Below are positions 1 to 64,000 of a stretch of 64,000 nt of DNA, one piece after another (positions within the stretch are counted from its first letter, which is position 1; each line of letters begins with the position of its first letter). Position numbers and translations under genes: made by a program. The notes beneath the pieces are model-generated. The model ran no database searches. It had not been told where the DNA came from and saw nothing but the letters and a program-made list of their open reading frames with translations. The stretch lies in the NCBI GenBank assembly GCA_000002435.2, contig CM018791.1; one strand, written 5' to 3'. The stretch is from Giardia intestinalis. Its lineage: Eukaryota.

Positions 1-478
1 GCAAGCACACCCTTCATTTTCGACAAGAAAGGCACCAGACTGGACTCTGTGTAGTACACGTTGTTAGCAAGAACATCTACTTTGAACGATTCCAAAAGGA
101 AAAAGCGATCCTTTAGAGAAATTCCATCAAACTGAGGAAACAATTTGTACTGGGAGCCGTCAACGACTGGGGGCATTTGCTCCAGTAGCACGAAGTCTTT
201 TCGATATGCATCAAGCACCTTTTGGGACAAAAAGATATAGCGATTGAGTGCTTCAACACGCATTTCAGCACCTACATGTCTCTGGAGAGCCGCACGATTG
301 TAGTACGAGAGAGCCCTCTCCAAATTGTTCTGGCATCGTAGAGAATCTCCGATGAGTAGTGACAATTCCAGCGCCTCGGGACTTGATGGCAAGTACGAAT
401 TAAGTGCTTGTTCTGCGGCCTCCACCAGCGCGCTGCTAGGACCGTCGTAGAAAAGCTGGACCAAGCTCTGAATCATGT
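1..478 (-). CDS. Hypothetical protein, N-terminal fragment (159 codons). The gene runs off the 5' edge of the window.
   Basis: The reverse complement of 1-478 reads ATG (476-478) MIQSLVQLFYDGPSSALVEAAEQALNSYLPSS... with no stop codon through position 1. An AT-rich initiator lies upstream (cccaaaaaaacATG). It is not in the ORF track because it has no stop codon inside the window. The translation looks like a varied, helical protein. Confidence 0.55.
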
Positions 479-588
479 TTTTTTGGGATTGCCCGTGGAC
501 TATGGCTTAGTGGTGGATTGTGTAGGCTAGAGGCCGTGGTACGTGCGTATTAGCCGCTCGTGCATCCGTGTCCACAAATAAATATCTG

Positions 589-3500
589 ATGAATTCTGAT
601 CGCTCCGCTCCACTCCGCCTATGGTTCTCAGCCGCTAGCAATGGGGACACAGAGTTCTTGAAGCATCATACGGAGGCCTGCAAAGGAAAGCTAAACGAGG
701 CCGGCTTAACAGCACTTGCGCTGGCAATCTCTTCTAATCAATTTGAGTCTGCTGCATATCTTTCTGAACACGAAGCCACTGTGCGATTAGCAAAAAGGCA
801 GACTCCGCTGATGCTTGCAGCGTCTCTGAATCGTACAGATATCCTCCCTCTTCTCCATGCAACCTATGGGTGGCAGGACGAGGACGGGAAGACAGCGTTG
901 ATGTACGCAGTGCTAGCTAGCAATGCACTGGCGTCTGTGAGGCACCTTGCACCCCACGAGCACGGAATCCAATCAACTGTTTTCGAAGTGACAACGGACG
1001 ATCTTGATCTCTTCGACCGTCAGATGGAGTCCCTGCAGTATGTAACACCTTACTTCTTGTTTGAGGGTGCTATGGTCGAGGCTGTCACCGCTCTTACTCG
1101 CGACAAAACGGCCCTGCACATGGCCGTACTGGCGGGCAACGTAGACGCCTTTTCGGTACTCCTTCCCTTGGAGTACTCTATTGCCAACGCCAATAAAGAG
1201 TACTTTACTATGCTGCTTTCAAGATTAGACCCAGACACTGCTGCACTCTTCTGTCCGCTTATGACGGAAAATGCCCATCTAATCAGGTCCATCTTTGGAG
1301 CCAAGTCGAGCTCTACTGGTAAAACGGCTTTGTTGTATGCGATAGCAGAGAGAAATGCTCCGTTAGTAGAGTTCTTTTCAGCCTATGAGCTGCAAACTAG
1401 CATTACAGAGGCTGACATAGCCTTTCCTAGCCCCGATCAACAGGGAACTATAGCTGATAGCACGGAGTTGATAGAGAAACGGACATATAAAGGGTTTACA
1501 CCATTTCACTATGCGGCACTGACCGGAGACCAGCAGATCGTCTCTACTCTATTTAATTCAGTTGGAAGATTGGGAATCGTCTCTCTTGTCGAGCAGACAG
1601 ATGACCTGGGTCGTACTCCACTGCACATAGCAGCCTCGTTGCTTAATTTTAATTATATGGAGGAGTACCTGACCTTTGCTTCGCAGAACATGTTGAAGCT
1701 TAACATACAGGATGCGCGAGGCTTCAGCCCCATTGACTATGCAATTGTGTCGCCCTTGCTTGGAACTTACTGCGCAGAGTATCGAACCGCAGCGTCGAAG
1801 AGAAGGTCACATGCGTCCTATGGTGAAATAGTCTCAACAGAAGTCCCCTCAGACGTTTCTGCTGCATTCTCCAAGATCTTAGATAGCACGGTTTCTATTT
1901 ATCAACGGGAAAATAGTGACCCCACTAATCTGGAGAAGAAAGTGGCCGGCCATCTTGTGTTAGCCGTATCAAGGTTCAACTGCATGGCTGTGGATAAGAT
2001 AAGCAAGTACTGCGATGCACAACAGTTGAGCGAAGCCCTCCTGGAGGCTGCCAAGCTGTGTTTTAATGAGGTTGTCCCACATCTACTTGGGGACCCGCGA
2101 CATACCAATTCTGCCCAAGCCTCTGCTTCACTGTTTGCAGCAACTTGTGAAAATGGTCCCTTTAGGTCACTATTTCCACGCAATGAGAAAGCCCGCAATG
2201 AACGTGGGGAGACAGCTCTCATGCTGGCATGCAAAGCCCGCTGCTTTACAAATGCACTGATCGCAGTTGACGCCGAAGCGGGTCTCAAAACGTGCAACGG
2301 AGAAACCGCACTCATGTTTCTGGCCTCTTTGGGAGAACTTCCTTGCGAAGATGAACAAAGATCACTCTATAGAGAGCTTTCTGAGCGCTTGGTTTCTGCA
2401 GAAAAGGGCTCAATAGATGTGCGCGGCTATACAGCCCTGATGTACGCGGCCAAAGCAAATTCTCTGAGCCTCGTACACCAGCTACTTCGGTGGGAGTACG
2501 GGCATGTGGCATTTGACCAACTCACGTCACTGGCAGTGGCAGCACAGCATGGAAACGTGCAAGTTGTGGAGGCAATGCTTGCGTATGAAAAGAGCAAGCT
2601 TCTCGATGCAGAGCAAGATAAGATTGAGACCAAGTCCTTCACAAATTTGCGTGTGACAGCTCTGATGCTCGCTGCTGCCCGTCCTAACAACTCACGGATG
2701 TGTCAGCTGCTGGCTCCAATACAGGCTGGCATTCAAGACCAAACGGGATCGACTGCCCTTATGTATGCTGTGAAGAATGGCCACCCAGCTAATGCCAATG
2801 TACTAGCGTCTTATGAGCACTTAAAGATAGACGAAAAGGGATACAGCGCTCTTATGTACGCCATCGATAAAAACCAAACTCCCTCTATCCTCAGTCTGAT
2901 TGAGTACGAGTGTGGCATTGGTCTCTCCAGAGGCACAGGGCAAACAGCTATGATCCTTGCCGTGAAGAGTAAGGTCATAAGTATAGGCAGCAAACTACAA
3001 TACATCAAAGAACTAATCGGAAAGGAGGGTGGTGTCCAAGACAAAAGTAAAAGGACGGCGCTGATGTATGCAATTGAATCAGGAGAGGAAGGAAGCGACC
3101 AGCTGGCACTCCTGTTAGCAAAGCACGAGAAGGGGCGGCAAATGGCCGATGGAACTAGCGCCTTGATGCTTGCAGTCAAACATGAAATGTACGGTGTTGC
3201 CTTGGCCCTTACGGCATTCGAAGTGGGACTGACTACGAATACTGGATACACCGCCCTCATGTACTTATCAGCGGGGGAGAATCCATATCTCTTAGCAGAC
3301 CATAAGAAGGCGGACTACGATCAGCTGCTTCGAAAATTAGTCTTGGCAGAGGCACGGAAGCTTGATAACGACGGATGCACCGCCCTCATGCTTGCAGTCA
3401 CACATAGAAACACACGCATCATCAAGGAGCTTCTTCCCTACGAAACTAAACAGACTAATGCGAGAGGAGAGACAATGCTTATGTATGCAGCTGAGCACAA

Positions 3501-4584
3501 TATGGTAGAAATCGTCGAACTGTTAATAGACTATGAAGCTGGCATGCGTGACAAGGATGGAGAGAACGCTCTTATTCACGCGTGTAAGGCAGGCATGGTC
3601 GATGCGGCAATCGTTTTGGCAAGGTGTCCGGCCGAAGTCGACTGTGTTCCGCGAGACGGTGTAGAGGCTACCCCCATGATGGTTGCCGCTGAGTGCGGGT
3701 TGAGCTCTGTCGTTATTGCCTTGAAGCAATCGTGTGTTGGCTTTGTCTGTACAAAAGGGCCGTACTCTGGGTACTCTGCACTAGGTTTAGCGATCAAGGG
3801 AGGCCATGAAACCATAGTAAAGCTCCTCTACGACGAGATCCCTCTGTGCATGGGGTCACAGTACGGCGCCATAGAGTTGTGCATCCGCTTCAAGAGGGAG
3901 AACATGCTCCTATGGATCCTAGAATATTGTTCAAGACACAGCAAATTGGAAACAGCAGCGAAGTCCACTTGCTTCCCCAAAAGCACAGAGGTACACATCC
4001 CAGAGGCTAGTCTGGCTGCATCATACTTTTATGGGTCATCAGTGGGAAATGTGCAGATAATGCACCTGTCGGTTGAGATGCTTGGAGAGAAGGCTGCTGA
4101 CATGCAATGCAGCAAGCCTCTGAAGGCCCTTGATGCACGGTTCTATGCACTGCTACTGCACAGGAACACAAGTGAGGTCCTTGCTTGTCTCAAGAAGCGG
4201 TGGGCCTGGGTTCTAGAGGCGATTCATAGATCCATTAAAGAGGATGCTTTGCTTCTTCTCTTGGCAGACCAAATACTATATATGCTTCTGGACGACATCG
4301 ACCAGGATGAGTTACATACAGAGCTCTCTCTTGCCCATCGGCTTGAAGGGGCTTTACACGAATTGTCCCGCGCACTCAGGGAATATGAAATTGACAGCTG
4401 CTGTGTCTGCATGGATGCAGACGCAGACGTGATCTTTTTCCCGTGTAAGCACATGATAGCGTGTGAATCTTGCGCAAAGGGTCTCGCACGTTGTCCATAC
4501 TGTCGAACTATCATAAGTGAGATTTTCAATCCGTACTTCTTGCAGCTCACGGACAACTCAAAGCATCATTGCGCCATAATATAG
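589..4584 (+). CDS. Ankyrin-repeat protein (Giardia 'protein 21.1'-like) with a C-terminal C3HC4 RING finger.
   Basis: There are more than 25 ankyrin repeats with recurring G(E/K)TALMYA...GH motifs. The C-terminus CCVCMDADADVIFFPCKHMIACESCAKGLARCPYCR is a RING finger. The track ORF starts at a GTG at 568. The first ATG is at 589, in the context caaataaatatctgATG. Confidence 0.9.
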   Translation: MNSDRSAPLRLWFSAASNGDTEFLKHHTEACKGKLNEAGLTALALAISSNQFESAAYLSEHEATVRLAKRQTPLMLAASLNRTDILPLLHATYGWQDEDGKTALMYAVLASNALASVRHLAPHEHGIQSTVFEVTTDDLDLFDRQMESLQYVTPYFLFEGAMVEAVTALTRDKTALHMAVLAGNVDAFSVLLPLEYSIANANKEYFTMLLSRLDPDTAALFCPLMTENAHLIRSIFGAKSSSTGKTALLYAIAERNAPLVEFFSAYELQTSITEADIAFPSPDQQGTIADSTELIEKRTYKGFTPFHYAALTGDQQIVSTLFNSVGRLGIVSLVEQTDDLGRTPLHIAASLLNFNYMEEYLTFASQNMLKLNIQDARGFSPIDYAIVSPLLGTYCAEYRTAASKRRSHASYGEIVSTEVPSDVSAAFSKILDSTVSIYQRENSDPTNLEKKVAGHLVLAVSRFNCMAVDKISKYCDAQQLSEALLEAAKLCFNEVVPHLLGDPRHTNSAQASASLFAATCENGPFRSLFPRNEKARNERGETALMLACKARCFTNALIAVDAEAGLKTCNGETALMFLASLGELPCEDEQRSLYRELSERLVSAEKGSIDVRGYTALMYAAKANSLSLVHQLLRWEYGHVAFDQLTSLAVAAQHGNVQVVEAMLAYEKSKLLDAEQDKIETKSFTNLRVTALMLAAARPNNSRMCQLLAPIQAGIQDQTGSTALMYAVKNGHPANANVLASYEHLKIDEKGYSALMYAIDKNQTPSILSLIEYECGIGLSRGTGQTAMILAVKSKVISIGSKLQYIKELIGKEGGVQDKSKRTALMYAIESGEEGSDQLALLLAKHEKGRQMADGTSALMLAVKHEMYGVALALTAFEVGLTTNTGYTALMYLSAGENPYLLADHKKADYDQLLRKLVLAEARKLDNDGCTALMLAVTHRNTRIIKELLPYETKQTNARGETMLMYAAEHNMVEIVELLIDYEAGMRDKDGENALIHACKAGMVDAAIVLARCPAEVDCVPRDGVEATPMMVAAECGLSSVVIALKQSCVGFVCTKGPYSGYSALGLAIKGGHETIVKLLYDEIPLCMGSQYGAIELCIRFKRENMLLWILEYCSRHSKLETAAKSTCFPKSTEVHIPEASLAASYFYGSSVGNVQIMHLSVEMLGEKAADMQCSKPLKALDARFYALLLHRNTSEVLACLKKRWAWVLEAIHRSIKEDALLLLLADQILYMLLDDIDQDELHTELSLAHRLEGALHELSRALREYEIDSCCVCMDADADVIFFPCKHMIACESCAKGLARCPYCRTIISEIFNPYFLQLTDNSKHHCAII

Positions 4585-5243
4585 CCAGCTAAGGTTTTAG
4601 GTGTACTTTTGCACAACAATTTTAGTCAGGTTTTGGAGAAAATTATAGATTTTTATGATTCCCAACACCCCTTGGATGACAGTGTCAGTAAAAGGTATCA
4701 GTAAGAGGAATGGATGAAGTCATCACCTAAAGTGCAAACGAAGGCCTCCACTCCGTCATCATCACGGTTGTGCCGCTACGCACTTTAACGTGACCAACTG
4801 CCTTGAGAAGAGCCTAAATCTGCGAATAAACCAAGTTCAGCACTAGCTAATCAAAAGATTACACGACGAATTGTTGGGGACCTCGGGGAAAGTTTTGGTT
4901 TTTGGCCAACATGCGAGGCTGTGGCTATGCTGTGGTCTCAGTATTAGTAAAAATTCTTCCATCATTAAAGTGTCTGCATCCTAGCAGACTAGCAGCAAGA
5001 GGGCACAGGATTATAACGCGAAGCGGCTGCCGCCCCACAAAGGTCAATCATGGCTCATAATTAATTTTAATTGCCTTTCATCTATTGCCTGCCTATCCCG
5101 AAGTTTTTGCGGGCGGCACCTGCATTTTAAATTAGAGCACCACATCGCTGGTGACAAAGCAGTAAGACTCAAATGCTTAACACGTTTTAATTCATTGAAA
5201 TAGTTAATTACTTAGACTGGCACTGAGCAGTGTGGAATTGCCC

Positions 5244-5864
5244 ATGGCGTGTCTAGGTGAGGTTCACAGGCAGCTTCTAGACGTAATCCAAAGATCTCGC
5301 GTAATCGACCAGCAAGTCAGGACGATGAGGGAGACGACGTTATCACGCCCAATGATTTCCTTGGACATGTCAATAAATAGCAAGTCACCGGCAATGAGAA
5401 TGGCTTTGAATGACGAGCCGCCTGACTGCGACGAGTCAACGCTTCTGGCTGATGCAATATACCATCAACACTGTGCGTCGGTGGCAGCACCAGGGATGGC
5501 ACCGGAGCTCACCAGTGCCTCTCACTTGTCCGACGGCGTAGGATCCCGGCAAGGCGATGCGATAGACTTCCTAGTTTCTACGCTACAGAGGGTGGTGCAC
5601 GACGCAAACGCTGTCCTCCGTTACGCGAAACAAGTAGGCCAAGCTAACGAACTGAGAGACACGATTCAGCCTCAGGCGTACGCTGACCCCATCCCCGACT
5701 ACTTCTCCTTAGTGGAGCGGGCGAGACAGAGTGGGCATAATGACAGCGTCGCATACAATCCCGTCGGAGGGTTTATTCGATACGTATACTCTCTGATAGA
5801 CAGAAATGCGGCCCTCCAACGAGAGCTTCAGAGACATGCTAAGTTATGTAAAGGGTCTTATTAG
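5244..5864 (+). CDS. Hypothetical protein (206 aa).
   Basis: The open frame reads MACLGEVHRQLLDVIQRS... The track start at 5232 is a GTG and the first ATG is at 5244. Composition is not low-complexity, but no motif is recognisable and the initiator context is weak. Confidence 0.4.
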   Translation: MACLGEVHRQLLDVIQRSRVIDQQVRTMRETTLSRPMISLDMSINSKSPAMRMALNDEPPDCDESTLLADAIYHQHCASVAAPGMAPELTSASHLSDGVGSRQGDAIDFLVSTLQRVVHDANAVLRYAKQVGQANELRDTIQPQAYADPIPDYFSLVERARQSGHNDSVAYNPVGGFIRYVYSLIDRNAALQRELQRHAKLCKGSY

Positions 5865-6210
5865 CCATCCTGGTAGCTCGCTCGTGGGTGGCCCGGATGG
5901 CGCGTCTCTGCCTGATCCAACTGGCGAACCATACGCTCAAGATTATCAAGGCGAAGGCCAGTGCGACCCCAAAGAGGGCTATGAAGGTAAACTCAGTGCC
6001 AGATAGATTAAATATGGACGAGCGGACGCAGATGCCGGACTGAATGGTGTTCAAGAATCGATATCCTTCTTCACACTCCGTGCATTCTATGCGTGAATCG
6101 TTTGTGTCGTAGTAGCAGCGTGCACAGTAGACTGTCCCTGTCGCAGGATTGTTGCAAGACACGCAGTGGGCACCAATGGACACTTGGCCGTCTGGACACG
6201 CCGTCGCCAT
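5839..6210 (-). CDS. Small cysteine-rich single-pass membrane protein (123 aa), resembling a fragment of a high-cysteine protein.
   Basis: It has an ATG start in a good AT-rich context (caaaaatttagATG). It carries CxxC and CxxC-like motifs (CVSCNN, CARCYY, CTECEE), then a hydrophobic helix FTFIALFGVALAFALIILSVWFASWI and a basic tail. There is no VSP-type CRGKA tail and no signal peptide. It overlaps the 3' end of the previous gene by 26 bp. Confidence 0.4.
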   Translation of the reverse strand: MATACPDGQVSIGAHCVSCNNPATGTVYCARCYYDTNDSRIECTECEEGYRFLNTIQSGICVRSSIFNLSGTEFTFIALFGVALAFALIILSVWFASWIRQRRAIRATHERATRMANKTLYIT

Positions 6211-6675
6211 CTAAATTTTTGTTATGCCGGCGGCAGGATTTGAGTGAAGGAGCTCAGCCGGTTGGCTTGGATGCGTTCTTTTGTATAACTCATCGCAGGG
6301 TCATACGGGGCAAGAACCTGTCATCACAGCTTTTAATTTAGTGCGATTCTGGAAGTCGGCAAAAAACGATATTAAATTGGAAATTCAAGTGAAATTTCAC
6401 GTCTGTCCTTTTGGATGATGGGCGTGAGAGACCCACTTTTCTATGTCTTCGTTGCATTCTGAACATTGCGAAGTGCCGTGTCCCGGGGAAGGTCTCGCCT
6501 CCTATTAGCTAGGGCAACCATCTGTGGTGTCCCTAGCATTCCCTGCTTGAGCTAGGGATCATCCAGTCGCTGCTTTGTCGCTCATTCTACCTATCACACG
6601 GACCTGATACTTTGAGATAGAGCGATCATCCTTGTCAGAGGCTGGTATACTGTTGTAGAGTAATCAGATTAATCT

Positions 6676-7137
6676 ATGCAGAAGGTGACCGCTTTTCTTG
6701 ACAACGGAGGCGTGCTGCGGCAGTGCCCTGACAATGCCACCGTTACTCTTGTTGATGCTCTCACTCGTAACGGTAGCCCGGTAGTAGTGGTGCAGACTGA
6801 CGATGGGATTGCGTCCCAGGTGCCACTTCAGAACTGCACACACGCTACTGTGGCTGGTGCTGCGCTCTACCTTTTCGACAAGGACGTCACGCTCTTAGTA
6901 TTACTTTTCCAGTCCCAAGCACAGGCCGCCAAGTTTACTGAGACCGTGGCCAAGCATGTCAAACTTCTGGGGGCAGGGGGGCTCAACATCGAGGAGGCCC
7001 TACACGGAAAGAAGGCCGACTCTGACCTCGACTGCGACCAGGAGACACAAATACTGGGGATACTAAGGGACCCTTCATTTCCGGAATACGTGGACGCTGT
7101 TGAGAAGATTTTGTGCCGTATGATTGTGACCAAGTGA
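6676..7137 (+). CDS. Hypothetical protein (153 aa).
   Basis: ATG at 6676 with an AT-rich initiator (taatcagattaatctATG). The ORF has a clean protein-like composition. No recognisable domain. Confidence 0.5.
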   Translation: MQKVTAFLDNGGVLRQCPDNATVTLVDALTRNGSPVVVVQTDDGIASQVPLQNCTHATVAGAALYLFDKDVTLLVLLFQSQAQAAKFTETVAKHVKLLGAGGLNIEEALHGKKADSDLDCDQETQILGILRDPSFPEYVDAVEKILCRMIVTK

Positions 7138-7237
7138 GGCATCGTATGCTCCAGCATGCTACTGGGCTACTGGGTGCTTTTGGCCGTTCTGGTTATTGTC
7201 TGCTCTCTTCTTTTCCGTCTCTTTACAACTAAAATAA

Positions 7238-8410
7238 ATGACCGATACTTTTCATGCTTTGCAGCAAGCCGAGACAGAACTCCAGTTTCTACAGTCGCAA
7301 ATAGAGTTTGCACAAGCAGATTATCAGCATTTATGGAACTTGATCACCTCCCTGCGCTCGCAACTCGAGCAACACTGTGTGACACCCCTTGCCATAGGAC
7401 AGTTTGTAGAGTTTGCAGACGAAGACTACGCGGTGGTACAAGCGTCTACGAACTTCGGTAACTCTCTTGTGCGAATTAGCAGCTCTGTTGACCGCCTCAA
7501 ACTGAAGCCGATGTCTACCCTGGCCCTGGCCAAAAACTCTCTGGCTCTACTGAAGGTTCTCCCGTCGGACAACGAGATGAATTCCAATGTAATCTCCATT
7601 GAGGCCAAGCCAACGGTCACATACGCAGATATCGGTGGATATGACCAAGCAAAGCTGGAACTTCGAGAAGCAGTCGAGTTTCCATTGAAATCCCCAGAGC
7701 TTTTTGCAGCCCTAAACATACAGCCTCCGAACGCCGTGCTTCTGCACGGGCCTCCAGGCTGTGCTAAGTCTCTCTTGGTGAAAGCATGTGCGAACAGCTG
7801 TGACTGCACTTTCATATCTGTCACCTCCAGCTCATGCGTGAACAAATACTTAGGAGAGGGCCCCCGCACCATCCGTGACATCTACCGGCTTGCCCGTGAG
7901 AATGCGCCGTCAATTATTTTCTTTGACGAGATTGATGCCATAGCCAACAAACGCGGGGACTCGACGACAGAGGGAGACAAGGAGACTGCTCGCATCCTGA
8001 TGGAGTTGCTCACCAATCTAGATGGATTTGACAACGATTCCAACCTTAATAACGGCAAGATTGTTAAGACGATCTTCGCCACCAACAAGCCCGAGATGCT
8101 CGACCCTGCCCTTCTTCGAACTGGCCGAGCAGACCGGAAGATTTTCATGGACTACCCCACGAAGCGGGATAAGCGATTGATCTTCCAGACGTGTTCTAAG
8201 GACATGAAATTGGCCAACGATGTAGACTTTGAGATCTTCGTCATGCGGGGAGAGAAAATCTCCGGTGCCGAGATAGCCTCCATCTGCACAGAGGCCGGGA
8301 TGTCTGCCATTCGCGCTAATAGATACACAGTTAACATGGCCGACTTTGAGAAAGCATACTCTATTGTAGTTTCCAAGAGACAGTCTGCTAATAGACAGAT
8401 CTTTGAGTAA
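7238..8410 (+). CDS. 26S proteasome regulatory AAA-ATPase subunit (Rpt family).
   Basis: N-terminal coiled coil, then the Walker A region LLHGPPGCAKSLLVKA. It also has a Walker B (IIFFDEIDAI) and an arginine-finger region (NKPEMLDPALLRTGRADRKIF), with typical Rpt spacing. The initiator is aaaataaATG. The AGTAAAT poly(A) signal overlaps the TAA stop. Confidence 0.9.
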   Translation: MTDTFHALQQAETELQFLQSQIEFAQADYQHLWNLITSLRSQLEQHCVTPLAIGQFVEFADEDYAVVQASTNFGNSLVRISSSVDRLKLKPMSTLALAKNSLALLKVLPSDNEMNSNVISIEAKPTVTYADIGGYDQAKLELREAVEFPLKSPELFAALNIQPPNAVLLHGPPGCAKSLLVKACANSCDCTFISVTSSSCVNKYLGEGPRTIRDIYRLARENAPSIIFFDEIDAIANKRGDSTTEGDKETARILMELLTNLDGFDNDSNLNNGKIVKTIFATNKPEMLDPALLRTGRADRKIFMDYPTKRDKRLIFQTCSKDMKLANDVDFEIFVMRGEKISGAEIASICTEAGMSAIRANRYTVNMADFEKAYSIVVSKRQSANRQIFE

Positions 8411-8412
8411 AT
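8406..8412 (+). promoter_or_regulatory. Giardia-type poly(A) signal AGTAAAT overlapping the stop codon of the Rpt gene.
   Basis: The sequence gAGTAAAtg contains the TAA stop at 8408-8410. It matches the AGTRAAY consensus described for Giardia. Confidence 0.6.
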
Positions 8413-8524
8413 GCCTCCTGGCCTCTGCTGTGTCTTTATACTTGTGTGCATATGCATGTAGACGGGCACTGGAGTGGATCTCTGAAGATTTTAAAGACTG
8501 AAAAGCTTCAGAAGAAGAAGGAAA

Positions 8525-8986
8525 ATGGAGCAAAATCAGAACTTGTGTGTCCAGACATTTCACATTCTAGACAAGGATGGAGATAACCGCATTTCTATGG
8601 AGGATTTAGAAGCATTTCTTTGCACGCTCTATGATGAGGGGGCAGTTGCAGAGGTTAACATTAGAGCCATTATTGAGAGCCTGATCAGCACGCGGGAACC
8701 GGCGCTTGACTACGTAGAACTGTTAGACTTCATTCGTGAGAATGGCTTGCTTCACGGTCATCAATCAAAGACACAGATGACACGGGCCATTCAGCGTCTC
8801 CAGGGCACGCGCTTCTCCTTCAGCACAGCCGATCTAGAGTCAAAGATGCTTGACTTAGGATTTGAGATAACGCAACAGGAGATCGACGATGTTCTGGAAA
8901 CATTCACAGGAGCGAAGGACGGAGAGGTTACCGGGGATATGTTGGCGCACCTGTTCTCTCAGCTGTGCGCATCCGACCTGGTCTAG
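8525..8986 (+). CDS. EF-hand calcium-binding protein (153 aa; calmodulin or light-chain-like).
   Basis: It has a canonical EF-hand loop DKDGDNRISMED near the N-terminus and a second, degenerate one (GAKDGEVTGDM). Initiator is agaagaaggaaaATG. Confidence 0.75.
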   Translation: MEQNQNLCVQTFHILDKDGDNRISMEDLEAFLCTLYDEGAVAEVNIRAIIESLISTREPALDYVELLDFIRENGLLHGHQSKTQMTRAIQRLQGTRFSFSTADLESKMLDLGFEITQQEIDDVLETFTGAKDGEVTGDMLAHLFSQLCASDLV

Positions 8987-9023
8987 CAGTCTTCCACGAG
9001 TATAGAATAAACGTAATGCTAGT

Positions 9024-10109
<1,086 letters not shown>

Positions 10110-10133
10110 TTATTTTAAAAGTAGATTTTTGGC

Positions 10134-11297
10134 ATGCTTTTTCTATTCCTGATTGACTTGTTCATAGCCTCTGCTTCTGAGTGTGAAAATGCTAGTGATT
10201 GTGAAAAGTGCCTTACCGAGTGCTACAAGACACACTTTTGGTGCGTCGATGATAATACGTGCCGTCCATTAACTAGCACCGGAGCTGACCTCGACGACAG
10301 TAGCGCTCCATTTGGTACATGCAGATTTTATGAATCTCACGATCTTATCTTCAATGCAACGGAGTGCTGCTCCACGAAGCCCGATTACACTAGTTGTACA
10401 AAAGGTTCATTAGTATCGTATTGCCAGTGGTGCCCGACATCGTCTCATGGCACACCACAGTGCCTCTATAAGTATGATACGACTCACAAGGCTATGGTGT
10501 GCGATGTCCCTCCAGAGTCGTTTGCCAAGTGCTCGGGATTCACGTCCTGCACGGACTGCACAAATAACCTATTGTGTGTCTGGTGTGAAGAGAATGGATC
10601 CTGTATCCCCAAGGACTCTCAAGAGGATCCGCAGTCAAGTTATTACTGCAAAACAACTACGGACAATTGCTGTTTTGACAGAAGAACGTGCGAGGAATGC
10701 TCCAATGACTCTGGGCCCTTCGACCATCAAGTGTGTGTTTGGTGTAACGAAGAGAAACAATGCAAGACGCTTGCTGCCGCTTTGACAACGTGCAACTCGA
10801 CCAACAGGCTGGGAGTGAGGTACTGTGAAGACAGGTGCTACTCCAGGTCTTCCAGCTGTTCGCACTGCGTAGCAGATCTTGGCTGCATCTGGATTAGTAA
10901 TCTACACTGGACGCAGTCTATCGGAGTCCCTAAAGACCTCACCGAGCTCTGCACAGCTGGATCCCTTTCTGGCCCCAAAAGCAAAATCATCAATTACCAA
11001 TCTAGCAGCACTGGTCGCTATGAATTCGTGGTGCAAGAGTTCTACCATATGAATTGTTCACTTAAGTCGTCCTCCTTAATTACTTTGATATCTGTTCTGG
11101 TGGTGTCCATCGTAGCACTCATCATCATTATCTTAGTTATTACCACAATAGTAAAGCGTCTAAAGTACGCCAAGGCACTCAAGAATGCACGCGAGGAAGC
11201 GGCTATCATCCCCCAGGACAACGATGGACAAGAGGACAGCGATGAGGCAGAGCGTAATGAGATAGCCCGATTAGTTAAGCCGGTGTCCTGGGAATAA
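10134..11297 (+). CDS. High-cysteine membrane protein (HCMP-like, type I).
   Basis: Signal peptide MLFLFLIDLFIASASE. About 50 cysteines, many in CxxC motifs. C-terminal TM helix LITLISVLVVSIVALIIIILVITTIV followed by a 47-aa acidic cytoplasmic tail, which is not the VSP CRGKA tail. The AGTAAAC signal lies 20 nt after the stop. Confidence 0.8.
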   Translation: MLFLFLIDLFIASASECENASDCEKCLTECYKTHFWCVDDNTCRPLTSTGADLDDSSAPFGTCRFYESHDLIFNATECCSTKPDYTSCTKGSLVSYCQWCPTSSHGTPQCLYKYDTTHKAMVCDVPPESFAKCSGFTSCTDCTNNLLCVWCEENGSCIPKDSQEDPQSSYYCKTTTDNCCFDRRTCEECSNDSGPFDHQVCVWCNEEKQCKTLAAALTTCNSTNRLGVRYCEDRCYSRSSSCSHCVADLGCIWISNLHWTQSIGVPKDLTELCTAGSLSGPKSKIINYQSSSTGRYEFVVQEFYHMNCSLKSSSLITLISVLVVSIVALIIIILVITTIVKRLKYAKALKNAREEAAIIPQDNDGQEDSDEAERNEIARLVKPVSWE

Positions 11298-11316
11298 ACT
11301 GTTTAATAAGCTACTT

Positions 11317-11323
11317 AGTAAAC
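11317..11323 (+). promoter_or_regulatory. Poly(A) signal AGTAAAC downstream of the HCMP gene.
   Basis: ctacttAGTAAACctg lies 20 nt after the TAA at 11295-11297. Confidence 0.5.
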
Positions 11324-11391
11324 CTGTTGTAACACTTAATGTACCTCTTAGTCGTGGTCGATTTGCGGACCCGAGTTTGAGTTTGGTAAAA

Positions 11392-14322
11392 ATGTCCATA
11401 ACGAGGCTGACACGGCCACTTATCGAGAGTGTGGCCAAGACTGTTAAACCGTATGGAGACGTGGTAGAGCTCGATTTTCAGCGTAACAATATAGACCTAC
11501 TCGAAAATCTGCAGCCCCTTTCTCTCACGGAATTGGCCATACTGAACTTGTCCTACAATAGGCTTCAGACGCTCCAGAACCTTGTGCCAATAGCTACTCT
11601 CAAAGAGCTAAAAGTAAGCGCCAACTCCCTCGTCAGTATTAACACAGCACTTCCCTTTCCAAGGCTTCAACTCCTCGATTTATCAGAAAATAAAATCTAC
11701 CAAATAACAGCAGAACTCCCAGAAAGCCTGTTAGAATTGGATCTTCGAAGCAATCTAATATGTACGTTTGAAAGCGTAGCCCCTATCTTTAAATTACATA
11801 ACCTTACCGTATTGGACTTACGACAAAATCCAATCGTCGACAAGTACATAAGTAACGAGGCATTCTACACATACGTCACGAAGTTCCTTCCCAAGCTAGA
11901 CACCCTGAACGGCGAGCCAATAGCCGCCTTCCGACAAGCTGCCATTTCTCAGATGCAGCTCTCTAAAGCAGAAAGTAGAGTAGATAGATCCAATGCTATT
12001 TACGATTTGACTGAATCGCGCGTAGCTGGAGTCGTCTCTGCAATATCTCAGGCATCACAGGTTGACAGTCGGTCGGAAGTGCAGGGCAGTGGACAAGCCA
12101 GGTCCCATCAGCCAACTTCTGTACGTGCCTCTTCTGTTCAGCAGCAAGATCCTGGCATTAACATTAAAATATATTCAAACTATTACGACAAAGGGGGACC
12201 TCAGTCAAACAAGGGGCAAATTACAGACTCTCAGCGCATGGTTAATGAGCACGTTATTCTATTTCGAAGTCCGTCCAATAGAAGGTTATCATACAGCCAG
12301 GTTAACCCTTCTAATCCTCCAGAGAAAATAGCTCGCGCCATATCACAAGAGCGACTGGTCACTACTGAAAGTCTTGCGACAAATACTATAGTCCTGCAAC
12401 AAGAAGCAGGTCAGCAAGGTGTCCACCACAAATATAGGGCATCGACAGACGATTATAACATGGTAGCTTCCTCCAGGGCTTCTGAAGCGCAACAAAATCG
12501 ACAGGGCATAGCTCCAATCGCTGTCCAGAGGTCCCGAAGCTTTCGAGCAACTGGTGAATCTACCATTCGGGAAGTGCAGGCTACAGAGCCACTTCTTTTG
12601 CCACATTCACACCCGACCGTTCACACTGAGGCACAAAGTTTGTCATCTCAGAATAAATCTACAATAATGTACGAACAAGTTCCTGGAACTTATCAGAGTA
12701 CTGACACAGATATGAGGAGCACCCACGTTGAGAAATCTGACACGGCACTCGTCACACAGCTACGCCGGAAGTGCATGGAGCAAGAACTTGAGATACATCG
12801 GCTCAATCTGGAGCTTAACGCAGCGTCGGAGATCCTTGGAGATAAGGGGGTTATTCCTGGTCTATTAAGTCGGGATACTACCGTTACAATGGCTAGTAAG
12901 CTGCGCAATGAAGGAAAGTTATTCATCCCTACTATTTCTGGGCCGAACGAATATGCTAAGCTTCTTTCTCAAAGTGACTTTTCAGAGATAGCATTACTCA
13001 AGGCACAAGTACAATCCCTCGAGGAAAGCATATGTGCCTTAGAGAACGACTCTATAGTAACCTATCCTCATCCAGAAGCAGAGAGACCTGGACAAAGCTC
13101 GCTTCCTATCGCACTATATTCATATAGACGCAAGCTTTTCCACACCATCCTCGCGGGAACACGTCAGGCTAAAGAAGCTAAGAGCAAAATTGCTGAACTG
13201 CAAAAGACAACACTGGCACTCACAAAGCAGGTCAAGGAGAAGGAGGAGCTCGAGCAAGAAGCAGATGCCAAGACTCGTCTCCAGAAGGTACAGCTCAAGG
13301 ATGCTGAGCTCCGCAAGGAGGCAAAGCAGAAGACAATAGAAATGTTGTCGACTGAGCTGAGTCAATATCACAGTATGTTTGAGGTACTGTCCGAGTTACA
13401 TGCTGGGGGAGATAACGGACTGGTTTCCTTCCTCCAGCAGAACTCCGTACTGACCGTTGTAGAAATGGTCGAAAGAGCGCTTGAACTAAGCCGGGAGAAG
13501 ATTCATAATGTTGACCAGTCTGTACAGGCCATCACGACAATCATTAGTCGTCAGAAACTTCGCATCGAAGCCTTGACAGACAAGCTTGATGATTATGAAC
13601 ATAAGTATTCAGCCCTTCTGTCAGAGCATGAAGATCTGATGTCTCGATATGATGCACTAAAAGACACCTACAAGAGCTTGCAGCTCGAGAAAATAAAGTT
13701 AGAGGCAGACTCCCTGGATAATAGTGCACGGAGAAGACCTCCATGTGCAAATTTTGCAGTGCAGGTGAGGCCCAGATCTGATTTCGCTGCAGAGGTAAGT
13801 AAGCACCCTGCTACGTTAGAGGATGTACATACCTTGAGTGATAGAGCAAGCGTTACAGACATGCAGGTAGCACACGAGCTTCCACCAAGCCCATCCGTTT
13901 ATATTGGGCCAGGAAGAAGCGTGCAGCAACCAGAGTCATCCCCCAAGACAATCTCGTCCACCTCTCGTGCACCGACCATCTCTGCAGCTATGGTAGCATC
14001 ACAGATCACCAGATCAATGATGCAGAACTCTCATCAGTCGGCTGGTGACTCAATAAAATCTCCAGCAAGGCATTCAGCGCCCACTCATCAAGAGCCCCTT
14101 CCTGACAGTATAGTTTCAACCGTGGAGCTGAATACTAATGGGAAGCTACAGCCGCCACAGTCTGATGAAGATTTGTTTGACATGAAAATGGCAGAGAGAA
14201 AGCAGCTTGCGGCGGAGATGAAGGAATTACAAAGCATGACCATCCCAAGAAGTTCGTCCTCCAATCGAAAACGTGCAGAAAAGATCATGGGGATGTTATC
14301 AAAGCTGGACTCGTTAATGTAA
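11392..14322 (+). CDS. Leucine-rich-repeat plus coiled-coil protein (LRRCC1/centriolin-like architecture).
   Basis: N-terminal SDS22-like LRRs (LxxLxLxxNxI repeated: LDFQRNNIDLLENL, LNLSYNRLQTLQNL, LKVSANSLVSI, LDLSENKIYQI, LDLRSNLI, LDLRQNPI). A Ser/Gln-rich middle. C-terminal heptad coiled coil (KIAELQKTTLALTKQVKEKEELEQE...). The track start at 11377 is a TTG. The first ATG is at 11392 (ggtaaaaATG). Confidence 0.8.
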   Translation: MSITRLTRPLIESVAKTVKPYGDVVELDFQRNNIDLLENLQPLSLTELAILNLSYNRLQTLQNLVPIATLKELKVSANSLVSINTALPFPRLQLLDLSENKIYQITAELPESLLELDLRSNLICTFESVAPIFKLHNLTVLDLRQNPIVDKYISNEAFYTYVTKFLPKLDTLNGEPIAAFRQAAISQMQLSKAESRVDRSNAIYDLTESRVAGVVSAISQASQVDSRSEVQGSGQARSHQPTSVRASSVQQQDPGINIKIYSNYYDKGGPQSNKGQITDSQRMVNEHVILFRSPSNRRLSYSQVNPSNPPEKIARAISQERLVTTESLATNTIVLQQEAGQQGVHHKYRASTDDYNMVASSRASEAQQNRQGIAPIAVQRSRSFRATGESTIREVQATEPLLLPHSHPTVHTEAQSLSSQNKSTIMYEQVPGTYQSTDTDMRSTHVEKSDTALVTQLRRKCMEQELEIHRLNLELNAASEILGDKGVIPGLLSRDTTVTMASKLRNEGKLFIPTISGPNEYAKLLSQSDFSEIALLKAQVQSLEESICALENDSIVTYPHPEAERPGQSSLPIALYSYRRKLFHTILAGTRQAKEAKSKIAELQKTTLALTKQVKEKEELEQEADAKTRLQKVQLKDAELRKEAKQKTIEMLSTELSQYHSMFEVLSELHAGGDNGLVSFLQQNSVLTVVEMVERALELSREKIHNVDQSVQAITTIISRQKLRIEALTDKLDDYEHKYSALLSEHEDLMSRYDALKDTYKSLQLEKIKLEADSLDNSARRRPPCANFAVQVRPRSDFAAEVSKHPATLEDVHTLSDRASVTDMQVAHELPPSPSVYIGPGRSVQQPESSPKTISSTSRAPTISAAMVASQITRSMMQNSHQSAGDSIKSPARHSAPTHQEPLPDSIVSTVELNTNGKLQPPQSDEDLFDMKMAERKQLAAEMKELQSMTIPRSSSSNRKRAEKIMGMLSKLDSLM

Positions 14323-14789
14323 ATGCTTTCCCCATCTTGAAAAGCCGCTCTTTGTGCATGCAGCCATGGTCTCCAGAGGTGATCGAAGATGGCGCTGTGA
14401 CCGATGAGGGTGACTAATAGGATGGCAGTGAGCTGTACTTTTCTAGCACATCGAGGGCTTGTCTGCATGCATATTGCTGTTATTGAGCCAGTGCTTAAGT
14501 TGACAAGTGTTTATTCTTGCTTCAGGAATCTAATAACTGGTAGGGCTTCCCCATGAGCCTGTTCAAGTAGTTAATATAAAACGATGGACTGAAGGTTCTA
14601 ACCGTACTCTAACGGCAAACTGAATACTAAAATGGGGACAGACTCTAAGGAACTCTAGAACAAAATTGGTTGCTTTTGATAGTGATCTCAATTAGTCAAC
14701 TAGCTGCCTAGGGCATAAGAGAGCCGGTTCACCTTTAAAGGAGCTCTCTGAATTGCTGCGATTCAAAAAAGGTTGAGAAGAAACAAGAT

Positions 14790-17700
14790 ATGTCTCCTGT
14801 GACAACTGAGTTGTGGGGGCGTACTGTCCATTATGTGTCTGATGCGCATACAAACCATATCTTATCAAGAAGCAATGGCTACGAGGGGCACCATCACAAG
14901 CCCCCTGCCTCTGTCCGTGCCCTACTACAGGATATTTCAGGTTTACCACGGTACAGCAACTACCTCTTTTTAGAGGGGGCCGATTCTACTGCCACGCATG
15001 GGAAGGTCTCTAGCCTAACACGGCTCTATGTCCCTATTATCAATCGCCCCTACTCCGTCGTGGGACCGACCAATGTTGCTACTGATCGGCTGGGAATAAC
15101 TGACGCATCGTTCTTTAACGAGACTATCAGGGTCTCGAATTCGTTTGGGCCACGGGCTCGGGGCTGGAAGTGCGCCAGCAGCCCCACCAGCGATGTTGCT
15201 ATTTGCATATGTCCTGCGCTCACATTCCGAAGATATCTAAAGCAGAAGGGTAGAGATACAAAGTCTTTGCTTGATTATTTAAAGGCTACCAGCTCTGACT
15301 CCCTTCTCTGCTTTAATACAACAACAATGGAACTGACACACTCTCTCCCACTAGCGAGCATAAATAATATTGGGCCGTGTAGTGATATCTCTCCCATTCC
15401 CTTTGAGATTGCTGCTACGTATCTATATTCATTCATGGACCTGGCGCCTGCCTCTGCATCAAATAAGAGTGCCGGGACCTTCCCGCCAGGGACATATGCA
15501 GCTTTGCTGACTTGCTGCGACAGCAGAATCTATCTTGTTATTGTTGCAAACTATAAGCTCAAGTATATTCAGCTATTTACTGTCCTTCAGCCAGTCCCCA
15601 ACCTTTTTGCGTCGTCCATAACAGCTCTGTCTGTGCAGCTATTGTCAGCAAGTAACTCAAACTCTGAGGTCCCGCGCCTTTTACTTCTCGCCAGCGGACC
15701 ACTTGCTTTGGCAACCCCGCAGCCAGCGATTGTGGGTCTACTTAGCGGTGTAAAGGCCAACACGCGGCCTCCACCTGTTGTATGTGCATATACTGTGCAC
15801 TTTGCAATAGATGCTAGCTCACTGCCTCACGTTACCACAAGTGTCTCATTGGTAGCATCTTCGTTTATGGATCTCCTTAGCGTGGCCATACAAAAAGGAA
15901 AGGGATCTTTAGCGCAGATCCCTACACCGCTGCGAGTAGTGAAAAACGGCAAGGGGCCAGAAATCATTCTGGCTGGGCAATACAGGTTGTTCCTCAAGCC
16001 TCTTTACTTGAGACGGAATGGGCCGAAAACAACCCAAGTGGCCCGAGAAATTGCCGAGAGTGCTGTTGCAGATGTCTCTGGGATTTCTGTCGCGGCCTCT
16101 ATAGATGCCAAGTCTATAACAGGGTCTGTGACAAGTAACTTGGTTCCGTATCGCGCTGAAATGGTGCGCGCCTTTGGACGCAATCTCTGGTACTTCCGCC
16201 GTTCCTTCGAGGACGCATCGTCCTGTGCTAAGAGATCCTTGTTACCTGATCCTCGCACCTTAACTGTGTCGGCGCGGTTTCTACTTATAGATTGGCTGCT
16301 ACTGATTGTCTATATTATTGGATTGCTTGCATACGGTTTTTATGGGATTCTGATCAAGGTACTTGCACGAACCGAGAAGCTTACTATTAAAGTCAACAGG
16401 CGCGAAACACGAGGGTCATATGCTGTTCCTGTTTGTGTTCATCCATTGCTCTTTAATAGGCCTGGTGGGGCCTACCATTGCCTCATCTTTCTATCAGATG
16501 AGTCGGTTATAGGAGCCAAAACGGTCACTTTTCTCCTTGATCACTGTCATAACAGCGCTCCAGACACTGGGGTCAAGCTTCTACAACTTTACTTGCTCGA
16601 TAGATCGACCCTCCAGTTGCCTAAGAACACTCACATTACAAGTTTAAGCACCAGACCAATTTTGCTTCACAATGATTTCAAGACTACCATTTGTTCGGAA
16701 AAGCCACCAGAGTATGTCTGCCCCCAATTACTCTACATAAAACAGGATCAACCAGGGGATCAATCTGCGAAGAACCGGCTCCTATCCGAGATGCCAGAGG
16801 AGCTTTCATCTGCAATCAAATGTGCAAGCAGCCACCTCTGCGAAAGCATTGGAAACTTCGATTATCGAAAGACACACACCCTTCTGGACCAGGCTACAGA
16901 GCAATTGGCTGTCAAAGCGTCGTCCTCTTACTTATACTGTTCGTCTGTGCAACGCTCTTCTTTGAACAGGACATCATCAAGTGTGCGATCTTTGCATAGT
17001 ACCACCGTGGACTCTACATTTGGGGCACTTGATGCTTCCACAGGAACTACTCCATTACTCTACTTGTGTATGTTTTCCTACTCGTCAAATGTCTTCCAGT
17101 TGAACATTTATACAGTTGATAACGGTATTTCGTGTTGTTATAGCCTGCCTATTTCTTTAGAAGCCATCGAAAGCAGCCTGAAGAATCTTGATGCCCTGCC
17201 CTCGTTCGCTGACACCGCCGATTATTCTGAGCTTTGCCAGGCCGGGCACCTTATGGAAATGGCCAGTCAAACAATCTCATTGAGTAGCAAAGAGGTGTCC
17301 ACCTCTGTCGTTGCCTTCCATGACTCGTGCGCAGACGATACGGGAGATTCTGATGTTGACCAGACACCGGGAAAGAAGCTTGAGGCAGTTGTTTTAAACC
17401 GAAGCGAAACCTGTCGCTTGAGTCGAGCATCGCGCATCCGCAGATCACAGATGATCGAGCGGCCTCTCGTGATTTGCGCCGGCACTTGTTCACGCCAAAC
17501 TCGGGAAGACACAGTACGTGGTATCGGCTCTTATTTGATTGACTATTGTGACTTAGCTGACGGTCCTTCAAAGACTGCTGTTTCTGAGTGTCAAAGTCCG
17601 GGAAATGCAGCGGCTCATAGCCCGTGGCGACAGCCCCAGTCGGATTCATATAGAGTGCTTCACTTACCAACGGTCAGGGATGACGCAGCTTTATCCTTTT

Positions 17701-20700
17701 CGTTCACTGGTTCGGTTGCCAAGACGAAGTCGGTTCTTCTTCCGCACAACCCTGGCTTGTGCGGGTGCACCACGATTGAGGTTCTCTTCAACACAAAACA
17801 GAGCAGTCGCATTGCAGAACTGGTGTCACTAGCGCTAGCAGAGCGTACTGTATTTAAATACAGGTCAGGGACCGCCTATCCCCAAGCAGAGATGTTTTCT
17901 TTCAAGTCCGGATCTTCTAACGATGCAAAAGCTCCGGGAGCGAACGTCAAGCAGGCCATCGATCTTATGAATAGATATATTAGAAATGGAAAGCTCCTAG
18001 TGCAGCCGCACGGTGACACGTTGAGCACGTCAGCTAGTCAACGCACTCTACCCAAGCTCGATGCCCCTGGTAGTGAGCTTGCCCTTTTGTCCATGCTTCA
18101 TACTGTGGCTACCAAGGACACTTCGGACTTTTATCAAGACTTTGCGACAGACTCTTCCAGTGTGATAAATTGCTATGCATTGGAGGTGATGATCACATGG
18201 TTTGCAAAGGGTCCCGTTGTTGCATTTAGTATTCTGCAGAAGACAAGCATACTTGATCTTGTGGCCAACTACCATCAGGTTCTTGCTCTCCTTTACTGCA
18301 TTGTTAGGCGAACGTGTAGGTTCATATGTGATACATTTGTACTAAGCTATAGACGAACTGTTGCTCTCCACCGCTTTCTATCCTTGGTTGAGTTGATGAG
18401 TGTCCAGGTGGGCCTCACCAGGCTGCTAGAAGCATGCTATAAGAGGTCTGTTCTATCCATTTTAGAGACGATTTCCCTGTCGGCTGTTTTTAATGATGAG
18501 TTCCTCTATGAAGTAGAAGGGCTGGTAAAGTCTCAGAATACCTTTGCACACTACTATGATCCTCATCATGTGTCAGATAGGACTCCATTTTTTGTAAGCT
18601 ATAACTCCTTGCTACGCTATGTCCGTGACTTCACTGGGAAGGATTATTCTTTTCCAGATAGCTACGAAGAGCCAAGCTTGCGGAAGGGAAGTCCAGAGTA
18701 CATCCGGCATATTAACGCGACCTCACTTTTTGTTGCAACAGGTCTTCTGTCGGACATTGTTGGACACGACACGCCCTGTCTTCCGGGATTTCTGATTTTC
18801 TACCTACATCTGTACCTTTGTCCTCAGCAGTATGACGACGCAAGTGATGTTAATTTCGCTATTCATCAGCGCCTTAAGAGCAAAGCAACACTCTCTGCTA
18901 CCGAAGTAGCTAAAATTGCCACCAATGCCGCCATATATAGGGCTCTTTCGCAGTTCATTAACATGCTCATTACTTCTAAGGATATATTTATCAGTTTTGA
19001 TAGTTTCCCAGATCATCTTGTCTCGCCAAGTACCAGTGATGTGATTCTTCTTTTGAAGCTGTGGCCTCTTTCACGTTACATGGGTTATCAGACAAACAGC
19101 AGCTCCAGTTTGATGCGCCATCTCTTAACTCTCAACACTGCAACATCTATCTTACAAAATGCCAAGGACCTAAGCGAGTTCAAATCGAAGCAGTCCTCTC
19201 CTGATATTGACGAGCAACATACTAGGCTACAGAAAGCATTTGAAGACAGTGTGGCCCATGCATCTTCATTTGTTTGCCGTGAGCTCGCAGACTCATTGAT
19301 ATGTGCTGCATTTAGCAGCCCTACGTACACGGCCCTCCTTCGGGAATTGAGTAGCAAGATTGAGACTCAGGCGGGAGCTGCCGATCACGCAGTGCCTTTG
19401 CGCCCGTCTATAGATGCTGTGGATTGTTGGGTTGATGAGGATGGTGACCGGGATGGTGACCAGGTGGGTTGTCGTCAGACATATGCGCAAGCGGTGAAGC
19501 TTTCCTGCAAATCTGACGAGATCATACTTGCAAGTCCTACACTGTCGGCGTTCCTCGATAGAGAAACTGTTCACTTGGGCAGTGATAGTGCAACATTACA
19601 AAAGGCTCTCATAGAGCAGCTAGAGTACTCCGGTCGTTATATTGGGTTCTTCACTTCTTTATACTACTTTATAGGGTATAGCTTCCGATTCGATGACTTT
19701 CTATCTACCGACCAGTCCCTTTCATTTGTGTCCACGCCTGTACTAGGGCGATGCACACCGGTTACCACTCTCCTGAAGACGACTGTCCTTGAGGAGGACG
19801 CTCACAGTCAGATAACAAATGCAATCCAGCTTTCTACTGTTATTGTGAAGTGTCTCATCCCCCGGATCAAGCGTGCCATCCATGAAGCAAGCGAATACAC
19901 CCGCGCATATATTAGTGATCTGATTGACATTCGCACAAAGGATGGTTATGTTGAGGGGATATCTATTCTTATGCGCACAGTTCTCAACATTACCGAATTG
20001 CCTTTGAACGATGTTAGTAATAAAGACATGTTGAAAATAGCGCACGTCGACGCCAGCTTTAGGATGTATGAACTCTTCAAGCAAGCTCTTGAAGATTCTA
20101 TTGTCGCGAAGCCTTTACTGGAGAGTCTTCGGGAGGAGCTCAAGCAAAAAGACATGCTGGTCGTCCTTACCACTCCAGCACTTTTTGCATGGAAAGATTT
20201 CTGTTCTCTCTCCTCCTCAGCCTCTATTTTTACTGTCCTTGCGTGCTTCAGTCTTTCTGACTCACTCCTCCCTACAACGAAGTCCGTAGTCTGGCTGGGT
20301 CATTATTACACCTCTGCCTTCGTCACTTCTCTTCTTTCGTCCATGCAACCTAATGGTGGAAATGCTTCCATAGACCTCGCTGAGCTTCTCCAGGGTCCTC
20401 TTCCAAACGCCTACTTGATTGGAGACGAGATTTCTGGAGCCATTGATGCTATTCTTTTGTCGTGTATCAACTCACAAGTAACTGATGATATCTTTCAAAA
20501 TACCGTTCTAGTTACAATTCTTCACGGAGTCCTTCAGACGCCATATGCAATGCAAGCGATAATTGCTCAGTATCAGTATATCAAGCTGATGATCAACACA
20601 GAACATCCATCGAAGTCTTTACTGAACAAGCTGCTTGCCTTGCTTGTCGGTCACACAGAGAGATATCTTTTTACTAGCTTCGAAAATAACCCGCCAGCAC

Positions 20701-23700
20701 TTCCGCCGTTCTACCCGCTTTATACGCACTGCGGTCTCGAGTCTCATTTTTCCTATGATTCCTTTAAGCCCCTTGTAGCACTTCTGTACATGATTGCGTT
20801 GTCAGAAGAGAATGTTGCAAGGCTTACTCACGCTGAACAAAAGGACCTCTACAGCTGCCTCATCGACTGCATCCTTACTCCTAGTGTGCGGAGGTCGTCC
20901 ACAATGACAGAGAGAATAGAATCAATTGCCTCTCTTCACAGTATGGCTACATCTGGGATAGTACTTTCTCCTATGTCACACCTCAAGCTTCGCGTAATCC
21001 AATCTACTGAGAAATATACAGATGTTTATAGGAAGATGTGCTCCAGCTTTATCTTTAACAACTCAAGCGCGGGCGTCTCTTCGGAGCTTGAGGAAAAGAT
21101 ACGGAGCTTGCTGGCGCTAACTGAGAGTGGCGAGCTGTTTGACGGTGTGGATGGACCCGGTATCTTGATAGAACACGCGCTACGCTCCAGGGCCAAGGAA
21201 GTCCTCAGTATTCTTGGAATAAAGTTCGACATGTTTTCGCTAATACTGGAATCGCTATGTTACCACCTACAGGAGACATACAATAAAGAGTTTGGCCCAT
21301 ATGTTGCTGGTGACGACAGAGAGGACCTCCGTGCCGGAGCAGCCAGGCTGACCAACGCAGAGTCCTACAAGCTTATCAGCGACGTTGCCACATTCTCGTA
21401 CGAGCTTTTAGACAGTATTTCTCTCGAGGGTTCTACCCATGCCAGTGCACTTCTTAGAAAGTACGCTGCATCGTCAGCATTCAAGGGTCTTGCAGCGCAG
21501 ACTTTGTTCTTCGTTGATGCAGATATACTGCATACCAAGGTGCCTCTTCTGCTGACTAGCATTAAAGGGGTATCGAGTAGCTTTGACAGCTTGAATTCTG
21601 ATTTGAGCCCCGAAGCCACCAAGGATTTAGCAACAGCCCTGCTGGGCGGTGATGTTATTGGTAGAAACATTGTGTCTGACTGGATTGACGTTTATCACAT
21701 GAGCTTCAACTACTACTGGAGGCACCGGAACAACGCCTTGGCCTTAACCGGAAACGCATACTACCCGTCCTGCGTTTCCCGCATTCTTGCCTCTTCTGTC
21801 TGTCTTCTTTCAACAAAGACGTCTTCAAGCACAGAGCAGAGCTCTTCATTTGATTATGACTCGTTCTTACTGTACCTATTATTAACCACGGCGTTCTTTT
21901 ATGTTTCTGTGCCTGCGTCTTTAAACGCAGTGCAATCTGATGTAGCCTTTCCAAAGAATTCTGGGATATATGAGCAGCTTCTTTACTATTCATCTACAAC
22001 CCCGCTTCCATTCGTATGCAATGAACCACAGACCGAGGGCACAACTCTTACCAATGTGGCTCGTAATATCATAAGCAAAGGGAGTCAATCCAGCAGCCTG
22101 TACAGCTCCATCCGTGATTTGCGTGCATCCAGGCGACACGATCTCTATTCACACAGGAATAGATTTGTAGCGAACATGATTAAAGAGAATAGTCCCAACA
22201 AGAGCGATGTTGCTTCTGCCTGCACACTGTCAACTCTCATGACTTGCTGCTATGTCTCGTTATTTTTGGAGTATGTTCATAGGAAGCAATCTACAGACGG
22301 CGGCTCACTTCCTACTCCAGGAGATAGCATATATAGAGGCCTTGTATCGTTGGTCAGCACAGCTCCTATTTCTAACATTTGTGACCCCAAGGCCCCGCTT
22401 CACTACATGGGCATTCCCATTTTTCTTCTAGCGCAACTAAAGCTTCCATTCGTTGATAACTTTATGATCAGACTCACGAGAGAATCATGGGCTTCTGAGC
22501 CGATTGCCGCCTTCTTATATCTATCTCTCTCAAACTCAGAACGGCTGGTCACAGGCCTCTTTTTGTCAAACTCTATTTCCTATACACAAGATTTGCCCGG
22601 AATGACGTTACTATCGTTTGCAGTTAGGCTCCTTGGCCTCGAGGTAGCCAGAGCGGACATTTTCCGCCAGCCCATGACCACTGATGCCGTCGGACGCCTA
22701 CTTGTCAATGCATACGCGAGTCAGCAGTCATCCAAGCGAGAGGTGACCAGTCTTCTATCTCTCAGGGATCTCAGCGATGACAGCCAAACAGAATACTTTC
22801 ATGGGATGCCCTACCATCTTTTCCTTCTACCGGCACAGGTTTCTTGGACTGAGGTTACAAAAGCGATTAAACATGCTATAGCTGCATCTACTTCTATCTT
22901 TCCAGACAGCTATTCAAGTGATCGTTTATATTGCCAGACAATTAATAGGCTTTCATCTTATGCTGGTAATACTTCATGTTTACTTCCGAAGGCTCTTAGC
23001 GAACTTGCAGATCTAGCTAGCGATCCCTGCTGGCAAGACCAACACGCGCAGCCCACGATTCTCTCGCTTCTGCGGGACATTCTTTCTGCTCTGCTCTCTA
23101 TCTGCCACGGTCTTCTAACTCCAGGTATTTTTTATACAACCGTTGCCGTGATTCTTCATGCATTTGGCGATGGACCTTCGTCGGTGGCGGGGGTGTCTGA
23201 CCTCCTCAAGAACTTGAGAGCTTTTTCAACCGATTATCTATTTCTCAACTACATTCTCCGTAAGTACTGCAGCCAGTCTGGTGAGAGTCTTGAGATCCTT
23301 CTATCCCTTCTGTCTGCATTTCTTTCTGCTCTTTCATTTTCAGAAGATACTCGGGCAGCGCACCGCCTTGCGGACGCCTTTGCTTCTAACATTGTGCACG
23401 GAGATCCTGCAGACCATGTATATGCGCAGAAGATATACTCATTGTATGTCCTGTTTGCCCCACCTGACAAACAGTGCAAGACTGAGTTTTTGCTAGAGGC
23501 GCTGAGGAGGCTTCCTGCGTGCAGAAAGTCATGGTTTATACCCTGGTTTACGAACAAGGCAATTGTTCCGGCGCTAGACTTGCCTCATGAACAGGTCCGC
23601 GAAGTTGTCCGACTGGCTTACACACGTAACATTCTCTCTGATAGTGACCCTAGTACATCAAGCAATTTGCTGGAGTTTCTGGACTTAAGCTCTACCGTGG

Positions 23701-26399
23701 ACATATCGCGCATTGTTACTAATATGTTGACAGAGTCATCTATCGTCGTCAAAGCAACTAGTGTGCTCTCTGCAGTACAGAACTTTGTCACAGTTAGCAA
23801 AACGTCTGGAGCAGAGAGTCTTTCCGCTATATCGCAAGCCTACTCTAATATTCTCCGAGGAATCTCATGGCAGGTAGCTTCTCTAGAGGATGTTGTTACT
23901 CTTTCGAATGTTTTGCAAAATCTGATGGATCTCCTCCTTGACATTGTGCCCGATATGGCGAGGGCTTATATCAGCGCTGTGCTGGCGGGTGATTCCACTT
24001 TGTTTATTGCCGCGTTTCCAGTCGCACACAATCTTGCACCTATGCCAGTCCCCTTATCTGCTAGGAGGAGTATCTGGAACGATATCGAAACCAGGAGCCC
24101 AACACTCGCTCCTGGTCCTGGTGTCTCCAACTCAAATGCACAGTCCAATGGATGGGTCGTGGAAAGTGACTCCGATTCTGCTGATAACACACGTGCAGCG
24201 GACACTCAAAACTTGCAGCCACCACGAGCCCCGACAACAGGACAACCATCCCAGCCCCATCCAAAGACAGGCTGGGACTGTAATACCGATACCACCGATT
24301 ATAGTGCAGATCCAGATATCGCTGAGAACTGCTGGGCTGCCGACCTGACTGACACAGATTATGAGGCGTGGTCCTCTAACGACGATGTCCCGGAGTCAAA
24401 AGAAGTCACTGATCCACTCAGCGCCAGGGCACTTTATAACGTCTCACAGCAGGGCGCTCCTTCACTTGGCGGTTCCTCTTGCAGACAGGCATATATACCA
24501 ATAGACGCCATTGAAAGGTGTGCAGCAATGCTCAGGCAGGCTATTCGGCTGCGAAAGACAGCAAATCATTATGTACCTTTGACAAAGAATTATTCTCTGC
24601 ACTTATTCAAGGGACTCTTCACTTCCTTGGATGGCGGGATCCCGCCTACTGCACGCTTCGCTCTTCTGAACCTAGACCATGAGAGTGCCATCATGGTAGT
24701 GAAGGATTTCATTATAAATGCATTCGCAGGAGAAGAGGCGAGCCTAACAGTTCCACATCTTGTAAGCCAAGAGGCTAGAGCATTGATCTCTTCCCAGACT
24801 CGATGCGACCAGCACATACTGAGCTCTGTTGGAGTGTTTGCTGTGCTCAACACCTCCTTGATATTTCAGCACCTTTCAGAGTTCATTCTATCATCCTATG
24901 TCTTTTGCCATGGACTGCCTTCAGACCTGCCAATATTTCGTGAAGATACTATTGAGTTTTTAAGATGGGTGTCTGCTAATGCATTAGAAATGGGCCTTGA
25001 TGAGACTTGTGCCATCACCTACTATACAGTCACTATCATCGACAAAGAACCTGATCTGGCCCTCCCCTTAGCACACCTTTTTCTTCGTTATCTTAAGGTA
25101 TATTGCTCTGAAGAAGAAAAGCATACACTAGTTTCAGAAGCAGTGACGAAGCTGTCCTTGAAAGACTCTGCACTAGTTTCCTCGTGGTTAACAGTGTCTG
25201 CTTTGTGTCTTTCCTCCGCCCTTTCTAGAACCGATTCCTCAAATATTGCCAAACTGGCTGTGATTCAGAATCTAGTCTCTGGGGCAGCGGACATCAGTTC
25301 CGAGCATCGATTGGAAGAGGAGGCTACGCTTCAACTTCTCTCCAAGCTTCAGCGAATCCTTGCACAGCTTTCGCGTGAGTTTACCTTAAGCACGTTGGAC
25401 CGTCTTGCAAACATCACGGCGCATCTTACCAACCTGTCTGAGGACTATCTGAGTAGCAACCGTGAGGCAATACTTTTATACATCAAGGTGCGCTATACGA
25501 GCGATGCAACTATTCTAAAACACAAGCTCTTAGCACCAACCTACGAGATTGGCTCTGTCCCCATCTCGAATGTGGATATCACTTCTTGCTCTCCACCTTC
25601 ATGCGACACTTCCTCCAGTGATGACTATCTCCAGCGCTCTCTTGTCACAATCTCGACTATGTTCCCACTCTCTCCTTCTGTAACCTCGCAGTCTCAGGAT
25701 CCCCTTCTTGAGTTTTCATTACGAATGATTGCCTTAGAGTTAGTACGCTCCTCGGTACAGCTTCCTCTGGCTCACTACCTTCTTTTCTGGGAGGCTGCAG
25801 AGGCTCTACTATCAAAGCAGTGTAGCTCTTCGTCTTTCAAGAAGCTGCTTCCAAAACTGGAAGAGGACTCTAGCAATAGAGACAAGTTTTTACTTTTCTA
25901 CACTGCGTTCTACACCACAACTCTTTCCGACATAAATGAATATAGAGACCAGGTGCAGGACAGGCTTGAGCGTCTTTTGCAGCTCACGGCAATACTCTCC
26001 AAGCCAATGCTTAATCTCAAGACCCTGTGTGTCTCACTTGAGCCCAACCAATATCTAGAAAGCCCAGTGTCCCTGCCAATGGTATCCTTATTGGGAATAG
26101 GCGCCCGTGGAAGCGCCCTCCTCCAGAAGATGCAGGGGACTGAGTTTGCAGATACCATAAAGACACTAATGGCGATTAAAGAGGATGTTTACAAGCTAAA
26201 TCTGTACAAGCCAAGTGCACAGCTTGCTGGGGCTTTTCCTCCAGAGCTGGATGGAATATGCACAGGGCTTCTCGGGGTTTATGTTGGAATCTCTGACAAT
26301 GACGTAGAGGCTAGATTGGCAGAGAAGCTCGGCTTAAGCCTTACCAGCGACTTTCGGCCATTAGCCATTCTACGAAATATAGCATCAAAAGTTATTTAA
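14790..26399 (+). CDS. Giant hypothetical protein (3,869 aa).
   Basis: A single uninterrupted 11.6 kb ORF with an ATG in an AT-rich context (gaagaaacaagatATG). No P-loop or other motif is recognisable by eye. Composition is Leu/Ser-rich and helical. Its 3' end overlaps the convergent coiled-coil gene by 15 bp. Confidence 0.8.
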   Translation: MSPVTTELWGRTVHYVSDAHTNHILSRSNGYEGHHHKPPASVRALLQDISGLPRYSNYLFLEGADSTATHGKVSSLTRLYVPIINRPYSVVGPTNVATDRLGITDASFFNETIRVSNSFGPRARGWKCASSPTSDVAICICPALTFRRYLKQKGRDTKSLLDYLKATSSDSLLCFNTTTMELTHSLPLASINNIGPCSDISPIPFEIAATYLYSFMDLAPASASNKSAGTFPPGTYAALLTCCDSRIYLVIVANYKLKYIQLFTVLQPVPNLFASSITALSVQLLSASNSNSEVPRLLLLASGPLALATPQPAIVGLLSGVKANTRPPPVVCAYTVHFAIDASSLPHVTTSVSLVASSFMDLLSVAIQKGKGSLAQIPTPLRVVKNGKGPEIILAGQYRLFLKPLYLRRNGPKTTQVAREIAESAVADVSGISVAASIDAKSITGSVTSNLVPYRAEMVRAFGRNLWYFRRSFEDASSCAKRSLLPDPRTLTVSARFLLIDWLLLIVYIIGLLAYGFYGILIKVLARTEKLTIKVNRRETRGSYAVPVCVHPLLFNRPGGAYHCLIFLSDESVIGAKTVTFLLDHCHNSAPDTGVKLLQLYLLDRSTLQLPKNTHITSLSTRPILLHNDFKTTICSEKPPEYVCPQLLYIKQDQPGDQSAKNRLLSEMPEELSSAIKCASSHLCESIGNFDYRKTHTLLDQATEQLAVKASSSYLYCSSVQRSSLNRTSSSVRSLHSTTVDSTFGALDASTGTTPLLYLCMFSYSSNVFQLNIYTVDNGISCCYSLPISLEAIESSLKNLDALPSFADTADYSELCQAGHLMEMASQTISLSSKEVSTSVVAFHDSCADDTGDSDVDQTPGKKLEAVVLNRSETCRLSRASRIRRSQMIERPLVICAGTCSRQTREDTVRGIGSYLIDYCDLADGPSKTAVSECQSPGNAAAHSPWRQPQSDSYRVLHLPTVRDDAALSFSFTGSVAKTKSVLLPHNPGLCGCTTIEVLFNTKQSSRIAELVSLALAERTVFKYRSGTAYPQAEMFSFKSGSSNDAKAPGANVKQAIDLMNRYIRNGKLLVQPHGDTLSTSASQRTLPKLDAPGSELALLSMLHTVATKDTSDFYQDFATDSSSVINCYALEVMITWFAKGPVVAFSILQKTSILDLVANYHQVLALLYCIVRRTCRFICDTFVLSYRRTVALHRFLSLVELMSVQVGLTRLLEACYKRSVLSILETISLSAVFNDEFLYEVEGLVKSQNTFAHYYDPHHVSDRTPFFVSYNSLLRYVRDFTGKDYSFPDSYEEPSLRKGSPEYIRHINATSLFVATGLLSDIVGHDTPCLPGFLIFYLHLYLCPQQYDDASDVNFAIHQRLKSKATLSATEVAKIATNAAIYRALSQFINMLITSKDIFISFDSFPDHLVSPSTSDVILLLKLWPLSRYMGYQTNSSSSLMRHLLTLNTATSILQNAKDLSEFKSKQSSPDIDEQHTRLQKAFEDSVAHASSFVCRELADSLICAAFSSPTYTALLRELSSKIETQAGAADHAVPLRPSIDAVDCWVDEDGDRDGDQVGCRQTYAQAVKLSCKSDEIILASPTLSAFLDRETVHLGSDSATLQKALIEQLEYSGRYIGFFTSLYYFIGYSFRFDDFLSTDQSLSFVSTPVLGRCTPVTTLLKTTVLEEDAHSQITNAIQLSTVIVKCLIPRIKRAIHEASEYTRAYISDLIDIRTKDGYVEGISILMRTVLNITELPLNDVSNKDMLKIAHVDASFRMYELFKQALEDSIVAKPLLESLREELKQKDMLVVLTTPALFAWKDFCSLSSSASIFTVLACFSLSDSLLPTTKSVVWLGHYYTSAFVTSLLSSMQPNGGNASIDLAELLQGPLPNAYLIGDEISGAIDAILLSCINSQVTDDIFQNTVLVTILHGVLQTPYAMQAIIAQYQYIKLMINTEHPSKSLLNKLLALLVGHTERYLFTSFENNPPALPPFYPLYTHCGLESHFSYDSFKPLVALLYMIALSEENVARLTHAEQKDLYSCLIDCILTPSVRRSSTMTERIESIASLHSMATSGIVLSPMSHLKLRVIQSTEKYTDVYRKMCSSFIFNNSSAGVSSELEEKIRSLLALTESGELFDGVDGPGILIEHALRSRAKEVLSILGIKFDMFSLILESLCYHLQETYNKEFGPYVAGDDREDLRAGAARLTNAESYKLISDVATFSYELLDSISLEGSTHASALLRKYAASSAFKGLAAQTLFFVDADILHTKVPLLLTSIKGVSSSFDSLNSDLSPEATKDLATALLGGDVIGRNIVSDWIDVYHMSFNYYWRHRNNALALTGNAYYPSCVSRILASSVCLLSTKTSSSTEQSSSFDYDSFLLYLLLTTAFFYVSVPASLNAVQSDVAFPKNSGIYEQLLYYSSTTPLPFVCNEPQTEGTTLTNVARNIISKGSQSSSLYSSIRDLRASRRHDLYSHRNRFVANMIKENSPNKSDVASACTLSTLMTCCYVSLFLEYVHRKQSTDGGSLPTPGDSIYRGLVSLVSTAPISNICDPKAPLHYMGIPIFLLAQLKLPFVDNFMIRLTRESWASEPIAAFLYLSLSNSERLVTGLFLSNSISYTQDLPGMTLLSFAVRLLGLEVARADIFRQPMTTDAVGRLLVNAYASQQSSKREVTSLLSLRDLSDDSQTEYFHGMPYHLFLLPAQVSWTEVTKAIKHAIAASTSIFPDSYSSDRLYCQTINRLSSYAGNTSCLLPKALSELADLASDPCWQDQHAQPTILSLLRDILSALLSICHGLLTPGIFYTTVAVILHAFGDGPSSVAGVSDLLKNLRAFSTDYLFLNYILRKYCSQSGESLEILLSLLSAFLSALSFSEDTRAAHRLADAFASNIVHGDPADHVYAQKIYSLYVLFAPPDKQCKTEFLLEALRRLPACRKSWFIPWFTNKAIVPALDLPHEQVREVVRLAYTRNILSDSDPSTSSNLLEFLDLSSTVDISRIVTNMLTESSIVVKATSVLSAVQNFVTVSKTSGAESLSAISQAYSNILRGISWQVASLEDVVTLSNVLQNLMDLLLDIVPDMARAYISAVLAGDSTLFIAAFPVAHNLAPMPVPLSARRSIWNDIETRSPTLAPGPGVSNSNAQSNGWVVESDSDSADNTRAADTQNLQPPRAPTTGQPSQPHPKTGWDCNTDTTDYSADPDIAENCWAADLTDTDYEAWSSNDDVPESKEVTDPLSARALYNVSQQGAPSLGGSSCRQAYIPIDAIERCAAMLRQAIRLRKTANHYVPLTKNYSLHLFKGLFTSLDGGIPPTARFALLNLDHESAIMVVKDFIINAFAGEEASLTVPHLVSQEARALISSQTRCDQHILSSVGVFAVLNTSLIFQHLSEFILSSYVFCHGLPSDLPIFREDTIEFLRWVSANALEMGLDETCAITYYTVTIIDKEPDLALPLAHLFLRYLKVYCSEEEKHTLVSEAVTKLSLKDSALVSSWLTVSALCLSSALSRTDSSNIAKLAVIQNLVSGAADISSEHRLEEEATLQLLSKLQRILAQLSREFTLSTLDRLANITAHLTNLSEDYLSSNREAILLYIKVRYTSDATILKHKLLAPTYEIGSVPISNVDITSCSPPSCDTSSSDDYLQRSLVTISTMFPLSPSVTSQSQDPLLEFSLRMIALELVRSSVQLPLAHYLLFWEAAEALLSKQCSSSSFKKLLPKLEEDSSNRDKFLLFYTAFYTTTLSDINEYRDQVQDRLERLLQLTAILSKPMLNLKTLCVSLEPNQYLESPVSLPMVSLLGIGARGSALLQKMQGTEFADTIKTLMAIKEDVYKLNLYKPSAQLAGAFPPELDGICTGLLGVYVGISDNDVEARLAEKLGLSLTSDFRPLAILRNIASKVI

Positions 26400-29315
26400 A
26401 CCAGATTCTAGCGTCGTATTGAGCTGGCTACGAATATGTCTTGATGAAGATCGCAGAGCCGCGTCAATGATGGGGTAGCTGCCGATGGTATCTGCGGCCG
26501 TGGCTACCGGTTCAGCAGCGTCATAATAGGAGTGATTGGAACTAGTACCAAAATATCCTGCTTCTAAGGCTATGATTTTCTTCATCAAACGACGGGTTTC
26601 TTCGTCCCGCAAATAAAGCTCCTTCTTTAGTAAGCCAATTTCACTCTGGTGCATGAGTATCTCGTTTCTGAGTATAGAGATCAGTTCATCTCGCCGCGCT
26701 AGCTCCACTTGCTCACGATTCTCTATTGACCGAAGCTTGTCGGTGTTTGCACTGTTTGCAGAATGCATGGTTGCCAGTAGTGAGTTATAGGACCTATTCT
26801 GGCGTTCTGTGGCGTCCAGCTTGCCTTGAAGATCGGCCAATCGGGCTGTTAGCTTTTCTGTTTCGTCTTTCGCTGCCGCTTCTGCCTCTGCAAGAGAGTT
26901 GTCTTTTTTCTTTACATCCTCGAGTAAAGTAGCCTTATCCTTCTCAAGAGAAGAGAGCTTATCACGGAGAATCGAGACAGACTGCTTCTCCTTCTCTAGC
27001 TGCTCCGTCAATGCCACACATCGAGCATTGACTTCAGTCAGTATCGTGGTGGTAGCTTCGTTGTGTTCTGGTGAGGGGTCTGTAGATGTGTGCTTATTGG
27101 CCGTCTCGATGTCTGCCATATGCGTCCTGGCAACATTGGTATGTGCGCTCCCTAGTTCAAAGCGTGTTAAATCCTTCTGCAACTCTGCTATTCTGCATTC
27201 GTTTTCCTCAAGCTTTTCTGATAGTAGTTTCTTTTCCACCTCCAGTCTCATCCTAGCCTCTTCCTTCTCAGAAAGCTTCTTTTGCAGCTCGACAATCTCG
27301 CCCTTTGCAGACCCAAGATCTGCCTTCAGAAGATTAATTTGATTCTTGAGCAGTTGTGTTGGCCTGGGGATCATGGTACCGGGCACCATCATGGCATCTT
27401 CCGTGTTGCTGCCCAACGAGCTCCTCTTGCTGCCGTTGTCCTCTTCTTCTGAGGTAAGATCTCGCGGAGTGGTGTTTTGGCTGGCTTCGTACTCGCGCTG
27501 AAGCTGTTTTATCTGCTTTAGAGCATTCTTTAGCTTTGTCTTGTCACTTTTCAGCTTGTCATTTTCTTGACGAAGATGTTGGTTTTCCTGTTCCAACAGG
27601 TTATCGGTCTTTTCCATATGCTTAGCCCTCGAAGGCGTAGAGTCTACATTCTTAAATTGCGACGAAGTTGGCGCAATAGATGCAGGCATAACGACATTGT
27701 TAGCGTCTGACTCTGAATAGATAGTCTCTTCGACAAGTTCCATTTGTATCTTGGGCATTACAGAATCAGTGTGCACGTGACGGGATAATCCTGTTCCAGT
27801 GCGCATTAGAGCGCTTACTTTGGCGCTGAGTTCCCGGTTCTCTGCCTCAAGAGCACTCTTTTCCGCACAGTGTTGCTCAGCAATGGTAGCTTGAAACTGG
27901 GCTTGTTCATCCAACTCGGTCGTCACTTGTTGCAGCTGCGCTTGGAGCGCAATGATCTCCATTTGCTTGTCCATGACCTGTTGTTGATATGTCAACTGTA
28001 GGGCCTCGATATGCTGCGAAGCTTGAAGGGAAGATTGTGGATAGTCAGAAGAACGAGCATCACGCTGCCAATTGACTGACTCTTTAAGCTGGGCTCCAAG
28101 CTCCAAGATTTGCTCCTCTAGGTCAGAAATCTTTTTCTTGAGTTGATTAGATTCATTAGTAGATAGCTTCGCAAACATTTCACGTAGATCTGTCTGAGCT
28201 TCTAGAAGATTAGATTTGGTCATAGTAAGAGTATCTTCAAGCTCATTGACGTAGTTTCTTAGATACTGCACTTCTGCAGCATACTTATCTCGTTCTTCCT
28301 GTAGAAGGGCACTATGAGCTTTCTCATGCTCCAGCTCCTTCTCAATCTCTAACTCTTTCTCAAGTTCCCTTTTCGCGGTCACTTCATTAAGTTTGATTAT
28401 TACGGACGATAGCTCCTGGTCCTTAGCATGCAGCTTTCTTTTATGTTCTAATAGCTCTTGCTCTGTTTGCGCAAGCTTTTCTTCGGCCGCCCGTGCTCGT
28501 GTTTCAAAGAGTTTAGCCCTCTCTATATGGTAGTTCAGTGTTGCCTGCTCGGAGCTGTTAGTCTTAGCAGTCAACATCTGAGCAAGCTCCTCCTTTTCAG
28601 CCAAGAGACGATTGCTTGTGATCGTCGAGTTTGCCAATAGCTGCAGGAGCTTACGGATCTTCTGGGCGTCTGTGGCATCCGGATAGGTGAGGTTAAGTGT
28701 CTGCTGAATGGAATCAATGGATACACCCTGGCGTCGAAGCTGCTGTTCGTCGTCTTCTGTAACTTCTAGGCGGCTGAGTTCACTGGTCATGGATATACTA
28801 ATTGATTGAGATAAGTCTGGATCTTGTCGCGGTGCTGGATCAGGCTTTTTCTGAGGAGGTCTAGTGAAGGAGCGCCCAGAGGAGTTGGCAGTCAAGTGTG
28901 CAAAACGGTTAGGGCGTCCAGTTCCCTCGGAAATCACCACTGCCCGTTTGTTCGGCGTAGTGCTCAGAGTCACCACGTCCTGAGAAGTGCTAGAAAGCTC
29001 GTCAACCTCGATGGCTCCGCAAAGTGCGCTGCCTGAGAGCTGCGAAGTCTGTCTAGCGAGAGAGTTGTGAGAAGGAAAAGGGGCAGGTTGAGCAAAGCGC
29101 CCGCTCTGTTGGAGTTCAGACAAACCGTCTGTATCTTGATGGCTGGGGGTGCCATAGTTCATTGTACTCGGGGTGTAATAGTTCTGAGTGATGGCGGGGA
29201 AAGACGGCGGGTGTATCACTGGGGAAATGTCCGTGCATGTTGGGGACGTCATATCAAAGTCACCCCTGCCAGAAGCTTCATGCACAGCCGCAGTGGAACC
29301 CGTTTGCTTTGACAT
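26385..29315 (-). CDS. Long coiled-coil protein (976 aa).
   Basis: A Ser/Pro-rich N-terminal region of about 230 aa is followed by roughly 700 aa of heptad-repeat coiled coil (E/K/L/Q-rich, e.g. LEEQILELGAQLKES..., ELQKKLSEKEEARMRLEVEKKLL). The track start at 29366 is a GTG. The first ATG is at 29315 (gtaaaattctaaatttcATG). Confidence 0.8.
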   Translation of the reverse strand: MSKQTGSTAAVHEASGRGDFDMTSPTCTDISPVIHPPSFPAITQNYYTPSTMNYGTPSHQDTDGLSELQQSGRFAQPAPFPSHNSLARQTSQLSGSALCGAIEVDELSSTSQDVVTLSTTPNKRAVVISEGTGRPNRFAHLTANSSGRSFTRPPQKKPDPAPRQDPDLSQSISISMTSELSRLEVTEDDEQQLRRQGVSIDSIQQTLNLTYPDATDAQKIRKLLQLLANSTITSNRLLAEKEELAQMLTAKTNSSEQATLNYHIERAKLFETRARAAEEKLAQTEQELLEHKRKLHAKDQELSSVIIKLNEVTAKRELEKELEIEKELEHEKAHSALLQEERDKYAAEVQYLRNYVNELEDTLTMTKSNLLEAQTDLREMFAKLSTNESNQLKKKISDLEEQILELGAQLKESVNWQRDARSSDYPQSSLQASQHIEALQLTYQQQVMDKQMEIIALQAQLQQVTTELDEQAQFQATIAEQHCAEKSALEAENRELSAKVSALMRTGTGLSRHVHTDSVMPKIQMELVEETIYSESDANNVVMPASIAPTSSQFKNVDSTPSRAKHMEKTDNLLEQENQHLRQENDKLKSDKTKLKNALKQIKQLQREYEASQNTTPRDLTSEEEDNGSKRSSLGSNTEDAMMVPGTMIPRPTQLLKNQINLLKADLGSAKGEIVELQKKLSEKEEARMRLEVEKKLLSEKLEENECRIAELQKDLTRFELGSAHTNVARTHMADIETANKHTSTDPSPEHNEATTTILTEVNARCVALTEQLEKEKQSVSILRDKLSSLEKDKATLLEDVKKKDNSLAEAEAAAKDETEKLTARLADLQGKLDATERQNRSYNSLLATMHSANSANTDKLRSIENREQVELARRDELISILRNEILMHQSEIGLLKKELYLRDEETRRLMKKIIALEAGYFGTSSNHSYYDAAEPVATAADTIGSYPIIDAALRSSSRHIRSQLNTTLESGLNNF

Positions 29316-29341
29316 GAAATTTAGAATTTTACACTGGAAAA

Positions 29342-31654
29342 CTATGGGTTCTTGTCGCAGATGCACTTAGCAGACTCTAGGCGTGTTGTTGTTATGCTTC
29401 CGCAGCTAATGCTGGGAGTATTTAAGGCAGAGCTTACAGAACCCGAAGCCGCATCAACTTGTACCGTAAGAACTGTATCTGGCTTATTAGCCCCAGAGAC
29501 CGTTAATGTTGATGTGCTTCCAGCACCGTTCAAAGACACACTATTTGCACCTGCAGGGGAATCCTTTATAACAACGAAGGAGACAGTAATCTCCGAGGTA
29601 CCGGTTAAGGCAGAGATTGTCAGGTTCGTATCTTCTGTTGAATCCGATTGAATATGAGCGAAGTGATTAGGAGATGCATCTGCCTCTGCCGTGATGTTAA
29701 CGCCGCGCTCAGGAGCCAGAGGTGTAACCGTTACTGGACCGCCGGTAATAGAGAATGTATTTCCAGCTCCTCCAACGCTGAGAGTGGAAGTCGTAATGGT
29801 TTCTACCGTCAAGGTTCGATGAGCAATTGTATCGACCGTCATGGACTCTGTAAACACGAGTGTGTTTGCAGTCAGTTTAGAGTTGGAAAGAGACATCGTC
29901 TGAGCATGTATAACGGGTACGTCTAGTTTTTCTGCATTGAGGGTAGTTGCATTCAGCTGTGAACTAATCTCTAGGGTCGTAGCGTTGAGAGTGGCTCTCG
30001 CGCTGGCACTATTCTTAATAAGAGAGACGTTGAATGCAATGGTCACGGCCTTGATTGTGTCAAAGAATGCCCTAGTGACCGTTAGTGCAGAATTAGAAAG
30101 AGTTGTGCCGCTGTTCAATGACTCCAATTGAGTGTCAACGGTCGTCACGTTAATAGAACTACTTCTCTGCTCTAAAAAGCTAGGCGTGATTAGCGAATAC
30201 GTTGTTGGTGCACCTGCTTGTCCTGTAGGTGGTGCTTGTAAAATCGCAGGGTCAGACCAGTTGCTGTACCCCACCAGAGCTTTATTTGTCACTGTCAGAT
30301 TGGCAACCTTTAGGTCAACTAGCTTGATGTAAAGGACAACAATCAATATTATCAATATTATAGTTAATAGGAAAAGAATAATGATGATTATGTAAATCAA
30401 GAGGTGTTCACGCATGACGCTCAGGCACCCGCCGTGTCTCTGCTCCTTCATAATGGTTCTAGATTCATAAAGGGTCGACTCCTCATTAATCAGCACGCGA
30501 GACTCGGCGGTGTAGACAGCATCGTCTATTGATTCAATATGGGAAACAGCTGAAGACTCTGCGCTCGAGATCTCTATAAGCGGGCCCGTACGTCTTACTG
30601 GTACTACTTTAGCTACTGTGATGGCTGGCAGCGGTTCTTGTGACTGCCCTGTGCTCTCCGAGGGCGGTTGATATGTCTCCTGGTTTTGCGGGATTGCATT
30701 AATCGTCTCAACAGGCAATGGAAAAGTTGTAGTAGAGAACCTCTGAAACTGTTCCCTAATAGTTGGATGCAAAATAGCCCCGTCGAAGTAGAAGACGAAG
30801 CGGGGCGCCCCGAAGGAGGCGGCCTCGCGGGCGGCGGCGGGGCGCTCGAGGTACGCCTGGACCTTCCGGTAGCGGAGGTACGTGAGCTCGGCGGCGCGGC
30901 TCCCGGGCTGGGCGCGGAGCTCGGCGGCCGGGGGCGCGTAGAGGACGAAGCGGCGGTCCCGGACGAGGTCGCTCCGGCCCTGGGCGAAGGCGGGGTTGAC
31001 GAAGACCGAGAGCGCGTGGCCGGCGCGGGCGCGGGTGACGACGGCCCCGAGGAAGAGGTCGCCGGGGAGCCGGAGGGGGACGGGGCCCGCGAAGCCCAGG
31101 GGGACGGCGACGGCGCGGAGGAGGGGCGGCCGGGCGAGCGGGAGGGCGTCTGGGCGGGTGCAGCTCTCGCAGCGGAGGCCGACCCGCCGGGCCCCTGCGG
31201 CGAGGGCCTCTCCGGGCGCGAGGACGGCGCTCGCCCCGGGCTGGGAGGGCGCGCCGCACGCGGGGCAGGGCCCGGGGAGCCCGAAGAGCGCGGCGCAGAC
31301 GGGGGCCGGGAGGGAGCGGACGAGCGCCGGGAGCGCCCCGGGGTCTGGGAGCGGCCCGAGCTGCGCGGCAAGAGGCCCCAGGTCGAGCGTCCCCGCCCCG
31401 GCGAGCGCGGCGCGGAGGAGCCCGGCCCAGAGCTGCGGGGCGTCTCCGGCGGGCGGGGGGCCGTCGAGGAGGGCCTCGAGCCGCCCGAGGACGAGCGCCT
31501 GGTGGACGACGCGGAGGAACGCGCCTGCGAGGCCCTCGGGGTCGCCGGCGAGGACGAACGAGGGCGCGGCTGCCGCGGGCGGGCGTCCGTCCCCCGCCGC
31601 CGTGGGCCGGGGCGCCGGGTCGAAGAGGCCCGAGGGCTGCGGCGCAGACGTCAT
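29342..31654 (-). CDS. Compositionally chimeric type II membrane protein. The N-terminal ~290 aa are encoded by ~78% GC DNA (Ala/Pro/Gly/Leu/Arg-rich, with a CPxCG...CxxC zinc-ribbon-like motif). Then comes one TM helix and a ~380-aa Thr/Ser/Asn-rich, N-glycosylation-dense ectodomain.
   Basis: A continuous 770-codon frame starts at the ATG at 31652-31654; the track start at 31666 is a TTG. Codons in the 5' part are almost all NNC/NNG (ttc gtc ctc tac, aag gtc cag gcg tac ctc gag cgc), which supports true coding in this frame. The switch to AT-rich codons is abrupt at ...ttc gac ggg gct att ttg cat cca... (~30775). The TM helix is LLIYIIIIILFLLTIILIILIVVLYI. The C-terminal domain has about 20 NxS/T sequons and repeated NATTL motifs. 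Confidence 0.6.
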   Translation of the reverse strand: MTSAPQPSGLFDPAPRPTAAGDGRPPAAAAPSFVLAGDPEGLAGAFLRVVHQALVLGRLEALLDGPPPAGDAPQLWAGLLRAALAGAGTLDLGPLAAQLGPLPDPGALPALVRSLPAPVCAALFGLPGPCPACGAPSQPGASAVLAPGEALAAGARRVGLRCESCTRPDALPLARPPLLRAVAVPLGFAGPVPLRLPGDLFLGAVVTRARAGHALSVFVNPAFAQGRSDLVRDRRFVLYAPPAAELRAQPGSRAAELTYLRYRKVQAYLERPAAAREAASFGAPRFVFYFDGAILHPTIREQFQRFSTTTFPLPVETINAIPQNQETYQPPSESTGQSQEPLPAITVAKVVPVRRTGPLIEISSAESSAVSHIESIDDAVYTAESRVLINEESTLYESRTIMKEQRHGGCLSVMREHLLIYIIIIILFLLTIILIILIVVLYIKLVDLKVANLTVTNKALVGYSNWSDPAILQAPPTGQAGAPTTYSLITPSFLEQRSSSINVTTVDTQLESLNSGTTLSNSALTVTRAFFDTIKAVTIAFNVSLIKNSASARATLNATTLEISSQLNATTLNAEKLDVPVIHAQTMSLSNSKLTANTLVFTESMTVDTIAHRTLTVETITTSTLSVGGAGNTFSITGGPVTVTPLAPERGVNITAEADASPNHFAHIQSDSTEDTNLTISALTGTSEITVSFVVIKDSPAGANSVSLNGAGSTSTLTVSGANKPDTVLTVQVDAASGSVSSALNTPSISCGSITTTRLESAKCICDKNP

Positions 31655-31655
31655 T
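30775..31655. other. High-GC compositional island (~0.88 kb, roughly 75-80% GC) set in ~47% GC flanks.
   Basis: Visible directly in the sequence: runs such as gcggggcgccccgaaggaggcggcctcgcgggcggcggcgggg. All six frames are open across the island because the stop codons are AT-rich. It is bounded on one side by the ATG at 31654 and the tRNA, and on the other by an abrupt return to AT-rich sequence at ~30775. Confidence 0.85.
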
Positions 31656-31664
31656 TTGGGCGGC

Positions 31665-31669
31665 AAAAA
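31665..31669 (-). terminator. RNA polymerase III oligo-T terminator for tRNA-Thr.
   Basis: The 3' trailer is C-TTTTT-G directly after the discriminator base. It lies 11-15 nt upstream of the ATG of the next gene. Confidence 0.55.
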
Positions 31670-31670
31670 G

Positions 31671-31744
31671 AGCCGAATACGGTGCTCGAAACCGTGACCT
31701 CGACATTACTAGTGTCGCGCTCTAGCCAACTGAGCTAATTCGGC
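31671..31744 (-). tRNA. tRNA-Thr: tRNA-Thr (anticodon AGU; A34 is presumably converted to inosine), 74 nt.
   Basis: The reverse complement reads GCCGAAT-TA-GCTC-AGTTGGCTA-GAGC-G-CGACA-CTAGTAA-TGTCG-AGGTC-ACGGT-TTCGAGC-ACCGT-ATTCGGC-T. This gives a 7-bp acceptor stem, a 4-bp D stem with GG in the loop, a 5-bp anticodon stem with U33 and A37, a 5-nt variable loop, and a 5-bp T stem with a TTCGAGC loop. A T5 run immediately follows the 3' end. Confidence 0.9.
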
Positions 31745-31805
31745 ACGGGCACCCCCCAACGCCTGAAATGGCTATTGTCTTTTTCCTGAGGGGACCGCAG
31801 TTTAC

Positions 31806-32870
31806 TCAGAGCTCCTTGTCCCCATCGGGGCGAACCACCCGGCCGTCCTTCCCGAGCGGGACGCCTGTGAGCTGCCGCGTCTTGTGCTTCTTGAGGAACT
31901 CGATGATAGAGCCCACCGGGTCCTCTCCAAAGTCTGCCTGGAAGACCTGCTTCTTAGGGCTGGCGTTATCATAGATGACAATCTTAGGGCCAGCAGAGGA
32001 GTCCACGTCGATACCCTCGAAGAACTGCTTCCACGACCCAGTATCCGAGAATGTAAGCGTATAACGCATTTCGATGAAGGAAGTCTCGTCCTTCGGGTTG
32101 AGGATAATCTCTCTCGCAAACTTGGAAAGGGTCTTGAGGAGCTTGTTGTCCCGCTCCGTATCTAGTGCAAAGATTACAGTTGGCCTGCCACGCTCGTGGA
32201 TCAAGGCCGCTGCATTGTCCTGTCCCAGTAAGGGAAGAAAGGCGTACCGATGCGAGGCAACGAACTTCTTGATATAATTGACGTTACTGTTCTCCGTCCC
32301 CTTGTAGACGATGTGTTCTCCTTCGCGAACAGCAGTCAGCTTCCATTCTTTTGCCTTGAGGAAACCAAAGAAGTGTTCACCCTTGAAATCTGTGAAGTAC
32401 GACTCGTAGATCTCCTTATACTCAGGGGCTTCGAGCAGGAAGTAATTGAGAGCACGGACCTTCCGAGACTTCTCAGCGCAATCTTCAACACTGTCACACT
32501 TTGTAAGAGTTGGCTCGAGCATGGAGTCGGCCCACTTCATCATCTCGTCCTTCTCGCGTGCCTTTTCATACTTAAAGACAGCGCCGCTGCTCTGCAGGAG
32601 CTTGATGGTCGGGTAGCCGTTAACACCGTACTTCCCGCAAATGCTACTGTGGGCTGTGCAGTCAACTTCGGCCACAGGCATTGTCGTGTATTCGTTGGAC
32701 ATCTCCTCCCAGGTGGGAGCCAGCTTCTTGCAGTGTCCGCACCACGGAGCGTAGAACTTTACAAAGAGGTTCTTGTGCTTCTCGAGCTCACTATCGAAGT
32801 TGTCCTGCGTGAGAACGAGCACCTCCGCGACAGACACTGCGAGGAGAAGAGCGAAGATGGGGGGAATCAT
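31806..32870 (-). CDS. Protein disulfide isomerase (single thioredoxin-domain Giardia-type PDI, 354 aa).
   Basis: Signal peptide MIPPIFALLLAVSVAEV. Thioredoxin active site FYAPWCGHCKKLAP. C-terminal GDKEL ER-retrieval-like tail. The stop is embedded in TGAGTAAAC, so the poly(A) signal overlaps the stop. AT-rich initiator. Confidence 0.9.
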   Translation of the reverse strand: MIPPIFALLLAVSVAEVLVLTQDNFDSELEKHKNLFVKFYAPWCGHCKKLAPTWEEMSNEYTTMPVAEVDCTAHSSICGKYGVNGYPTIKLLQSSGAVFKYEKAREKDEMMKWADSMLEPTLTKCDSVEDCAEKSRKVRALNYFLLEAPEYKEIYESYFTDFKGEHFFGFLKAKEWKLTAVREGEHIVYKGTENSNVNYIKKFVASHRYAFLPLLGQDNAAALIHERGRPTVIFALDTERDNKLLKTLSKFAREIILNPKDETSFIEMRYTLTFSDTGSWKQFFEGIDVDSSAGPKIVIYDNASPKKQVFQADFGEDPVGSIIEFLKKHKTRQLTGVPLGKDGRVVRPDGDKEL

Positions 32871-32906
32871 ACCACAAGTTTTAAATTGACGCTTCTTTTT
32901 TTGATC
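32871..32906. promoter_or_regulatory. 36-bp AT-rich divergent promoter/initiator region shared by the PDI gene (minus) and the pseudouridine synthase gene (plus).
   Basis: accacaagttttaaattgacgcttctttttttgatc lies between the two divergent ATGs. Its composition matches the short Giardia core promoters. Confidence 0.5.
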
Positions 32907-34310
32907 ATGTCAAATGACGGTATACCTGGCTTCGGAAATGGCCTATCTATCACAAAATGTGGCGTAGGCAGTGCAGACGCGTGCGAGGAGCCGGCGCCCA
33001 AGCAATTTCGTCCTAAGCTGGTTCATATCGCTGTGGCCCTAGGGTATGTCGGAACGCGCTACAGTGGCTCCCAATGGCAGGCACCGTCGGCGACACATCC
33101 AGATATTCGCACTGTTGAGGGGGAGATCTACGCTGCGATAGAAGCCGCAGGGATTCTGTACGGACGGGACATCAAATCCATTGGATGGACTCGGTGCTCA
33201 CGCACAGACAGGTCTGTTTCAGCTGCAATGGCGGTGTTTTCGTTCTTTGGTCCTGGGCACCTTGACCTTGTCCAAGCTCTCCAGCCCCATCTCCCCAAGG
33301 ATATTTCTATCTTTGGTACCGTCCGGGTTCCACCCAAGTTTAGCGCCAAAATGGCGTGCACAAGTAGGACCTATGAGTATATGATGCCCCTTGTGTTCCT
33401 CTTACCCAGCTCTCAGGAAGAAGCCTCTGAACCATGTCAAGACGTGCAGGCATTCTTTTCGTACTTGGACAGCCCATACTCTGCCGAGAGCACTGAAACC
33501 GTTAGGGAAGCGTGTTCGCGGTTATATACTGCACAGCGTCATGATATCCTCGACTTCTTGCGATTGGATGACGAGCTGCAGAAGATACGGACTCAGGTTC
33601 GCATCCGTGCTTCACACGATTCACCTGCAGTAATATTTGACACAATGCTTCAGCCCTTCTTGCAGCAGCTAGTAACAACTGCTTTTCTAGCCAAAATACG
33701 AGCGTACCACAACTTTACAGAAGACAATGTGCAGCCGTCTGCCAGCAGCAGAAAGATCCTGTCTTGCTCAGTGTCTCTCTCCGCCGCCTTTGACTCTCAG
33801 ACTGACGCCATAAAGGACAAACCAGCCGCAGAACTGTATACGAAGGTAACCATCTGCGGCCAAGCATTTCTCATGTACCAGATCAGAAGAATGATGGGAG
33901 CTCTTGTGGCTGTTCTTAGGGGATGGATTCCCGCATCCTTCTTATATTTTGCTTTCCAAACGCGCACCAAGCACTTGCGTATATCGACGGCACCTGGTTC
34001 CTATCTTCTACTCAAGCAACCCAACTATGAGCACCTTCTATCGAAGAAGGACTTCACTCAGCATGGTGTGTTTGTCTCTGAAGACGAAAGAATCAAGGAC
34101 TTGGCCGAACGCTTTAAGGTAGAGAACATTTACCCTGAAATAGTGCGACTTCACAAGGACATAATTGCAGAAGGCCGAGTTCAAGCTATTCTTGATGAGA
34201 TGGAACACGAGCTTTGTAAGCATGGAAATGGCTGGGCACAATCCAAGACCCTCTTTTGCGATGACATCCGAACACAGGCAGACATTGTCAGTAGGACGAT
34301 TACAATCTAA
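32907..34310 (+). CDS. tRNA pseudouridine synthase, TruA/Pus1 family (467 aa).
   Basis: VALGYVGTRYSGSQWQ matches the TruA YDG(T/S)xYxGxQxQ motif. GWTRCSRTDRSVSA matches the catalytic RTDxGVHA motif. The track ORF starts at 32250 and would run antisense through the PDI gene. The first sensible ATG is at 32907 (ttttttgatcATG). Confidence 0.8.
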   Translation: MSNDGIPGFGNGLSITKCGVGSADACEEPAPKQFRPKLVHIAVALGYVGTRYSGSQWQAPSATHPDIRTVEGEIYAAIEAAGILYGRDIKSIGWTRCSRTDRSVSAAMAVFSFFGPGHLDLVQALQPHLPKDISIFGTVRVPPKFSAKMACTSRTYEYMMPLVFLLPSSQEEASEPCQDVQAFFSYLDSPYSAESTETVREACSRLYTAQRHDILDFLRLDDELQKIRTQVRIRASHDSPAVIFDTMLQPFLQQLVTTAFLAKIRAYHNFTEDNVQPSASSRKILSCSVSLSAAFDSQTDAIKDKPAAELYTKVTICGQAFLMYQIRRMMGALVAVLRGWIPASFLYFAFQTRTKHLRISTAPGSYLLLKQPNYEHLLSKKDFTQHGVFVSEDERIKDLAERFKVENIYPEIVRLHKDIIAEGRVQAILDEMEHELCKHGNGWAQSKTLFCDDIRTQADIVSRTITI

Positions 34311-34313
34311 AGA

Positions 34314-34320
34314 AGTAAAA
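34314..34320 (+). promoter_or_regulatory. Poly(A) signal AGTAAAA inside the 17-bp spacer between the Pus stop and the next ATG.
   Basis: The sequence is taaagaAGTAAAAaattaccATG. The TAA at 34308-34310 ends Pus, and the ATG at 34328 starts the next gene. Confidence 0.5.
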
Positions 34321-34327
34321 AATTACC

Positions 34328-36325
34328 ATGGTATGGAATAAGCCAGAGCTTCTACAGGAGATCCTCGAGCTTATCCCTCGCGCACGGTACCTCACAATAG
34401 ACTCAGAGTTCTTCTGTGGCCAGGAAATGGCTATGCCCAGCTTTCTTACTCCCGAAGCTTTTTATGAAAGATATCGGGAGCACCATCGGAATCAGTACAT
34501 TGCCCAGCTTGGCATTACTATCGCCATTCCAGATCCATCTATTTCGGCATCCGACTCCATCAATACTCAAATTTATTCTCCAAACAAAGCTTGTGAGAGG
34601 CTTGGACTTCCTCACCTCTTTGACTCTTCCTTCAGGCGTTTCTCGCTGAACACCCGGGTCTCAGAAGTCACTAAATTCTCGGTCGAAACCCTTACTTTTT
34701 TGAAGTCGAACGGCTTCAGCCTCGATAATTGGCTCGATACAGCAGTGGATCTAACCACACACCCCAGGGCTGTGATTGATCAATGCGCACAATTCTGGAC
34801 ACGCATCTTTGCAGCGATAGATTCTGTTCACGGGCCAAAGGGCTTCGGGACCGCTGGAGCAATAGCTCCTGAAGTCTTTCAAGCATTAAATCCAAATGGA
34901 AATCCAAATGGGAGCCAACCGGACAAGAAGGCGTCAAGTGGGATAGCCAAGAAATGCTTACAGGATGCGTGTGGGCTAAGCACTAATTTCCTTGCTCCTG
35001 TGGCACACGCGACAGGGTTTGCTGAGGGCTCTATCCCGCAGGTTTTCTTCACATATACAGCAGGTTGTCTCTATGAAACAGCTGTCTCTATAGATTATAG
35101 CACCCTCTTTGACTATCTTGGCTTTTTCTTGTCTGAGTTCCAGCGTGAGAACGCCAGCTTCAATTCAGATAAGAAACTTGAGTACTACATCACCATCACT
35201 CCTGATAATGGATATCCCTATGCGGTAGTCGCAAACTACGTTGATCTGTTGCGAGAAGATATCGACTCTCTGACTGGAGACTGCTCTCTAGATCTAGAGG
35301 CTAAAGTGCATGCATCTGCTCACTACTACCACCGTAGTAACAAGAGCAATCCAAAAATACTCTTATCCATACGTATTTGGCGCACCCGGGAAGAGGCTCA
35401 GCTTCATACGCACCAAGTGATCCAAAAGATGAAGACTGAGCTCTATGGTCTGCGGGCATTTACTGATGCTGTCTGCAAACATAACGTGCCTCTTGTGCTC
35501 TTTTCTGGCTGCACTGACATTTACTTGACACTGGCGTCTGTCTATGGAGAGCACTATCTTTCTACCTATGCTCAGTTTCTCACCTTAGTTTCCAACACCT
35601 TCCCGCGCTGTTTTGACCTGAAGATCTTTGTAGACTTGCCTCCCATTATCAATCACCTCAAGACCAATCTCTCCTTAGGCTCTCGTTCCTTGTCACAGAT
35701 CTTCAAGATAACATCGTATGGTCTCCAGTCAGCACAGTCAGATGCAGATGATAATAACATGGTGCACGACGCGGGCTACGACAGCTTGATGACAGCTCTT
35801 TCATTTGAATGGGTTCTTGGCCACTTCCTCGCCATAACCGGAACAATCTCCCTCGATGATCACAAGCGTTTGCTCTACAAGGTCTCTTCTATCAAGGTCA
35901 ACAAAGATCTACCCACAACTGATCTTCCATTATTTTTCAATTACTGCTGGGATAAGTTCTACATCCACCAGAGCGCGTTTCCATATTCATTAAAAGATCA
36001 CACTTCTCCAGTTAGTAGTGTTGACACCCATCAGCCAACTCTCACCCAGTATGTCCTCTATCCCGTCAAAGACCTTAGCGTTGTGGTAAAAGCGCTCTAT
36101 CCCCTCTCATCTCACCTCAAAAAAATGTACCCCGACCGTCCTTGTCACTATTATATTGAAAGAGGCAGAGATCATGGCCGTGTGTACATTCCCACAACAC
36201 ACCCCGGTGCTGCCACAATCCTTAATGAGGTCATCAATGCAGAGAGTTCTGGAAGTCAATATTCTTATGTAGACACAAGTATCGCTGAGCTACACACGCT
36301 TCAATATGCTCAGAAGAGCTTCTGA
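34328..36325 (+). CDS. PARN/CAF1-family DEDDh 3'-5' exoribonuclease (poly(A)-specific ribonuclease-like, 665 aa).
   Basis: N-terminal RYLTIDSEFFCGQ matches the PARN (F/I)AIDGEFSG exonuclease motif I. MVHDAGYDSLMTALSF matches the H-x-AGYD-(A/S) motif III. Length is similar to PARN (about 640 aa). Confidence 0.75.
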   Translation: MVWNKPELLQEILELIPRARYLTIDSEFFCGQEMAMPSFLTPEAFYERYREHHRNQYIAQLGITIAIPDPSISASDSINTQIYSPNKACERLGLPHLFDSSFRRFSLNTRVSEVTKFSVETLTFLKSNGFSLDNWLDTAVDLTTHPRAVIDQCAQFWTRIFAAIDSVHGPKGFGTAGAIAPEVFQALNPNGNPNGSQPDKKASSGIAKKCLQDACGLSTNFLAPVAHATGFAEGSIPQVFFTYTAGCLYETAVSIDYSTLFDYLGFFLSEFQRENASFNSDKKLEYYITITPDNGYPYAVVANYVDLLREDIDSLTGDCSLDLEAKVHASAHYYHRSNKSNPKILLSIRIWRTREEAQLHTHQVIQKMKTELYGLRAFTDAVCKHNVPLVLFSGCTDIYLTLASVYGEHYLSTYAQFLTLVSNTFPRCFDLKIFVDLPPIINHLKTNLSLGSRSLSQIFKITSYGLQSAQSDADDNNMVHDAGYDSLMTALSFEWVLGHFLAITGTISLDDHKRLLYKVSSIKVNKDLPTTDLPLFFNYCWDKFYIHQSAFPYSLKDHTSPVSSVDTHQPTLTQYVLYPVKDLSVVVKALYPLSSHLKKMYPDRPCHYYIERGRDHGRVYIPTTHPGAATILNEVINAESSGSQYSYVDTSIAELHTLQYAQKSF

Positions 36326-36351
36326 ACAGCATTACAGGGCCAGTTCACAGA

Positions 36352-37290
36352 TCAATGTTCACGAAGCTCCACAGTAGATCCTGGCTTGAGTGCCTCCGCA
36401 CCCGCTATAAGGATTGCGTCACACATCTCACGGCCGAGGAACACTTCTCCCTGATATGTTACTATGATATTAGGACTAAGACCAAGGAAGACATTCCTTC
36501 CGAGTGTATTTCTAGAGCTTCTAGAGTTAGCAGCAGACAACCTTTGGGACATATTTGCCGATGTGGTAGTCATCGAAAGGAGGGTCTGTGCAAAAGCCTC
36601 TCTCATAAACCTGTTGCATGTGACCTTATTAGATCCATGAAAGGTCTTTGGTAGGCAGCAAATGATGTTGTTAGTCTGTGAATTATCCTCTTTTCTCTTT
36701 CTATGACTGAGGGCAGAGATATCATTGATGAGAATCAAGGCGTCTCCGCAGTTATCTGTTCGGCGATGGGGTCTCTGCAAAGCCACTTGTGAGAACTCTG
36801 TGTGCTTGGTAATGTACGCCTCATATGCAGTTATCGACCGGAAGACCTTAGCATTAGGATACCGGAGTTTATAGAATTGGGTGTCGTCCCGGGAAGATGT
36901 GCTAATGATTATGGAAACAGCATCCTCGTAGTTAGACACCGATGTTATGTCTTCAAAGAAGCGCATTTGACTCTCCTCCAGTGCCAAAGGATTCGCAATC
37001 AAAAGTGTTCCGCTCACCGGAGACAGGAAGACAATCATGGGCCTATCCAGGTAGACGAGATATATGTTATCAGTGATCTTTTTAATTACTGCGCTGGTGC
37101 ACTTTAACGATACGTGCGAGCGTGAAAGCCCAAGCAACTTCTTGTTGTATCGTCTACGAGCTGTTAAGTGCGATACAATGAATAAAAGCAATAGAATGCT
37201 GCCTATGACCGCCAAACTTACATAATTACGCCTCGCATACTCCTGTAATTCAGTTGCCAAGCTTTTGCCGGCAAATGGCCAACTTTGCAT
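36352..37290 (-). CDS. Hypothetical type II membrane protein (312 aa).
   Basis: The track start at 37383 is a TTG. The first ATG is at 37290, in the context ttttctattaaaATG. The N-terminal signal-anchor helix is YVSLAVIGSILLLLFIVSHL, followed by a basic stretch. The rest is globular with no recognisable motif. Confidence 0.55.
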   Translation of the reverse strand: MQSWPFAGKSLATELQEYARRNYVSLAVIGSILLLLFIVSHLTARRRYNKKLLGLSRSHVSLKCTSAVIKKITDNIYLVYLDRPMIVFLSPVSGTLLIANPLALEESQMRFFEDITSVSNYEDAVSIIISTSSRDDTQFYKLRYPNAKVFRSITAYEAYITKHTEFSQVALQRPHRRTDNCGDALILINDISALSHRKRKEDNSQTNNIICCLPKTFHGSNKVTCNRFMREAFAQTLLSMTTTSANMSQRLSAANSRSSRNTLGRNVFLGLSPNIIVTYQGEVFLGREMCDAILIAGAEALKPGSTVELREH

Positions 37291-37301
37291 TTTAATAGAA
37301 A

Positions 37302-37838
37302 ATGCCTCCAGCCTCCACAAAGAAGCCAGCCGCGAAGAAGGAAGAACAGAGAGTCGAGGGGCATGGAAAGTTCTGGTTTCCAAATGGTGACATTTATATA
37401 GGGGATTATTACGAGGAAGGACCCATCAGAAAACGCCACGGAAAGGGTCGGTACACTATGCATTGCCAAGAGGACATGGAAGACCCAGAGGTTCCCGAAG
37501 AGATTCGCTCCCAGGACATCCCTGCGCGGCTCCCACAGGACATAGTTGCTCTGGACGGGACGTGGGATGCAGATGCGTTTATTGAAGGAACGGTGCGCTT
37601 TGCCAGTGGCGCATTCTACACTGGAAAGATAGATAGAGAAGGATTTTATGTCAGCGGTGGCCGGTATACTTGGCCGGATGGGAGCTGGTATGAGGGAGAC
37701 ATCTCCCGCAACATACTCCATGGCCACGGGAAGTACTATTCTTCTCACACAGATACAGTGACAGAGGGTGCCTTCCGGAATAATCACGGACCAGGCCTTG
37801 ATGAGCGCTATGCAAGCCTCAATCCATGCCAACCTTAA
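37302..37838 (+). CDS. MORN-repeat protein (178 aa).
   Basis: Repeated YxGxxxxGxxHGxG motifs: GHGKFWFPNGDIYIGDY, RHGKGRYT, YTGKIDREGFYVSGGRYTWPDGSWYEGD, HGHGKYY. Initiator is taatagaaaATG. Confidence 0.8.
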   Translation: MPPASTKKPAAKKEEQRVEGHGKFWFPNGDIYIGDYYEEGPIRKRHGKGRYTMHCQEDMEDPEVPEEIRSQDIPARLPQDIVALDGTWDADAFIEGTVRFASGAFYTGKIDREGFYVSGGRYTWPDGSWYEGDISRNILHGHGKYYSSHTDTVTEGAFRNNHGPGLDERYASLNPCQP

Positions 37839-37887
37839 ATGTAAAAGTGAATAACGAAAAAGCTTGCCAGCTAAGGCCGACTACGCG

Positions 37888-40800
37888 ATGATAGAGGGAA
37901 TTATCGCCTATTTGCAAGGCCTTGTCGACACAGACGAAGACAAGGCGTATCTTGTGAATTACTTTTCGGCCAACGAGTTCCAGTCTCTACTTTCTGGAGC
38001 GACGACCCATACTGTAATAAAACTCACTAATTTCCCGGGAATCGATTTATTTCTACAGAACATCAAGGGCTACCAGTTGTTGTTGTCCTCTTATAAAGGC
38101 GACGCCCGCTATCTACTACTTTTGTTCCATAGCGGCAAGGTCACACACTTTTCCGAGTTCACTCTTTCAACGGTTCACCTACTATTGGATCAGCTCCCTC
38201 TGTCTACGTTTCAATATCTAGACACTATTGCGAGAATCCGATTTCTGCAACAACTGGCTTCCTCATATAACGTAGCATTGAACATTTTCCCCAGCTATCT
38301 TACGCCCCTGTTTATTGAGACTTTTCATAGCACTGTGCTCCTCTTTCTGCGTTACTATCCTTGCGATCCTAAATCTATTTCGGGAAAGGCAGAGGCATTG
38401 CAGGACATCGGTATTAGCCAGCTTACAGTCGAGGGACTGGAGCAAAGCATGGCAGACATTCGTAACCTTGTTGCCGGTACAAGTGAGGCAAAGGCGTCTT
38501 CTCCAGAACCTTTGCAAGTTTCTCTTGGAACGCACCGCGAAGTAGTTCTACTTCTTAGTGTGTACCTTTCTACTGCTCTGGCGTCTTTTCATGCTCTGGC
38601 TTCGGAGATTGCCTACACTTTCTCAACCTATTCACATCTGCCAACGCTTACAGACACACTGTTGTACCTGCACCAGATGATGTCTCGAGTTGCATATGCA
38701 CTGAGCTTCTTAGAGTCCCCTCTCGTTTTAGAACTGCTTCAGTTTGTTCAGTCAGCTCTGGAGGGCGCCAGATTATCTAATCCAAAGCAGCGATCCAAGA
38801 CTCTGACAGATCTCGTCACTGCAGAAAACAATATTATTCTCCATCTGCAGTCGCTGAAGACCGATTTCATCTCCGTCAAGGCCTTACTTCATAGAAACAT
38901 GCGTCTTTTGGATGCTATCGTTCCCTTCATTTCATCTATTCACGACATTCTTTGCCCATTCACTGTACAATTGTCGTGTGAATTGCACATGATATGGCCT
39001 AAGAGAGATACGGTGGTGTCCACAACTTACTTTTACGAACTGCTGCATCAGTTGTTAAATCTTGATTATAAAACCATTCTCCACACAACAGAGACAATGT
39101 ACACTATCGCCAATTCTCTTGATCTTCGTCGGGTGGATGGGAACCCTCTGATTCATGATACTGTCGAGGGTGTGCAGAAAAGACGACCTCACGATCTATC
39201 CCTCTCACCACAGTTTTGTCTTTCCATCATAAAACTATTCGCAAATGACATGGACCTTTGTCTCACAAATCTAATTCTTCTCTTTTGCAATGAGATAATA
39301 GACGGTTCATCCTCAAAAGACGACATGAATACACTTGTATCTGCCCTGTCTTCTCTGGCGTCGTTGACACCAAGTAATGGTCATCGTTTTAGCGCCAGTA
39401 CAACTCTTGACACAGATCTAGATCTTGGCGACCAGTCGAAAGAGCCTGCTGAATCTTCTTCAGGCGTATCTAGAACGGTCGAGGTTCTACAACTCGTACT
39501 TGCTATCACTAAAATTGAGCATAACTCCATGAGAAACTTTGTGTTTATGACAGCTGAACCAGATTTGTTCCAATCCTATATGCAGCCTCCTTTGTCCAAC
39601 AATGGTTCCCATCACGACGGCCCAGACAGTACAGATAGCACAGACAGTATACTTTATGGTCTGCAGATGTCCCACGTGTCCCTTCCCAACCAGTCCTTTT
39701 CGGCATCTGGGTCTGCGTCCACAGAGGCTGTGTTGGGTCATTCACAGAGCCCTCTTTACAGCACCTTAGCAGGACAACTAGCGCCTCAAGGGGCAGACGC
39801 TCTTCATAGATCTGACTGCTTGGCAGCGTGCCGAGCCAAAGAGCCACAGCAACTCACTGCGGATGAGATATTCGATATGAAGGTGGCTGACATACTAGAG
39901 GCACCTATTTACAGGCTGTGCATAACAGAGTTTGCGCCTCGATCTATCGCCTCTCTTTATTTTCTCATTCGGATTGCTCATGCAGCGTACTTCTCTTATT
40001 CGCGGCTCCAGCTCATTTTTGTGCAGCTCTATAGACCTGCTTCTGGTCACAAGGAGACTACTTTTATGCAGGCAGTTCAGCCAGGGTCTTTGCACCTTGA
40101 AGTTACATCCACAGCAGCGTACAAGGCAAACAGCGCGGTTGCGGCAGATATTTGTCTCTATACCATTGCTCTGCGCAACATAGTAGAGGCATCTGGGCCG
40201 ATTGAAATCATTAAGCTGGCTCTCCTTAACTATCATGAGTTCGAAGCCCTTCACCCAAAGGAAGGCAGGCTGTTTCAAACTATTATGAACAGCGATACCT
40301 CTTTCATTCATACTGTTATTTCGTACATCGTACAAAAGTATCTGGTTGACACATCACCAACAGTGGGCCTCTGTGCCTTGTTTGTTGACTCACAAGCCCA
40401 GCAGTTACAATTCTGCAAGGAGATGGAGCTGGCCCGTAGCAAGGTTCTTTCTCTCGACTCATCTTTATGCAGAGAAAAGCCCCTTCAGAGAATCCCAAGT
40501 TCATGTCTCGACAAGTCAGTAGAAGTTCCTAATGGCACTCACTTTGCGCTACTCATGGAACAGATTCTAGAAATGTGCCGTGCACAGCTTATAGAGACCT
40601 TTAAAATCAATTATACCCTTCGTCTGCAGCTGAGCGCGACATCTGCACTCTCTTTTGTGAAGAAAGTCTCGTCATACATTATGTTTATGTTCAAGGGACG
40701 AGCAAGAGAGCTGATTCAATCTTTTTATGACGGAGTGATCAAAGTTGCAGCCGAGACTATTCGGCAGACAGAGGCTTACTTCCATACAGTTTTATGTAAG

Positions 40801-43800
40801 TTTGAGACAAACACATTTGACGAAATACTAGACAATCCCAGGCGCATAACCTTCTTGCCCAAATGGCCACTCTTCATCCGGGGAATCTTGGAAGCTGTGG
40901 CAATCATCAATAGATTCATAACAGCAACGGATCTTTCCATGCATTCGGAGATTCTCACAAACGTTGCCCTTCGAGATGATAAGTTGCGGTACAACATGAA
41001 CAAGTTGGCACTGCTTCATAGCCTAAGCTCAGACATAGGGCTGAAGGCTCTTAAAGCTTGGCTAAAGGATTCATTAGAACACTGTCACCAACTTAAGTGC
41101 TTTGTTCTACGCTTGTCGGAACAGTGTGCGCCATCCATGCTATCATTGTATATGTCGGATACGCTCTTTAATTCTTTAGCAAAGGCCTTACTCAGTCGCG
41201 TGACCGTGACTTATGAAGTTAATGCCCCACAGCATGCTTTGCAATTTGCTTTAGAGCTGGAGCTGCTTGGTCGCTTTGGGATTTTGAGGATTACAGAGCC
41301 TTTTATGTGTCGCTTTCTATTGAAGGAGGATTTTCTTTCGCTAATTGATGTAATCTATACAGAGTTGCAGAATCCCGAGGACCCTCTAGAGACACTACTT
41401 GTTGGAGCTTCGTTCGTGGGAGAGAGTGTCAATACTCCTGAGCACGAGAGACTCTCAGTGGAGTTGCTATCACAATCATTCTCTGGGCCTACCGATTCAA
41501 TCTCTAGCAGTGCCAGTGCTGGAAGCGAACTTCGAAGACCCCTACTCTCCAAGTCTGAACCAGGCCTTGACCATAACTTAGCAGCATTACATGCGTCTTC
41601 ACAGGAGCAAGCAAGACCAAGTAATATCTTATTCGCCAAAGTTTTTATTAGTAACTATGCTTCCATAGTCTCTAGAGTTAAGGTGCTTGTGTCTCTTGTA
41701 CATGAGATTCTTCGCACCCGTAGACGCTATTCGAATATACTATTTGCAAACCCATTTCTCCTATTATTTGCAGGGTCGCATTACATTTTGATAGAAAAGG
41801 AGTTGGAGCTGTTCGCCGCTAAGTTTGATTGGCTTTCCACCGAGTTTCAGGTGACCGCTGAGCGCGTCTACAAGGCCGTCCACAAACTGGACAGCTTTGT
41901 TATTGCCCTTCAGTTCATTATGAAGGGTGTTCTTCGCCCCATTTTTAGAGAGCTTCGCAAACCAGCAGCAATTCAGAGGTCTGGTAATAAGCAATGCTCA
42001 CTTGCAGAACTAGAAACAGGACTCATGAAATATGCCCTTCAGCGAAATCTCTTCGTAGATGCTTCTGTCAATCGTCTTATTGACGCTATCAACCGATGCC
42101 AATCGATTCACGATGAATATTATCCATCTGGAAAGCTAGCTCTACACTACTATTCTCTCTTTGTCTACATTCTAGGTCCACTTAGACAGAGCCAAGTACT
42201 AGACCGAGCCGGAATAACCGACAGCGAAGCAAGAACCATGTTTTCTAATGCACAGAGCTCGCTTCAAGAAGTATACAAGCAAGCTGTTGTTCATCCAACG
42301 GAAGTCCTTACCATTTGTCGCCATGTGCAGATCATGCTTCACGAGGAGCTGTATGCGGTTGTAAAGACCCAGATTTCTCAGGCACTCTTATACCATATTG
42401 AAAAGCTCTCATCTTCGCTGTTACACGTCATTATAAATCCACAGACGGGGCCTGTCATTTTGTTGACGTTAAACAGGACTGCTTCAACATTTACCACCAG
42501 CCCCGATTATACACTGCTGCCAATAATCATATACACTATTATATCTAGCCTTAAAGTTATCCTGAGCTCGGCGATTCATTCTGCGTGCAGCCGAGTGAGA
42601 GCAAATCTGAGCTTGCCAGGGATGGCGGGGGCCTACAAATCGGTAGAGTCAAATCCACTCATTATGCGTTATGAACCTGAGTCCAAAAATCCCTTTGATA
42701 TCTGCAATATAGATGATGATCCTCTTGTGCGTGCCGTCAAACTGGAACACATGTCTCCAGCACCCCACTTAAGATCGAAGTCTGTCACGCCTCTGTCCCG
42801 CTCCAGAGAGCTTCGTGAACAGCTCCTGACATCCCCCTGTCCACGGTCTTTGAGTCAATCGATTGCACGCAGATCTGCTATGTTCGAAGAACTGGCCATC
42901 CTGAGCGCCATACAACACGAGACCGATATTGGGGATAATTCGATAAGTCTTTTGCAAACGTATACCAAAGTAGATAGCGTCATAGTCGAGCAGAATATCG
43001 ACTATGTCGAACTATTAGGTGTGTCCCGAGACACGTATGAGCTTTCGCAAGCCTTGCGAATATATGGCACCTTTCATGAGCTATTGATCTTCGTCAAGAA
43101 GCTTATTCGGTCCTTTGATGCAGCGTCTTCGTCGTTCTCAGTCGCACAAAAGACGTGTCAGCAACAGCTTCTTGCTGGGGCTACTGATGCGACACAAGGT
43201 AACTATCTGGAGGCATATCATGAGATGATTCGGGCAGCTTCACTGTCTAACCGAACCATCGGCACACTGATGGAGGCGCATCCTTTGACTACTTTCTACG
43301 CCAAGAATCCTGTCGGCTCCGTGGTTAAGATAAAAGCCTTACATAACTTCCAGGACACCGGCTACCTATTTAGCCGTCTGTCTCTTCTGGAGAACGACCT
43401 GCACTTGACACTGCAAGCAATAACTCTTCTTGACGTTCTCAGCATTGAGCTGATCAAGCTGAGCGATGCAGCTGCTGGCGTGCTCGACAGCAGAGACGCA
43501 ATCCAGATGATCAAGCATGACCTGGATACCAAGCGGCTCTCGGAGGCCCACAGCTTTCGCCTGAAGCTGATGCTCTTTGTAGAGACGCTCTATGATGTAT
43601 TCAAGCGGCTGTCTCCGGAGCTTGTTCTCAAAATAGAACAGGACGTCTCGTTTGACTACCTTTCTCGCGTGCTTCACGGTATAAAGACCTTTGAAATCCT
43701 CAATAATATAGTTCTTGACTTTGTGCAGGTCTTAGAGCATCTCTTGGAATTCATTCCAGAGCGTGCTTATTATCACGAGAGGCTAGAGCTGCTCTTTCCT

Positions 43801-46800
43801 TTGGATGACATGTTTATCGGAAATATTAATCTTCTCTCTGTTAACATTACTAAGGTAACGAACGATGTGCGAACATTTATTAAAGAAAAGTACCCAAAGT
43901 TCACAGAGTCCATAATTACGCAAATAAAGTACAGCTACGGGGACTGCCAACTACTAAGAAACTATCTTACGGAAGCATCTCCGTGCTCAAATGTTTTCAA
44001 ATCGTTTGGAGAACTGTGGGGACAACGATACCTGGTCCAGCTAAAGCCGTACCTACTTTCCAATATTACTGAGTTTACGTGGGGGAGCACCAATCTGTAT
44101 CGGCAGATGTCTGACTATAACCCCGACGTTCCGTCATGTGACGAGTCCACCAGTTTATTCAATAGTTCTGGCAGCGAGTGCGAAGATAATTGTGACATAG
44201 AGGGGAATGGCTCACGGCAAACACTTATTCACGGATCAGGCAACACCGTGGATGCCGCGACTTCTAGTATCTTGCCATCGACCAAATTCTCTTCGCGCAC
44301 AACGTTTCTAGATGAGGATTCAACAAAGTTGCTGTACAAGCGTGGAAGACACGAGCTCTCCTTGCGCAAAGCTCCTCAGCGATTCCGCGGAGTGTCTCCG
44401 GCTCAACGAGATCCGGAAGAAAGCTACTCGGACACATTTAAGCATGACTTTGAACCACTGGATGCGGCAACAGATGTGCAACCTTACAACTTCTTAAGCA
44501 TAAATATTCGATGCATGCTCGCTGACATCCATAATGTGCACACAAAGGCGCTCAGCGCAGAGTTGATCCACCAGTTCAGGCACGCATTGTTTTCATGTAT
44601 CAAGCCGTTAGGAGAAGAGACCTACTATATTGTAAGCAACGTGTTCAAAGAGGCTCTATGCCTGCCTCAGTTTACAGAAATATGCGTGACTGACACTGAT
44701 ATCGCAAGCATTCTTCCCTCTTCAGAGAACCCCGTCCAGGGTTTATCGCGTAGCAGTCTTAGCCTTCTTCTCAGAAATGAGATCACACACGCTCTCGCAG
44801 ACAGAAGCCTGGGCTCCGCTCTAGGAGGTTCTTCAGATGCCACCGCTTCTAGCCGCCCCACAAAGCCGCTGTGGGTAAGGTTGGTATCGTTCCACACCTT
44901 TCCTAAGGATGACACACGTTTCCTGAGCTCTATTGACTACGATAAATATGTTTATTGCATACAACTTAATGACTCTGATGCCATTCCAACAAACGAGTCT
45001 ATTCAGAAATTTCTCGAGACATACGTGGTATTGCGGAGTTCACCTAATAAGAAAGCGAACCGCATACGGCTCAATAATGTCACCACTATCTCTGAAAGTC
45101 TCTTGTTAATGAATTCTTCAGGCGAATCACACTCTTCAGACAGCAATGACACAGACGATGTGGTGGATCAAGAGCCATATACACAACTATATAAGCTGGC
45201 TATTTGCAATGATGGATCAGCTTGTGCTTCATCGGAGAAGGATGCACACCACAAGGAGACTATTCTGCAGGAACATGGTCTGCACACGATCCCCACCGTC
45301 TTCGGTTCCTACTCTCTTCGCGGATTTATAATTGTCGTCTGGGAGATCACCCAAGTTAATACGCGAGAATATCGCCACCCACCTTTTCTATCCTTTACCA
45401 TGGCGAAGAAGCTCAAGGAGCGACTCTTCGAGAGCATTTTACAATCTAATATTCTCATCCTCCAGCTCAATGAAAAGCTGGAGACATGCACGAAGATTGC
45501 TACCGCGGTTAAAGTTCACGGCTGTCTGGAATTCCTTTCGAAGATACCGGCAGACCAGTATCGCCGCATCCGCGCGGATATCTCGTGCACAAAAGGATTG
45601 CTTGTGCTTTTCACAAGGTTCATCAATCTCATTCTGATCCTCTATAGTTGTTCCTGGAAGATTCTCACCGCAGAAGTAGACTTTTCACTCACTACTCCTG
45701 AAGGACTGATGGCTATAGGAGAGGGTGTATCTCCAGCCTATGAGCAACTCAGAGAGATAGGATCGTCTATCCCAGGGAAGCTCAGTAACCAGATAGCGTC
45801 CATGTCGGCGCTTATGACTGCTATCTACTCGTTGTGGACAGATTATTCTGTTCTCAAAAGGGCCGTGCATGTTCTGCAGACCACCAAATCCAGAATAGAG
45901 GGAATCTCTACATATGATATGACACCCACCGTAGAGCAAGACTCTGTTTTCCTCAATGACTTCTACATCCAAATCCTCACGAACGAGCTTCTGCACAGCA
46001 ACCCTAGTCTGATCAGAAACTCGGGAGAACGCGGGAAATTTACTGCTGGCGGTGTGGAGGGCCTTGATTGTCAACTTCAGGAGAAGATTGATGGAACTTT
46101 TCGAGGAAAGGTGATGATTGGAAAATTTCTATTGACATATCTGCAGCTTTTCTTCTCTTATGCCATGACTATCTCTCTCATGCCATTCCGGCACGAGATT
46201 TCTCACAGGTATTACGAAGTTGCCGGGGAGCTTCTCAGTCTATGCTGCCTGTATAGGGACTTCTTTATACCGCCCCTCAGCACCATGCTGTCCTCTAGAG
46301 TTAAAATCGATCTTTTTACTGAATTGTGCACCACTTGCCTGGAGCCAGCAGATAGTCTAGAAGCACTACCCCTTGGGTGCTATGTTGACACCCTGTTTAC
46401 CCACGAGAACATTGAGTATATTGATAGATACACCTCTGAGGCAAAAGAAACCACCGCTGTGCTGCTCGACTATCATGCACTGCTAACTGAGCATAAGGCC
46501 GTGCTCTCCATTGCGACGTCTAACTATTGGTGCTTCTTCAATGGATTCGAAAATTCTGTGCTTACGCCCATATCTTGCCTCATACTGCTTAGGGAAGAAA
46601 AGGTTCAACATCTTTGCAATCTGATTCTCAAAGTCAAGCATCGTTTGCAGTCCATTGTAACCCGCTTTAACCGCTTCAGGTCGCTCCTCTGCACATCACC
46701 CGAATATCGGTCGCTCCTCGATGTTTATACCAGAACGAATCTGCTGCTGAAACTCCTATCTCTGATGAAGAAATCTGGCCATCAAATCGAGAGCGTGCTC

Positions 46801-49800
46801 AAGGCTGCTCTTCTTATACGTGCAGACGTGCCTGCCCGTCTTTCATCTGAGCAGTGCACTAGAAGATATGCACCAAACTACTTTGATATCGTTGACGAGA
46901 GAGTTTGGGACGCAGGCCACATTCCGCTGCTTTTCAATGTAGATCAATACAAGGCTATCTCAAATACTCATCTTCAACTGACTGCTAAGCCAAGGGTCAG
47001 TGCTGCTGGACATCAGGAGAGTGACCTTACAGTCTCAGGAAGCTTAAGCGTAACAAGCATCCACAGCGGGCCAGATGCATCCGTTGTAACATCTGAGTAT
47101 GATAGGCATCAGGACATGTCTCCGTCAAATTCTTTGGGCAGTGAGCTTCGGGTGGCAGAGCTCCTCGCCATGGCAAAGCCCCGGGCACCTCTAGATAGCC
47201 CATTTGAACCCAATGACTTGAAGGACACACAATTATACAGCACAAACATCTTTCTAAATCAAAGTAATGCAGTAAGGACCGTGCCATGCTATATAAAAGA
47301 CCCCGGTACTAATCTAATCTCAATTCATCCTCTAATCAAGTCGCTCAGCACACAATTTACAGCTCTGGCTCCTCAATCTGCAAGCTCCACAGAGGCCCGC
47401 CCATTCTTGCTTCAGTGCGAAACTTCTTTGTCAGGAGTCGAAGAGAATTATGCGTTTACCAAACACTCCACTATTGCGGCTCCAGACCGTCCACTCTCCA
47501 ATGACCAGTTCAAGCAATACCTATCCGCAGCCCCTGAGACCTCTTTTCCCTACGAAGAGGTCAACAATGTCTATGTGCGATGGCCGAGCATCTTTACCAA
47601 GGTCAATGCTGACCTTTCTTCGTCTGGATCTGGAGTTGTTAGCATCAAGTACACTATAACAGAACTTGAGTCGTTTATTTCAGCGGCTGAAATATCTTTT
47701 GCGGCCTTCTTTGATCGTTGGAGACGCTTCTATCCTCCTCTACTTTCATTGAGTGACGCCGAAATGCTTCAGCTCTATACCTATACCTACGACAAAAACG
47801 TCTTGATGGATGAGTCATATTACGCCCTGCTTACCTCCAACAATCACCTGTACATTGCTCCCTTGGAATTTGAGTCAGAGTTGACGCAAAAGCACTTTGC
47901 ATATTGTAATAAGTTTAGGGAGAAACTATCTATGGCAGAGTTTTATATGCTGCCCAACCATATGCAGGCTATTTTGGGAAAGTTGTTTCCAATCTCACAC
48001 ATGAGTCAAAGCCCTGGCAATGCCAAAGGCATCTATAGATCTCTGACTTACTACAGTAAGCGAACATCTCTGCAGATTCTTGGCTTTGTCTACGGGATGT
48101 CAAGACGGTGCATTCTTGGTACCTTTCTTTCAGATATGTCTGTGCTGTTATTCACTCAGAAAATTGTGTGCTCTGTCGACGTAGATGATAGAATAGATCC
48201 TGTAAGCTGCTCTGAACTGTTTTACACAACGTTGATGCCAAAGTGTACGGATGATTCAGACTTCCATGCCCGCCCGACTATTCCTCTATCAACGTTTGTT
48301 GTTTTGCCGTACATAGATCAAGAGATAAAAGCATCCATCAAGTATCTCTGTGTCACCTATGCGTGTAGGTACAATCTTGTCCAGACAGATTCGTTTATAA
48401 ACTACCTTACCACGACAATCTCCATTGGGCAGGATATCAAGACCCCAGACAACTTTATTTCGGCGCTCTTTAACCCTGATCCAGCCGTGTTTACTTCATT
48501 TGCGAAGCGCTTGCTGGTTTCTATCCTCGATTTGCAGCCTATCTCCAAGCTCAAGGCATTTGTGAAAGAAGAGTTTTTATTAGCCATAGGCCATTTACCG
48601 GATTGCATTATAATTGATTTGATATTGTGTCGATACACCCTTTTAATCTCCAATTATTTATTGAGCTATTCAATCTCCTATAAGGAAGGTCAAGCTGACC
48701 CCACCAAAACCTTCATAGAAATAGTTGATGAGCTTCACTACTATTCCCGTATATTCTTCCAGCACAGGATCCCCTATCTCCGTGTTGTCATTGAGAGTCT
48801 TTTGCAAGGAGCCTTTGCGATATATAGAAATCACCATGGCCTTCTGGATCTCCTACTAAAAGTTGCCCAATCCGTAGAGCAAGCAGTCAATGATCTCAAA
48901 ATCACTCCACTTTCTGTCTTTATTCACGATCGGTGTACGCTGCTCCTGGCCACGACTCCAGACAATGACTTGGTCGGCGATATCCATGACATCTTTTTAA
49001 GGGCCTCATCGCTCCTTCACCTCCACATGATAGAGCAGGCCCACGCCCAAGATACAGCAATTCACGAGCTTGCATGGGCACTTACTGTTCTATTAGGTGA
49101 GGAGCTTGCTAAATCGACAATAGATTCCAGTGCTAGGTGCATACAAATAGACGCGTCTCTTATTCCCGATGTTACTAGCAAACTGCCGCCCGTACAGATA
49201 GATTTCCCGGACACACGTGGCCTTCTTGCTGGCCTTCTTTTCGGTTACATTGAGCGGCTCCCTACGCCCCTCGTTCTGAAGAGTGCTCCTTCTGTGGAAT
49301 ATATAACAAAACCTCCCAGGTGCTGTTCTCTGGGGGGCTCAGTTATTCCAGACCAGTTGCGCAGCTATATGACTAGCACAGATACAGGTCCGCCTGACTT
49401 TGTGCCTGATCTCTACAGAGAACCTGTCGCCAATCACCACCTATATTCGTATGATGATCCTCTGGTACAGTTGTCCACCTCGTCCTTGTGCAGGTTGTCG
49501 TCTTTTCGTCTTCTTGTTAGAGTGGCGTACGCTTTGGAACTGAAAGAGTTTAACTTAATCTGTCCACACCCAGGGCTCTACTGCTCGTGGATTGTTAGGA
49601 ATACAATAGCTGAGTACACGCTTTGCTCCGTTATCAATAAGGTGTATCGCTGGCCAGATCTATACAGCACTGTCTATACTCCCGAGAATGTCCGACTGTC
49701 CATTTACTTCTTCTCTCTCTTGACAGGGCATTACCTGATTGACAATGAGTCCGATTTATATTCTACCACAGCCGCGTTCCTGCAGAAGCAGGTGGGGGAT

Positions 49801-52800
49801 CTTTGGAGGTCTCTCATATGTGGTAATTACATCATTCTTAGGCAGGAATATATGTACAAACTTAACTCACTACTGATCGGCCTTTATACGAGTATTTCAG
49901 AATTTTCAGGCACACCTCTGACAAGAAAGATGTACCGACAGTCCAACAATATAGGGGTCTTGAACGTTGGCCAATCTAGTCGAGCCTTTATTGCTAACAA
50001 TATCAATCTCATGGTTGTTCCTTTTGAATTGCGTCGGACAGATGTCACTGAATTTTCCGCTACATGTCCAACTGTTATAGGGCCTCTTTCCCGAGTGCTT
50101 GTATTCGGCACGACACCACTAAAGGACACGCGTTATGCGGACTATATTATTGACTGCCTTTTTCCTCCTTCATCGGGCTTAGCTAGATCTAAACTTGTTG
50201 ACAGATACGCATTAGTGGATGAAGCAAGAAAGAGAAGTACCGATGTGACCAGGCCCTCACTCACTGAAGCCTTCAATCTTCTTCCAGTTTCAATATTTGA
50301 GTATTTAGATAAGGCTGATTCTGAGAAGGACCAGTGCTCACCTAGTAGCAAAGCAGCTCTTGATCCGCACACTGAGCGCAACATGGATGTTACGCTTTTT
50401 ACACTATTTGCTCTGTATAATTGCATGGCAGTGTACTGCAAGGTCAAACCAGATTGCAGCGTAATTGACGAGCTGTGCACTTCTCTTGCACAGAAGATTG
50501 TCAGAGTCCTTAGTGTCTTTCATCGGCTTATGGCAACGCCTCCAGATTCCGGACTTCTTGGTGCTGCGACAGTTTTGAGCAGACCAATCATGGAGCTGTG
50601 CATAGCCATCTCCCTGAACCTCATGCGGATGCAGTGTACTGCGGAGCATATTGAAGATGAAGCTTTATCTCTTCTAGCCCTGCTAACTCCAGCTGGAAGC
50701 ACATCGCTGAGCAAACGAATGCTTAATCGTCTGTCATCAGATGCCACCACTCTGGAAAGGGACGAAGCGTTTCTTCGCCTTCTGAAGAGACTATTCCAGA
50801 ATAGCGACGCTCATCTCACTCCATTTGGCAAGGCTGTATGTGCTCATCCACTGGCGGCATTTCTCATGCTAACAAATTACGCCGACACAAGTCTTCTCAA
50901 TGATTTAAGTCTGCCACAAGCCCATCCATGCTATTCTATAGTCGCTCTCACTTCTAATCCCTTTGTCCAAATTGGCTACGCCAGACTTTTGCGTCCATAT
51001 TCTCCGCAGATTGATCGCCTCCAACACGTTTACAGTGTAGCCGATGTTCCTATTGTTGCTCTTATCAGTAAGGTACATAGAGATATGTGCCGCTCTCCCG
51101 CTGTCAAGATACAGGACGAATCTGCGCCTCTGCCGCCAGGACAGCTTAGACATGCTTTGTTTCAGAAATACATCCTGTGCGAGGAGATCCGAGCAGATGG
51201 AAGCGTTGACGTGAAGGTTAACTATCTGTATATCTCTCTCATCTATAGAAGGTTGTTGCAGCTGGCTCAGTTAACAGGTCCACCTGAGATTGTGCTGTCT
51301 GGACAAGTAGTTCTGTTTATCTTAATGATCTATAAGCTCGCTCGGATGCTTTCTTTCAACTTTAGATACATTCTTGTAACAAATGCCTCGAATTCTAACA
51401 CCCTTTATTTGATGACGGAAATAGCCGCGTCTGTCTCGTGCGAAATTGAAGCTAAACCATACTACAGCCCGAATTTCTATATGTGTAAGCAACTCAAACA
51501 GTTGTCTGCTCCTACTCCATGCCCCAAGTACGAAGCCACTGAGCAGCTTGAGCAAATAATTCACCAACGTTATGCACAAGAGAGCACATCGAACCAAGGA
51601 GGTTGCTTGTCCAGTATTCTATCTCCTCTTGCTTCTCGTCGCGCTGTAGCTACACCAGTAATGTCTCAGCCAGAGCCTCCTCGTACGCAGCTAAGAAAAT
51701 CTGGCTTGCAGACTGTGCACCTTCACAACTCAGACCTCAGCGCTGATACGCCGTCCAGCGAGACGTCTAGTTTTACTGACCAGTCCCAGACTGTTGCACA
51801 TCAGCTTCCTTTTGATGCAGCCGGGGGGACGCGTAGGTTTAAACAGTTAGTTGGTACACGGTTGATGAGCTCGCAGCCAGGAGGCTTTGCTTTTTCCTCG
51901 AAAACTGATAACAGCATTGGAGCAGGCGCAGAAAGAAAGCGTAGCTTCCGAAGTAGCTCTGCTTCGGTGATATCCGGCTTCAAGTCGTCAGCAAGAAGTT
52001 TGTCTCGCGGTATAACAAACCAAAGCGTTGATAGGTCGTCGCACTCCATGAAGCGTAAAAGGTCTGCAAGCACAGGGCATCTTTCGTCTTTTGCTAAAGA
52101 AGTCGAGGGAGATACTAGTTTATTATTGAAGACCAAAGATGCAGGGCTGACGTCTTGGTCTGTCCAAAGTGTGTGTCTTGAGTTTCCACGTCGATTCTTT
52201 ACGCGGTTTGCGCCAAAGATCCTTGAGGCCACTAATCAGAACGCAATGGGTAGCGTTAGCTTCTATGACACGCTGACTGGGGAACGGCTTTCTGACATTA
52301 GCGAAGGAAATCATAGAAGGAGCTTGGAACTAACTTTAGAAGATTCTATTGCTAATCTGTATACTCACGATCCGCTTGCAGATTCACAGTCAGCTATTGA
52401 AAAAGAGCAGAATAATACGTTTTCTCAACATGGCAGCCACATGCTAGTTGAGCAATCCAATGGCGCCTTCAATCTGAGTCTTCTCAGAATAGAGTCAAGC
52501 GCTAGAAGAACCTTTGCAAGCCGGATTTTAACGAGCCAAAATGCTGAGACAGATGACTGTCCGCAACTACTTACTTTCACAAATAGTGCCGCCAGGGCCT
52601 ATGATCCTATCTCCCCGGAAGAAGCTACGGTGTTGAACTTTATAGCAGGCCGCCAAGGTCCTCTCTTTATGCCCACTAAGTCTGCAGGTATCAGCAGAGT
52701 TCGTTATATAGCTGTCGGAAGTATCTCGTCAGCGGAGACCATTATGGGCTGGAAGGACTTTACTCCTCAAGTGACGGATGGGCCATATAACAGAATAGCA

Positions 52801-55800
52801 TACCCTGGCAGCAGTGCTTTTTCATTAGATATAGATACTCTCATTACTTGTCTGCCAATTGTTATTTATACTCGTGAAAAGGCAGTCTGGCCGATTTCCA
52901 TACAGGCTCTAACGATCCCTGATGCACTCAACTCTCTAGTGTCTCTTCGACTCTTTCTCACGGATTCCTTACATAATCGGATTTATGGAGAGCAGAATAT
53001 AGAACGGGGACTTTCGAGAGCTCAGCAAGAAGTCTCTCGTGCCGTCACACGACTAGCAAACTCACACCACGTACCCATAATATTACCTCCTCAACCAGGC
53101 ACATTTATCGCTGCACGTGGTGGTGCTCTCCAAGCAGGCAATGAGTCACAAACAAATGAAGGCGCGCATAAAGCAGGCAGTTTAAGTATGAACGTCTATG
53201 GCGGCTCTGTTGTTACCTCGACGGCTGCAGCATCTCATCTCTTTCATGCGCTGACATGCTATGATACTACGAAGAACACATTCCCGTATCTATTTGAGGT
53301 CTACAATGAAACTGTTCTTCAGCACGTATCAGATTGCCTTTGGGCCTATCTCATCCTTCCTCTTCTTCACGAGATATTCATTGTTAACAATCGCAAAAAG
53401 CATTCTAATGATTCCAGCGATATGAGACTGTTTCAAACGCGACACTATGAGTCTTTCGTCGATTACCTTCGGCTGGAATTAGCGGAAATAATCACGCATT
53501 ACACAAATTCTCTCTCTAAGTACCATGTTCTACATGAGAACAAAAGCACATTTATTCTTGTCAATCTCAACACAATTTTTTGCCTGCATCAATCCGAACT
53601 TTACGAACTGTCTAAGATTACACCAAGCACCACTAAACACGAGGCAACCCAGATGTTGCGGGCAGCCCGCTCAGCAATCTCGTCAAGTGACGAGCGGAGA
53701 GCAGACATACTGAAGAATGTTGTGTTCTCGGTTGCATGCTCTGTTTTCAGATATATGTGCACCAAGGCTGCAGTTTCTCCAAAGACATTCGACAAGCTTA
53801 TCAATTACATGCAAATCATTCCTAGCTACAGCATAAACGATCCACTGGAGAAGGTTCTTGCAGAAGCCAATTTAGCCACGAACTACTCTGATTTGCCGGA
53901 AAAATCTGTAACAAAACTCACTTATAATCCCATTAACGATGCATTTAATATGCGTGTAATGGCTCATGTCAACAGAGCGTTGCGCGAACTTTTCCTTTTA
54001 TATCGAGTGGATCCCCCTGCGTCCACAATTAAACAAGATGAAGCCAAGCAGCTGTCTGGCGCAGCTTCCAAAGAGAAAGAGACACGATTTTCTCCATCAG
54101 ATGATTCCCTAGATGACATCCACAAGTTTGAGGACACAGACCTTGAGGTGCACACCAAGGACAGGCGTCCTTCCTATAAGGTTGACTATGAATTAAAGTA
54201 TGAAGTTTCAAACTTCTTTTATGGAGGGCTTTATGGACCCTATCCGTTGATCAATTCTCGCTTCTCACCAGAGCTTCTTTCTTTTGTCCCGTACTGCTTT
54301 CAGGACACGCTGCGGGATGGACATGTCACTAGCTTACCCAAGGAAGCACTTCCTCATGCGCATTTACTAAACAGGATGAAGCGCGCTAAAGGGAGCAGCA
54401 TCTTTCTTGAGAGCTATAAGGCTCCGATTCCTCAATTTCTTAGTTGTGCCTCTGTACTACGTAGTAGAGTGTTGAGCTTCGTGCTGAGCACCACTCAAGC
54501 TTCTTCCGATCCTGTTTTGTTATGTGCTGGAGACTACGAGGCCGATTTGCTTTATCACTGTGGGATAACATCCATCCACCCCGATGAAAACATCTATGGG
54601 TCAACGTCTCATAGTTATCTGATTATGTCCATCGTCGATGAAGACATTCTTTACTCTATTGTCGACTTGACCGAGCACATTTGCAGTCATCACAGTTATG
54701 TCTCATTAATAGGACTTATCATTGTCGTTTCTCAGCAGTTTGTGCAAACAGCTAGGGATTTGCAGTACCTCTACTCGCTCGCACAAACCCTGCCGTCCAT
54801 GATTCATCCCAGAGTCCTCTTGCTTGTTTTTCTCCCGCATAATTTCCTGGAAGCTACACCCTGTCTCCCTTATCGCTACGAAGCGCTGTATGTCCATCCG
54901 CCAACAAGTACCCAGTTGCTTACTGTTGCATCTTACGATCTAATCTATTCAATCGCAGAATCTGACATCGCTTCACGAGACAGTAGGCTTCCACTGAAAT
55001 TCCTGGCAACCTTTGAACCACGTCTCAAGTACGCCAGTTTGCTCACAAAGCAATTACAGGCTGTATTCAGAGACTCCCTTCTCACGCAAAAGGTCCTTGC
55101 GATGGCCTCGAAGCTGATGCTAGATGGGACATTCTTGAATGCACATTCGTTAAGGGTGCCCTCGTGCAGCAATCTTTTGGGGGATATCTTTCTTTTGTCT
55201 GTTAACATAGTCCTGGTGATGCAGAACTATGGTGAAATAGAAGATGCTTCGTTCAAGGAGGCACTACTAGCTGTTATTTATCGATATGTCGTTTCGCCGT
55301 CCCCACGTGACGTTCTGCCGTACTACGATTTTGATGCAGTACCACACACCCTCACTACCATGCCTGCAGATTTTGTCGAGTACGCTGTCAGACTCCTACA
55401 ACCCGGACGGATGTTGCTGGAGTTCTTGCTCCTGGGTGCAGAGAGCTTGGAAAGCGAGTATATCTATACCGCAGTTCTTTCGTCTCTGCGAAGCACTCAG
55501 GTTGCAATTGTAACAGAGGCACAGACCAATGAGTTAGTGGCATCAAACACTCACCTTCTAAGGGTCGGAAAAAGGCCACTTGTCCCTGTATATGCTTCAG
55601 CATCAGCTACATCTGACCTACCAAATTATGGTCAAGCTCTTGTACGTGGTGGCGACCTGCTTCTCTGTAGTGAGGCATATAACGCATCATCCTTCGCTGT
55701 TCACCTGGAGCACTTTGTCTCAACCCGCTGCGTCCGCATGATCCGGCTTTATGCCACGGACAGCGGATCATATATGAAAAGCCTCAAATATGGCCTTCAC

Positions 55801-58800
55801 CTGTTTATGCTGCGCCAAAACTTGCACACGTCCCAACAGGCTGTGATAGTAGATTGCATAAACGATAAGTCTGCAATGGAGATAATTGAGCGAGCAATTT
55901 ACCTCTGTGTGTACACCAAGTCAGTGGTGGCAGATAAGGACAAGCCAATCAAGCATATTGTGCTGCTACTTTCGAGCCAGCAAGCAACTCCTATGCATAC
56001 CTCTTCTGGGCTCGGAGAGAGCGCATCCTGTATTGAGGTCCTAAACACATCTGCCCGTGGAGAAGCTGCTTCTAATGATAGGGATCTCAGGAACCTAATT
56101 TTAGCACTAGCTACGCCGTATGCTGAAATATTCAGCGCCTTGCCTCAAAGGCTCCGAACAGACTTTATACAACGAACTGGTCTTCATAGTTCGCGAGACA
56201 TCCATAATCTGCTATTGTCTGTATTCGTCCTAGTTGTAACGACCCCGGCAACCCTGGACTTTTCTCTCTCTCAAACCAATGTCGTCCCCTTTGGTCTTGA
56301 AGATTATCCCAAAGCCTTAGGGATCAACACACGATTGTCCCTCCAGCTTTCCTTTAATTTGGTAGACAAGCCTACTGAGAAGTTACAGATTAGACAGAGG
56401 GCGTCTGAAGTCTCAGAGTACACTGAGGCTCGCCTTGGGAACAACGGACATGCAGGCTACTTTGCATTCTTATTAGCAGGGTCACATGATAATATAGCGC
56501 TTTGTGCAAGCATCCTAGCCACGGAATTCCCGGTAATGATTCAGTGGGCACAGACCCGTCTGGGTGCCGTCTTTGCAGGGCGAAGCCACGGGTTCCTGCT
56601 GAAGGATCATCTACCAGTTATCAAGGTCACAAAGGGCTCACTGGAGGAGTACCTGTCATCACTTATGTCCACCAATGTTATTGACATAGCCACGTTCTTC
56701 TATGAGGCCCTTAGGCTGACCGGCTCTCCTCAGCCCACAGCATACAGTATCGTGATATTTACGCATTTCGTTCTTCAGGAATTTAAATACAGGCTTGCAC
56801 GCTTCGTTGACTCACTTGATCAAATATGCTGTAATCTGCAAACGGCCCAAAATCTTAGCTCAGCCTCTACTAAAGAACTTAACAGCGTAAAGAAGCAGTC
56901 CGACATTGAAACACAGCAAGTCGAGGAGATTGCAAAAGAGCTGAAGCAAGCAGACACAGACATCACACAAATGATCAAGAGGCTGGTGTATAATCAGCGG
57001 CTCTTTAAAAACCGCCAGCGCAAAATAGCCACCTTGACTGCTGAAAGTAACAGATTGCAGAAGCTTATCAGTCAGGCCCTTCCTAGACTGAAGACTGCAG
57101 TTAATGCGGTGAATAAGCTGACAAAAGATGTTGTGGGCGGAATAAAGGTCCTGAAGCAGCCGCCCTCAAGCCTCCGAAGAATAATTGACTGCCTAGCTAT
57201 ATTGATGCATGCGCCCCTATCCAAAATATCTCACGACATACTCCAGGTGACTCTTCCCCTAGTCTCACCTGACTTGATGGACGACGAGCTCGCCCTGCAG
57301 CGCATATACGATCGTGAATCGAACAAAGCATCGCGTCCGCTGCTCTTCTTTATCGGCCAGGAAGTTATTAGTCAGGTTCGCCGAAGAGCTCCTGTCCCAG
57401 ACGACTCAGAGCTGGATGATATGCAGGTAGCAATCAACGCAGATATCGCGATGATGGAAAACCTTAGATTGGTTAGCTACAGCGACTATACCAAGCAGGT
57501 TGAAGATGAGTGCTGCAGAAAGGCTTCGGACGCGCCTCAAGACGCTTCCTCTCAGCTCAGAGCTGCCAAGGACGCCTTTGTGGTAAAAGACCTCGGTAAG
57601 CTGCTCTCCGACGTTCATGGAGCTTCTCTACTTGGGAGCACATTTCATGGGTCGGCTTTTAAGAAGCAGATGTCTCTTGAACTCAGCTTTGCGGAGCGGC
57701 CTGATATTTATATAGGCAGGAAGATTACCGATCCTTATCTAACGGCAAACGATCTTCGCATGAACATCCCAAAGATTCTATCGAATGTTGACATGCTCCG
57801 GAGTGCGTCACACATCTTCAGCTTCTCTGAGCTAGGTAACGATATTTTGCATGTCCTACACCCGTTTAACTACGAAGAAATATACAATTACGTACTTGCC
57901 CACGGAGCATTTGTTAGCGACCTTACCAGGCCTATTGAACTAGAGACCAAGGGGAGACGGTCAGAGAAGAAATCAACTTACAACCTATATACCACATACC
58001 GATATTCGTGCATGGTAAGGGACCAGTGTGTCATCAGCTCTGCTCCTGTTCTTGTGAACTTCCACGATGGAACAACACTAGAAGAGAGCAGTGCATCATC
58101 CAATGCCATAAACGTGACATTCTATGCGCCCAAGGATTCGTTTGATGAGCTACAATACTTCCTGCAAGCAACAGCCTTTTCTGAGCGGATTTGCAGGTTT
58201 GATCCGACGGTTCTAACAGACGAACAGATAGAGCTGCTGGAACCGTACCTGGCACAGCCTGATTTTAATTACTATTCTGCAGGGAAGATTTCTCAACTTT
58301 GCCAAAGCATGATCGAGTGGCTCAATGCAGTCGTTTCTTACTACAAGTTGGCGTGTGCGCTCCACCCTGTTTATCAGCGCAACGAGTTTGTGCGTTCATT
58401 CATCAACAACTTTACTGCAGAATCAGACAATCTCGCTGTAATGATCCATCAAGATGAGGAAGCAATTGTCGCGATGCGCAACAGAAAAAAAGAGCTTGTC
58501 AAGGAGCAAGATAGGCTAGGGGCTCGCGCCAAAGATACCCTAACTCACGAGCGATATTCGCAACATATCAAATCAGAAATGACGGAAAAGTATGACACAT
58601 GGCTGACAAACTTTCAAACAATGTGCGGTGAACTGAGCAGTCTACTGATCGATGCTGTTGTGTACTCCACTTTTGTCTGTGGGGGGTTCACGGTATGCAG
58701 TTCGTTCAAGCGTGCACTGCAGGAGTCTCGAGCGTCTCAATTTTGCAAGGCCACAGTTCCTTTATCCGACACCGAAAAGCATCTTTTCTCTCAATACGGA

Positions 58801-61800
58801 AATACGATTGTATATGGGGATACTCAGCATGGAACAGAAACCTCTATGACACCGCACGCTCACAAGAAGTCGACCATCAACTATCTGCTAAACATAAGCA
58901 ATGCAGCGCAGTCATTCGTAAGTCATTACATAGACAGCCAAAGACATACAAAAGCACGGCCATGCGATCCGGAGCAGTTTTCGCTAGATGTCGCAGATGC
59001 TTCAGACGATGATGCCTTAGACAAGTTCAGTGAGCAGGTGGCAGAGAGTGACTCCGCTGCAGTCTTGGCTCAGGGGCTTCACACTGACTATGCTATATCC
59101 CTGACGACGGATGTGCTTGCTATCGCTCACAGTACCGGAATCTCTCTACCGAAGACGTATCATATTTTCGTCGAAGGGGATATGTTTACCTCCTTTGGCC
59201 TAACATATGGATTTGTAACACAAATAAGGCCTCTTACAGACATCTTTCTCAAGCAAGACTTCTATCCTCGAGTTGATGTCACAGATAGCTCCGACGGCTA
59301 TCTGCACACAGGTCTTCTTGGGCTTATTTTGCACTATCCCCTTGCATTCTATGCCATGGGAATAACAAAAGAAGAAATTCTGCAGCTATCGGCACTCTTC
59401 ACATGCCCATTGGTCCCCCTGGTTTGGGATCCTCGTGGACACTTTGAAGAATTCCTTATCAACCTCAAGGAATATAGCCACATATGTAGCCAGAAAATAC
59501 GAAAACTGGTGAACTCCAGCTACCTCTTGTCTCCTGACCAGCTTCGTCAGATTTACCACCGGCTAGAGGAACCAGAACTAGTAGTGTACGATTCCTTACC
59601 TGAATTCCTTGATTCCTTGTTATCAGACTGTCCGTCAAATAGGGCCATAGGACACAGCTACTCCAACCTCACGGTTGCATACATTACGCCAGATGATTTG
59701 TTAGGGAAGACTCAACACAGCAATATGACACTATCATCAGTTCTTTCACAGCTTGTCATGACATCGGCTATACGGGGTGTACGCCACCGAGTGATCTTAG
59801 TCCTCAGAGGTCATAGTCTGCATGCTATCCGCGACCAAGCACTTGATTCCTTTATCAGTGCAGACGCCAGTGGTATTTTCGCACACTACGAATTTTCTTA
59901 TCAACTGCACTACCAACTTGCTCGCTCAGTGGGACTCTCGTGTAAGGCCCCCTGCCTTTACCGGAACATCTTAACCGATGCTAGTGCAGATCTTCTAGAA
60001 GCATTTCTGGATTATGTATTCTGCTTTACTCTATACATGCGAGCTGATAGCACAGTCAATAAAGAGGATTACATCGCGGTGCTTGTTTCTGCCAAGCAGA
60101 ACGTTCTACTGGCCGGACAAAAAGTGGAGTCCATTCTTGACAACGTGGAAGTCGTCATCCGGAACTTTGCTAACATAGAACATACCTATAACATAATTCA
60201 GCAGGTCCTCTGCGGGCATTCATTCACCGTTAAGCTTTCTGATGGAGGGGACATCGGTGTTGACAACCTAACCGAAAGGTCTCTGTCAGAGAGTGGTCTG
60301 GAGGTGACGCAGATAAGCGTTCCGCTCTCAAATCGCTATCAGGAGACTACAGTGACACGAGAAATGCTTTCAAAGTTGGCATTTCTCTATTCATTATTCT
60401 ACGACAAATCTACAACGGACTTGATCAATTACCAGCTATACAAAACAGTCTCTCTACATATTATGCAGGACCTGCTAGCGCCCCTGAACCTACGCACATA
60501 CTTCCTCGTAATCTCGCTCTACGGTGCCCACTACCAATACAAAAGTGTGCACCCGGGTATTATCAATCTTCTCATCGTATTGCTCTGTGAGCTGGACAAA
60601 CGTACAGACATATTTTTTGACCCTTTACAATCATCCAGCGGTACAGCCCACCTCGAGCTAAGATCCTCTGGGCCAAGTATGTCAACGTCAGCAACTGAGA
60701 GCGTTATAACTAGCAGTGGAGAGTCATCGGACAGTGAAGTCTTGGCTGATAAGTTGTACTTCGTCACAGGCAGGCTCCTCACAATGTTATCAAGCTTGCC
60801 GTTACTTGACGCACTAAGACACGAATTCAAGCTTACTGGCACCAACATTAACTTTTGGAAGTGGTACATCACCTACTTTGTGGGCAAATGCAGCAGTGCA
60901 CAGGCATCTGAGGGCGCATCTAAGGGGTATCTTGATCGTGACAAAATCCTCTATCCAAGCAGCTATCAAGACGTGGTTGCAAAGATCGCTGTTAGCTTTG
61001 GTGGTGGTGCCGTTCTAAGGGAATCGCTTGCAGACTATATAGATATTATAACCTTCTGCTTATTTAGTATCGGCGTCAAAAATTACGAAGAGATCTGCAA
61101 TCAGAGAGTGTCTAATAATAATAATAACAACAAGAGTCAGTTCAGTCCTCGCCTAAATTCGACACAGGGGGTCTTCATGAATTGGCTGATACACTCTTTG
61201 GACATTTTGTCTAGGCAACTCACGGACAATGGCTGTGTAAAGAACTTCCTCTATAAACGGAAGTCGCCAATTGGTCTTTTCCTCAACGACTCGTATGGAG
61301 TGGGGATAGAGGCGACTATCTATAGAGAGATTAACTACTTCTTCAAGCGCAACAACATGCTGAGACTGACACAGAAGCGGCATGCTTCAAGTGGCTCTCA
61401 TGTTACTGAGCAGGCATACATTAGTATCGACGAAACAAATCAGGATCCTCACCAGTGCAACATTTCCACATTTGTGCTTCCATCTTCATTGCACATAGGC
61501 AGGACCTTCTCTCTTGAGACGCTAGTCCATATATGGAAGTGTCTATCGATCTATGAATACCGGACCTCTGTAGACCAGTCTGTCTTTGATTGCTTTGTGC
61601 AGGCCAACGAAGCTACAAGGAGGACATATTCCTTGACAGAAATCACACTTCTTCCTCGCAGCTGGCCAGCTGCCGTGCGAAACGAAATTATGAGCCGCAT
61701 CAGTGACTATTCCACAGGTAAGTGCATGACAGGGAAGAGGAGTGCCGGGGAGTCATCTGCAAACAGCGAGAGTATCTGCTACAGAAGCAACGGAAACAAT

Positions 61801-62373
61801 CTAATTCTCATTGACTATGATGCAAAGGAGCTCGAGAATATGCACGCTTCCTTGCATTTGCCTTATACACATGCACGGTCTCTGCGACGGCAACCCTTGC
61901 TGCCCAGTACTCTCGCAGAAATAGTGTTTAACAGCGCACAGCTCATCAAGAGCAACATTTACGAAGGCGTCACTCAGAGCAATACGCTTAGGCGCTTGGT
62001 TGAGAGTCAAACATTCGCGCGAAATGTGGACACGATTCTGGTATGCGTCATGCTGATAGCATTTCGTGTTAGCAAGTTCCGGAGACTTTGGCATCTTGGC
62101 AGAGAAATACAGGTGTGCATGGAAAGGATGGGGTCTAGCCTTATCCTAGCGCTCAACAGTAATGCCATCAAACCAGTGGCAGAGAGCACAACAATCATGT
62201 GGGCTATAGCCTCTATGTATCTGCAGCAAACTTACCCAGAGGCTTGTCTCACCGTCATGCATACTTGCGTAAAAGTCACAATAAAAGTCACAATAGCAGA
62301 TGAGGCATTCGAGGTCCCAAAACAGGAGTTCACAGCGCTCGAGAGTCTGATTTTTCTTCTCCGGTGCATGTAA
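37888..62373 (+). CDS. Giant protein (about 8,162 aa) with a degenerate dynein-heavy-chain-like C-terminal motor region and a very long N-terminal extension.
   Basis: A single 24.5 kb ORF. The track start at 37864 is a TTG and the first ATG is at 37888. Four dynein motifs appear in the order seen in dynein heavy chains. (1) Stalk-entry motif ALPRLKTAVNAVNKLTKDVVGGIKVLKQPPSSLRRIIDCLAILM, compared with dynein ALPALEEA..L..L.KKDI.EIKS...PP..V..VMEAVCIL. (2) Post-MTBD motif DFNYYSAGKISQLCQSMIEWLNAVVSYYKLACALHPV, compared with DF.PE.V.KVS.AA.GLC.WV.AM..Y.KVAK.V.PK. (3) About 125 aa later, LLIDAVVYSTFVCGGF, compared with GD.LLAAAF.SYLGPF. (4) AAA5-like PLVWDPRGHFEEFLINL, compared with WPLMIDPQGQANKWIKN. 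Upstream of the stalk, NGHAGYFAFLLAGSHDNIALCASILA resembles the AAA4 block GxALLVGVGGSGKQSLTRLAA, but the P-loop is lost. No intact GxxxxGK[ST] is found by eye. Confidence 0.8.
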   Translation: MIEGIIAYLQGLVDTDEDKAYLVNYFSANEFQSLLSGATTHTVIKLTNFPGIDLFLQNIKGYQLLLSSYKGDARYLLLLFHSGKVTHFSEFTLSTVHLLLDQLPLSTFQYLDTIARIRFLQQLASSYNVALNIFPSYLTPLFIETFHSTVLLFLRYYPCDPKSISGKAEALQDIGISQLTVEGLEQSMADIRNLVAGTSEAKASSPEPLQVSLGTHREVVLLLSVYLSTALASFHALASEIAYTFSTYSHLPTLTDTLLYLHQMMSRVAYALSFLESPLVLELLQFVQSALEGARLSNPKQRSKTLTDLVTAENNIILHLQSLKTDFISVKALLHRNMRLLDAIVPFISSIHDILCPFTVQLSCELHMIWPKRDTVVSTTYFYELLHQLLNLDYKTILHTTETMYTIANSLDLRRVDGNPLIHDTVEGVQKRRPHDLSLSPQFCLSIIKLFANDMDLCLTNLILLFCNEIIDGSSSKDDMNTLVSALSSLASLTPSNGHRFSASTTLDTDLDLGDQSKEPAESSSGVSRTVEVLQLVLAITKIEHNSMRNFVFMTAEPDLFQSYMQPPLSNNGSHHDGPDSTDSTDSILYGLQMSHVSLPNQSFSASGSASTEAVLGHSQSPLYSTLAGQLAPQGADALHRSDCLAACRAKEPQQLTADEIFDMKVADILEAPIYRLCITEFAPRSIASLYFLIRIAHAAYFSYSRLQLIFVQLYRPASGHKETTFMQAVQPGSLHLEVTSTAAYKANSAVAADICLYTIALRNIVEASGPIEIIKLALLNYHEFEALHPKEGRLFQTIMNSDTSFIHTVISYIVQKYLVDTSPTVGLCALFVDSQAQQLQFCKEMELARSKVLSLDSSLCREKPLQRIPSSCLDKSVEVPNGTHFALLMEQILEMCRAQLIETFKINYTLRLQLSATSALSFVKKVSSYIMFMFKGRARELIQSFYDGVIKVAAETIRQTEAYFHTVLCKFETNTFDEILDNPRRITFLPKWPLFIRGILEAVAIINRFITATDLSMHSEILTNVALRDDKLRYNMNKLALLHSLSSDIGLKALKAWLKDSLEHCHQLKCFVLRLSEQCAPSMLSLYMSDTLFNSLAKALLSRVTVTYEVNAPQHALQFALELELLGRFGILRITEPFMCRFLLKEDFLSLIDVIYTELQNPEDPLETLLVGASFVGESVNTPEHERLSVELLSQSFSGPTDSISSSASAGSELRRPLLSKSEPGLDHNLAALHASSQEQARPSNILFAKVFISNYASIVSRVKVLVSLVHEILRTRRRYSNILFANPFLLLFAGSHYILIEKELELFAAKFDWLSTEFQVTAERVYKAVHKLDSFVIALQFIMKGVLRPIFRELRKPAAIQRSGNKQCSLAELETGLMKYALQRNLFVDASVNRLIDAINRCQSIHDEYYPSGKLALHYYSLFVYILGPLRQSQVLDRAGITDSEARTMFSNAQSSLQEVYKQAVVHPTEVLTICRHVQIMLHEELYAVVKTQISQALLYHIEKLSSSLLHVIINPQTGPVILLTLNRTASTFTTSPDYTLLPIIIYTIISSLKVILSSAIHSACSRVRANLSLPGMAGAYKSVESNPLIMRYEPESKNPFDICNIDDDPLVRAVKLEHMSPAPHLRSKSVTPLSRSRELREQLLTSPCPRSLSQSIARRSAMFEELAILSAIQHETDIGDNSISLLQTYTKVDSVIVEQNIDYVELLGVSRDTYELSQALRIYGTFHELLIFVKKLIRSFDAASSSFSVAQKTCQQQLLAGATDATQGNYLEAYHEMIRAASLSNRTIGTLMEAHPLTTFYAKNPVGSVVKIKALHNFQDTGYLFSRLSLLENDLHLTLQAITLLDVLSIELIKLSDAAAGVLDSRDAIQMIKHDLDTKRLSEAHSFRLKLMLFVETLYDVFKRLSPELVLKIEQDVSFDYLSRVLHGIKTFEILNNIVLDFVQVLEHLLEFIPERAYYHERLELLFPLDDMFIGNINLLSVNITKVTNDVRTFIKEKYPKFTESIITQIKYSYGDCQLLRNYLTEASPCSNVFKSFGELWGQRYLVQLKPYLLSNITEFTWGSTNLYRQMSDYNPDVPSCDESTSLFNSSGSECEDNCDIEGNGSRQTLIHGSGNTVDAATSSILPSTKFSSRTTFLDEDSTKLLYKRGRHELSLRKAPQRFRGVSPAQRDPEESYSDTFKHDFEPLDAATDVQPYNFLSINIRCMLADIHNVHTKALSAELIHQFRHALFSCIKPLGEETYYIVSNVFKEALCLPQFTEICVTDTDIASILPSSENPVQGLSRSSLSLLLRNEITHALADRSLGSALGGSSDATASSRPTKPLWVRLVSFHTFPKDDTRFLSSIDYDKYVYCIQLNDSDAIPTNESIQKFLETYVVLRSSPNKKANRIRLNNVTTISESLLLMNSSGESHSSDSNDTDDVVDQEPYTQLYKLAICNDGSACASSEKDAHHKETILQEHGLHTIPTVFGSYSLRGFIIVVWEITQVNTREYRHPPFLSFTMAKKLKERLFESILQSNILILQLNEKLETCTKIATAVKVHGCLEFLSKIPADQYRRIRADISCTKGLLVLFTRFINLILILYSCSWKILTAEVDFSLTTPEGLMAIGEGVSPAYEQLREIGSSIPGKLSNQIASMSALMTAIYSLWTDYSVLKRAVHVLQTTKSRIEGISTYDMTPTVEQDSVFLNDFYIQILTNELLHSNPSLIRNSGERGKFTAGGVEGLDCQLQEKIDGTFRGKVMIGKFLLTYLQLFFSYAMTISLMPFRHEISHRYYEVAGELLSLCCLYRDFFIPPLSTMLSSRVKIDLFTELCTTCLEPADSLEALPLGCYVDTLFTHENIEYIDRYTSEAKETTAVLLDYHALLTEHKAVLSIATSNYWCFFNGFENSVLTPISCLILLREEKVQHLCNLILKVKHRLQSIVTRFNRFRSLLCTSPEYRSLLDVYTRTNLLLKLLSLMKKSGHQIESVLKAALLIRADVPARLSSEQCTRRYAPNYFDIVDERVWDAGHIPLLFNVDQYKAISNTHLQLTAKPRVSAAGHQESDLTVSGSLSVTSIHSGPDASVVTSEYDRHQDMSPSNSLGSELRVAELLAMAKPRAPLDSPFEPNDLKDTQLYSTNIFLNQSNAVRTVPCYIKDPGTNLISIHPLIKSLSTQFTALAPQSASSTEARPFLLQCETSLSGVEENYAFTKHSTIAAPDRPLSNDQFKQYLSAAPETSFPYEEVNNVYVRWPSIFTKVNADLSSSGSGVVSIKYTITELESFISAAEISFAAFFDRWRRFYPPLLSLSDAEMLQLYTYTYDKNVLMDESYYALLTSNNHLYIAPLEFESELTQKHFAYCNKFREKLSMAEFYMLPNHMQAILGKLFPISHMSQSPGNAKGIYRSLTYYSKRTSLQILGFVYGMSRRCILGTFLSDMSVLLFTQKIVCSVDVDDRIDPVSCSELFYTTLMPKCTDDSDFHARPTIPLSTFVVLPYIDQEIKASIKYLCVTYACRYNLVQTDSFINYLTTTISIGQDIKTPDNFISALFNPDPAVFTSFAKRLLVSILDLQPISKLKAFVKEEFLLAIGHLPDCIIIDLILCRYTLLISNYLLSYSISYKEGQADPTKTFIEIVDELHYYSRIFFQHRIPYLRVVIESLLQGAFAIYRNHHGLLDLLLKVAQSVEQAVNDLKITPLSVFIHDRCTLLLATTPDNDLVGDIHDIFLRASSLLHLHMIEQAHAQDTAIHELAWALTVLLGEELAKSTIDSSARCIQIDASLIPDVTSKLPPVQIDFPDTRGLLAGLLFGYIERLPTPLVLKSAPSVEYITKPPRCCSLGGSVIPDQLRSYMTSTDTGPPDFVPDLYREPVANHHLYSYDDPLVQLSTSSLCRLSSFRLLVRVAYALELKEFNLICPHPGLYCSWIVRNTIAEYTLCSVINKVYRWPDLYSTVYTPENVRLSIYFFSLLTGHYLIDNESDLYSTTAAFLQKQVGDLWRSLICGNYIILRQEYMYKLNSLLIGLYTSISEFSGTPLTRKMYRQSNNIGVLNVGQSSRAFIANNINLMVVPFELRRTDVTEFSATCPTVIGPLSRVLVFGTTPLKDTRYADYIIDCLFPPSSGLARSKLVDRYALVDEARKRSTDVTRPSLTEAFNLLPVSIFEYLDKADSEKDQCSPSSKAALDPHTERNMDVTLFTLFALYNCMAVYCKVKPDCSVIDELCTSLAQKIVRVLSVFHRLMATPPDSGLLGAATVLSRPIMELCIAISLNLMRMQCTAEHIEDEALSLLALLTPAGSTSLSKRMLNRLSSDATTLERDEAFLRLLKRLFQNSDAHLTPFGKAVCAHPLAAFLMLTNYADTSLLNDLSLPQAHPCYSIVALTSNPFVQIGYARLLRPYSPQIDRLQHVYSVADVPIVALISKVHRDMCRSPAVKIQDESAPLPPGQLRHALFQKYILCEEIRADGSVDVKVNYLYISLIYRRLLQLAQLTGPPEIVLSGQVVLFILMIYKLARMLSFNFRYILVTNASNSNTLYLMTEIAASVSCEIEAKPYYSPNFYMCKQLKQLSAPTPCPKYEATEQLEQIIHQRYAQESTSNQGGCLSSILSPLASRRAVATPVMSQPEPPRTQLRKSGLQTVHLHNSDLSADTPSSETSSFTDQSQTVAHQLPFDAAGGTRRFKQLVGTRLMSSQPGGFAFSSKTDNSIGAGAERKRSFRSSSASVISGFKSSARSLSRGITNQSVDRSSHSMKRKRSASTGHLSSFAKEVEGDTSLLLKTKDAGLTSWSVQSVCLEFPRRFFTRFAPKILEATNQNAMGSVSFYDTLTGERLSDISEGNHRRSLELTLEDSIANLYTHDPLADSQSAIEKEQNNTFSQHGSHMLVEQSNGAFNLSLLRIESSARRTFASRILTSQNAETDDCPQLLTFTNSAARAYDPISPEEATVLNFIAGRQGPLFMPTKSAGISRVRYIAVGSISSAETIMGWKDFTPQVTDGPYNRIAYPGSSAFSLDIDTLITCLPIVIYTREKAVWPISIQALTIPDALNSLVSLRLFLTDSLHNRIYGEQNIERGLSRAQQEVSRAVTRLANSHHVPIILPPQPGTFIAARGGALQAGNESQTNEGAHKAGSLSMNVYGGSVVTSTAAASHLFHALTCYDTTKNTFPYLFEVYNETVLQHVSDCLWAYLILPLLHEIFIVNNRKKHSNDSSDMRLFQTRHYESFVDYLRLELAEIITHYTNSLSKYHVLHENKSTFILVNLNTIFCLHQSELYELSKITPSTTKHEATQMLRAARSAISSSDERRADILKNVVFSVACSVFRYMCTKAAVSPKTFDKLINYMQIIPSYSINDPLEKVLAEANLATNYSDLPEKSVTKLTYNPINDAFNMRVMAHVNRALRELFLLYRVDPPASTIKQDEAKQLSGAASKEKETRFSPSDDSLDDIHKFEDTDLEVHTKDRRPSYKVDYELKYEVSNFFYGGLYGPYPLINSRFSPELLSFVPYCFQDTLRDGHVTSLPKEALPHAHLLNRMKRAKGSSIFLESYKAPIPQFLSCASVLRSRVLSFVLSTTQASSDPVLLCAGDYEADLLYHCGITSIHPDENIYGSTSHSYLIMSIVDEDILYSIVDLTEHICSHHSYVSLIGLIIVVSQQFVQTARDLQYLYSLAQTLPSMIHPRVLLLVFLPHNFLEATPCLPYRYEALYVHPPTSTQLLTVASYDLIYSIAESDIASRDSRLPLKFLATFEPRLKYASLLTKQLQAVFRDSLLTQKVLAMASKLMLDGTFLNAHSLRVPSCSNLLGDIFLLSVNIVLVMQNYGEIEDASFKEALLAVIYRYVVSPSPRDVLPYYDFDAVPHTLTTMPADFVEYAVRLLQPGRMLLEFLLLGAESLESEYIYTAVLSSLRSTQVAIVTEAQTNELVASNTHLLRVGKRPLVPVYASASATSDLPNYGQALVRGGDLLLCSEAYNASSFAVHLEHFVSTRCVRMIRLYATDSGSYMKSLKYGLHLFMLRQNLHTSQQAVIVDCINDKSAMEIIERAIYLCVYTKSVVADKDKPIKHIVLLLSSQQATPMHTSSGLGESASCIEVLNTSARGEAASNDRDLRNLILALATPYAEIFSALPQRLRTDFIQRTGLHSSRDIHNLLLSVFVLVVTTPATLDFSLSQTNVVPFGLEDYPKALGINTRLSLQLSFNLVDKPTEKLQIRQRASEVSEYTEARLGNNGHAGYFAFLLAGSHDNIALCASILATEFPVMIQWAQTRLGAVFAGRSHGFLLKDHLPVIKVTKGSLEEYLSSLMSTNVIDIATFFYEALRLTGSPQPTAYSIVIFTHFVLQEFKYRLARFVDSLDQICCNLQTAQNLSSASTKELNSVKKQSDIETQQVEEIAKELKQADTDITQMIKRLVYNQRLFKNRQRKIATLTAESNRLQKLISQALPRLKTAVNAVNKLTKDVVGGIKVLKQPPSSLRRIIDCLAILMHAPLSKISHDILQVTLPLVSPDLMDDELALQRIYDRESNKASRPLLFFIGQEVISQVRRRAPVPDDSELDDMQVAINADIAMMENLRLVSYSDYTKQVEDECCRKASDAPQDASSQLRAAKDAFVVKDLGKLLSDVHGASLLGSTFHGSAFKKQMSLELSFAERPDIYIGRKITDPYLTANDLRMNIPKILSNVDMLRSASHIFSFSELGNDILHVLHPFNYEEIYNYVLAHGAFVSDLTRPIELETKGRRSEKKSTYNLYTTYRYSCMVRDQCVISSAPVLVNFHDGTTLEESSASSNAINVTFYAPKDSFDELQYFLQATAFSERICRFDPTVLTDEQIELLEPYLAQPDFNYYSAGKISQLCQSMIEWLNAVVSYYKLACALHPVYQRNEFVRSFINNFTAESDNLAVMIHQDEEAIVAMRNRKKELVKEQDRLGARAKDTLTHERYSQHIKSEMTEKYDTWLTNFQTMCGELSSLLIDAVVYSTFVCGGFTVCSSFKRALQESRASQFCKATVPLSDTEKHLFSQYGNTIVYGDTQHGTETSMTPHAHKKSTINYLLNISNAAQSFVSHYIDSQRHTKARPCDPEQFSLDVADASDDDALDKFSEQVAESDSAAVLAQGLHTDYAISLTTDVLAIAHSTGISLPKTYHIFVEGDMFTSFGLTYGFVTQIRPLTDIFLKQDFYPRVDVTDSSDGYLHTGLLGLILHYPLAFYAMGITKEEILQLSALFTCPLVPLVWDPRGHFEEFLINLKEYSHICSQKIRKLVNSSYLLSPDQLRQIYHRLEEPELVVYDSLPEFLDSLLSDCPSNRAIGHSYSNLTVAYITPDDLLGKTQHSNMTLSSVLSQLVMTSAIRGVRHRVILVLRGHSLHAIRDQALDSFISADASGIFAHYEFSYQLHYQLARSVGLSCKAPCLYRNILTDASADLLEAFLDYVFCFTLYMRADSTVNKEDYIAVLVSAKQNVLLAGQKVESILDNVEVVIRNFANIEHTYNIIQQVLCGHSFTVKLSDGGDIGVDNLTERSLSESGLEVTQISVPLSNRYQETTVTREMLSKLAFLYSLFYDKSTTDLINYQLYKTVSLHIMQDLLAPLNLRTYFLVISLYGAHYQYKSVHPGIINLLIVLLCELDKRTDIFFDPLQSSSGTAHLELRSSGPSMSTSATESVITSSGESSDSEVLADKLYFVTGRLLTMLSSLPLLDALRHEFKLTGTNINFWKWYITYFVGKCSSAQASEGASKGYLDRDKILYPSSYQDVVAKIAVSFGGGAVLRESLADYIDIITFCLFSIGVKNYEEICNQRVSNNNNNNKSQFSPRLNSTQGVFMNWLIHSLDILSRQLTDNGCVKNFLYKRKSPIGLFLNDSYGVGIEATIYREINYFFKRNNMLRLTQKRHASSGSHVTEQAYISIDETNQDPHQCNISTFVLPSSLHIGRTFSLETLVHIWKCLSIYEYRTSVDQSVFDCFVQANEATRRTYSLTEITLLPRSWPAAVRNEIMSRISDYSTGKCMTGKRSAGESSANSESICYRSNGNNLILIDYDAKELENMHASLHLPYTHARSLRRQPLLPSTLAEIVFNSAQLIKSNIYEGVTQSNTLRRLVESQTFARNVDTILVCVMLIAFRVSKFRRLWHLGREIQVCMERMGSSLILALNSNAIKPVAESTTIMWAIASMYLQQTYPEACLTVMHTCVKVTIKVTIADEAFEVPKQEFTALESLIFLLRCM
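61114..61131 (+). repeat. (AAT)4-AAC-AAC microsatellite encoding a poly-Asn run (NNNNNN) inside the giant gene.
   Basis: aataataataataacaac, seen directly in the sequence. Confidence 0.7.
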
Positions 62374-62427
62374 AGTAAAACAAAAACAATTTTACTGTAG
62401 TTTGAACATTCTTAATTTTAATTCTCG

Positions 62428-64000
62428 ATGTCGTTGTCGGACTTTGACTACGGCCAGGAGCTCGTTGAGACCCCAGAGGAGCTCAACGCCCTCTTTGAGA
62501 AAGTGGAGGAGGCAGCCCATGCGTTCCGCCAGCTTGACCAGGCGCAGGTCGACAAGATCTTCTATGCCGCCGCTTTCGCAGCCTCGAACCAGCGTATCCC
62601 CTTGGCAAAGATGGCCTACGAGGAGACGAATATGGGTGTCGTCGAGGACAAGGTCATTAAGAACATGTTTGGGTCGGAATATGTGTATAACAAGTACAAG
62701 AACATGAAGACCGCTGGGATTATCGAGGAAGACAAGGCGGGCAATACAATTACTGTTGCAGACCCTCTTGGCATCCTCGCTGGTATTGTGCCCACCACAA
62801 ACCCGACGTCCACTGCCATCTTCAAGTGCCTTATAGCGCTCAAGACGAGGAACTGCATCATCTTCTCTCCGCATCACAGGGCCGTCAAGTCAACCATCCA
62901 CGCGGCACGCATTGTCCGTGACGCCGCCGTCAAAGCTGGAGCACCTCCCAATTGCATTGCCTGGATTACGAAGCCTTCCGTTCCCCTTGCGAAGGCTCTC
63001 ATGGGGCACCCCAAGACTAGCTGTGTCCTCGCTACTGGCGGCCCCGGCATGGTCACTTCGGCCTATAGCTCCGGCAACCCCTCCATTGGTGTCGGTCCGG
63101 GTAATGTCCCTGCGCTCATTGACGAGACGTGTGACTACAAGACCGCCGTGAACCAGGTTATCAATAGCAAGTCGTTCGACAATGGCGTCGTCTGCGCTTC
63201 AGAACAAGCCATCGTCTGTGTCACGAAGGAGATCTACGACAAGTGCATCGAGGAGCTCAAGTTCCGCGGCGCCTACGTCATGACGGAGGACGAGAAGCAG
63301 CGTGTCAACAAGCTGATCCTGCCACTGAACGAGGCCACTGGGAAACATCAGCTCAACGCCGACATAGTCGGACGCCCTGCCCGCGACATCGCTGCAAAGG
63401 CAGGCGTCGTCGTTCCTGCGGACTGCAAGTGCCGCTGCATCGTGGGAACCTTCACAGAGGTGCGCCACGACGAGGCGATGTCCTGCGAAAAGCTCTCCCC
63501 AGTTTTGGGTATCTGTTGGGCTGAGACATTCGAGAAGGCCGTCGACATTTGCGGACAGATGATCGATATGGCTGGGGCAGGCCACACAGCTGCGATTCAC
63601 ACAGCGCCCCACAGACGCGACCGCATTGAGTACTTCACGCACCACATCAGGGCTGGCCGCATTGTCGTTAACTCTCCGAGCACGTTTGGAGGTATCGGCG
63701 ATCTCTACAACTTTGCGATCGATCCCACCATGACTATCGGCTGTGGCTCATATGGCAAGAACTCCGTCTCTGAGAACGTCGGGCCGAAGCACCTTCTCAA
63801 CTATAAGAAGGTGGCCATTGTGAGGCGCAATCCGCTCTGGTTCAAGGTTCCGCAGGTGATGCACGTCGGTGAGGGCGCTCTTGCTAAGGCTGCTGCGGAC
63901 CTCATCTCCCGCGGGCTCTCCAGGGCTTATATCATCACTGGAAAGGTCATGCACGATCTTGGGTTCACGGACAAGATCATCAGCCCCCTTACTGCAGGCA
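62428..64000 (+). CDS. adhE: Bifunctional aldehyde/alcohol dehydrogenase AdhE, N-terminal fragment. It covers the acetylating aldehyde dehydrogenase domain and the start of the Fe-ADH domain. The gene continues past the 3' edge of the window.
   Basis: Translation from the ATG at 62428 (ttaattctcgATG) reads MSLSDFDYGQELVETPEELNALFEKVEEA...ADPLGILAGIVPTTNPTSTAIFKCLIALKTRNCIIFSPHHRA...VLATGGPGMV...FDNGVVCASEQ...CGSYGKNSVSENVGPKHLLNYKKVAIVRRNPLWFKVP...GKVMHDLGF. These match the conserved AdhE ALDH-domain blocks and the linker into the Fe-ADH domain. There is no stop before position 64000. Confidence 0.9.
   Translation, partial: MSLSDFDYGQELVETPEELNALFEKVEEAAHAFRQLDQAQVDKIFYAAAFAASNQRIPLAKMAYEETNMGVVEDKVIKNMFGSEYVYNKYKNMKTAGIIEEDKAGNTITVADPLGILAGIVPTTNPTSTAIFKCLIALKTRNCIIFSPHHRAVKSTIHAARIVRDAAVKAGAPPNCIAWITKPSVPLAKALMGHPKTSCVLATGGPGMVTSAYSSGNPSIGVGPGNVPALIDETCDYKTAVNQVINSKSFDNGVVCASEQAIVCVTKEIYDKCIEELKFRGAYVMTEDEKQRVNKLILPLNEATGKHQLNADIVGRPARDIAAKAGVVVPADCKCRCIVGTFTEVRHDEAMSCEKLSPVLGICWAETFEKAVDICGQMIDMAGAGHTAAIHTAPHRRDRIEYFTHHIRAGRIVVNSPSTFGGIGDLYNFAIDPTMTIGCGSYGKNSVSENVGPKHLLNYKKVAIVRRNPLWFKVPQVMHVGEGALAKAAADLISRGLSRAYIITGKVMHDLGFTDKIISPLTAG

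What the first reader, a model, noticed from the sequence alone, without database searches (positions are those of the whole stretch)
30775..31655. About 0.9 kb island of ~78% GC that forms, in frame, the N-terminal domain of an otherwise AT-rich membrane-protein gene
GC content jumps from about 45% to about 78% within a single codon (…ttc gac ggg | gct att ttg cat…). It returns to normal immediately upstream of the ATG at 31654. Inside the island the minus-strand reading frame has near-saturated GC at third positions while first and second positions vary. That is the signature of genuine coding sequence evolved in a high-GC genome, not of low-complexity DNA.

The encoded ~290 aa segment is Ala/Pro/Gly/Leu/Arg-rich and includes a CPACG-x25-CESC zinc-ribbon-like motif. 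It does not resemble any Giardia family I recognise. It is fused to a typical Giardia-composition TM helix and a mucin-like ectodomain.

I can think of three explanations. It could be a recent in-frame capture of foreign DNA (bacterial, viral or algal), a local GC-biased conversion tract, or an assembly chimera.
Basis: seen in the sequence. Interest (0 to 1): 0.85.

Follow-up and report, generated by a model that had tools for sequence, protein, structure and literature searches.

The report
GC-rich pseudo-protease domain in Giardia
The 0.9 kb, 81% GC island is native Giardia coding sequence for a previously unrecognised inactive ubiquitin-protease-like (USP-fold) domain, kept nearly identical between two otherwise very different genes, most likely by GC-biased gene conversion; it is neither foreign DNA nor an assembly error.

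Summary
Window 30775-31655 is 81% GC against 47% elsewhere (z=14). GC1/GC2/GC3 are 0.85/0.62/0.96 in the frame of gene GL50803_0028832 (Giardia duodenalis WB, 770 aa), and the step falls at one codon.

Foreign capture and chimera are rejected. The island occurs at the same junction in five independent assemblies (A1, A2, B twice, E). Its protein belongs to a Giardia-specific family: an N-terminal ~290 aa module, a TM helix and a Ser/Thr-rich ectodomain. Normal-composition paralogs include GL50803_3564.

A second locus, p2, beside CTP synthase, carries the same GC-rich module. The modules are 91-100% identical in DNA, while the rest of the genes share about 31% of residues. Lineage-specific substitutions are shared by both paralogs (7-9 sites against 0), which is concerted evolution.

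Synonymous divergence between assemblages A and B is 0.12 in the module and 1.05 downstream. The G. muris ortholog has a weaker island (68%) ending at the homologous position.

Best explanation: recurrent gene conversion with GC bias. That step is inferred, not shown.

The parts
29342..31654 (-). Whole gene 'p1' (GL50803_0028832), 770 codons plus stop. It encodes a single-pass membrane protein.
   Evidence: ORF. It is 100% identical to P0001, 'hypothetical protein GL50803_0028832 [Giardia duodenalis]'.
30779..31654 (-). GC-rich island, codons 1-292. It encodes the core of a USP-fold (pseudo-deubiquitinase) domain.
31160..31267 (-). Zinc-ribbon 'fingers' motif, CPAC(130-133)...CESC(162-165).
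   Evidence: Positions are. C162 and C165 are invariant and C130 and C133 nearly invariant in the family. A weak profile match to the USPL1 zinc ribbon lies in this segment.
30740..30778 (-). Tail of the conserved module (AILHPTIREQFQRF) at ordinary GC. Protein homology continues past the GC step.
   Evidence: These columns are aligned across the family in A2. The DNA here is 33-40% identical between the paralogs, against 91-100% inside the island.
30326..30403 (-). Transmembrane helix, L418-I443.
   Evidence: Kyte-Doolittle windows above 1.8. AF2 gives a helix with pLDDT 76-90 in model m7e1ce272460a.
29345..30325 (-). Ser/Thr/Asn-rich C-terminal region (presumed ectodomain) ending in CxC. Fold unknown.
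   Evidence: Ser+Thr is 29%, with 8 NxS/T sequons. AF2 pLDDT is 38, so no fold is assigned. C360 and C362 of the A3 alignment are invariant.
31670..31744 (-). tRNA-Thr(AGU) gene on the same strand, ending 15 nt upstream of the ATG. It marks the 5' edge of the island.
   Evidence: ARAGORN and Rfam RF00005 at 62 bits. It is also present in DH (L005 5923-5997) and absent at the G. muris loci.

Best explanation
The island is the native coding sequence for the N-terminal, presumably cytosolic, domain of a Giardia-specific single-pass membrane protein.

The domain. It has the fold of a ubiquitin-specific protease (USP), with palm, thumb and zinc-ribbon fingers. It lacks the catalytic cysteine, so it is most likely a non-catalytic pseudo-USP. 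I infer a ubiquitin- or Ubl-binding or scaffolding role.

The composition. The extreme GC is a DNA-level effect, not a requirement of the protein. This ~0.88 kb segment is repeatedly exchanged by gene conversion with a paralogous locus, p2, beside CTP synthase. The two genes are otherwise about as diverged as G. duodenalis-G. muris orthologs. Heteroduplex repair biased towards G/C (GC-biased gene conversion) would push every free site to G or C. Purifying selection would hold the fold-critical residues.

The 3' edge. The sharp step is where nucleotide homology between the two paralogs ends, so conversion tracts cannot extend further.

Status of each step.
- Shown: native family domain, USP fold, absent catalytic Cys, concerted evolution, saturated GC3, ~9-fold reduced synonymous divergence.
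- Inferred: that the bias comes from conversion repair, and the protein's cellular role.
For: Native origin
- The only homologs found are Giardia-type proteins with the same architecture. They include the normal-composition paralog GL50803_3564 (module GC 0.46) and G. muris GMRT_13203 and GMRT_13193.

Fold
- The AF2 model has pLDDT 83.2 and pTM 0.86.
- All 50 listed Foldseek PDB hits are USPs or the PAN2 pseudo-USP, best E = 1e-5.

Pseudoenzyme
- The residue at the Cys-box position (A45) is A, S or G across the family. No Cys or His column is conserved other than the four zinc-ribbon Cys.

Concerted evolution
- Module identity is 98.2% for A-p1 vs E-p2, 92.3% for A-p1 vs B-p2 and 91.1% for B-p1 vs B-p2.
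- The next 300 nt are 66-70% identical between orthologs and 33-40% between paralogs.
- E-p1 and E-p2 are identical over 165 nt, including E-specific changes.
- Over 142 six-way columns, 7 sites are B-specific and shared by both B paralogs, and 1-2 are E-specific and shared. None groups the sequences by paralog.
- The C-terminal parts of p1 and p2 share only 31% of residues over 190 aa, similar to p2 vs G. muris GMRT_13193 (29%).

Nucleotide-level drive
- GC3 is 0.96. GARP amino acids make up 54% of the module against 25% in the paralog.
- Module dS is 0.117 against 1.05 in the C-terminal part of the same gene, between assemblages A and B. Eight of 13 third-position differences are C<->G.
- Background nt identity is 86.2% for A-E and 73.4% for A-B.

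Precedent in the literature
- Giardia rDNA, including its spacers, is ~75% GC, and gBGC has been proposed as the cause (PMC10123126).
- Genes inside detected conversion tracts are GC-enriched in Giardia, median 0.541 vs 0.488 (PMC12669663).
Against: - The G. muris ortholog GMRT_13193 already has a 68% GC module ending at the homologous position. Its only detected paralog in G. muris is 30% identical, with no DNA similarity. Ectopic p1-p2 conversion therefore cannot be the sole or original cause.
- No assemblage-A copy of p2 was returned by the protein search. The WB island may currently have no ectopic partner, yet it stays at 81% GC.
- GC-biased mismatch repair has not been demonstrated in Giardia.
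- The E-p1/E-p2 identity comes from two contig ends of one draft assembly. It could partly reflect co-assembly of reads from both copies.
- The B-p1 fragment (145 nt) has indels typical of a poor contig end.
- Module dN/dS is 0.58, so purifying selection on the protein looks weak by that ratio. The ratio is inflated by the suppressed dS.
- The pseudoenzyme call rests on a model plus an alignment, not on a superposition of catalytic residues.
Confidence: 0.6

Rival explanations
1. A local mutational bias without conversion. The segment would be a hotspot for AT->GC mutation, for example error-prone repair or a replication- or transcription-associated process tied to this coding segment. Similarity between paralogs would be maintained separately.
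For: The G. muris single-locus ortholog also has a GC-enriched module with the same 3' limit and no detectable conversion partner. The coding strand is strongly C over G skewed, with third positions C194 vs G87 and GC skew ~0.2. That suggests a strand-asymmetric process.
Against: It does not explain lineage-specific substitutions shared by both paralogs, including AT-ward ones such as TAC->TAT and GGG->GGA. It also does not explain why the tract ends exactly where paralog homology ends. No known mechanism confines a mutation bias from the start codon to a domain boundary.
Confidence: 0.15
2. Selection on the nucleic acid itself. The GC-rich, C-rich stretch would serve a DNA or RNA function, such as chromatin or nucleosome exclusion, a replication or recombination element, or control of translation or mRNA stability. 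It would therefore be conserved at synonymous sites.
For: Synonymous divergence is ~9-fold lower than in the rest of the gene. The tract limits are conserved between G. duodenalis and G. muris.
Against: There is no Rfam match other than the adjacent tRNA. The sense RNA folds less stably than all 20 dinucleotide shuffles, z = +2.09. There are no internal repeats of note. G. muris keeps only 68% GC and has almost no DNA similarity to the WB island, so no specific sequence is conserved. The reduced dS is what a strong G/C fixation bias predicts, since mostly C<->G changes remain.
Confidence: 0.1
3. Horizontal transfer. The module would have been captured in frame from a high-GC bacterium, virus or alga.
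For: Composition and codon usage resemble high-GC genomes. There is no Pfam hit and no PDB sequence hit.
Against: An exhaustive HMMER search found only Giardia-type relatives and no bacterial, viral or algal ones. Normal-GC paralogs align end to end and share the whole-protein architecture. The island is present in assemblages A1, A2, B and E, and in weaker form in G. muris.
Confidence: 0.02
4. Assembly chimera or artefact in the WB reference.
For: Four draft assemblies break inside the island, and old gene models are truncated.
Against: DH (A2) assembled the complete island inside a 126,686-bp contig, 874/876 nt identical to WB. All the broken contigs run into the island across the same in-frame junction. 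The breaks are what a two-copy, 81% GC repeat would cause.
Confidence: 0.01

Closest known systems
Mouse Fxy/Mid1 gene spanning the pseudoautosomal boundary, and other gBGC-driven segments such as rDNA and conversion-prone multigene families (from my own knowledge; for rDNA, Escobar et al. 2011 as cited in PMC10123126)
   Same: One part of a single gene shows a sharp rise in GC3 and a shift towards Gly/Ala/Arg/Pro, while the rest stays at genome-typical composition. The shift is tied to a locally high rate of recombination or conversion. Giardia's own rDNA is ~75% GC.
   Different: The partner here is a paralogous locus, plus possibly alleles in a tetraploid organism regarded as asexual, rather than an obligatory meiotic crossover region. 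The tract runs from the start codon to near the end of a protein domain. It is old, since a weaker form exists in G. muris. Its synonymous divergence is reduced rather than accelerated.
Catalytically inactive USP-fold domains: PAN2 pseudo-ubiquitin hydrolase and Sad1/USP39
   Different: There is no detectable sequence similarity: no Pfam PF00443 or PF13423 hit, and hhalign against a Giardia UCH finds nothing. The domain sits at the N-terminus of a single-pass membrane protein with a large Ser/Thr-rich C-terminal region. I do not know of that architecture for PAN2 or Sad1. The family is restricted to Giardia and close relatives.
GL50803_3564, GMRT_13203, GMRT_13193 and the C-terminal half of the Giardia 'putative lecithin-cholesterol acyl transferase' (2125 aa)
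   Same: Same module, with 23-37% identity to the WB module in the A2 alignment and shared invariant residues. It is followed by a TM helix and a Thr/Ser/Asn-rich region.
   Different: Those copies have ordinary composition: module GC is 0.46 in GL50803_3564 and 0.53 in GMRT_13203. The exception is GMRT_13193 at 0.68. All are annotated as hypothetical, and none is annotated as USP-like.

Membership tests
USP / peptidase C19 fold superfamily | Palm-thumb-fingers USP fold | tested here: met
USP / peptidase C19 fold superfamily | Zinc-ribbon CxxC...CxxC in the fingers | tested here: met
   The four Cys are C130, C133, C162 and C165, all invariant or nearly so.
Active USP deubiquitinases (Pfam PF00443 UCH / PF13423 UCH_1) | Catalytic Cys in the Cys box at the N-terminus of helix 1 | tested here: not met
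   The equivalent position is A45 in ...GLAGAFLRVVHQAL. It is A, S or G in all nine full-length family members, and no conserved Cys lies nearby. The equivalence was made by motif alignment to USP7 recalled from memory and by the model's helix start at residue 42. It was not made by superposition.
Active USP deubiquitinases (Pfam PF00443 UCH / PF13423 UCH_1) | Catalytic His in the His box, conserved | tested here: not met
   p1 and p2 have H213 (AGHALSVFVNP) at the expected place just before strand 214-219. Other members have Tyr or other residues there, so the column is not conserved.
Active USP deubiquitinases (Pfam PF00443 UCH / PF13423 UCH_1) | Significant match to the family profile | tested here: not met
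   There is no Pfam hit at E <= 1 for p1 or for eight relatives. The PDB profile search gives only USPL1 at E ~1. hhalign against a Giardia UCH gives probability 0.3%.
Active USP deubiquitinases (Pfam PF00443 UCH / PF13423 UCH_1) | Isopeptidase activity on ubiquitin or a Ubl | not testable with these tools
   This needs a biochemical assay.
gBGC / concerted-evolution compositional island | GC3 far above the flanks and the genome, with GC1/GC2 and amino-acid composition pulled the same way | tested here: met
   GC1/2/3 is 0.85/0.62/0.96 against 0.47/0.48/0.44. GARP residues are 54% against 21-25%.
gBGC / concerted-evolution compositional island | Evidence of recurrent conversion in the same segment | tested here: met
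   The paralogs group by lineage, not by locus: 7-9 sites against 0. Module identity is 91-100%, against unalignable flanks.
gBGC / concerted-evolution compositional island | Excess of AT->GC over GC->AT fixation, or a frequency skew in polymorphism | not tested
   Only 2 WB-DH differences exist in the module. No population data were available.
Horizontally transferred island | Closest relatives in a distant donor lineage, with patchy presence among close relatives | tested here: not met
   Only Giardia-type relatives were found. The island is present in assemblages A1, A2, B and E, and the orthologous island exists in G. muris.

The most novel reading that the evidence does not exclude
The island may be the footprint of a stable, ancient gene-conversion hotspot in Giardia, predating the G. 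muris / G. duodenalis split. At this hotspot, strongly GC-biased repair has overridden codon and amino-acid preferences of a functional domain and overwritten the homologous domain of a diverged paralog. If so, it is a natural reporter locus for homologous recombination and biased repair in an organism with no observed sexual cycle. It would also point to the same force as the cause of Giardia's unusually GC-rich rDNA.
Probability: 0.3. Interest if true: 0.8.

Novelty: new variant of a known kind. Interest (0 to 1): 0.55.

Why it matters
1. It replaces an attractive but wrong story (foreign DNA) with a testable native mechanism.

2. It gives what looks like the clearest single-locus case for ectopic gene conversion in Giardia, and probably for GC-biased repair. 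How much and what kind of recombination occurs in this organism is a long-standing question. The contrast inside one gene is quantitative: dS of 0.12 against 1.05, and GC3 of 0.96 against 0.44.

3. It uncovers a Giardia-specific family of membrane proteins carrying a cryptic USP-fold pseudoenzyme domain. Sequence-profile inventories of the ubiquitin system did not list it (PMC7029713).

4. There is a practical consequence. The island breaks short-read and 454 assemblies and has produced truncated gene models: 369 aa in the first WB annotation, 357 aa in P15 and 475 aa in BAH15c1. Comparative and proteomic work on these genes has therefore used wrong N-termini.

Tried and rejected
Searches that gave nothing useful
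- The word-indexed protein search with the 292-aa module alone returned nothing, although an identical protein is in that database. The candidate list was probably swamped by low-complexity words such as poly-Ala. I read this as a limitation of the method, not as evidence of orphan status.
- Pfam on p1 and eight relatives gave no family. PDB sequence and profile searches gave only E ~1 matches, including USPL1. hhalign against a Giardia UCH gave nothing.
- Exact look-ups of the window's own PDI gene and of p1 found no record.
- An exact 46-nt island pattern found nothing in the metagenome contigs.
- Full-text literature searches for the locus tags gave no papers. Supplements of PMC12669663 are not held.

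Ideas rejected
- Fragment of Giardia's GC-rich rDNA, or another RNA gene: Rfam finds only the neighbouring tRNA.
- Structured RNA: the fold z-score is +2.09.
- Tandem or low-complexity repeat: only short chance repeats are present, and there is no second copy in the window.

Things that failed
- The AF2 model of the C-terminal ectodomain had pLDDT 38 and was unusable, so no fold search was run on it.
- The afdb50 fold library was not available.

Left unresolved
- I tried to reconstruct the exact rearrangement history relative to G. muris. The neighbours of GMRT_13193 are split between the p1 and p2 loci and one block is inverted. The orientation of p1 does not fit a single simple inversion.
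Full report

Yes. In 150-nt windows, GC is 0.76-0.84 between 30775 and 31674. It is 0.35-0.54 in the rest of the gene and 0.55-0.63 immediately upstream.

The 881-nt island is 80.7% GC. Other 881-nt windows of this 64 kb average 47.4% (sd 2.4, maximum 58.6), so z = 14.1. It is the only such island in the window.

The 3' step is at one codon...ttc tac ttc gac ggg | gct att ttg....

In the minus-strand frame of ATG 31654, GC1/GC2/GC3 = 0.85/0.62/0.96. The remainder of the ORF is 0.47/0.48/0.44. Third positions are C194, G87, A8, T3.

Long ORFs occur in several frames of the island because stop codons are rare at this GC. ORF length alone proves nothing.

It ends 15 nt before the ATG.

**2. What is the gene?**

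The 770-aa product is identical to 'hypothetical protein GL50803_0028832' of Giardia duodenalis WB. I call this gene p1.

Neighbours confirm a Giardia chromosome:
- a thioredoxin/PDI gene at 31806-32870;
- pseudouridine synthase and CAF1 at 33009-36307, and a coiled-coil gene at 26385-29366.

The first WB annotation of this gene was only 369 aa. The P15 model is 357 aa and the BAH15c1 model 475 aa.

**3. Not an artefact, not foreign**

The island and the same in-frame junction are present in five assemblies:
- DH (assemblage A2), complete inside a 126,686-bp contig and 874/876 nt identical to WB;
- BAH15c1 (assemblage B), where the contig starts inside the island;
- P15 (assemblage E), where a contig end lies inside the island;
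- and at a second locus in two genomes (section 5).

An exhaustive HMMER search of 1.84 billion representative proteins with the 292-aa module found nine relatives. The eight full-length ones carry the module in the same position within a module + TM helix + Thr/Ser/Asn-rich architecture; the ninth is a 105-aa fragment. The relatives include:
- GL50803_3564 (WB);
- GMRT_13203 and GMRT_13193 (G. muris);
- the C-terminal half of a 2125-aa Giardia 'putative lecithin-cholesterol acyl transferase';
- four proteins from unnamed read-run assemblies.

The paralogs have ordinary composition. Module GC is 0.46 for GL50803_3564 and 0.53 for GMRT_13203, and 0.51-0.58 in the unnamed species. They align with p1 along the entire module, with invariant and near-invariant residues throughout.

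Horizontal transfer and chimerism are therefore rejected.

**4. What does the island encode?**

Pfam and PDB sequence searches are empty. The family profile only grazes the zinc ribbon of USPL1, at E ~1.

An AlphaFold2 model built on the family alignment is confident, with mean pLDDT 83.2 and pTM 0.86.
- All 50 listed Foldseek PDB matches are ubiquitin-specific proteases or the PAN2 pseudo-USP, best E = 1e-5.

The position that motif alignment equates with the catalytic Cys is A45, at the start of helix 42-57. It is Ala, Ser or Gly in every family member. H213 sits where the catalytic His would be, but that column is not conserved. The equivalences use USP7 motifs recalled from memory, not a superposition.

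I therefore read the module as a pseudo-USP. It is a member of the fold superfamily, not of the active enzyme family.

With no signal peptide, a Cys4 zinc site and basic residues before the TM helix (L418-I443), the module is probably cytosolic and the Ser/Thr-rich part extracytosolic. This topology is inferred. The C-terminal region could not be modelled (pLDDT 38).

**5. Why is it so GC-rich?**

*A second locus.* A second locus, p2, lies beside CTP synthase and EMP24. It carries the same GC-rich module fused to a very different C-terminal part.
- L002 is from GCA_000498735.1. Its CTP synthase region is 78.6% identical to P15, which is the A-B level of divergence, so I treat it as assemblage B.
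- L003 is from P15.

*Module identity.* DNA identity within the module:

| Comparison | Identity |
|---|---|
| A-p1 vs E-p2 | 98.2% |
| A-p1 vs B-p2 | 92.3% |
| B-p1 vs B-p2 | 91.1% |
| E-p1 vs E-p2 | 100% over 165 nt |

The 300 nt after the junction are 66-70% identical between orthologs. Between paralogs they are 33-40% identical, which is effectively unalignable.

Background coding identity around p1 is 86.2% for A-E and 73.4% for A-B.

*Site patterns.* In the 142 columns covered by all six sequences:
- seven substitutions are specific to B and shared by both B paralogs;
- one or two are specific to E and shared by both E paralogs;
- none groups p1 against p2.

*Age of the duplication.* The C-terminal parts of p1 and p2 share 31% of residues over 190 aa. 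That is about the same as p2 against its G. muris ortholog GMRT_13193, which is 29% and a reciprocal best match with the same CTP synthase/EMP24 neighbours.

Together these results indicate an old duplication with ongoing homogenisation of the module only. This is concerted evolution by ectopic gene conversion, and the conversion tract ends where homology ends.

*A nucleotide-level force.*
- GC3 is saturated.
- The amino-acid composition is dragged to 54% Gly/Ala/Arg/Pro, against 25% in the paralog.
- Conserved Phe, Tyr and Lys residues are kept with their GC-richest codons.
- Between assemblages A and B, dS is 0.117 in the module and 1.05 in the C-terminal part of the same gene. dN is 0.068 and 0.20 respectively. 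Eight of 13 third-position differences are C<->G.

This is what a strong fixation bias towards G/C predicts.

*Precedent.* GC-biased gene conversion is the known process that couples conversion with such a bias.
- Giardia rDNA, including its spacers, is ~75% GC, and gBGC has been suggested as the cause (PMC10123126).
- Genes in detected conversion tracts are GC-enriched in Giardia (PMC12669663).

**6. What does not fit**

- GMRT_13193 of G. muris has a weaker island. Module GC is 0.68 against 0.47 for the rest. It starts at the ATG and ends within about 10 codons of the homologous position.
- No G. muris partner was found. The other G. muris family member is 30% identical, with no DNA similarity.
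- No assemblage-A p2 protein was returned.

The enrichment is therefore older than, and not wholly dependent on, the p1-p2 exchange seen today. Allelic conversion in the tetraploid cell, a lost partner, or a different local bias must contribute.

Data caveats:
- The E-p1/E-p2 identity comes from two contig ends of one draft assembly.
- The B-p1 fragment has indels typical of a poor contig end.

**7. Rivals**

- Local mutation bias does not explain the shared lineage-specific changes, including AT-ward ones.
- Selection on DNA or RNA has no support. There is no Rfam family. The sense RNA is less stable than every shuffle, z = +2.09. Almost no DNA sequence is conserved with G. muris.
- HGT and chimera are dealt with in section 3.

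**8. Comparison with what is known**

In mechanism, the closest analogue is the mouse Fxy/Mid1 gene straddling the pseudoautosomal boundary, together with conversion-prone multigene families and rDNA (my own knowledge).

In protein terms, the closest are the pseudo-USP domains of PAN2 and Sad1/USP39.

Neither the island nor the USP-like nature of this family appears in the searchable literature. An HMM-based inventory of the Giardia ubiquitin system does not list these genes.

**9. Verdict**

Its second idea, a GC-biased conversion tract, is the best-supported explanation at confidence ~0.6.

I rate it a new variant of a known kind, of moderate to good interest (0.55).
- It is a clean natural reporter for recombination and biased repair in Giardia.
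- It reveals a cryptic pseudo-USP membrane-protein family.
- It explains recurrent assembly breaks and truncated gene models.

Noticed in passing
window 31670-31744 (-): A tRNA-Thr(AGU) gene ends 15 nt upstream of the p1 start codon on the same strand, so the p1 promoter must overlap the tRNA gene or its terminator. The arrangement is conserved in DH (L005 5923-5997) and absent at the G. muris family loci.
   Followed up: partly
L001 1-145; L002 1-417; L003 1-165; L008 1-186: Four draft-assembly contigs (BAH15c1, GCA_000498735.1, and P15 twice) all terminate inside the GC-rich module. Many short-read (Logan) assemblies yield p1 fragments that start just after it (P0043-P0045). Truncated public gene models result: 369, 357 and 475 aa, plus one 'partial'.
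   Followed up: yes
L004 6001-6717 (G. muris CM016926.1): The GMRT_13193 module is 68% GC against 47% for the rest of the gene. The change point lies at the position homologous to the WB junction, and the upstream 82 nt are AT-rich. No conversion partner was found in G. muris.
   Followed up: partly
window 24561-37838 versus L004/L007: Gene order differs from G. muris. The neighbours of GMRT_13193 are split between the p1 locus (861-aa and 3392-aa gene homologs) and the p2 locus (CTP synthase, EMP24). The block PsiU-CAF1-296aa-191aa is inverted relative to those genes. Family genes sit at the rearrangement breakpoints, but the orientation of p1 does not fit one simple inversion.
   Followed up: partly
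window 37864-62373 (+): A single uninterrupted ORF of 8169 codons, presumably one of Giardia's giant proteins.
   Followed up: no
window 29342-29366: The listed ORF of the downstream 993-aa coiled-coil gene (26385-29366, GTG start in the mechanical list) overlaps the last 25 nt of p1. The same overlap is annotated in DH (L005 8301-8325).
   Followed up: no
P0012/P0025 residues 1150-1434; L009 20085-22571: The 2125-aa Giardia 'putative lecithin-cholesterol acyl transferase' contains the same pseudo-USP module internally, followed by a Cys-rich stretch, a TM helix and a Thr-rich region. It looks like an LCAT domain fused to a complete family member. In an unnamed species (SRR31929897) an LCAT gene lies about 4.5 kb from two tandem family members.
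   Followed up: no
window 31750-31974: GC is mildly raised (0.61) in the 3' end of the PDI gene just beyond the tRNA. This could be spill-over from whatever process drives the island.
   Followed up: no
The word-indexed protein search returned nothing for the 292-aa module alone, although a 100% identical protein is in that database. Low-complexity words probably saturate the 8000-candidate list. A null from that tool on GC-rich-encoded proteins is not evidence of absence.
   Followed up: yes

Follow-up and report, generated by a model that had tools for sequence, protein, structure and literature searches.

A Giant Giardia Protein That Retains a Dynein Stalk and Microtubule-Binding Domain: A Possible Ghost Dynein Serving as a Microtubule Tether

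A canonical dynein heavy chain carries an AAA1 module with Walker A and Walker B motifs, further P-loops in AAA2-AAA4, and a linker and tail N-terminal to these; six AAA+ domains make up its ring, and a six-helix microtubule-binding domain (MTBD) is borne by an antiparallel coiled-coil stalk placed between AAA4 and AAA5. The length of the stalk and its hinge prolines transmit communication between the ring and the MTBD, and in some axonemal dyneins a "flap" is located in the H2-H3 region. DNHD1 gives recognizable dynein AAA and linker profile matches and is of roughly normal length. The Giardia cytoskeleton (ventral disc, median body, funis, and eight axonemes with long cytoplasmic portions) contains many lineage-specific proteins whose ancestry is unknown. 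Aberrant heavy chains of the DNHD1 type, called "ghost" or orphan dyneins, have been discussed previously (Gibbons 2012; Kollmar 2016 [PMC5100056]), and the second of these papers includes orphan diplomonad dyneins, one of them with a tail that could not be aligned to any class. That orphan may or may not be the gene considered here.

Degenerate dyneins are already known, and the Giardia protein is an unusually extreme, previously uncharacterized example. The comparison with DNHD1 in the original prediction is apt; like ghosts of the DNHD1 type, the protein is dynein-derived and giant, its motor features are degenerate, and its gene is intact and conserved. Unlike DNHD1, it has all modules save the stalk below detection, is approximately 1.8 times the normal length, and carries an insertion of approximately 294 aa in the MTBD. 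Since its nearest relatives are all fornicate, an origin independent of metazoan DNHD1 seems likely.

The gene lies in a window of 64,000 nucleotides (Table 1). The giant ORF that had been predicted is real: a single uninterrupted frame, open from 37864 to 62373 and stop-free over 24.5 kb in Giardia intestinalis WB, encodes 8,161 aa plus a stop. Its product is the largest protein of G. intestinalis WB, and 8,161 aa is the longest entry in a published proteome table, the only place where a literature search for the gene or for a Giardia protein of this length found it. The adjoining genes match proteins of G. intestinalis WB exactly, with AdhE next downstream (start 62428). The AGTAAA that directly follows the stop presumably represents the Giardia polyadenylation signal, whose consensus it fits. 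No internal repeats were found in the protein, nor any similarity to a neighboring ORF of 3,869 aa. In a Giardia-like organism, the contig that bears AdhE (74% identical) has an unrelated gene upstream, so synteny offers no route to a more distant Giardia orthologue through this downstream gene; a word-indexed protein search with aa 5501-8161 matched four canonical dyneins and no orthologue.

Table 1. Features of the giant ORF and its 3′ flank, with positions counted from the first nucleotide of the window
Feature	Position	Strand	Residues	Basis or remark
Complete ORF	37888..62373	+	8,161 codons	First ATG to TAA stop; ORF listing and translation
N-terminal 4,500 aa	37888..51387	+	1-4500	No homology detectable; not a recognizable dynein tail
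Pre-stalk region, expected place of linker and AAA1-AAA4	51388..56757	+	4501-6290	None detectable
"AAA4-like" block (FAFLLAGSHDNIA ... GFLLKD ... LEEYLSSL)	56455..56676	+	6190-6263	Possible remnant at best
Stalk coiled-coil 1 (CC1)	56758..57156	+	6291-6423	phmmer, hhalign, AF2
PP hinge and MTBD helix H1, QPPSSLRRIIDCLAILM	57157..57213	+	6424-6442	Alignment, AF2
Insertion of ~294 aa between H1 and H3 of the MTBD	57214..58095	+	6443-6736	Alignments
MTBD helices H3-H6, including DFNYYSAGKISQLCQSMIEWLNAVVSYYKLACALHP	58096..58371	+	6737-6828	phmmer, hhalign, Pfam MT, AF2
Stalk coiled-coil 2 (CC2)	58372..58641	+	6829-6918	phmmer, hhalign, spacing, AF2
CC2 exit/AAA5 entry motif, LLIDAVVYSTFVCGGF	58642..58689	+		Alignments; matches canonical GDVxxAxAFxxYxGxF
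Poorly conserved spacer, 241 aa	58690..59412	+		~173 aa beyond the canonical CC2-AAA5 core distance
Candidate AAA5 large-domain core remnant (PLVWDPRGHFEEFL ... PELVVYDSLPEFLDSLL)	59413..59631	+	7176-7248	hhalign
C-terminal 913 aa, expected rest of AAA5, AAA6 and C-terminal domain	59632..62370	+		Nothing detectable
AGTAAA	62374..62379	+		Immediately 3′ of the TAA stop; read from the sequence

The original prediction rested on four dynein motifs and an AAA4-like block, and all five strings are present in the order claimed (aa 6397-6440, 6792-6828, 6919-6934 and 7177-7193 for the motifs, aa 6198-6204 for the block). Motifs 1-3 resemble dynein far beyond chance. In the PDB the best match of the giant protein is the axonemal inner-arm chain DNAH1 (phmmer, E = 8.2e-11; 9fqr_X1 and 8j07_g6, with a stalk crystal structure in 8i3j), and essentially all of the 45 sequences found at E <= 1 are dynein heavy-chain chains. 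CC1 aligns to DNAH1 residues 2824-2961, and the MTBD, CC2 and AAA5 entry to residues 2992-3208. Run against a dynein stalk profile of 18 sequences, hhalign returns H3-H6 with CC2 at 98.2% (E = 3.6e-14) and CC1 with PP/H1 at 94.4% (E = 8.6e-8). An exhaustive HMMER search with aa 6261-7460 against 1.84 billion representatives found 124 proteins at E <= 0.001, in every one of which the best-scoring stretch falls in CC1/H1 or H3-H6/CC2, except for four short, frameshifted G. intestinalis fragments. DNAH1, whose stalk is equally long, differs from the giant protein in having a tail, a linker and a complete, P-loop-bearing AAA ring, and in joining H1 to H3 by only a few tens of residues.

Geometry and residues agree with this homology. 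CC1 and CC2 are of canonical length, both hinge prolines are retained, and the stalk alignment has invariant P, PP, F, Y, F, K, W and Y columns common to the giant protein and the dyneins. The motifs after the MTBD entry had been described as canonically spaced throughout, which holds from motif 2 to motif 3 (DF to the end of CC2, 129 aa here and in all four canonical heavy chains compared) and fails from motif 3 to motif 4 (256 aa, versus 82-85 in the same number of canonical chains). With a six-sequence alignment, AF2 builds a confident hairpin and MTBD whose top Foldseek matches in the PDB are dynein stalks: CC1 forms one long helix (block-mean pLDDT 82-95 over most of its length), the H1 region is helical at model residues 138-150, and block means reach 77-84 in MTBD H3-H6 and about 84-96 over most of the CC2 helix. 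Taken together, the sequence and profile matches identify this part of the protein as a true, dynein-derived stalk and MTBD, an antiparallel coiled coil with H2 of its MTBD replaced or interrupted by the insertion. The MTBD net charge is uninformative about lost microtubule binding, since the value of the giant protein (-7) falls inside the span of canonical chains (-10 to +6). Five MTBD positions carry K or R in 50% or more of canonical chains; the giant protein keeps two of them, and its H3 begins with F and D/E where canonical chains usually have W and K/R, so the canonical lattice contacts may be altered.

The MTBD is enlarged, as had been predicted: 366-368 aa separate the PP and DF motifs, compared with 61-81 aa in four canonical heavy chains. 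The insertion responsible yields nothing in Pfam, is modeled by AF2 at a pLDDT below 50, and in the exhaustive representative search has no homologues outside G. intestinalis, where only fragments match. It lies between H1 and H3, where the MTBD is turned toward the microtubule lattice.

An orthologue in a second Giardia assemblage was called at 8,167 aa, and the comparison between assemblages covers aa 4827-8161. The C-terminal 3,316 aa are 72.5% identical, and across the last 3,309 aligned codons dN/dS comes to 0.09, dS being saturated at approximately 1.9. H3-H6 is the most conserved long segment within the compared region, and the stalk and MTBD are under the strongest purifying selection there: identity is 100% in H1 and 96.7% in H3-H6, as opposed to 64-70% in the flanks, and 82.7% in CC1 and 93.8% in the CC2 exit motif. 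The insertion is 82.3% identical with zero indels. Elsewhere the values are 70.3% for the pre-stalk region, 77% for the AAA4-like block, 63.9% for the post-stalk spacer and 83.6% for the AAA5 candidate.

These data bear on the suspicion that the whole signal is an artefact, that is, a chance ORF, a pseudogene, or coiled-coil composition mistaken for homology. The Pfam MT match (profile positions 154-224) scores 15-18.3 bits, under the gathering score of 24, and several unrelated coiled-coil families give weak matches to CC1. The strongest match, however, is to the globular MTBD rather than to a coiled coil (phmmer domain 2, H3-H6 against DNAH1, i-E = 3.9e-7, bias 0); the profile alignment and the columns shared with dyneins speak against composition; and a stop-free frame of this size has been kept in the other assemblage despite the saturated dS, at a dN/dS of 0.09. 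We regard this reading as already refuted and give it almost no credence.

The original proposal that the ORF ends in a degenerate dynein motor lacks support in that form; apart from the stalk, every motor family goes undetected by Pfam and hhalign. No AAA or DHC family, AAA_6, AAA_7, AAA_8 and AAA_5 included, came up in Pfam searches of the whole protein or of its 600-aa windows at E <= 10, the only match being the sub-gathering one to MT; after the stalk, where AAA_9, Dynein_heavy, AAA_lid_11 and Dynein_C would lie, there is no Pfam match. The N-terminal 4,500 residues are as unrecognizable as had been stated, with nothing credible in Pfam and no phmmer match in the PDB at E <= 1. In hhalign, dynein tail and linker profiles reach the giant protein only at E of about 0.5-0.6, linker and AAA1-4 profiles find their best matches in the pre-stalk region at E = 0.2-0.7 and at scattered positions, and AAA6 and C-terminal profiles find nothing in the post-stalk region. 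The profiles for the linker, AAA1-4, AAA6 and the C-terminal domain, built from 18 and then from 19-67 sequences (25-67 for AAA1-4, AAA6 and the C-terminal domain), gave nothing against the giant protein in either form, and divergent relatives were added to the AAA4-6 profiles without gain. Neither an intact AAA1 Walker A with further P-loops nor a linker (DHC_N2) and tail (DHC_N1) was found. Since only the stalk is detectable, the lack of dynein profile matches that the original prediction had named as counting against it is what was found for each module except the stalk.

There is no intact Walker A, again as predicted: G....GK[ST] does not occur in the 8,161 aa, and the sole GK[STQ], in LLGKTQ at 7273, lacks the Gly upstream. 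About 0.07 occurrences of G....GK[ST] would be expected by chance, so its absence by itself says little; the telling point is that three or four such loops are normal for a dynein heavy chain, and most of the canonical chains retrieved have two to four. Could the protein nonetheless still work as a dynein motor, one so divergent that neither motif nor profile recognizes its nucleotide sites any longer? Stalk length and both hinge prolines, on which communication between ring and MTBD depends, are exactly conserved, and purifying selection is strong across the compared residues. We consider such a motor very improbable, because no AAA family appears in any 600-aa window, the single GK[STQ] has no P-loop context, nearly all of the canonical dyneins retrieved, a fornicate Carpediemonas chain among them, keep GPAGTGKT at AAA1, and the Aduncisulcus and Carpediemonas relatives described below also lack any P-loop. 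Strictly speaking, a nucleotide site of an unconventional kind is still conceivable despite the missing Walker A.

The two blocks that had been assigned to the ring fare differently. The AAA4 profile meets aa 5850-6300 at E = 0.43 (hhalign, search space 451 aa) and in its Walker-B-like part only; the block lies approximately 93 aa before CC1 and 226 aa from the PP motif, where canonical chains have approximately 222 and 357 aa, so that if GSHDNIA is taken as the AAA4 P-loop some 120-130 aa of AAA4 are missing. The AAA4 assignment is probably wrong. For AAA5, the string is present at the right position, and support is weak: profile positions 60-123 align to aa 7176-7248 with an E value of 0.1 when the whole protein is searched (level with a spurious match), 0.032 for the post-stalk region and 0.012 for a window of 300 aa, and the score of 26.1 compares with 16.9 ± 2.8 in local shuffles and was reached by 2 of 150 of them (p of approximately 0.013). 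An AAA5 remnant here is plausible. From this motif to the end of the protein there are 985 aa, compared with 1029-1088 canonically; a single-sequence AF2 model of aa 6901-8100 (pLDDT 36) was unusable.

Three fornicate proteins help to place the giant one. Its best MTBD matches are the 124-aa fragment UPI00079E11CF (70.7 bits) and Chilomastix cuspidata EukProt 2905.p1 (2,709 aa; 60.5 bits, reciprocal), followed by Aduncisulcus (54.0 bits), with canonical chains at 48.9 bits or less. The derived residues PPS and F[DN]P are common to the fornicate relatives and the giant protein; orthology with Aduncisulcus and Carpediemonas is based on the bit-score ranking and these two shared residues. A stalk NJ tree was discarded, its distances being saturated and no grouping supported. 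The Chilomastix protein, which is transcript-derived and possibly truncated at its N terminus, has no Pfam match at all, and only its stalk is recognizable; it shares with the giant protein a "PLVP..DP" block after the stalk and an extra H1-H3 segment, but the segment is approximately 70-90 aa rather than 294, the post-stalk region is approximately 780 aa rather than 1,240, and the two proteins cannot be aligned outside the MTBD except for the AAA5 block, their sole post-stalk similarity.

The other two relatives, which like the giant protein have no P-loops anywhere, are less eroded. Aduncisulcus paluster GKT34396.1 (3,963 aa, partial, annotated "hypothetical protein") has MT as its sole Pfam match, its H3-H6 ranks right behind the Giardia/Chilomastix group at 54-58 bits, and it carries the same DSF, FDP and PYL..PDF signature; unlike the giant protein, it has a stalk nearer the canonical form (106 bits to a Carpediemonas dynein), detectable AAA4 (E = 4.4e-4) and AAA6 (E = 1e-6), and no MTBD insertion. 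Carpediemonas membranifera KAG9393405.1 (4,562 aa, annotated "Dynein heavy chain N-terminal region 1") shares the derived MTBD (PPS, F/I-N/D-P) and has undetectable AAA1-4; unlike the giant protein, it is of canonical length, has a DHC_N1 tail (E = 6e-68) and a linker (hhalign, E = 2.8e-15), keeps the start of AAA6 (E = 1.6e-5), and has no large MTBD insertion. Pairwise phmmer and hhalign comparisons of the giant protein's pre- and post-stalk regions with Chilomastix, Aduncisulcus, and both degenerate and canonical Carpediemonas chains recovered only the weak AAA5 block. That P-loop-less fornicate relatives exist, two of them with remnants of tail, linker, AAA4 or AAA6, points to a complete dynein as the ancestor, and we infer from the Aduncisulcus and Carpediemonas proteins that the lineage of the giant protein once had an AAA ring.

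A different origin would be module capture, in which only the stalk-MTBD hairpin is dynein-derived and sits within an unrelated giant scaffold, the ring never having been there or having been wholly replaced. No significant likeness to dynein extends outside aa ~6297-6935 by Pfam, phmmer or profile-profile comparison, the nearest homologue, from Chilomastix, likewise shows a stalk only, the space before CC1 is too small for a complete AAA4, and the first 4,500 aa bear no relation to any dynein tail. We think capture unlikely all the same, given that the Aduncisulcus and Carpediemonas proteins, with similarly derived MTBDs and no P-loops, still carry remnants of AAA4, AAA6, linker or tail in canonical order. 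In the giant protein itself, the AAA5 block is rightly placed and is the one block after the stalk that Chilomastix has too, the CC2 exit motif, itself part of AAA5, is retained, and the post-stalk length is about canonical; the graded series is explained more simply by gradual decay than by insertion of a hairpin.

We return to descent from a dynein heavy chain. Stalk homology, the loss of P-loops, an intact orthologue, a dN/dS of 0.09, and relatives with remnants are what would be expected of a degenerate "ghost" dynein, and we favor, with moderate confidence, the view that the giant protein descends, in highly derived form, from a dynein heavy chain and is used as a static microtubule tether. 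With neither ATP-binding loops nor a recognizable motor ring, it is most likely a static scaffold that docks on microtubules, and probably acts as an ATP-independent tether. On this model, a family confined to the branch of fornicates to which Giardia and Chilomastix belong would have lost ATP hydrolysis and stepping, and the regions flanking the stalk would probably derive from the AAA ring. The stalk and MTBD would form a strut of fixed, canonical length docking a very large body (approximately 6,300 aa on the N-terminal side of the stalk and 1,240 aa on the C-terminal side) onto microtubules, which would make the protein a static tether or spacer within one of the microtubule arrays of Giardia. 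The insertion would modify or extend the microtubule contact. The exact retention of the DF-to-CC2-end spacing suggests that selection retains the microtubule-binding strut and not the ATPase.

More speculatively, the stalk-MTBD hairpin could have become a stand-alone, ATP-independent docking device, with the ring remodeled to non-AAA folds, the insertion a new conserved MTBD domain, and a novel body of more than 6,000 aa; Giardia, Chilomastix, and one further relative would then share a fornicate-specific class of structural microtubule-associated proteins. We put this forward tentatively, as a doubtful extension of the tether model. If it is true, members of such a class would assemble lineage-specific microtubule arrays or cross-link them, and no more extreme conversion of a motor into a scaffold would be known.

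Microtubule docking provides a testable handle on an 8,161-aa "hypothetical protein." In the graded series of Carpediemonas, Aduncisulcus, Chilomastix and Giardia, tail, linker and AAA modules decay step by step around a stalk of fixed geometry, and in that sense these fornicates offer a natural experiment on which parts of a dynein work without the engine.

Judged from sequence, the stalk is the only part of the giant (the 8,161-aa protein) that is demonstrably dynein. When aa 4001-8161 were compared by phmmer with PDB sequences, 45 were matched at E <= 1, essentially all of them dynein heavy-chain chains, and the best match, DNAH1 (E = 8.2e-11), aligned as two collinear stretches (see the table below). 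When hhalign was run with a stalk profile built from 18 canonical chains, its two matches scored 98.2 % (E = 3.6e-14) and 94.4 % (E = 8.6e-8). An exhaustive HMMER search with aa 6261-7460 over 1.84 billion representatives returned 124 proteins at E <= 0.001, and the top-scoring stretch was always the CC1/H1 or the MTBD/CC2 region, save in four short G. intestinalis fragments. The Pfam MT model matched at positions 154-224 only, with 15-18 bits against a gathering score of 24. The stalk is of canonical length and both hinge prolines are present. An AF2 stalk model based on six aligned sequences (four dyneins, Chilomastix and the giant) is confident for the CC1 helix, H1, H3-H6 and CC2, with block-mean pLDDT of ~77-96 over most of them, and its top Foldseek matches in the PDB are dynein stalk or MTBD structures; this agreement is partly circular because the alignment included dyneins.

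Comparison of motif spacing with four canonical chains bears out the original prediction that the MTBD is enlarged: the distance from the PP motif to the DF motif is 368 aa in the giant and 61-81 aa in those chains. Alignments place ~294 inserted residues between H1 and H3, at a point where some canonical chains in the same alignment have a few extra residues and where some axonemal dyneins have their H2-H3 "flap". The inserted segment has no Pfam match and low confidence in the AF2 model, and the exhaustive HMMER search found no homologue of it outside G. intestinalis. Of five usually basic positions in the MTBD, only two keep a basic residue; the net charge of the domain is uninformative. 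The start of H3 has F and D/E where W and K/R are usual, and the microtubule contact may for that reason be non-canonical.

The remainder of the motor is another matter. Five strings had been quoted as dynein motifs, and all are found in the giant (aa 6397-6440, 6792-6828, 6919-6934, 7177-7193 and 6198-6204). The second and third motifs are canonically spaced, as claimed (DF to CC2 end, 129 aa in the giant and in all four canonical chains), but the third and fourth are not, because ~173 additional residues lie between the CC2 end and PLxxDP (256 aa versus 82-85). A proposed AAA4-like block, in which GSHDNIA stands for the P-loop, is not significant: hhalign gave E = 0.43 when the search space was 451 aa. 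The distance to PP is 226 aa from GSHDNIA but 357 aa from a canonical AAA4 Walker A; if the block were real, ~120-130 aa of AAA4 would therefore be absent before CC1. The reported lack of an intact Walker A holds over the entire protein: G....GK[ST] is absent from all 8,161 aa, and the sole GK[STQ], in LLGKTQ at 7273, has no P-loop context, whereas two to four such loops occur in most of the canonical heavy chains retrieved.

The claim that the giant ends in a degenerate dynein motor thus stands for the stalk, whose dynein origin is supported by phmmer and hhalign, and is not supported for the tail, linker, AAA1-4, AAA6 and C-terminal domain, which are undetectable. None of these was found by Pfam (whole giant and 600-aa windows, E <= 10), by phmmer against the PDB, or by hhalign with 18-sequence blocks and then with deeper blocks of 19-67 sequences. 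When AAA4, AAA5 and AAA6 profiles were enriched with divergent relatives, AAA4 and AAA6 still gave nothing. The best candidate remnant is a block aligning to part of the AAA5 profile. Over the whole giant its hhalign E value is 0.1, equal to that of a spurious match elsewhere; it is 0.032 over the post-stalk region and 0.012 over 300 aa. Its score of 26.1 compares with 16.9 +/- 2.8 in local shuffles, 2 of 150 of which scored as high. The block sits at the expected place of AAA5, is the sole post-stalk block in common with the Chilomastix homologue, and is 83.6 % identical between assemblages, compared with 64-69 % in its surroundings. An AF2 model of aa 6901-8100, from a single sequence only, has a pLDDT of 36. 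That this block is an AAA5 remnant is plausible but unproven.

So long a reading frame might be a pseudogene or a chance ORF. Sequence comparison excludes both, because in another assemblage a Logan contig (L006) has a gene call of 8,167 aa at the same place upstream of AdhE, synonymous sites are saturated (dS ~1.9) and dN/dS is 0.09; we accordingly treat the giant as a real gene. Its orthologue on that contig is 72.5 % identical to it across the last 3,316 aa. The longest G. intestinalis protein in a published proteome table has exactly the giant's length, and AGTAAA, a match to the Giardia polyadenylation consensus, stands at 62374, directly 3' of the stop codon. The gap between the stop of this gene, 24.5 kb long, and the start codon of AdhE is only 54 nt (62374-62427). 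The only database entries covering the gene are four G. intestinalis fragments in the representative library (P0078-P0081; 69-285 aa, 91-99 % identical, partly frameshifted). Neither the full-length giant nor its orthologues from other assemblages occur in the protein collections searched, probably owing to a length limit, which would make proteins of this size invisible to routine searches there. In a Giardia-like organism (Logan contig L005 from SRR30592944, 11,860 bp), AdhE shares 74 % identity with its G. intestinalis counterpart and is preceded by an unrelated C-terminal fragment of 309 aa, so that the local gene order of the window is not conserved.

Over the comparable region, aa 4827-8161, identity between the assemblages is highest in H1 (100 %) and H3-H6 (96.7 %), and the MTBD is thus the functional focus of this region. 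It is 93.8 % in the CC2-exit motif, 84.4 % in CC2, 82.7 % in CC1, 70.3 % in the pre-stalk region, 68.6 % in the C-terminal 913 aa and 63.9 % in the spacer after CC2. The insertion, at 82.3 % with no indels, is constrained about as strongly as the coiled coils.

Features of the window and of the giant
Feature	Position	Strand	Remarks
Ankyrin-repeat/RING protein	568-4584	+	1,338 aa
GL50803_113722, "hypothetical protein"	14790-26399	+	3,869 aa; exact match
Coiled-coil protein	26385-29366	-	993 aa from GTG start; 976 aa annotated in WB (XP_001710222)
GC-rich patch	28000-32000		55.5 % GC vs ~47 % elsewhere
ORF in patch	29342-31666	-	774 aa
ORF in patch	30668-31738	+	
ORF in patch	30756-31706	-	
Giant, uninterrupted ORF	37864-62373	+	first ATG 37888; 8,161 aa
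AdhE, next gene	start 62428		
Get3/ASNA1			exact match XP_001710217
Proteasome Rpt3			exact match XP_001710215
CAF1			exact match XP_001710230
phmmer stretch 1	aa 6297-6441		DNAH1 2824-2961; CC1/H1
MTBD insertion	aa 6443-6736		
phmmer stretch 2	aa 6763-6980		DNAH1 2992-3208; MTBD, CC2, AAA5 entry; bias 0.0
AAA5 block	aa 7176-7248		AAA5 profile positions 60-123

The window derives from isolate WB (assemblage A). GL50803_113722, a second giant ORF 11 kb upstream, has no Pfam match and no similarity to the giant or to dyneins. The protein nearest the window's start has a very long ankyrin-repeat array (Ank_2, E = 1.5e-91) followed by a terminal C3HC4 RING finger (zf-C3HC4_3, E = 7e-13), and is similar to members of the Giardia "protein 21.1" ankyrin family, here with an end like that of an E3 ligase. 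The coiled-coil protein, named "Chromosome segregation protein SMC, partial" in isolate DH, has an ambiguous start codon, two lengths in databases and no Pfam match. The long ORFs of the GC-rich patch, where GC skew is positive, overlap on both strands; the 774-aa one has no Pfam match.

For the MTBD core of the giant the highest scores are 70.7 bits to a 124-aa UniParc fragment (P0084), 60.5 bits to Chilomastix cuspidata 2905.p1 (P0086) and 54.0 bits to Aduncisulcus paluster GKT34396.1 (P0088), compared with 48.9 bits or less for the best canonical chain; the Chilomastix match is reciprocal. This group, the giant and Carpediemonas KAG9393405.1 (P0097) have in common two derived residues, in PPS and F[DN]P. 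The second is a K-to-P change, and only 6 % of canonical sequences, some of them ordinary dyneins, have P at that position. No Walker A was found in the three long relatives (P0086, P0088, P0097). These fornicate proteins are putative orthologues; distances in a neighbor-joining tree of the stalk were saturated, and it was of no use for the question. The giant more probably descends from a complete heavy chain than captured a stalk hairpin, and the main argument for this is a graded series: the Carpediemonas protein (4,562 aa) has DHC_N1 (E = 6e-68), linker (E = 2.8e-15) and an initial part of AAA6 (E = 1.6e-5), that of Aduncisulcus has AAA4 (E = 4.4e-4) and AAA6 (E = 1e-6), and those of Chilomastix and Giardia have the stalk only.

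We are highly confident that the giant is dynein-derived and only slightly less so that it is catalytically dead; microtubule binding is rather likely, and an AAA-like ring fold has about an equal chance of having persisted or been lost. ATP hydrolysis would be impossible, and the giant probably serves as a static strut docking a very large body onto microtubules, with the insertion altering the lattice contact. A disc-specific role seems unlikely because homologues occur in Chilomastix and possibly Aduncisulcus, which are not known to have a ventral disc.

Aberrant "ghost" dyneins such as DNHD1 are an established phenomenon, and the giant is an extreme new variant among such degenerate dyneins. 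Among the defining features of the heavy-chain family the catalytic and modular ones are not recognizable and the stalk alone is, and for this reason we class it as a dynein derivative and not a dynein motor. The giant is not described by Wickstead and Gull; Kollmar (PMC5100056) mentions orphan diplomonad dyneins, one with a tail unalignable to any class, which may or may not be the giant. Two other fornicates, Carpediemonas and Aduncisulcus, encode heavy-chain-sized dynein relatives, the former retaining a canonical DHC_N1 tail, and because these too are without any Walker A, P-loop-less dynein derivatives seem to be recurrent or ancestral in Fornicata.
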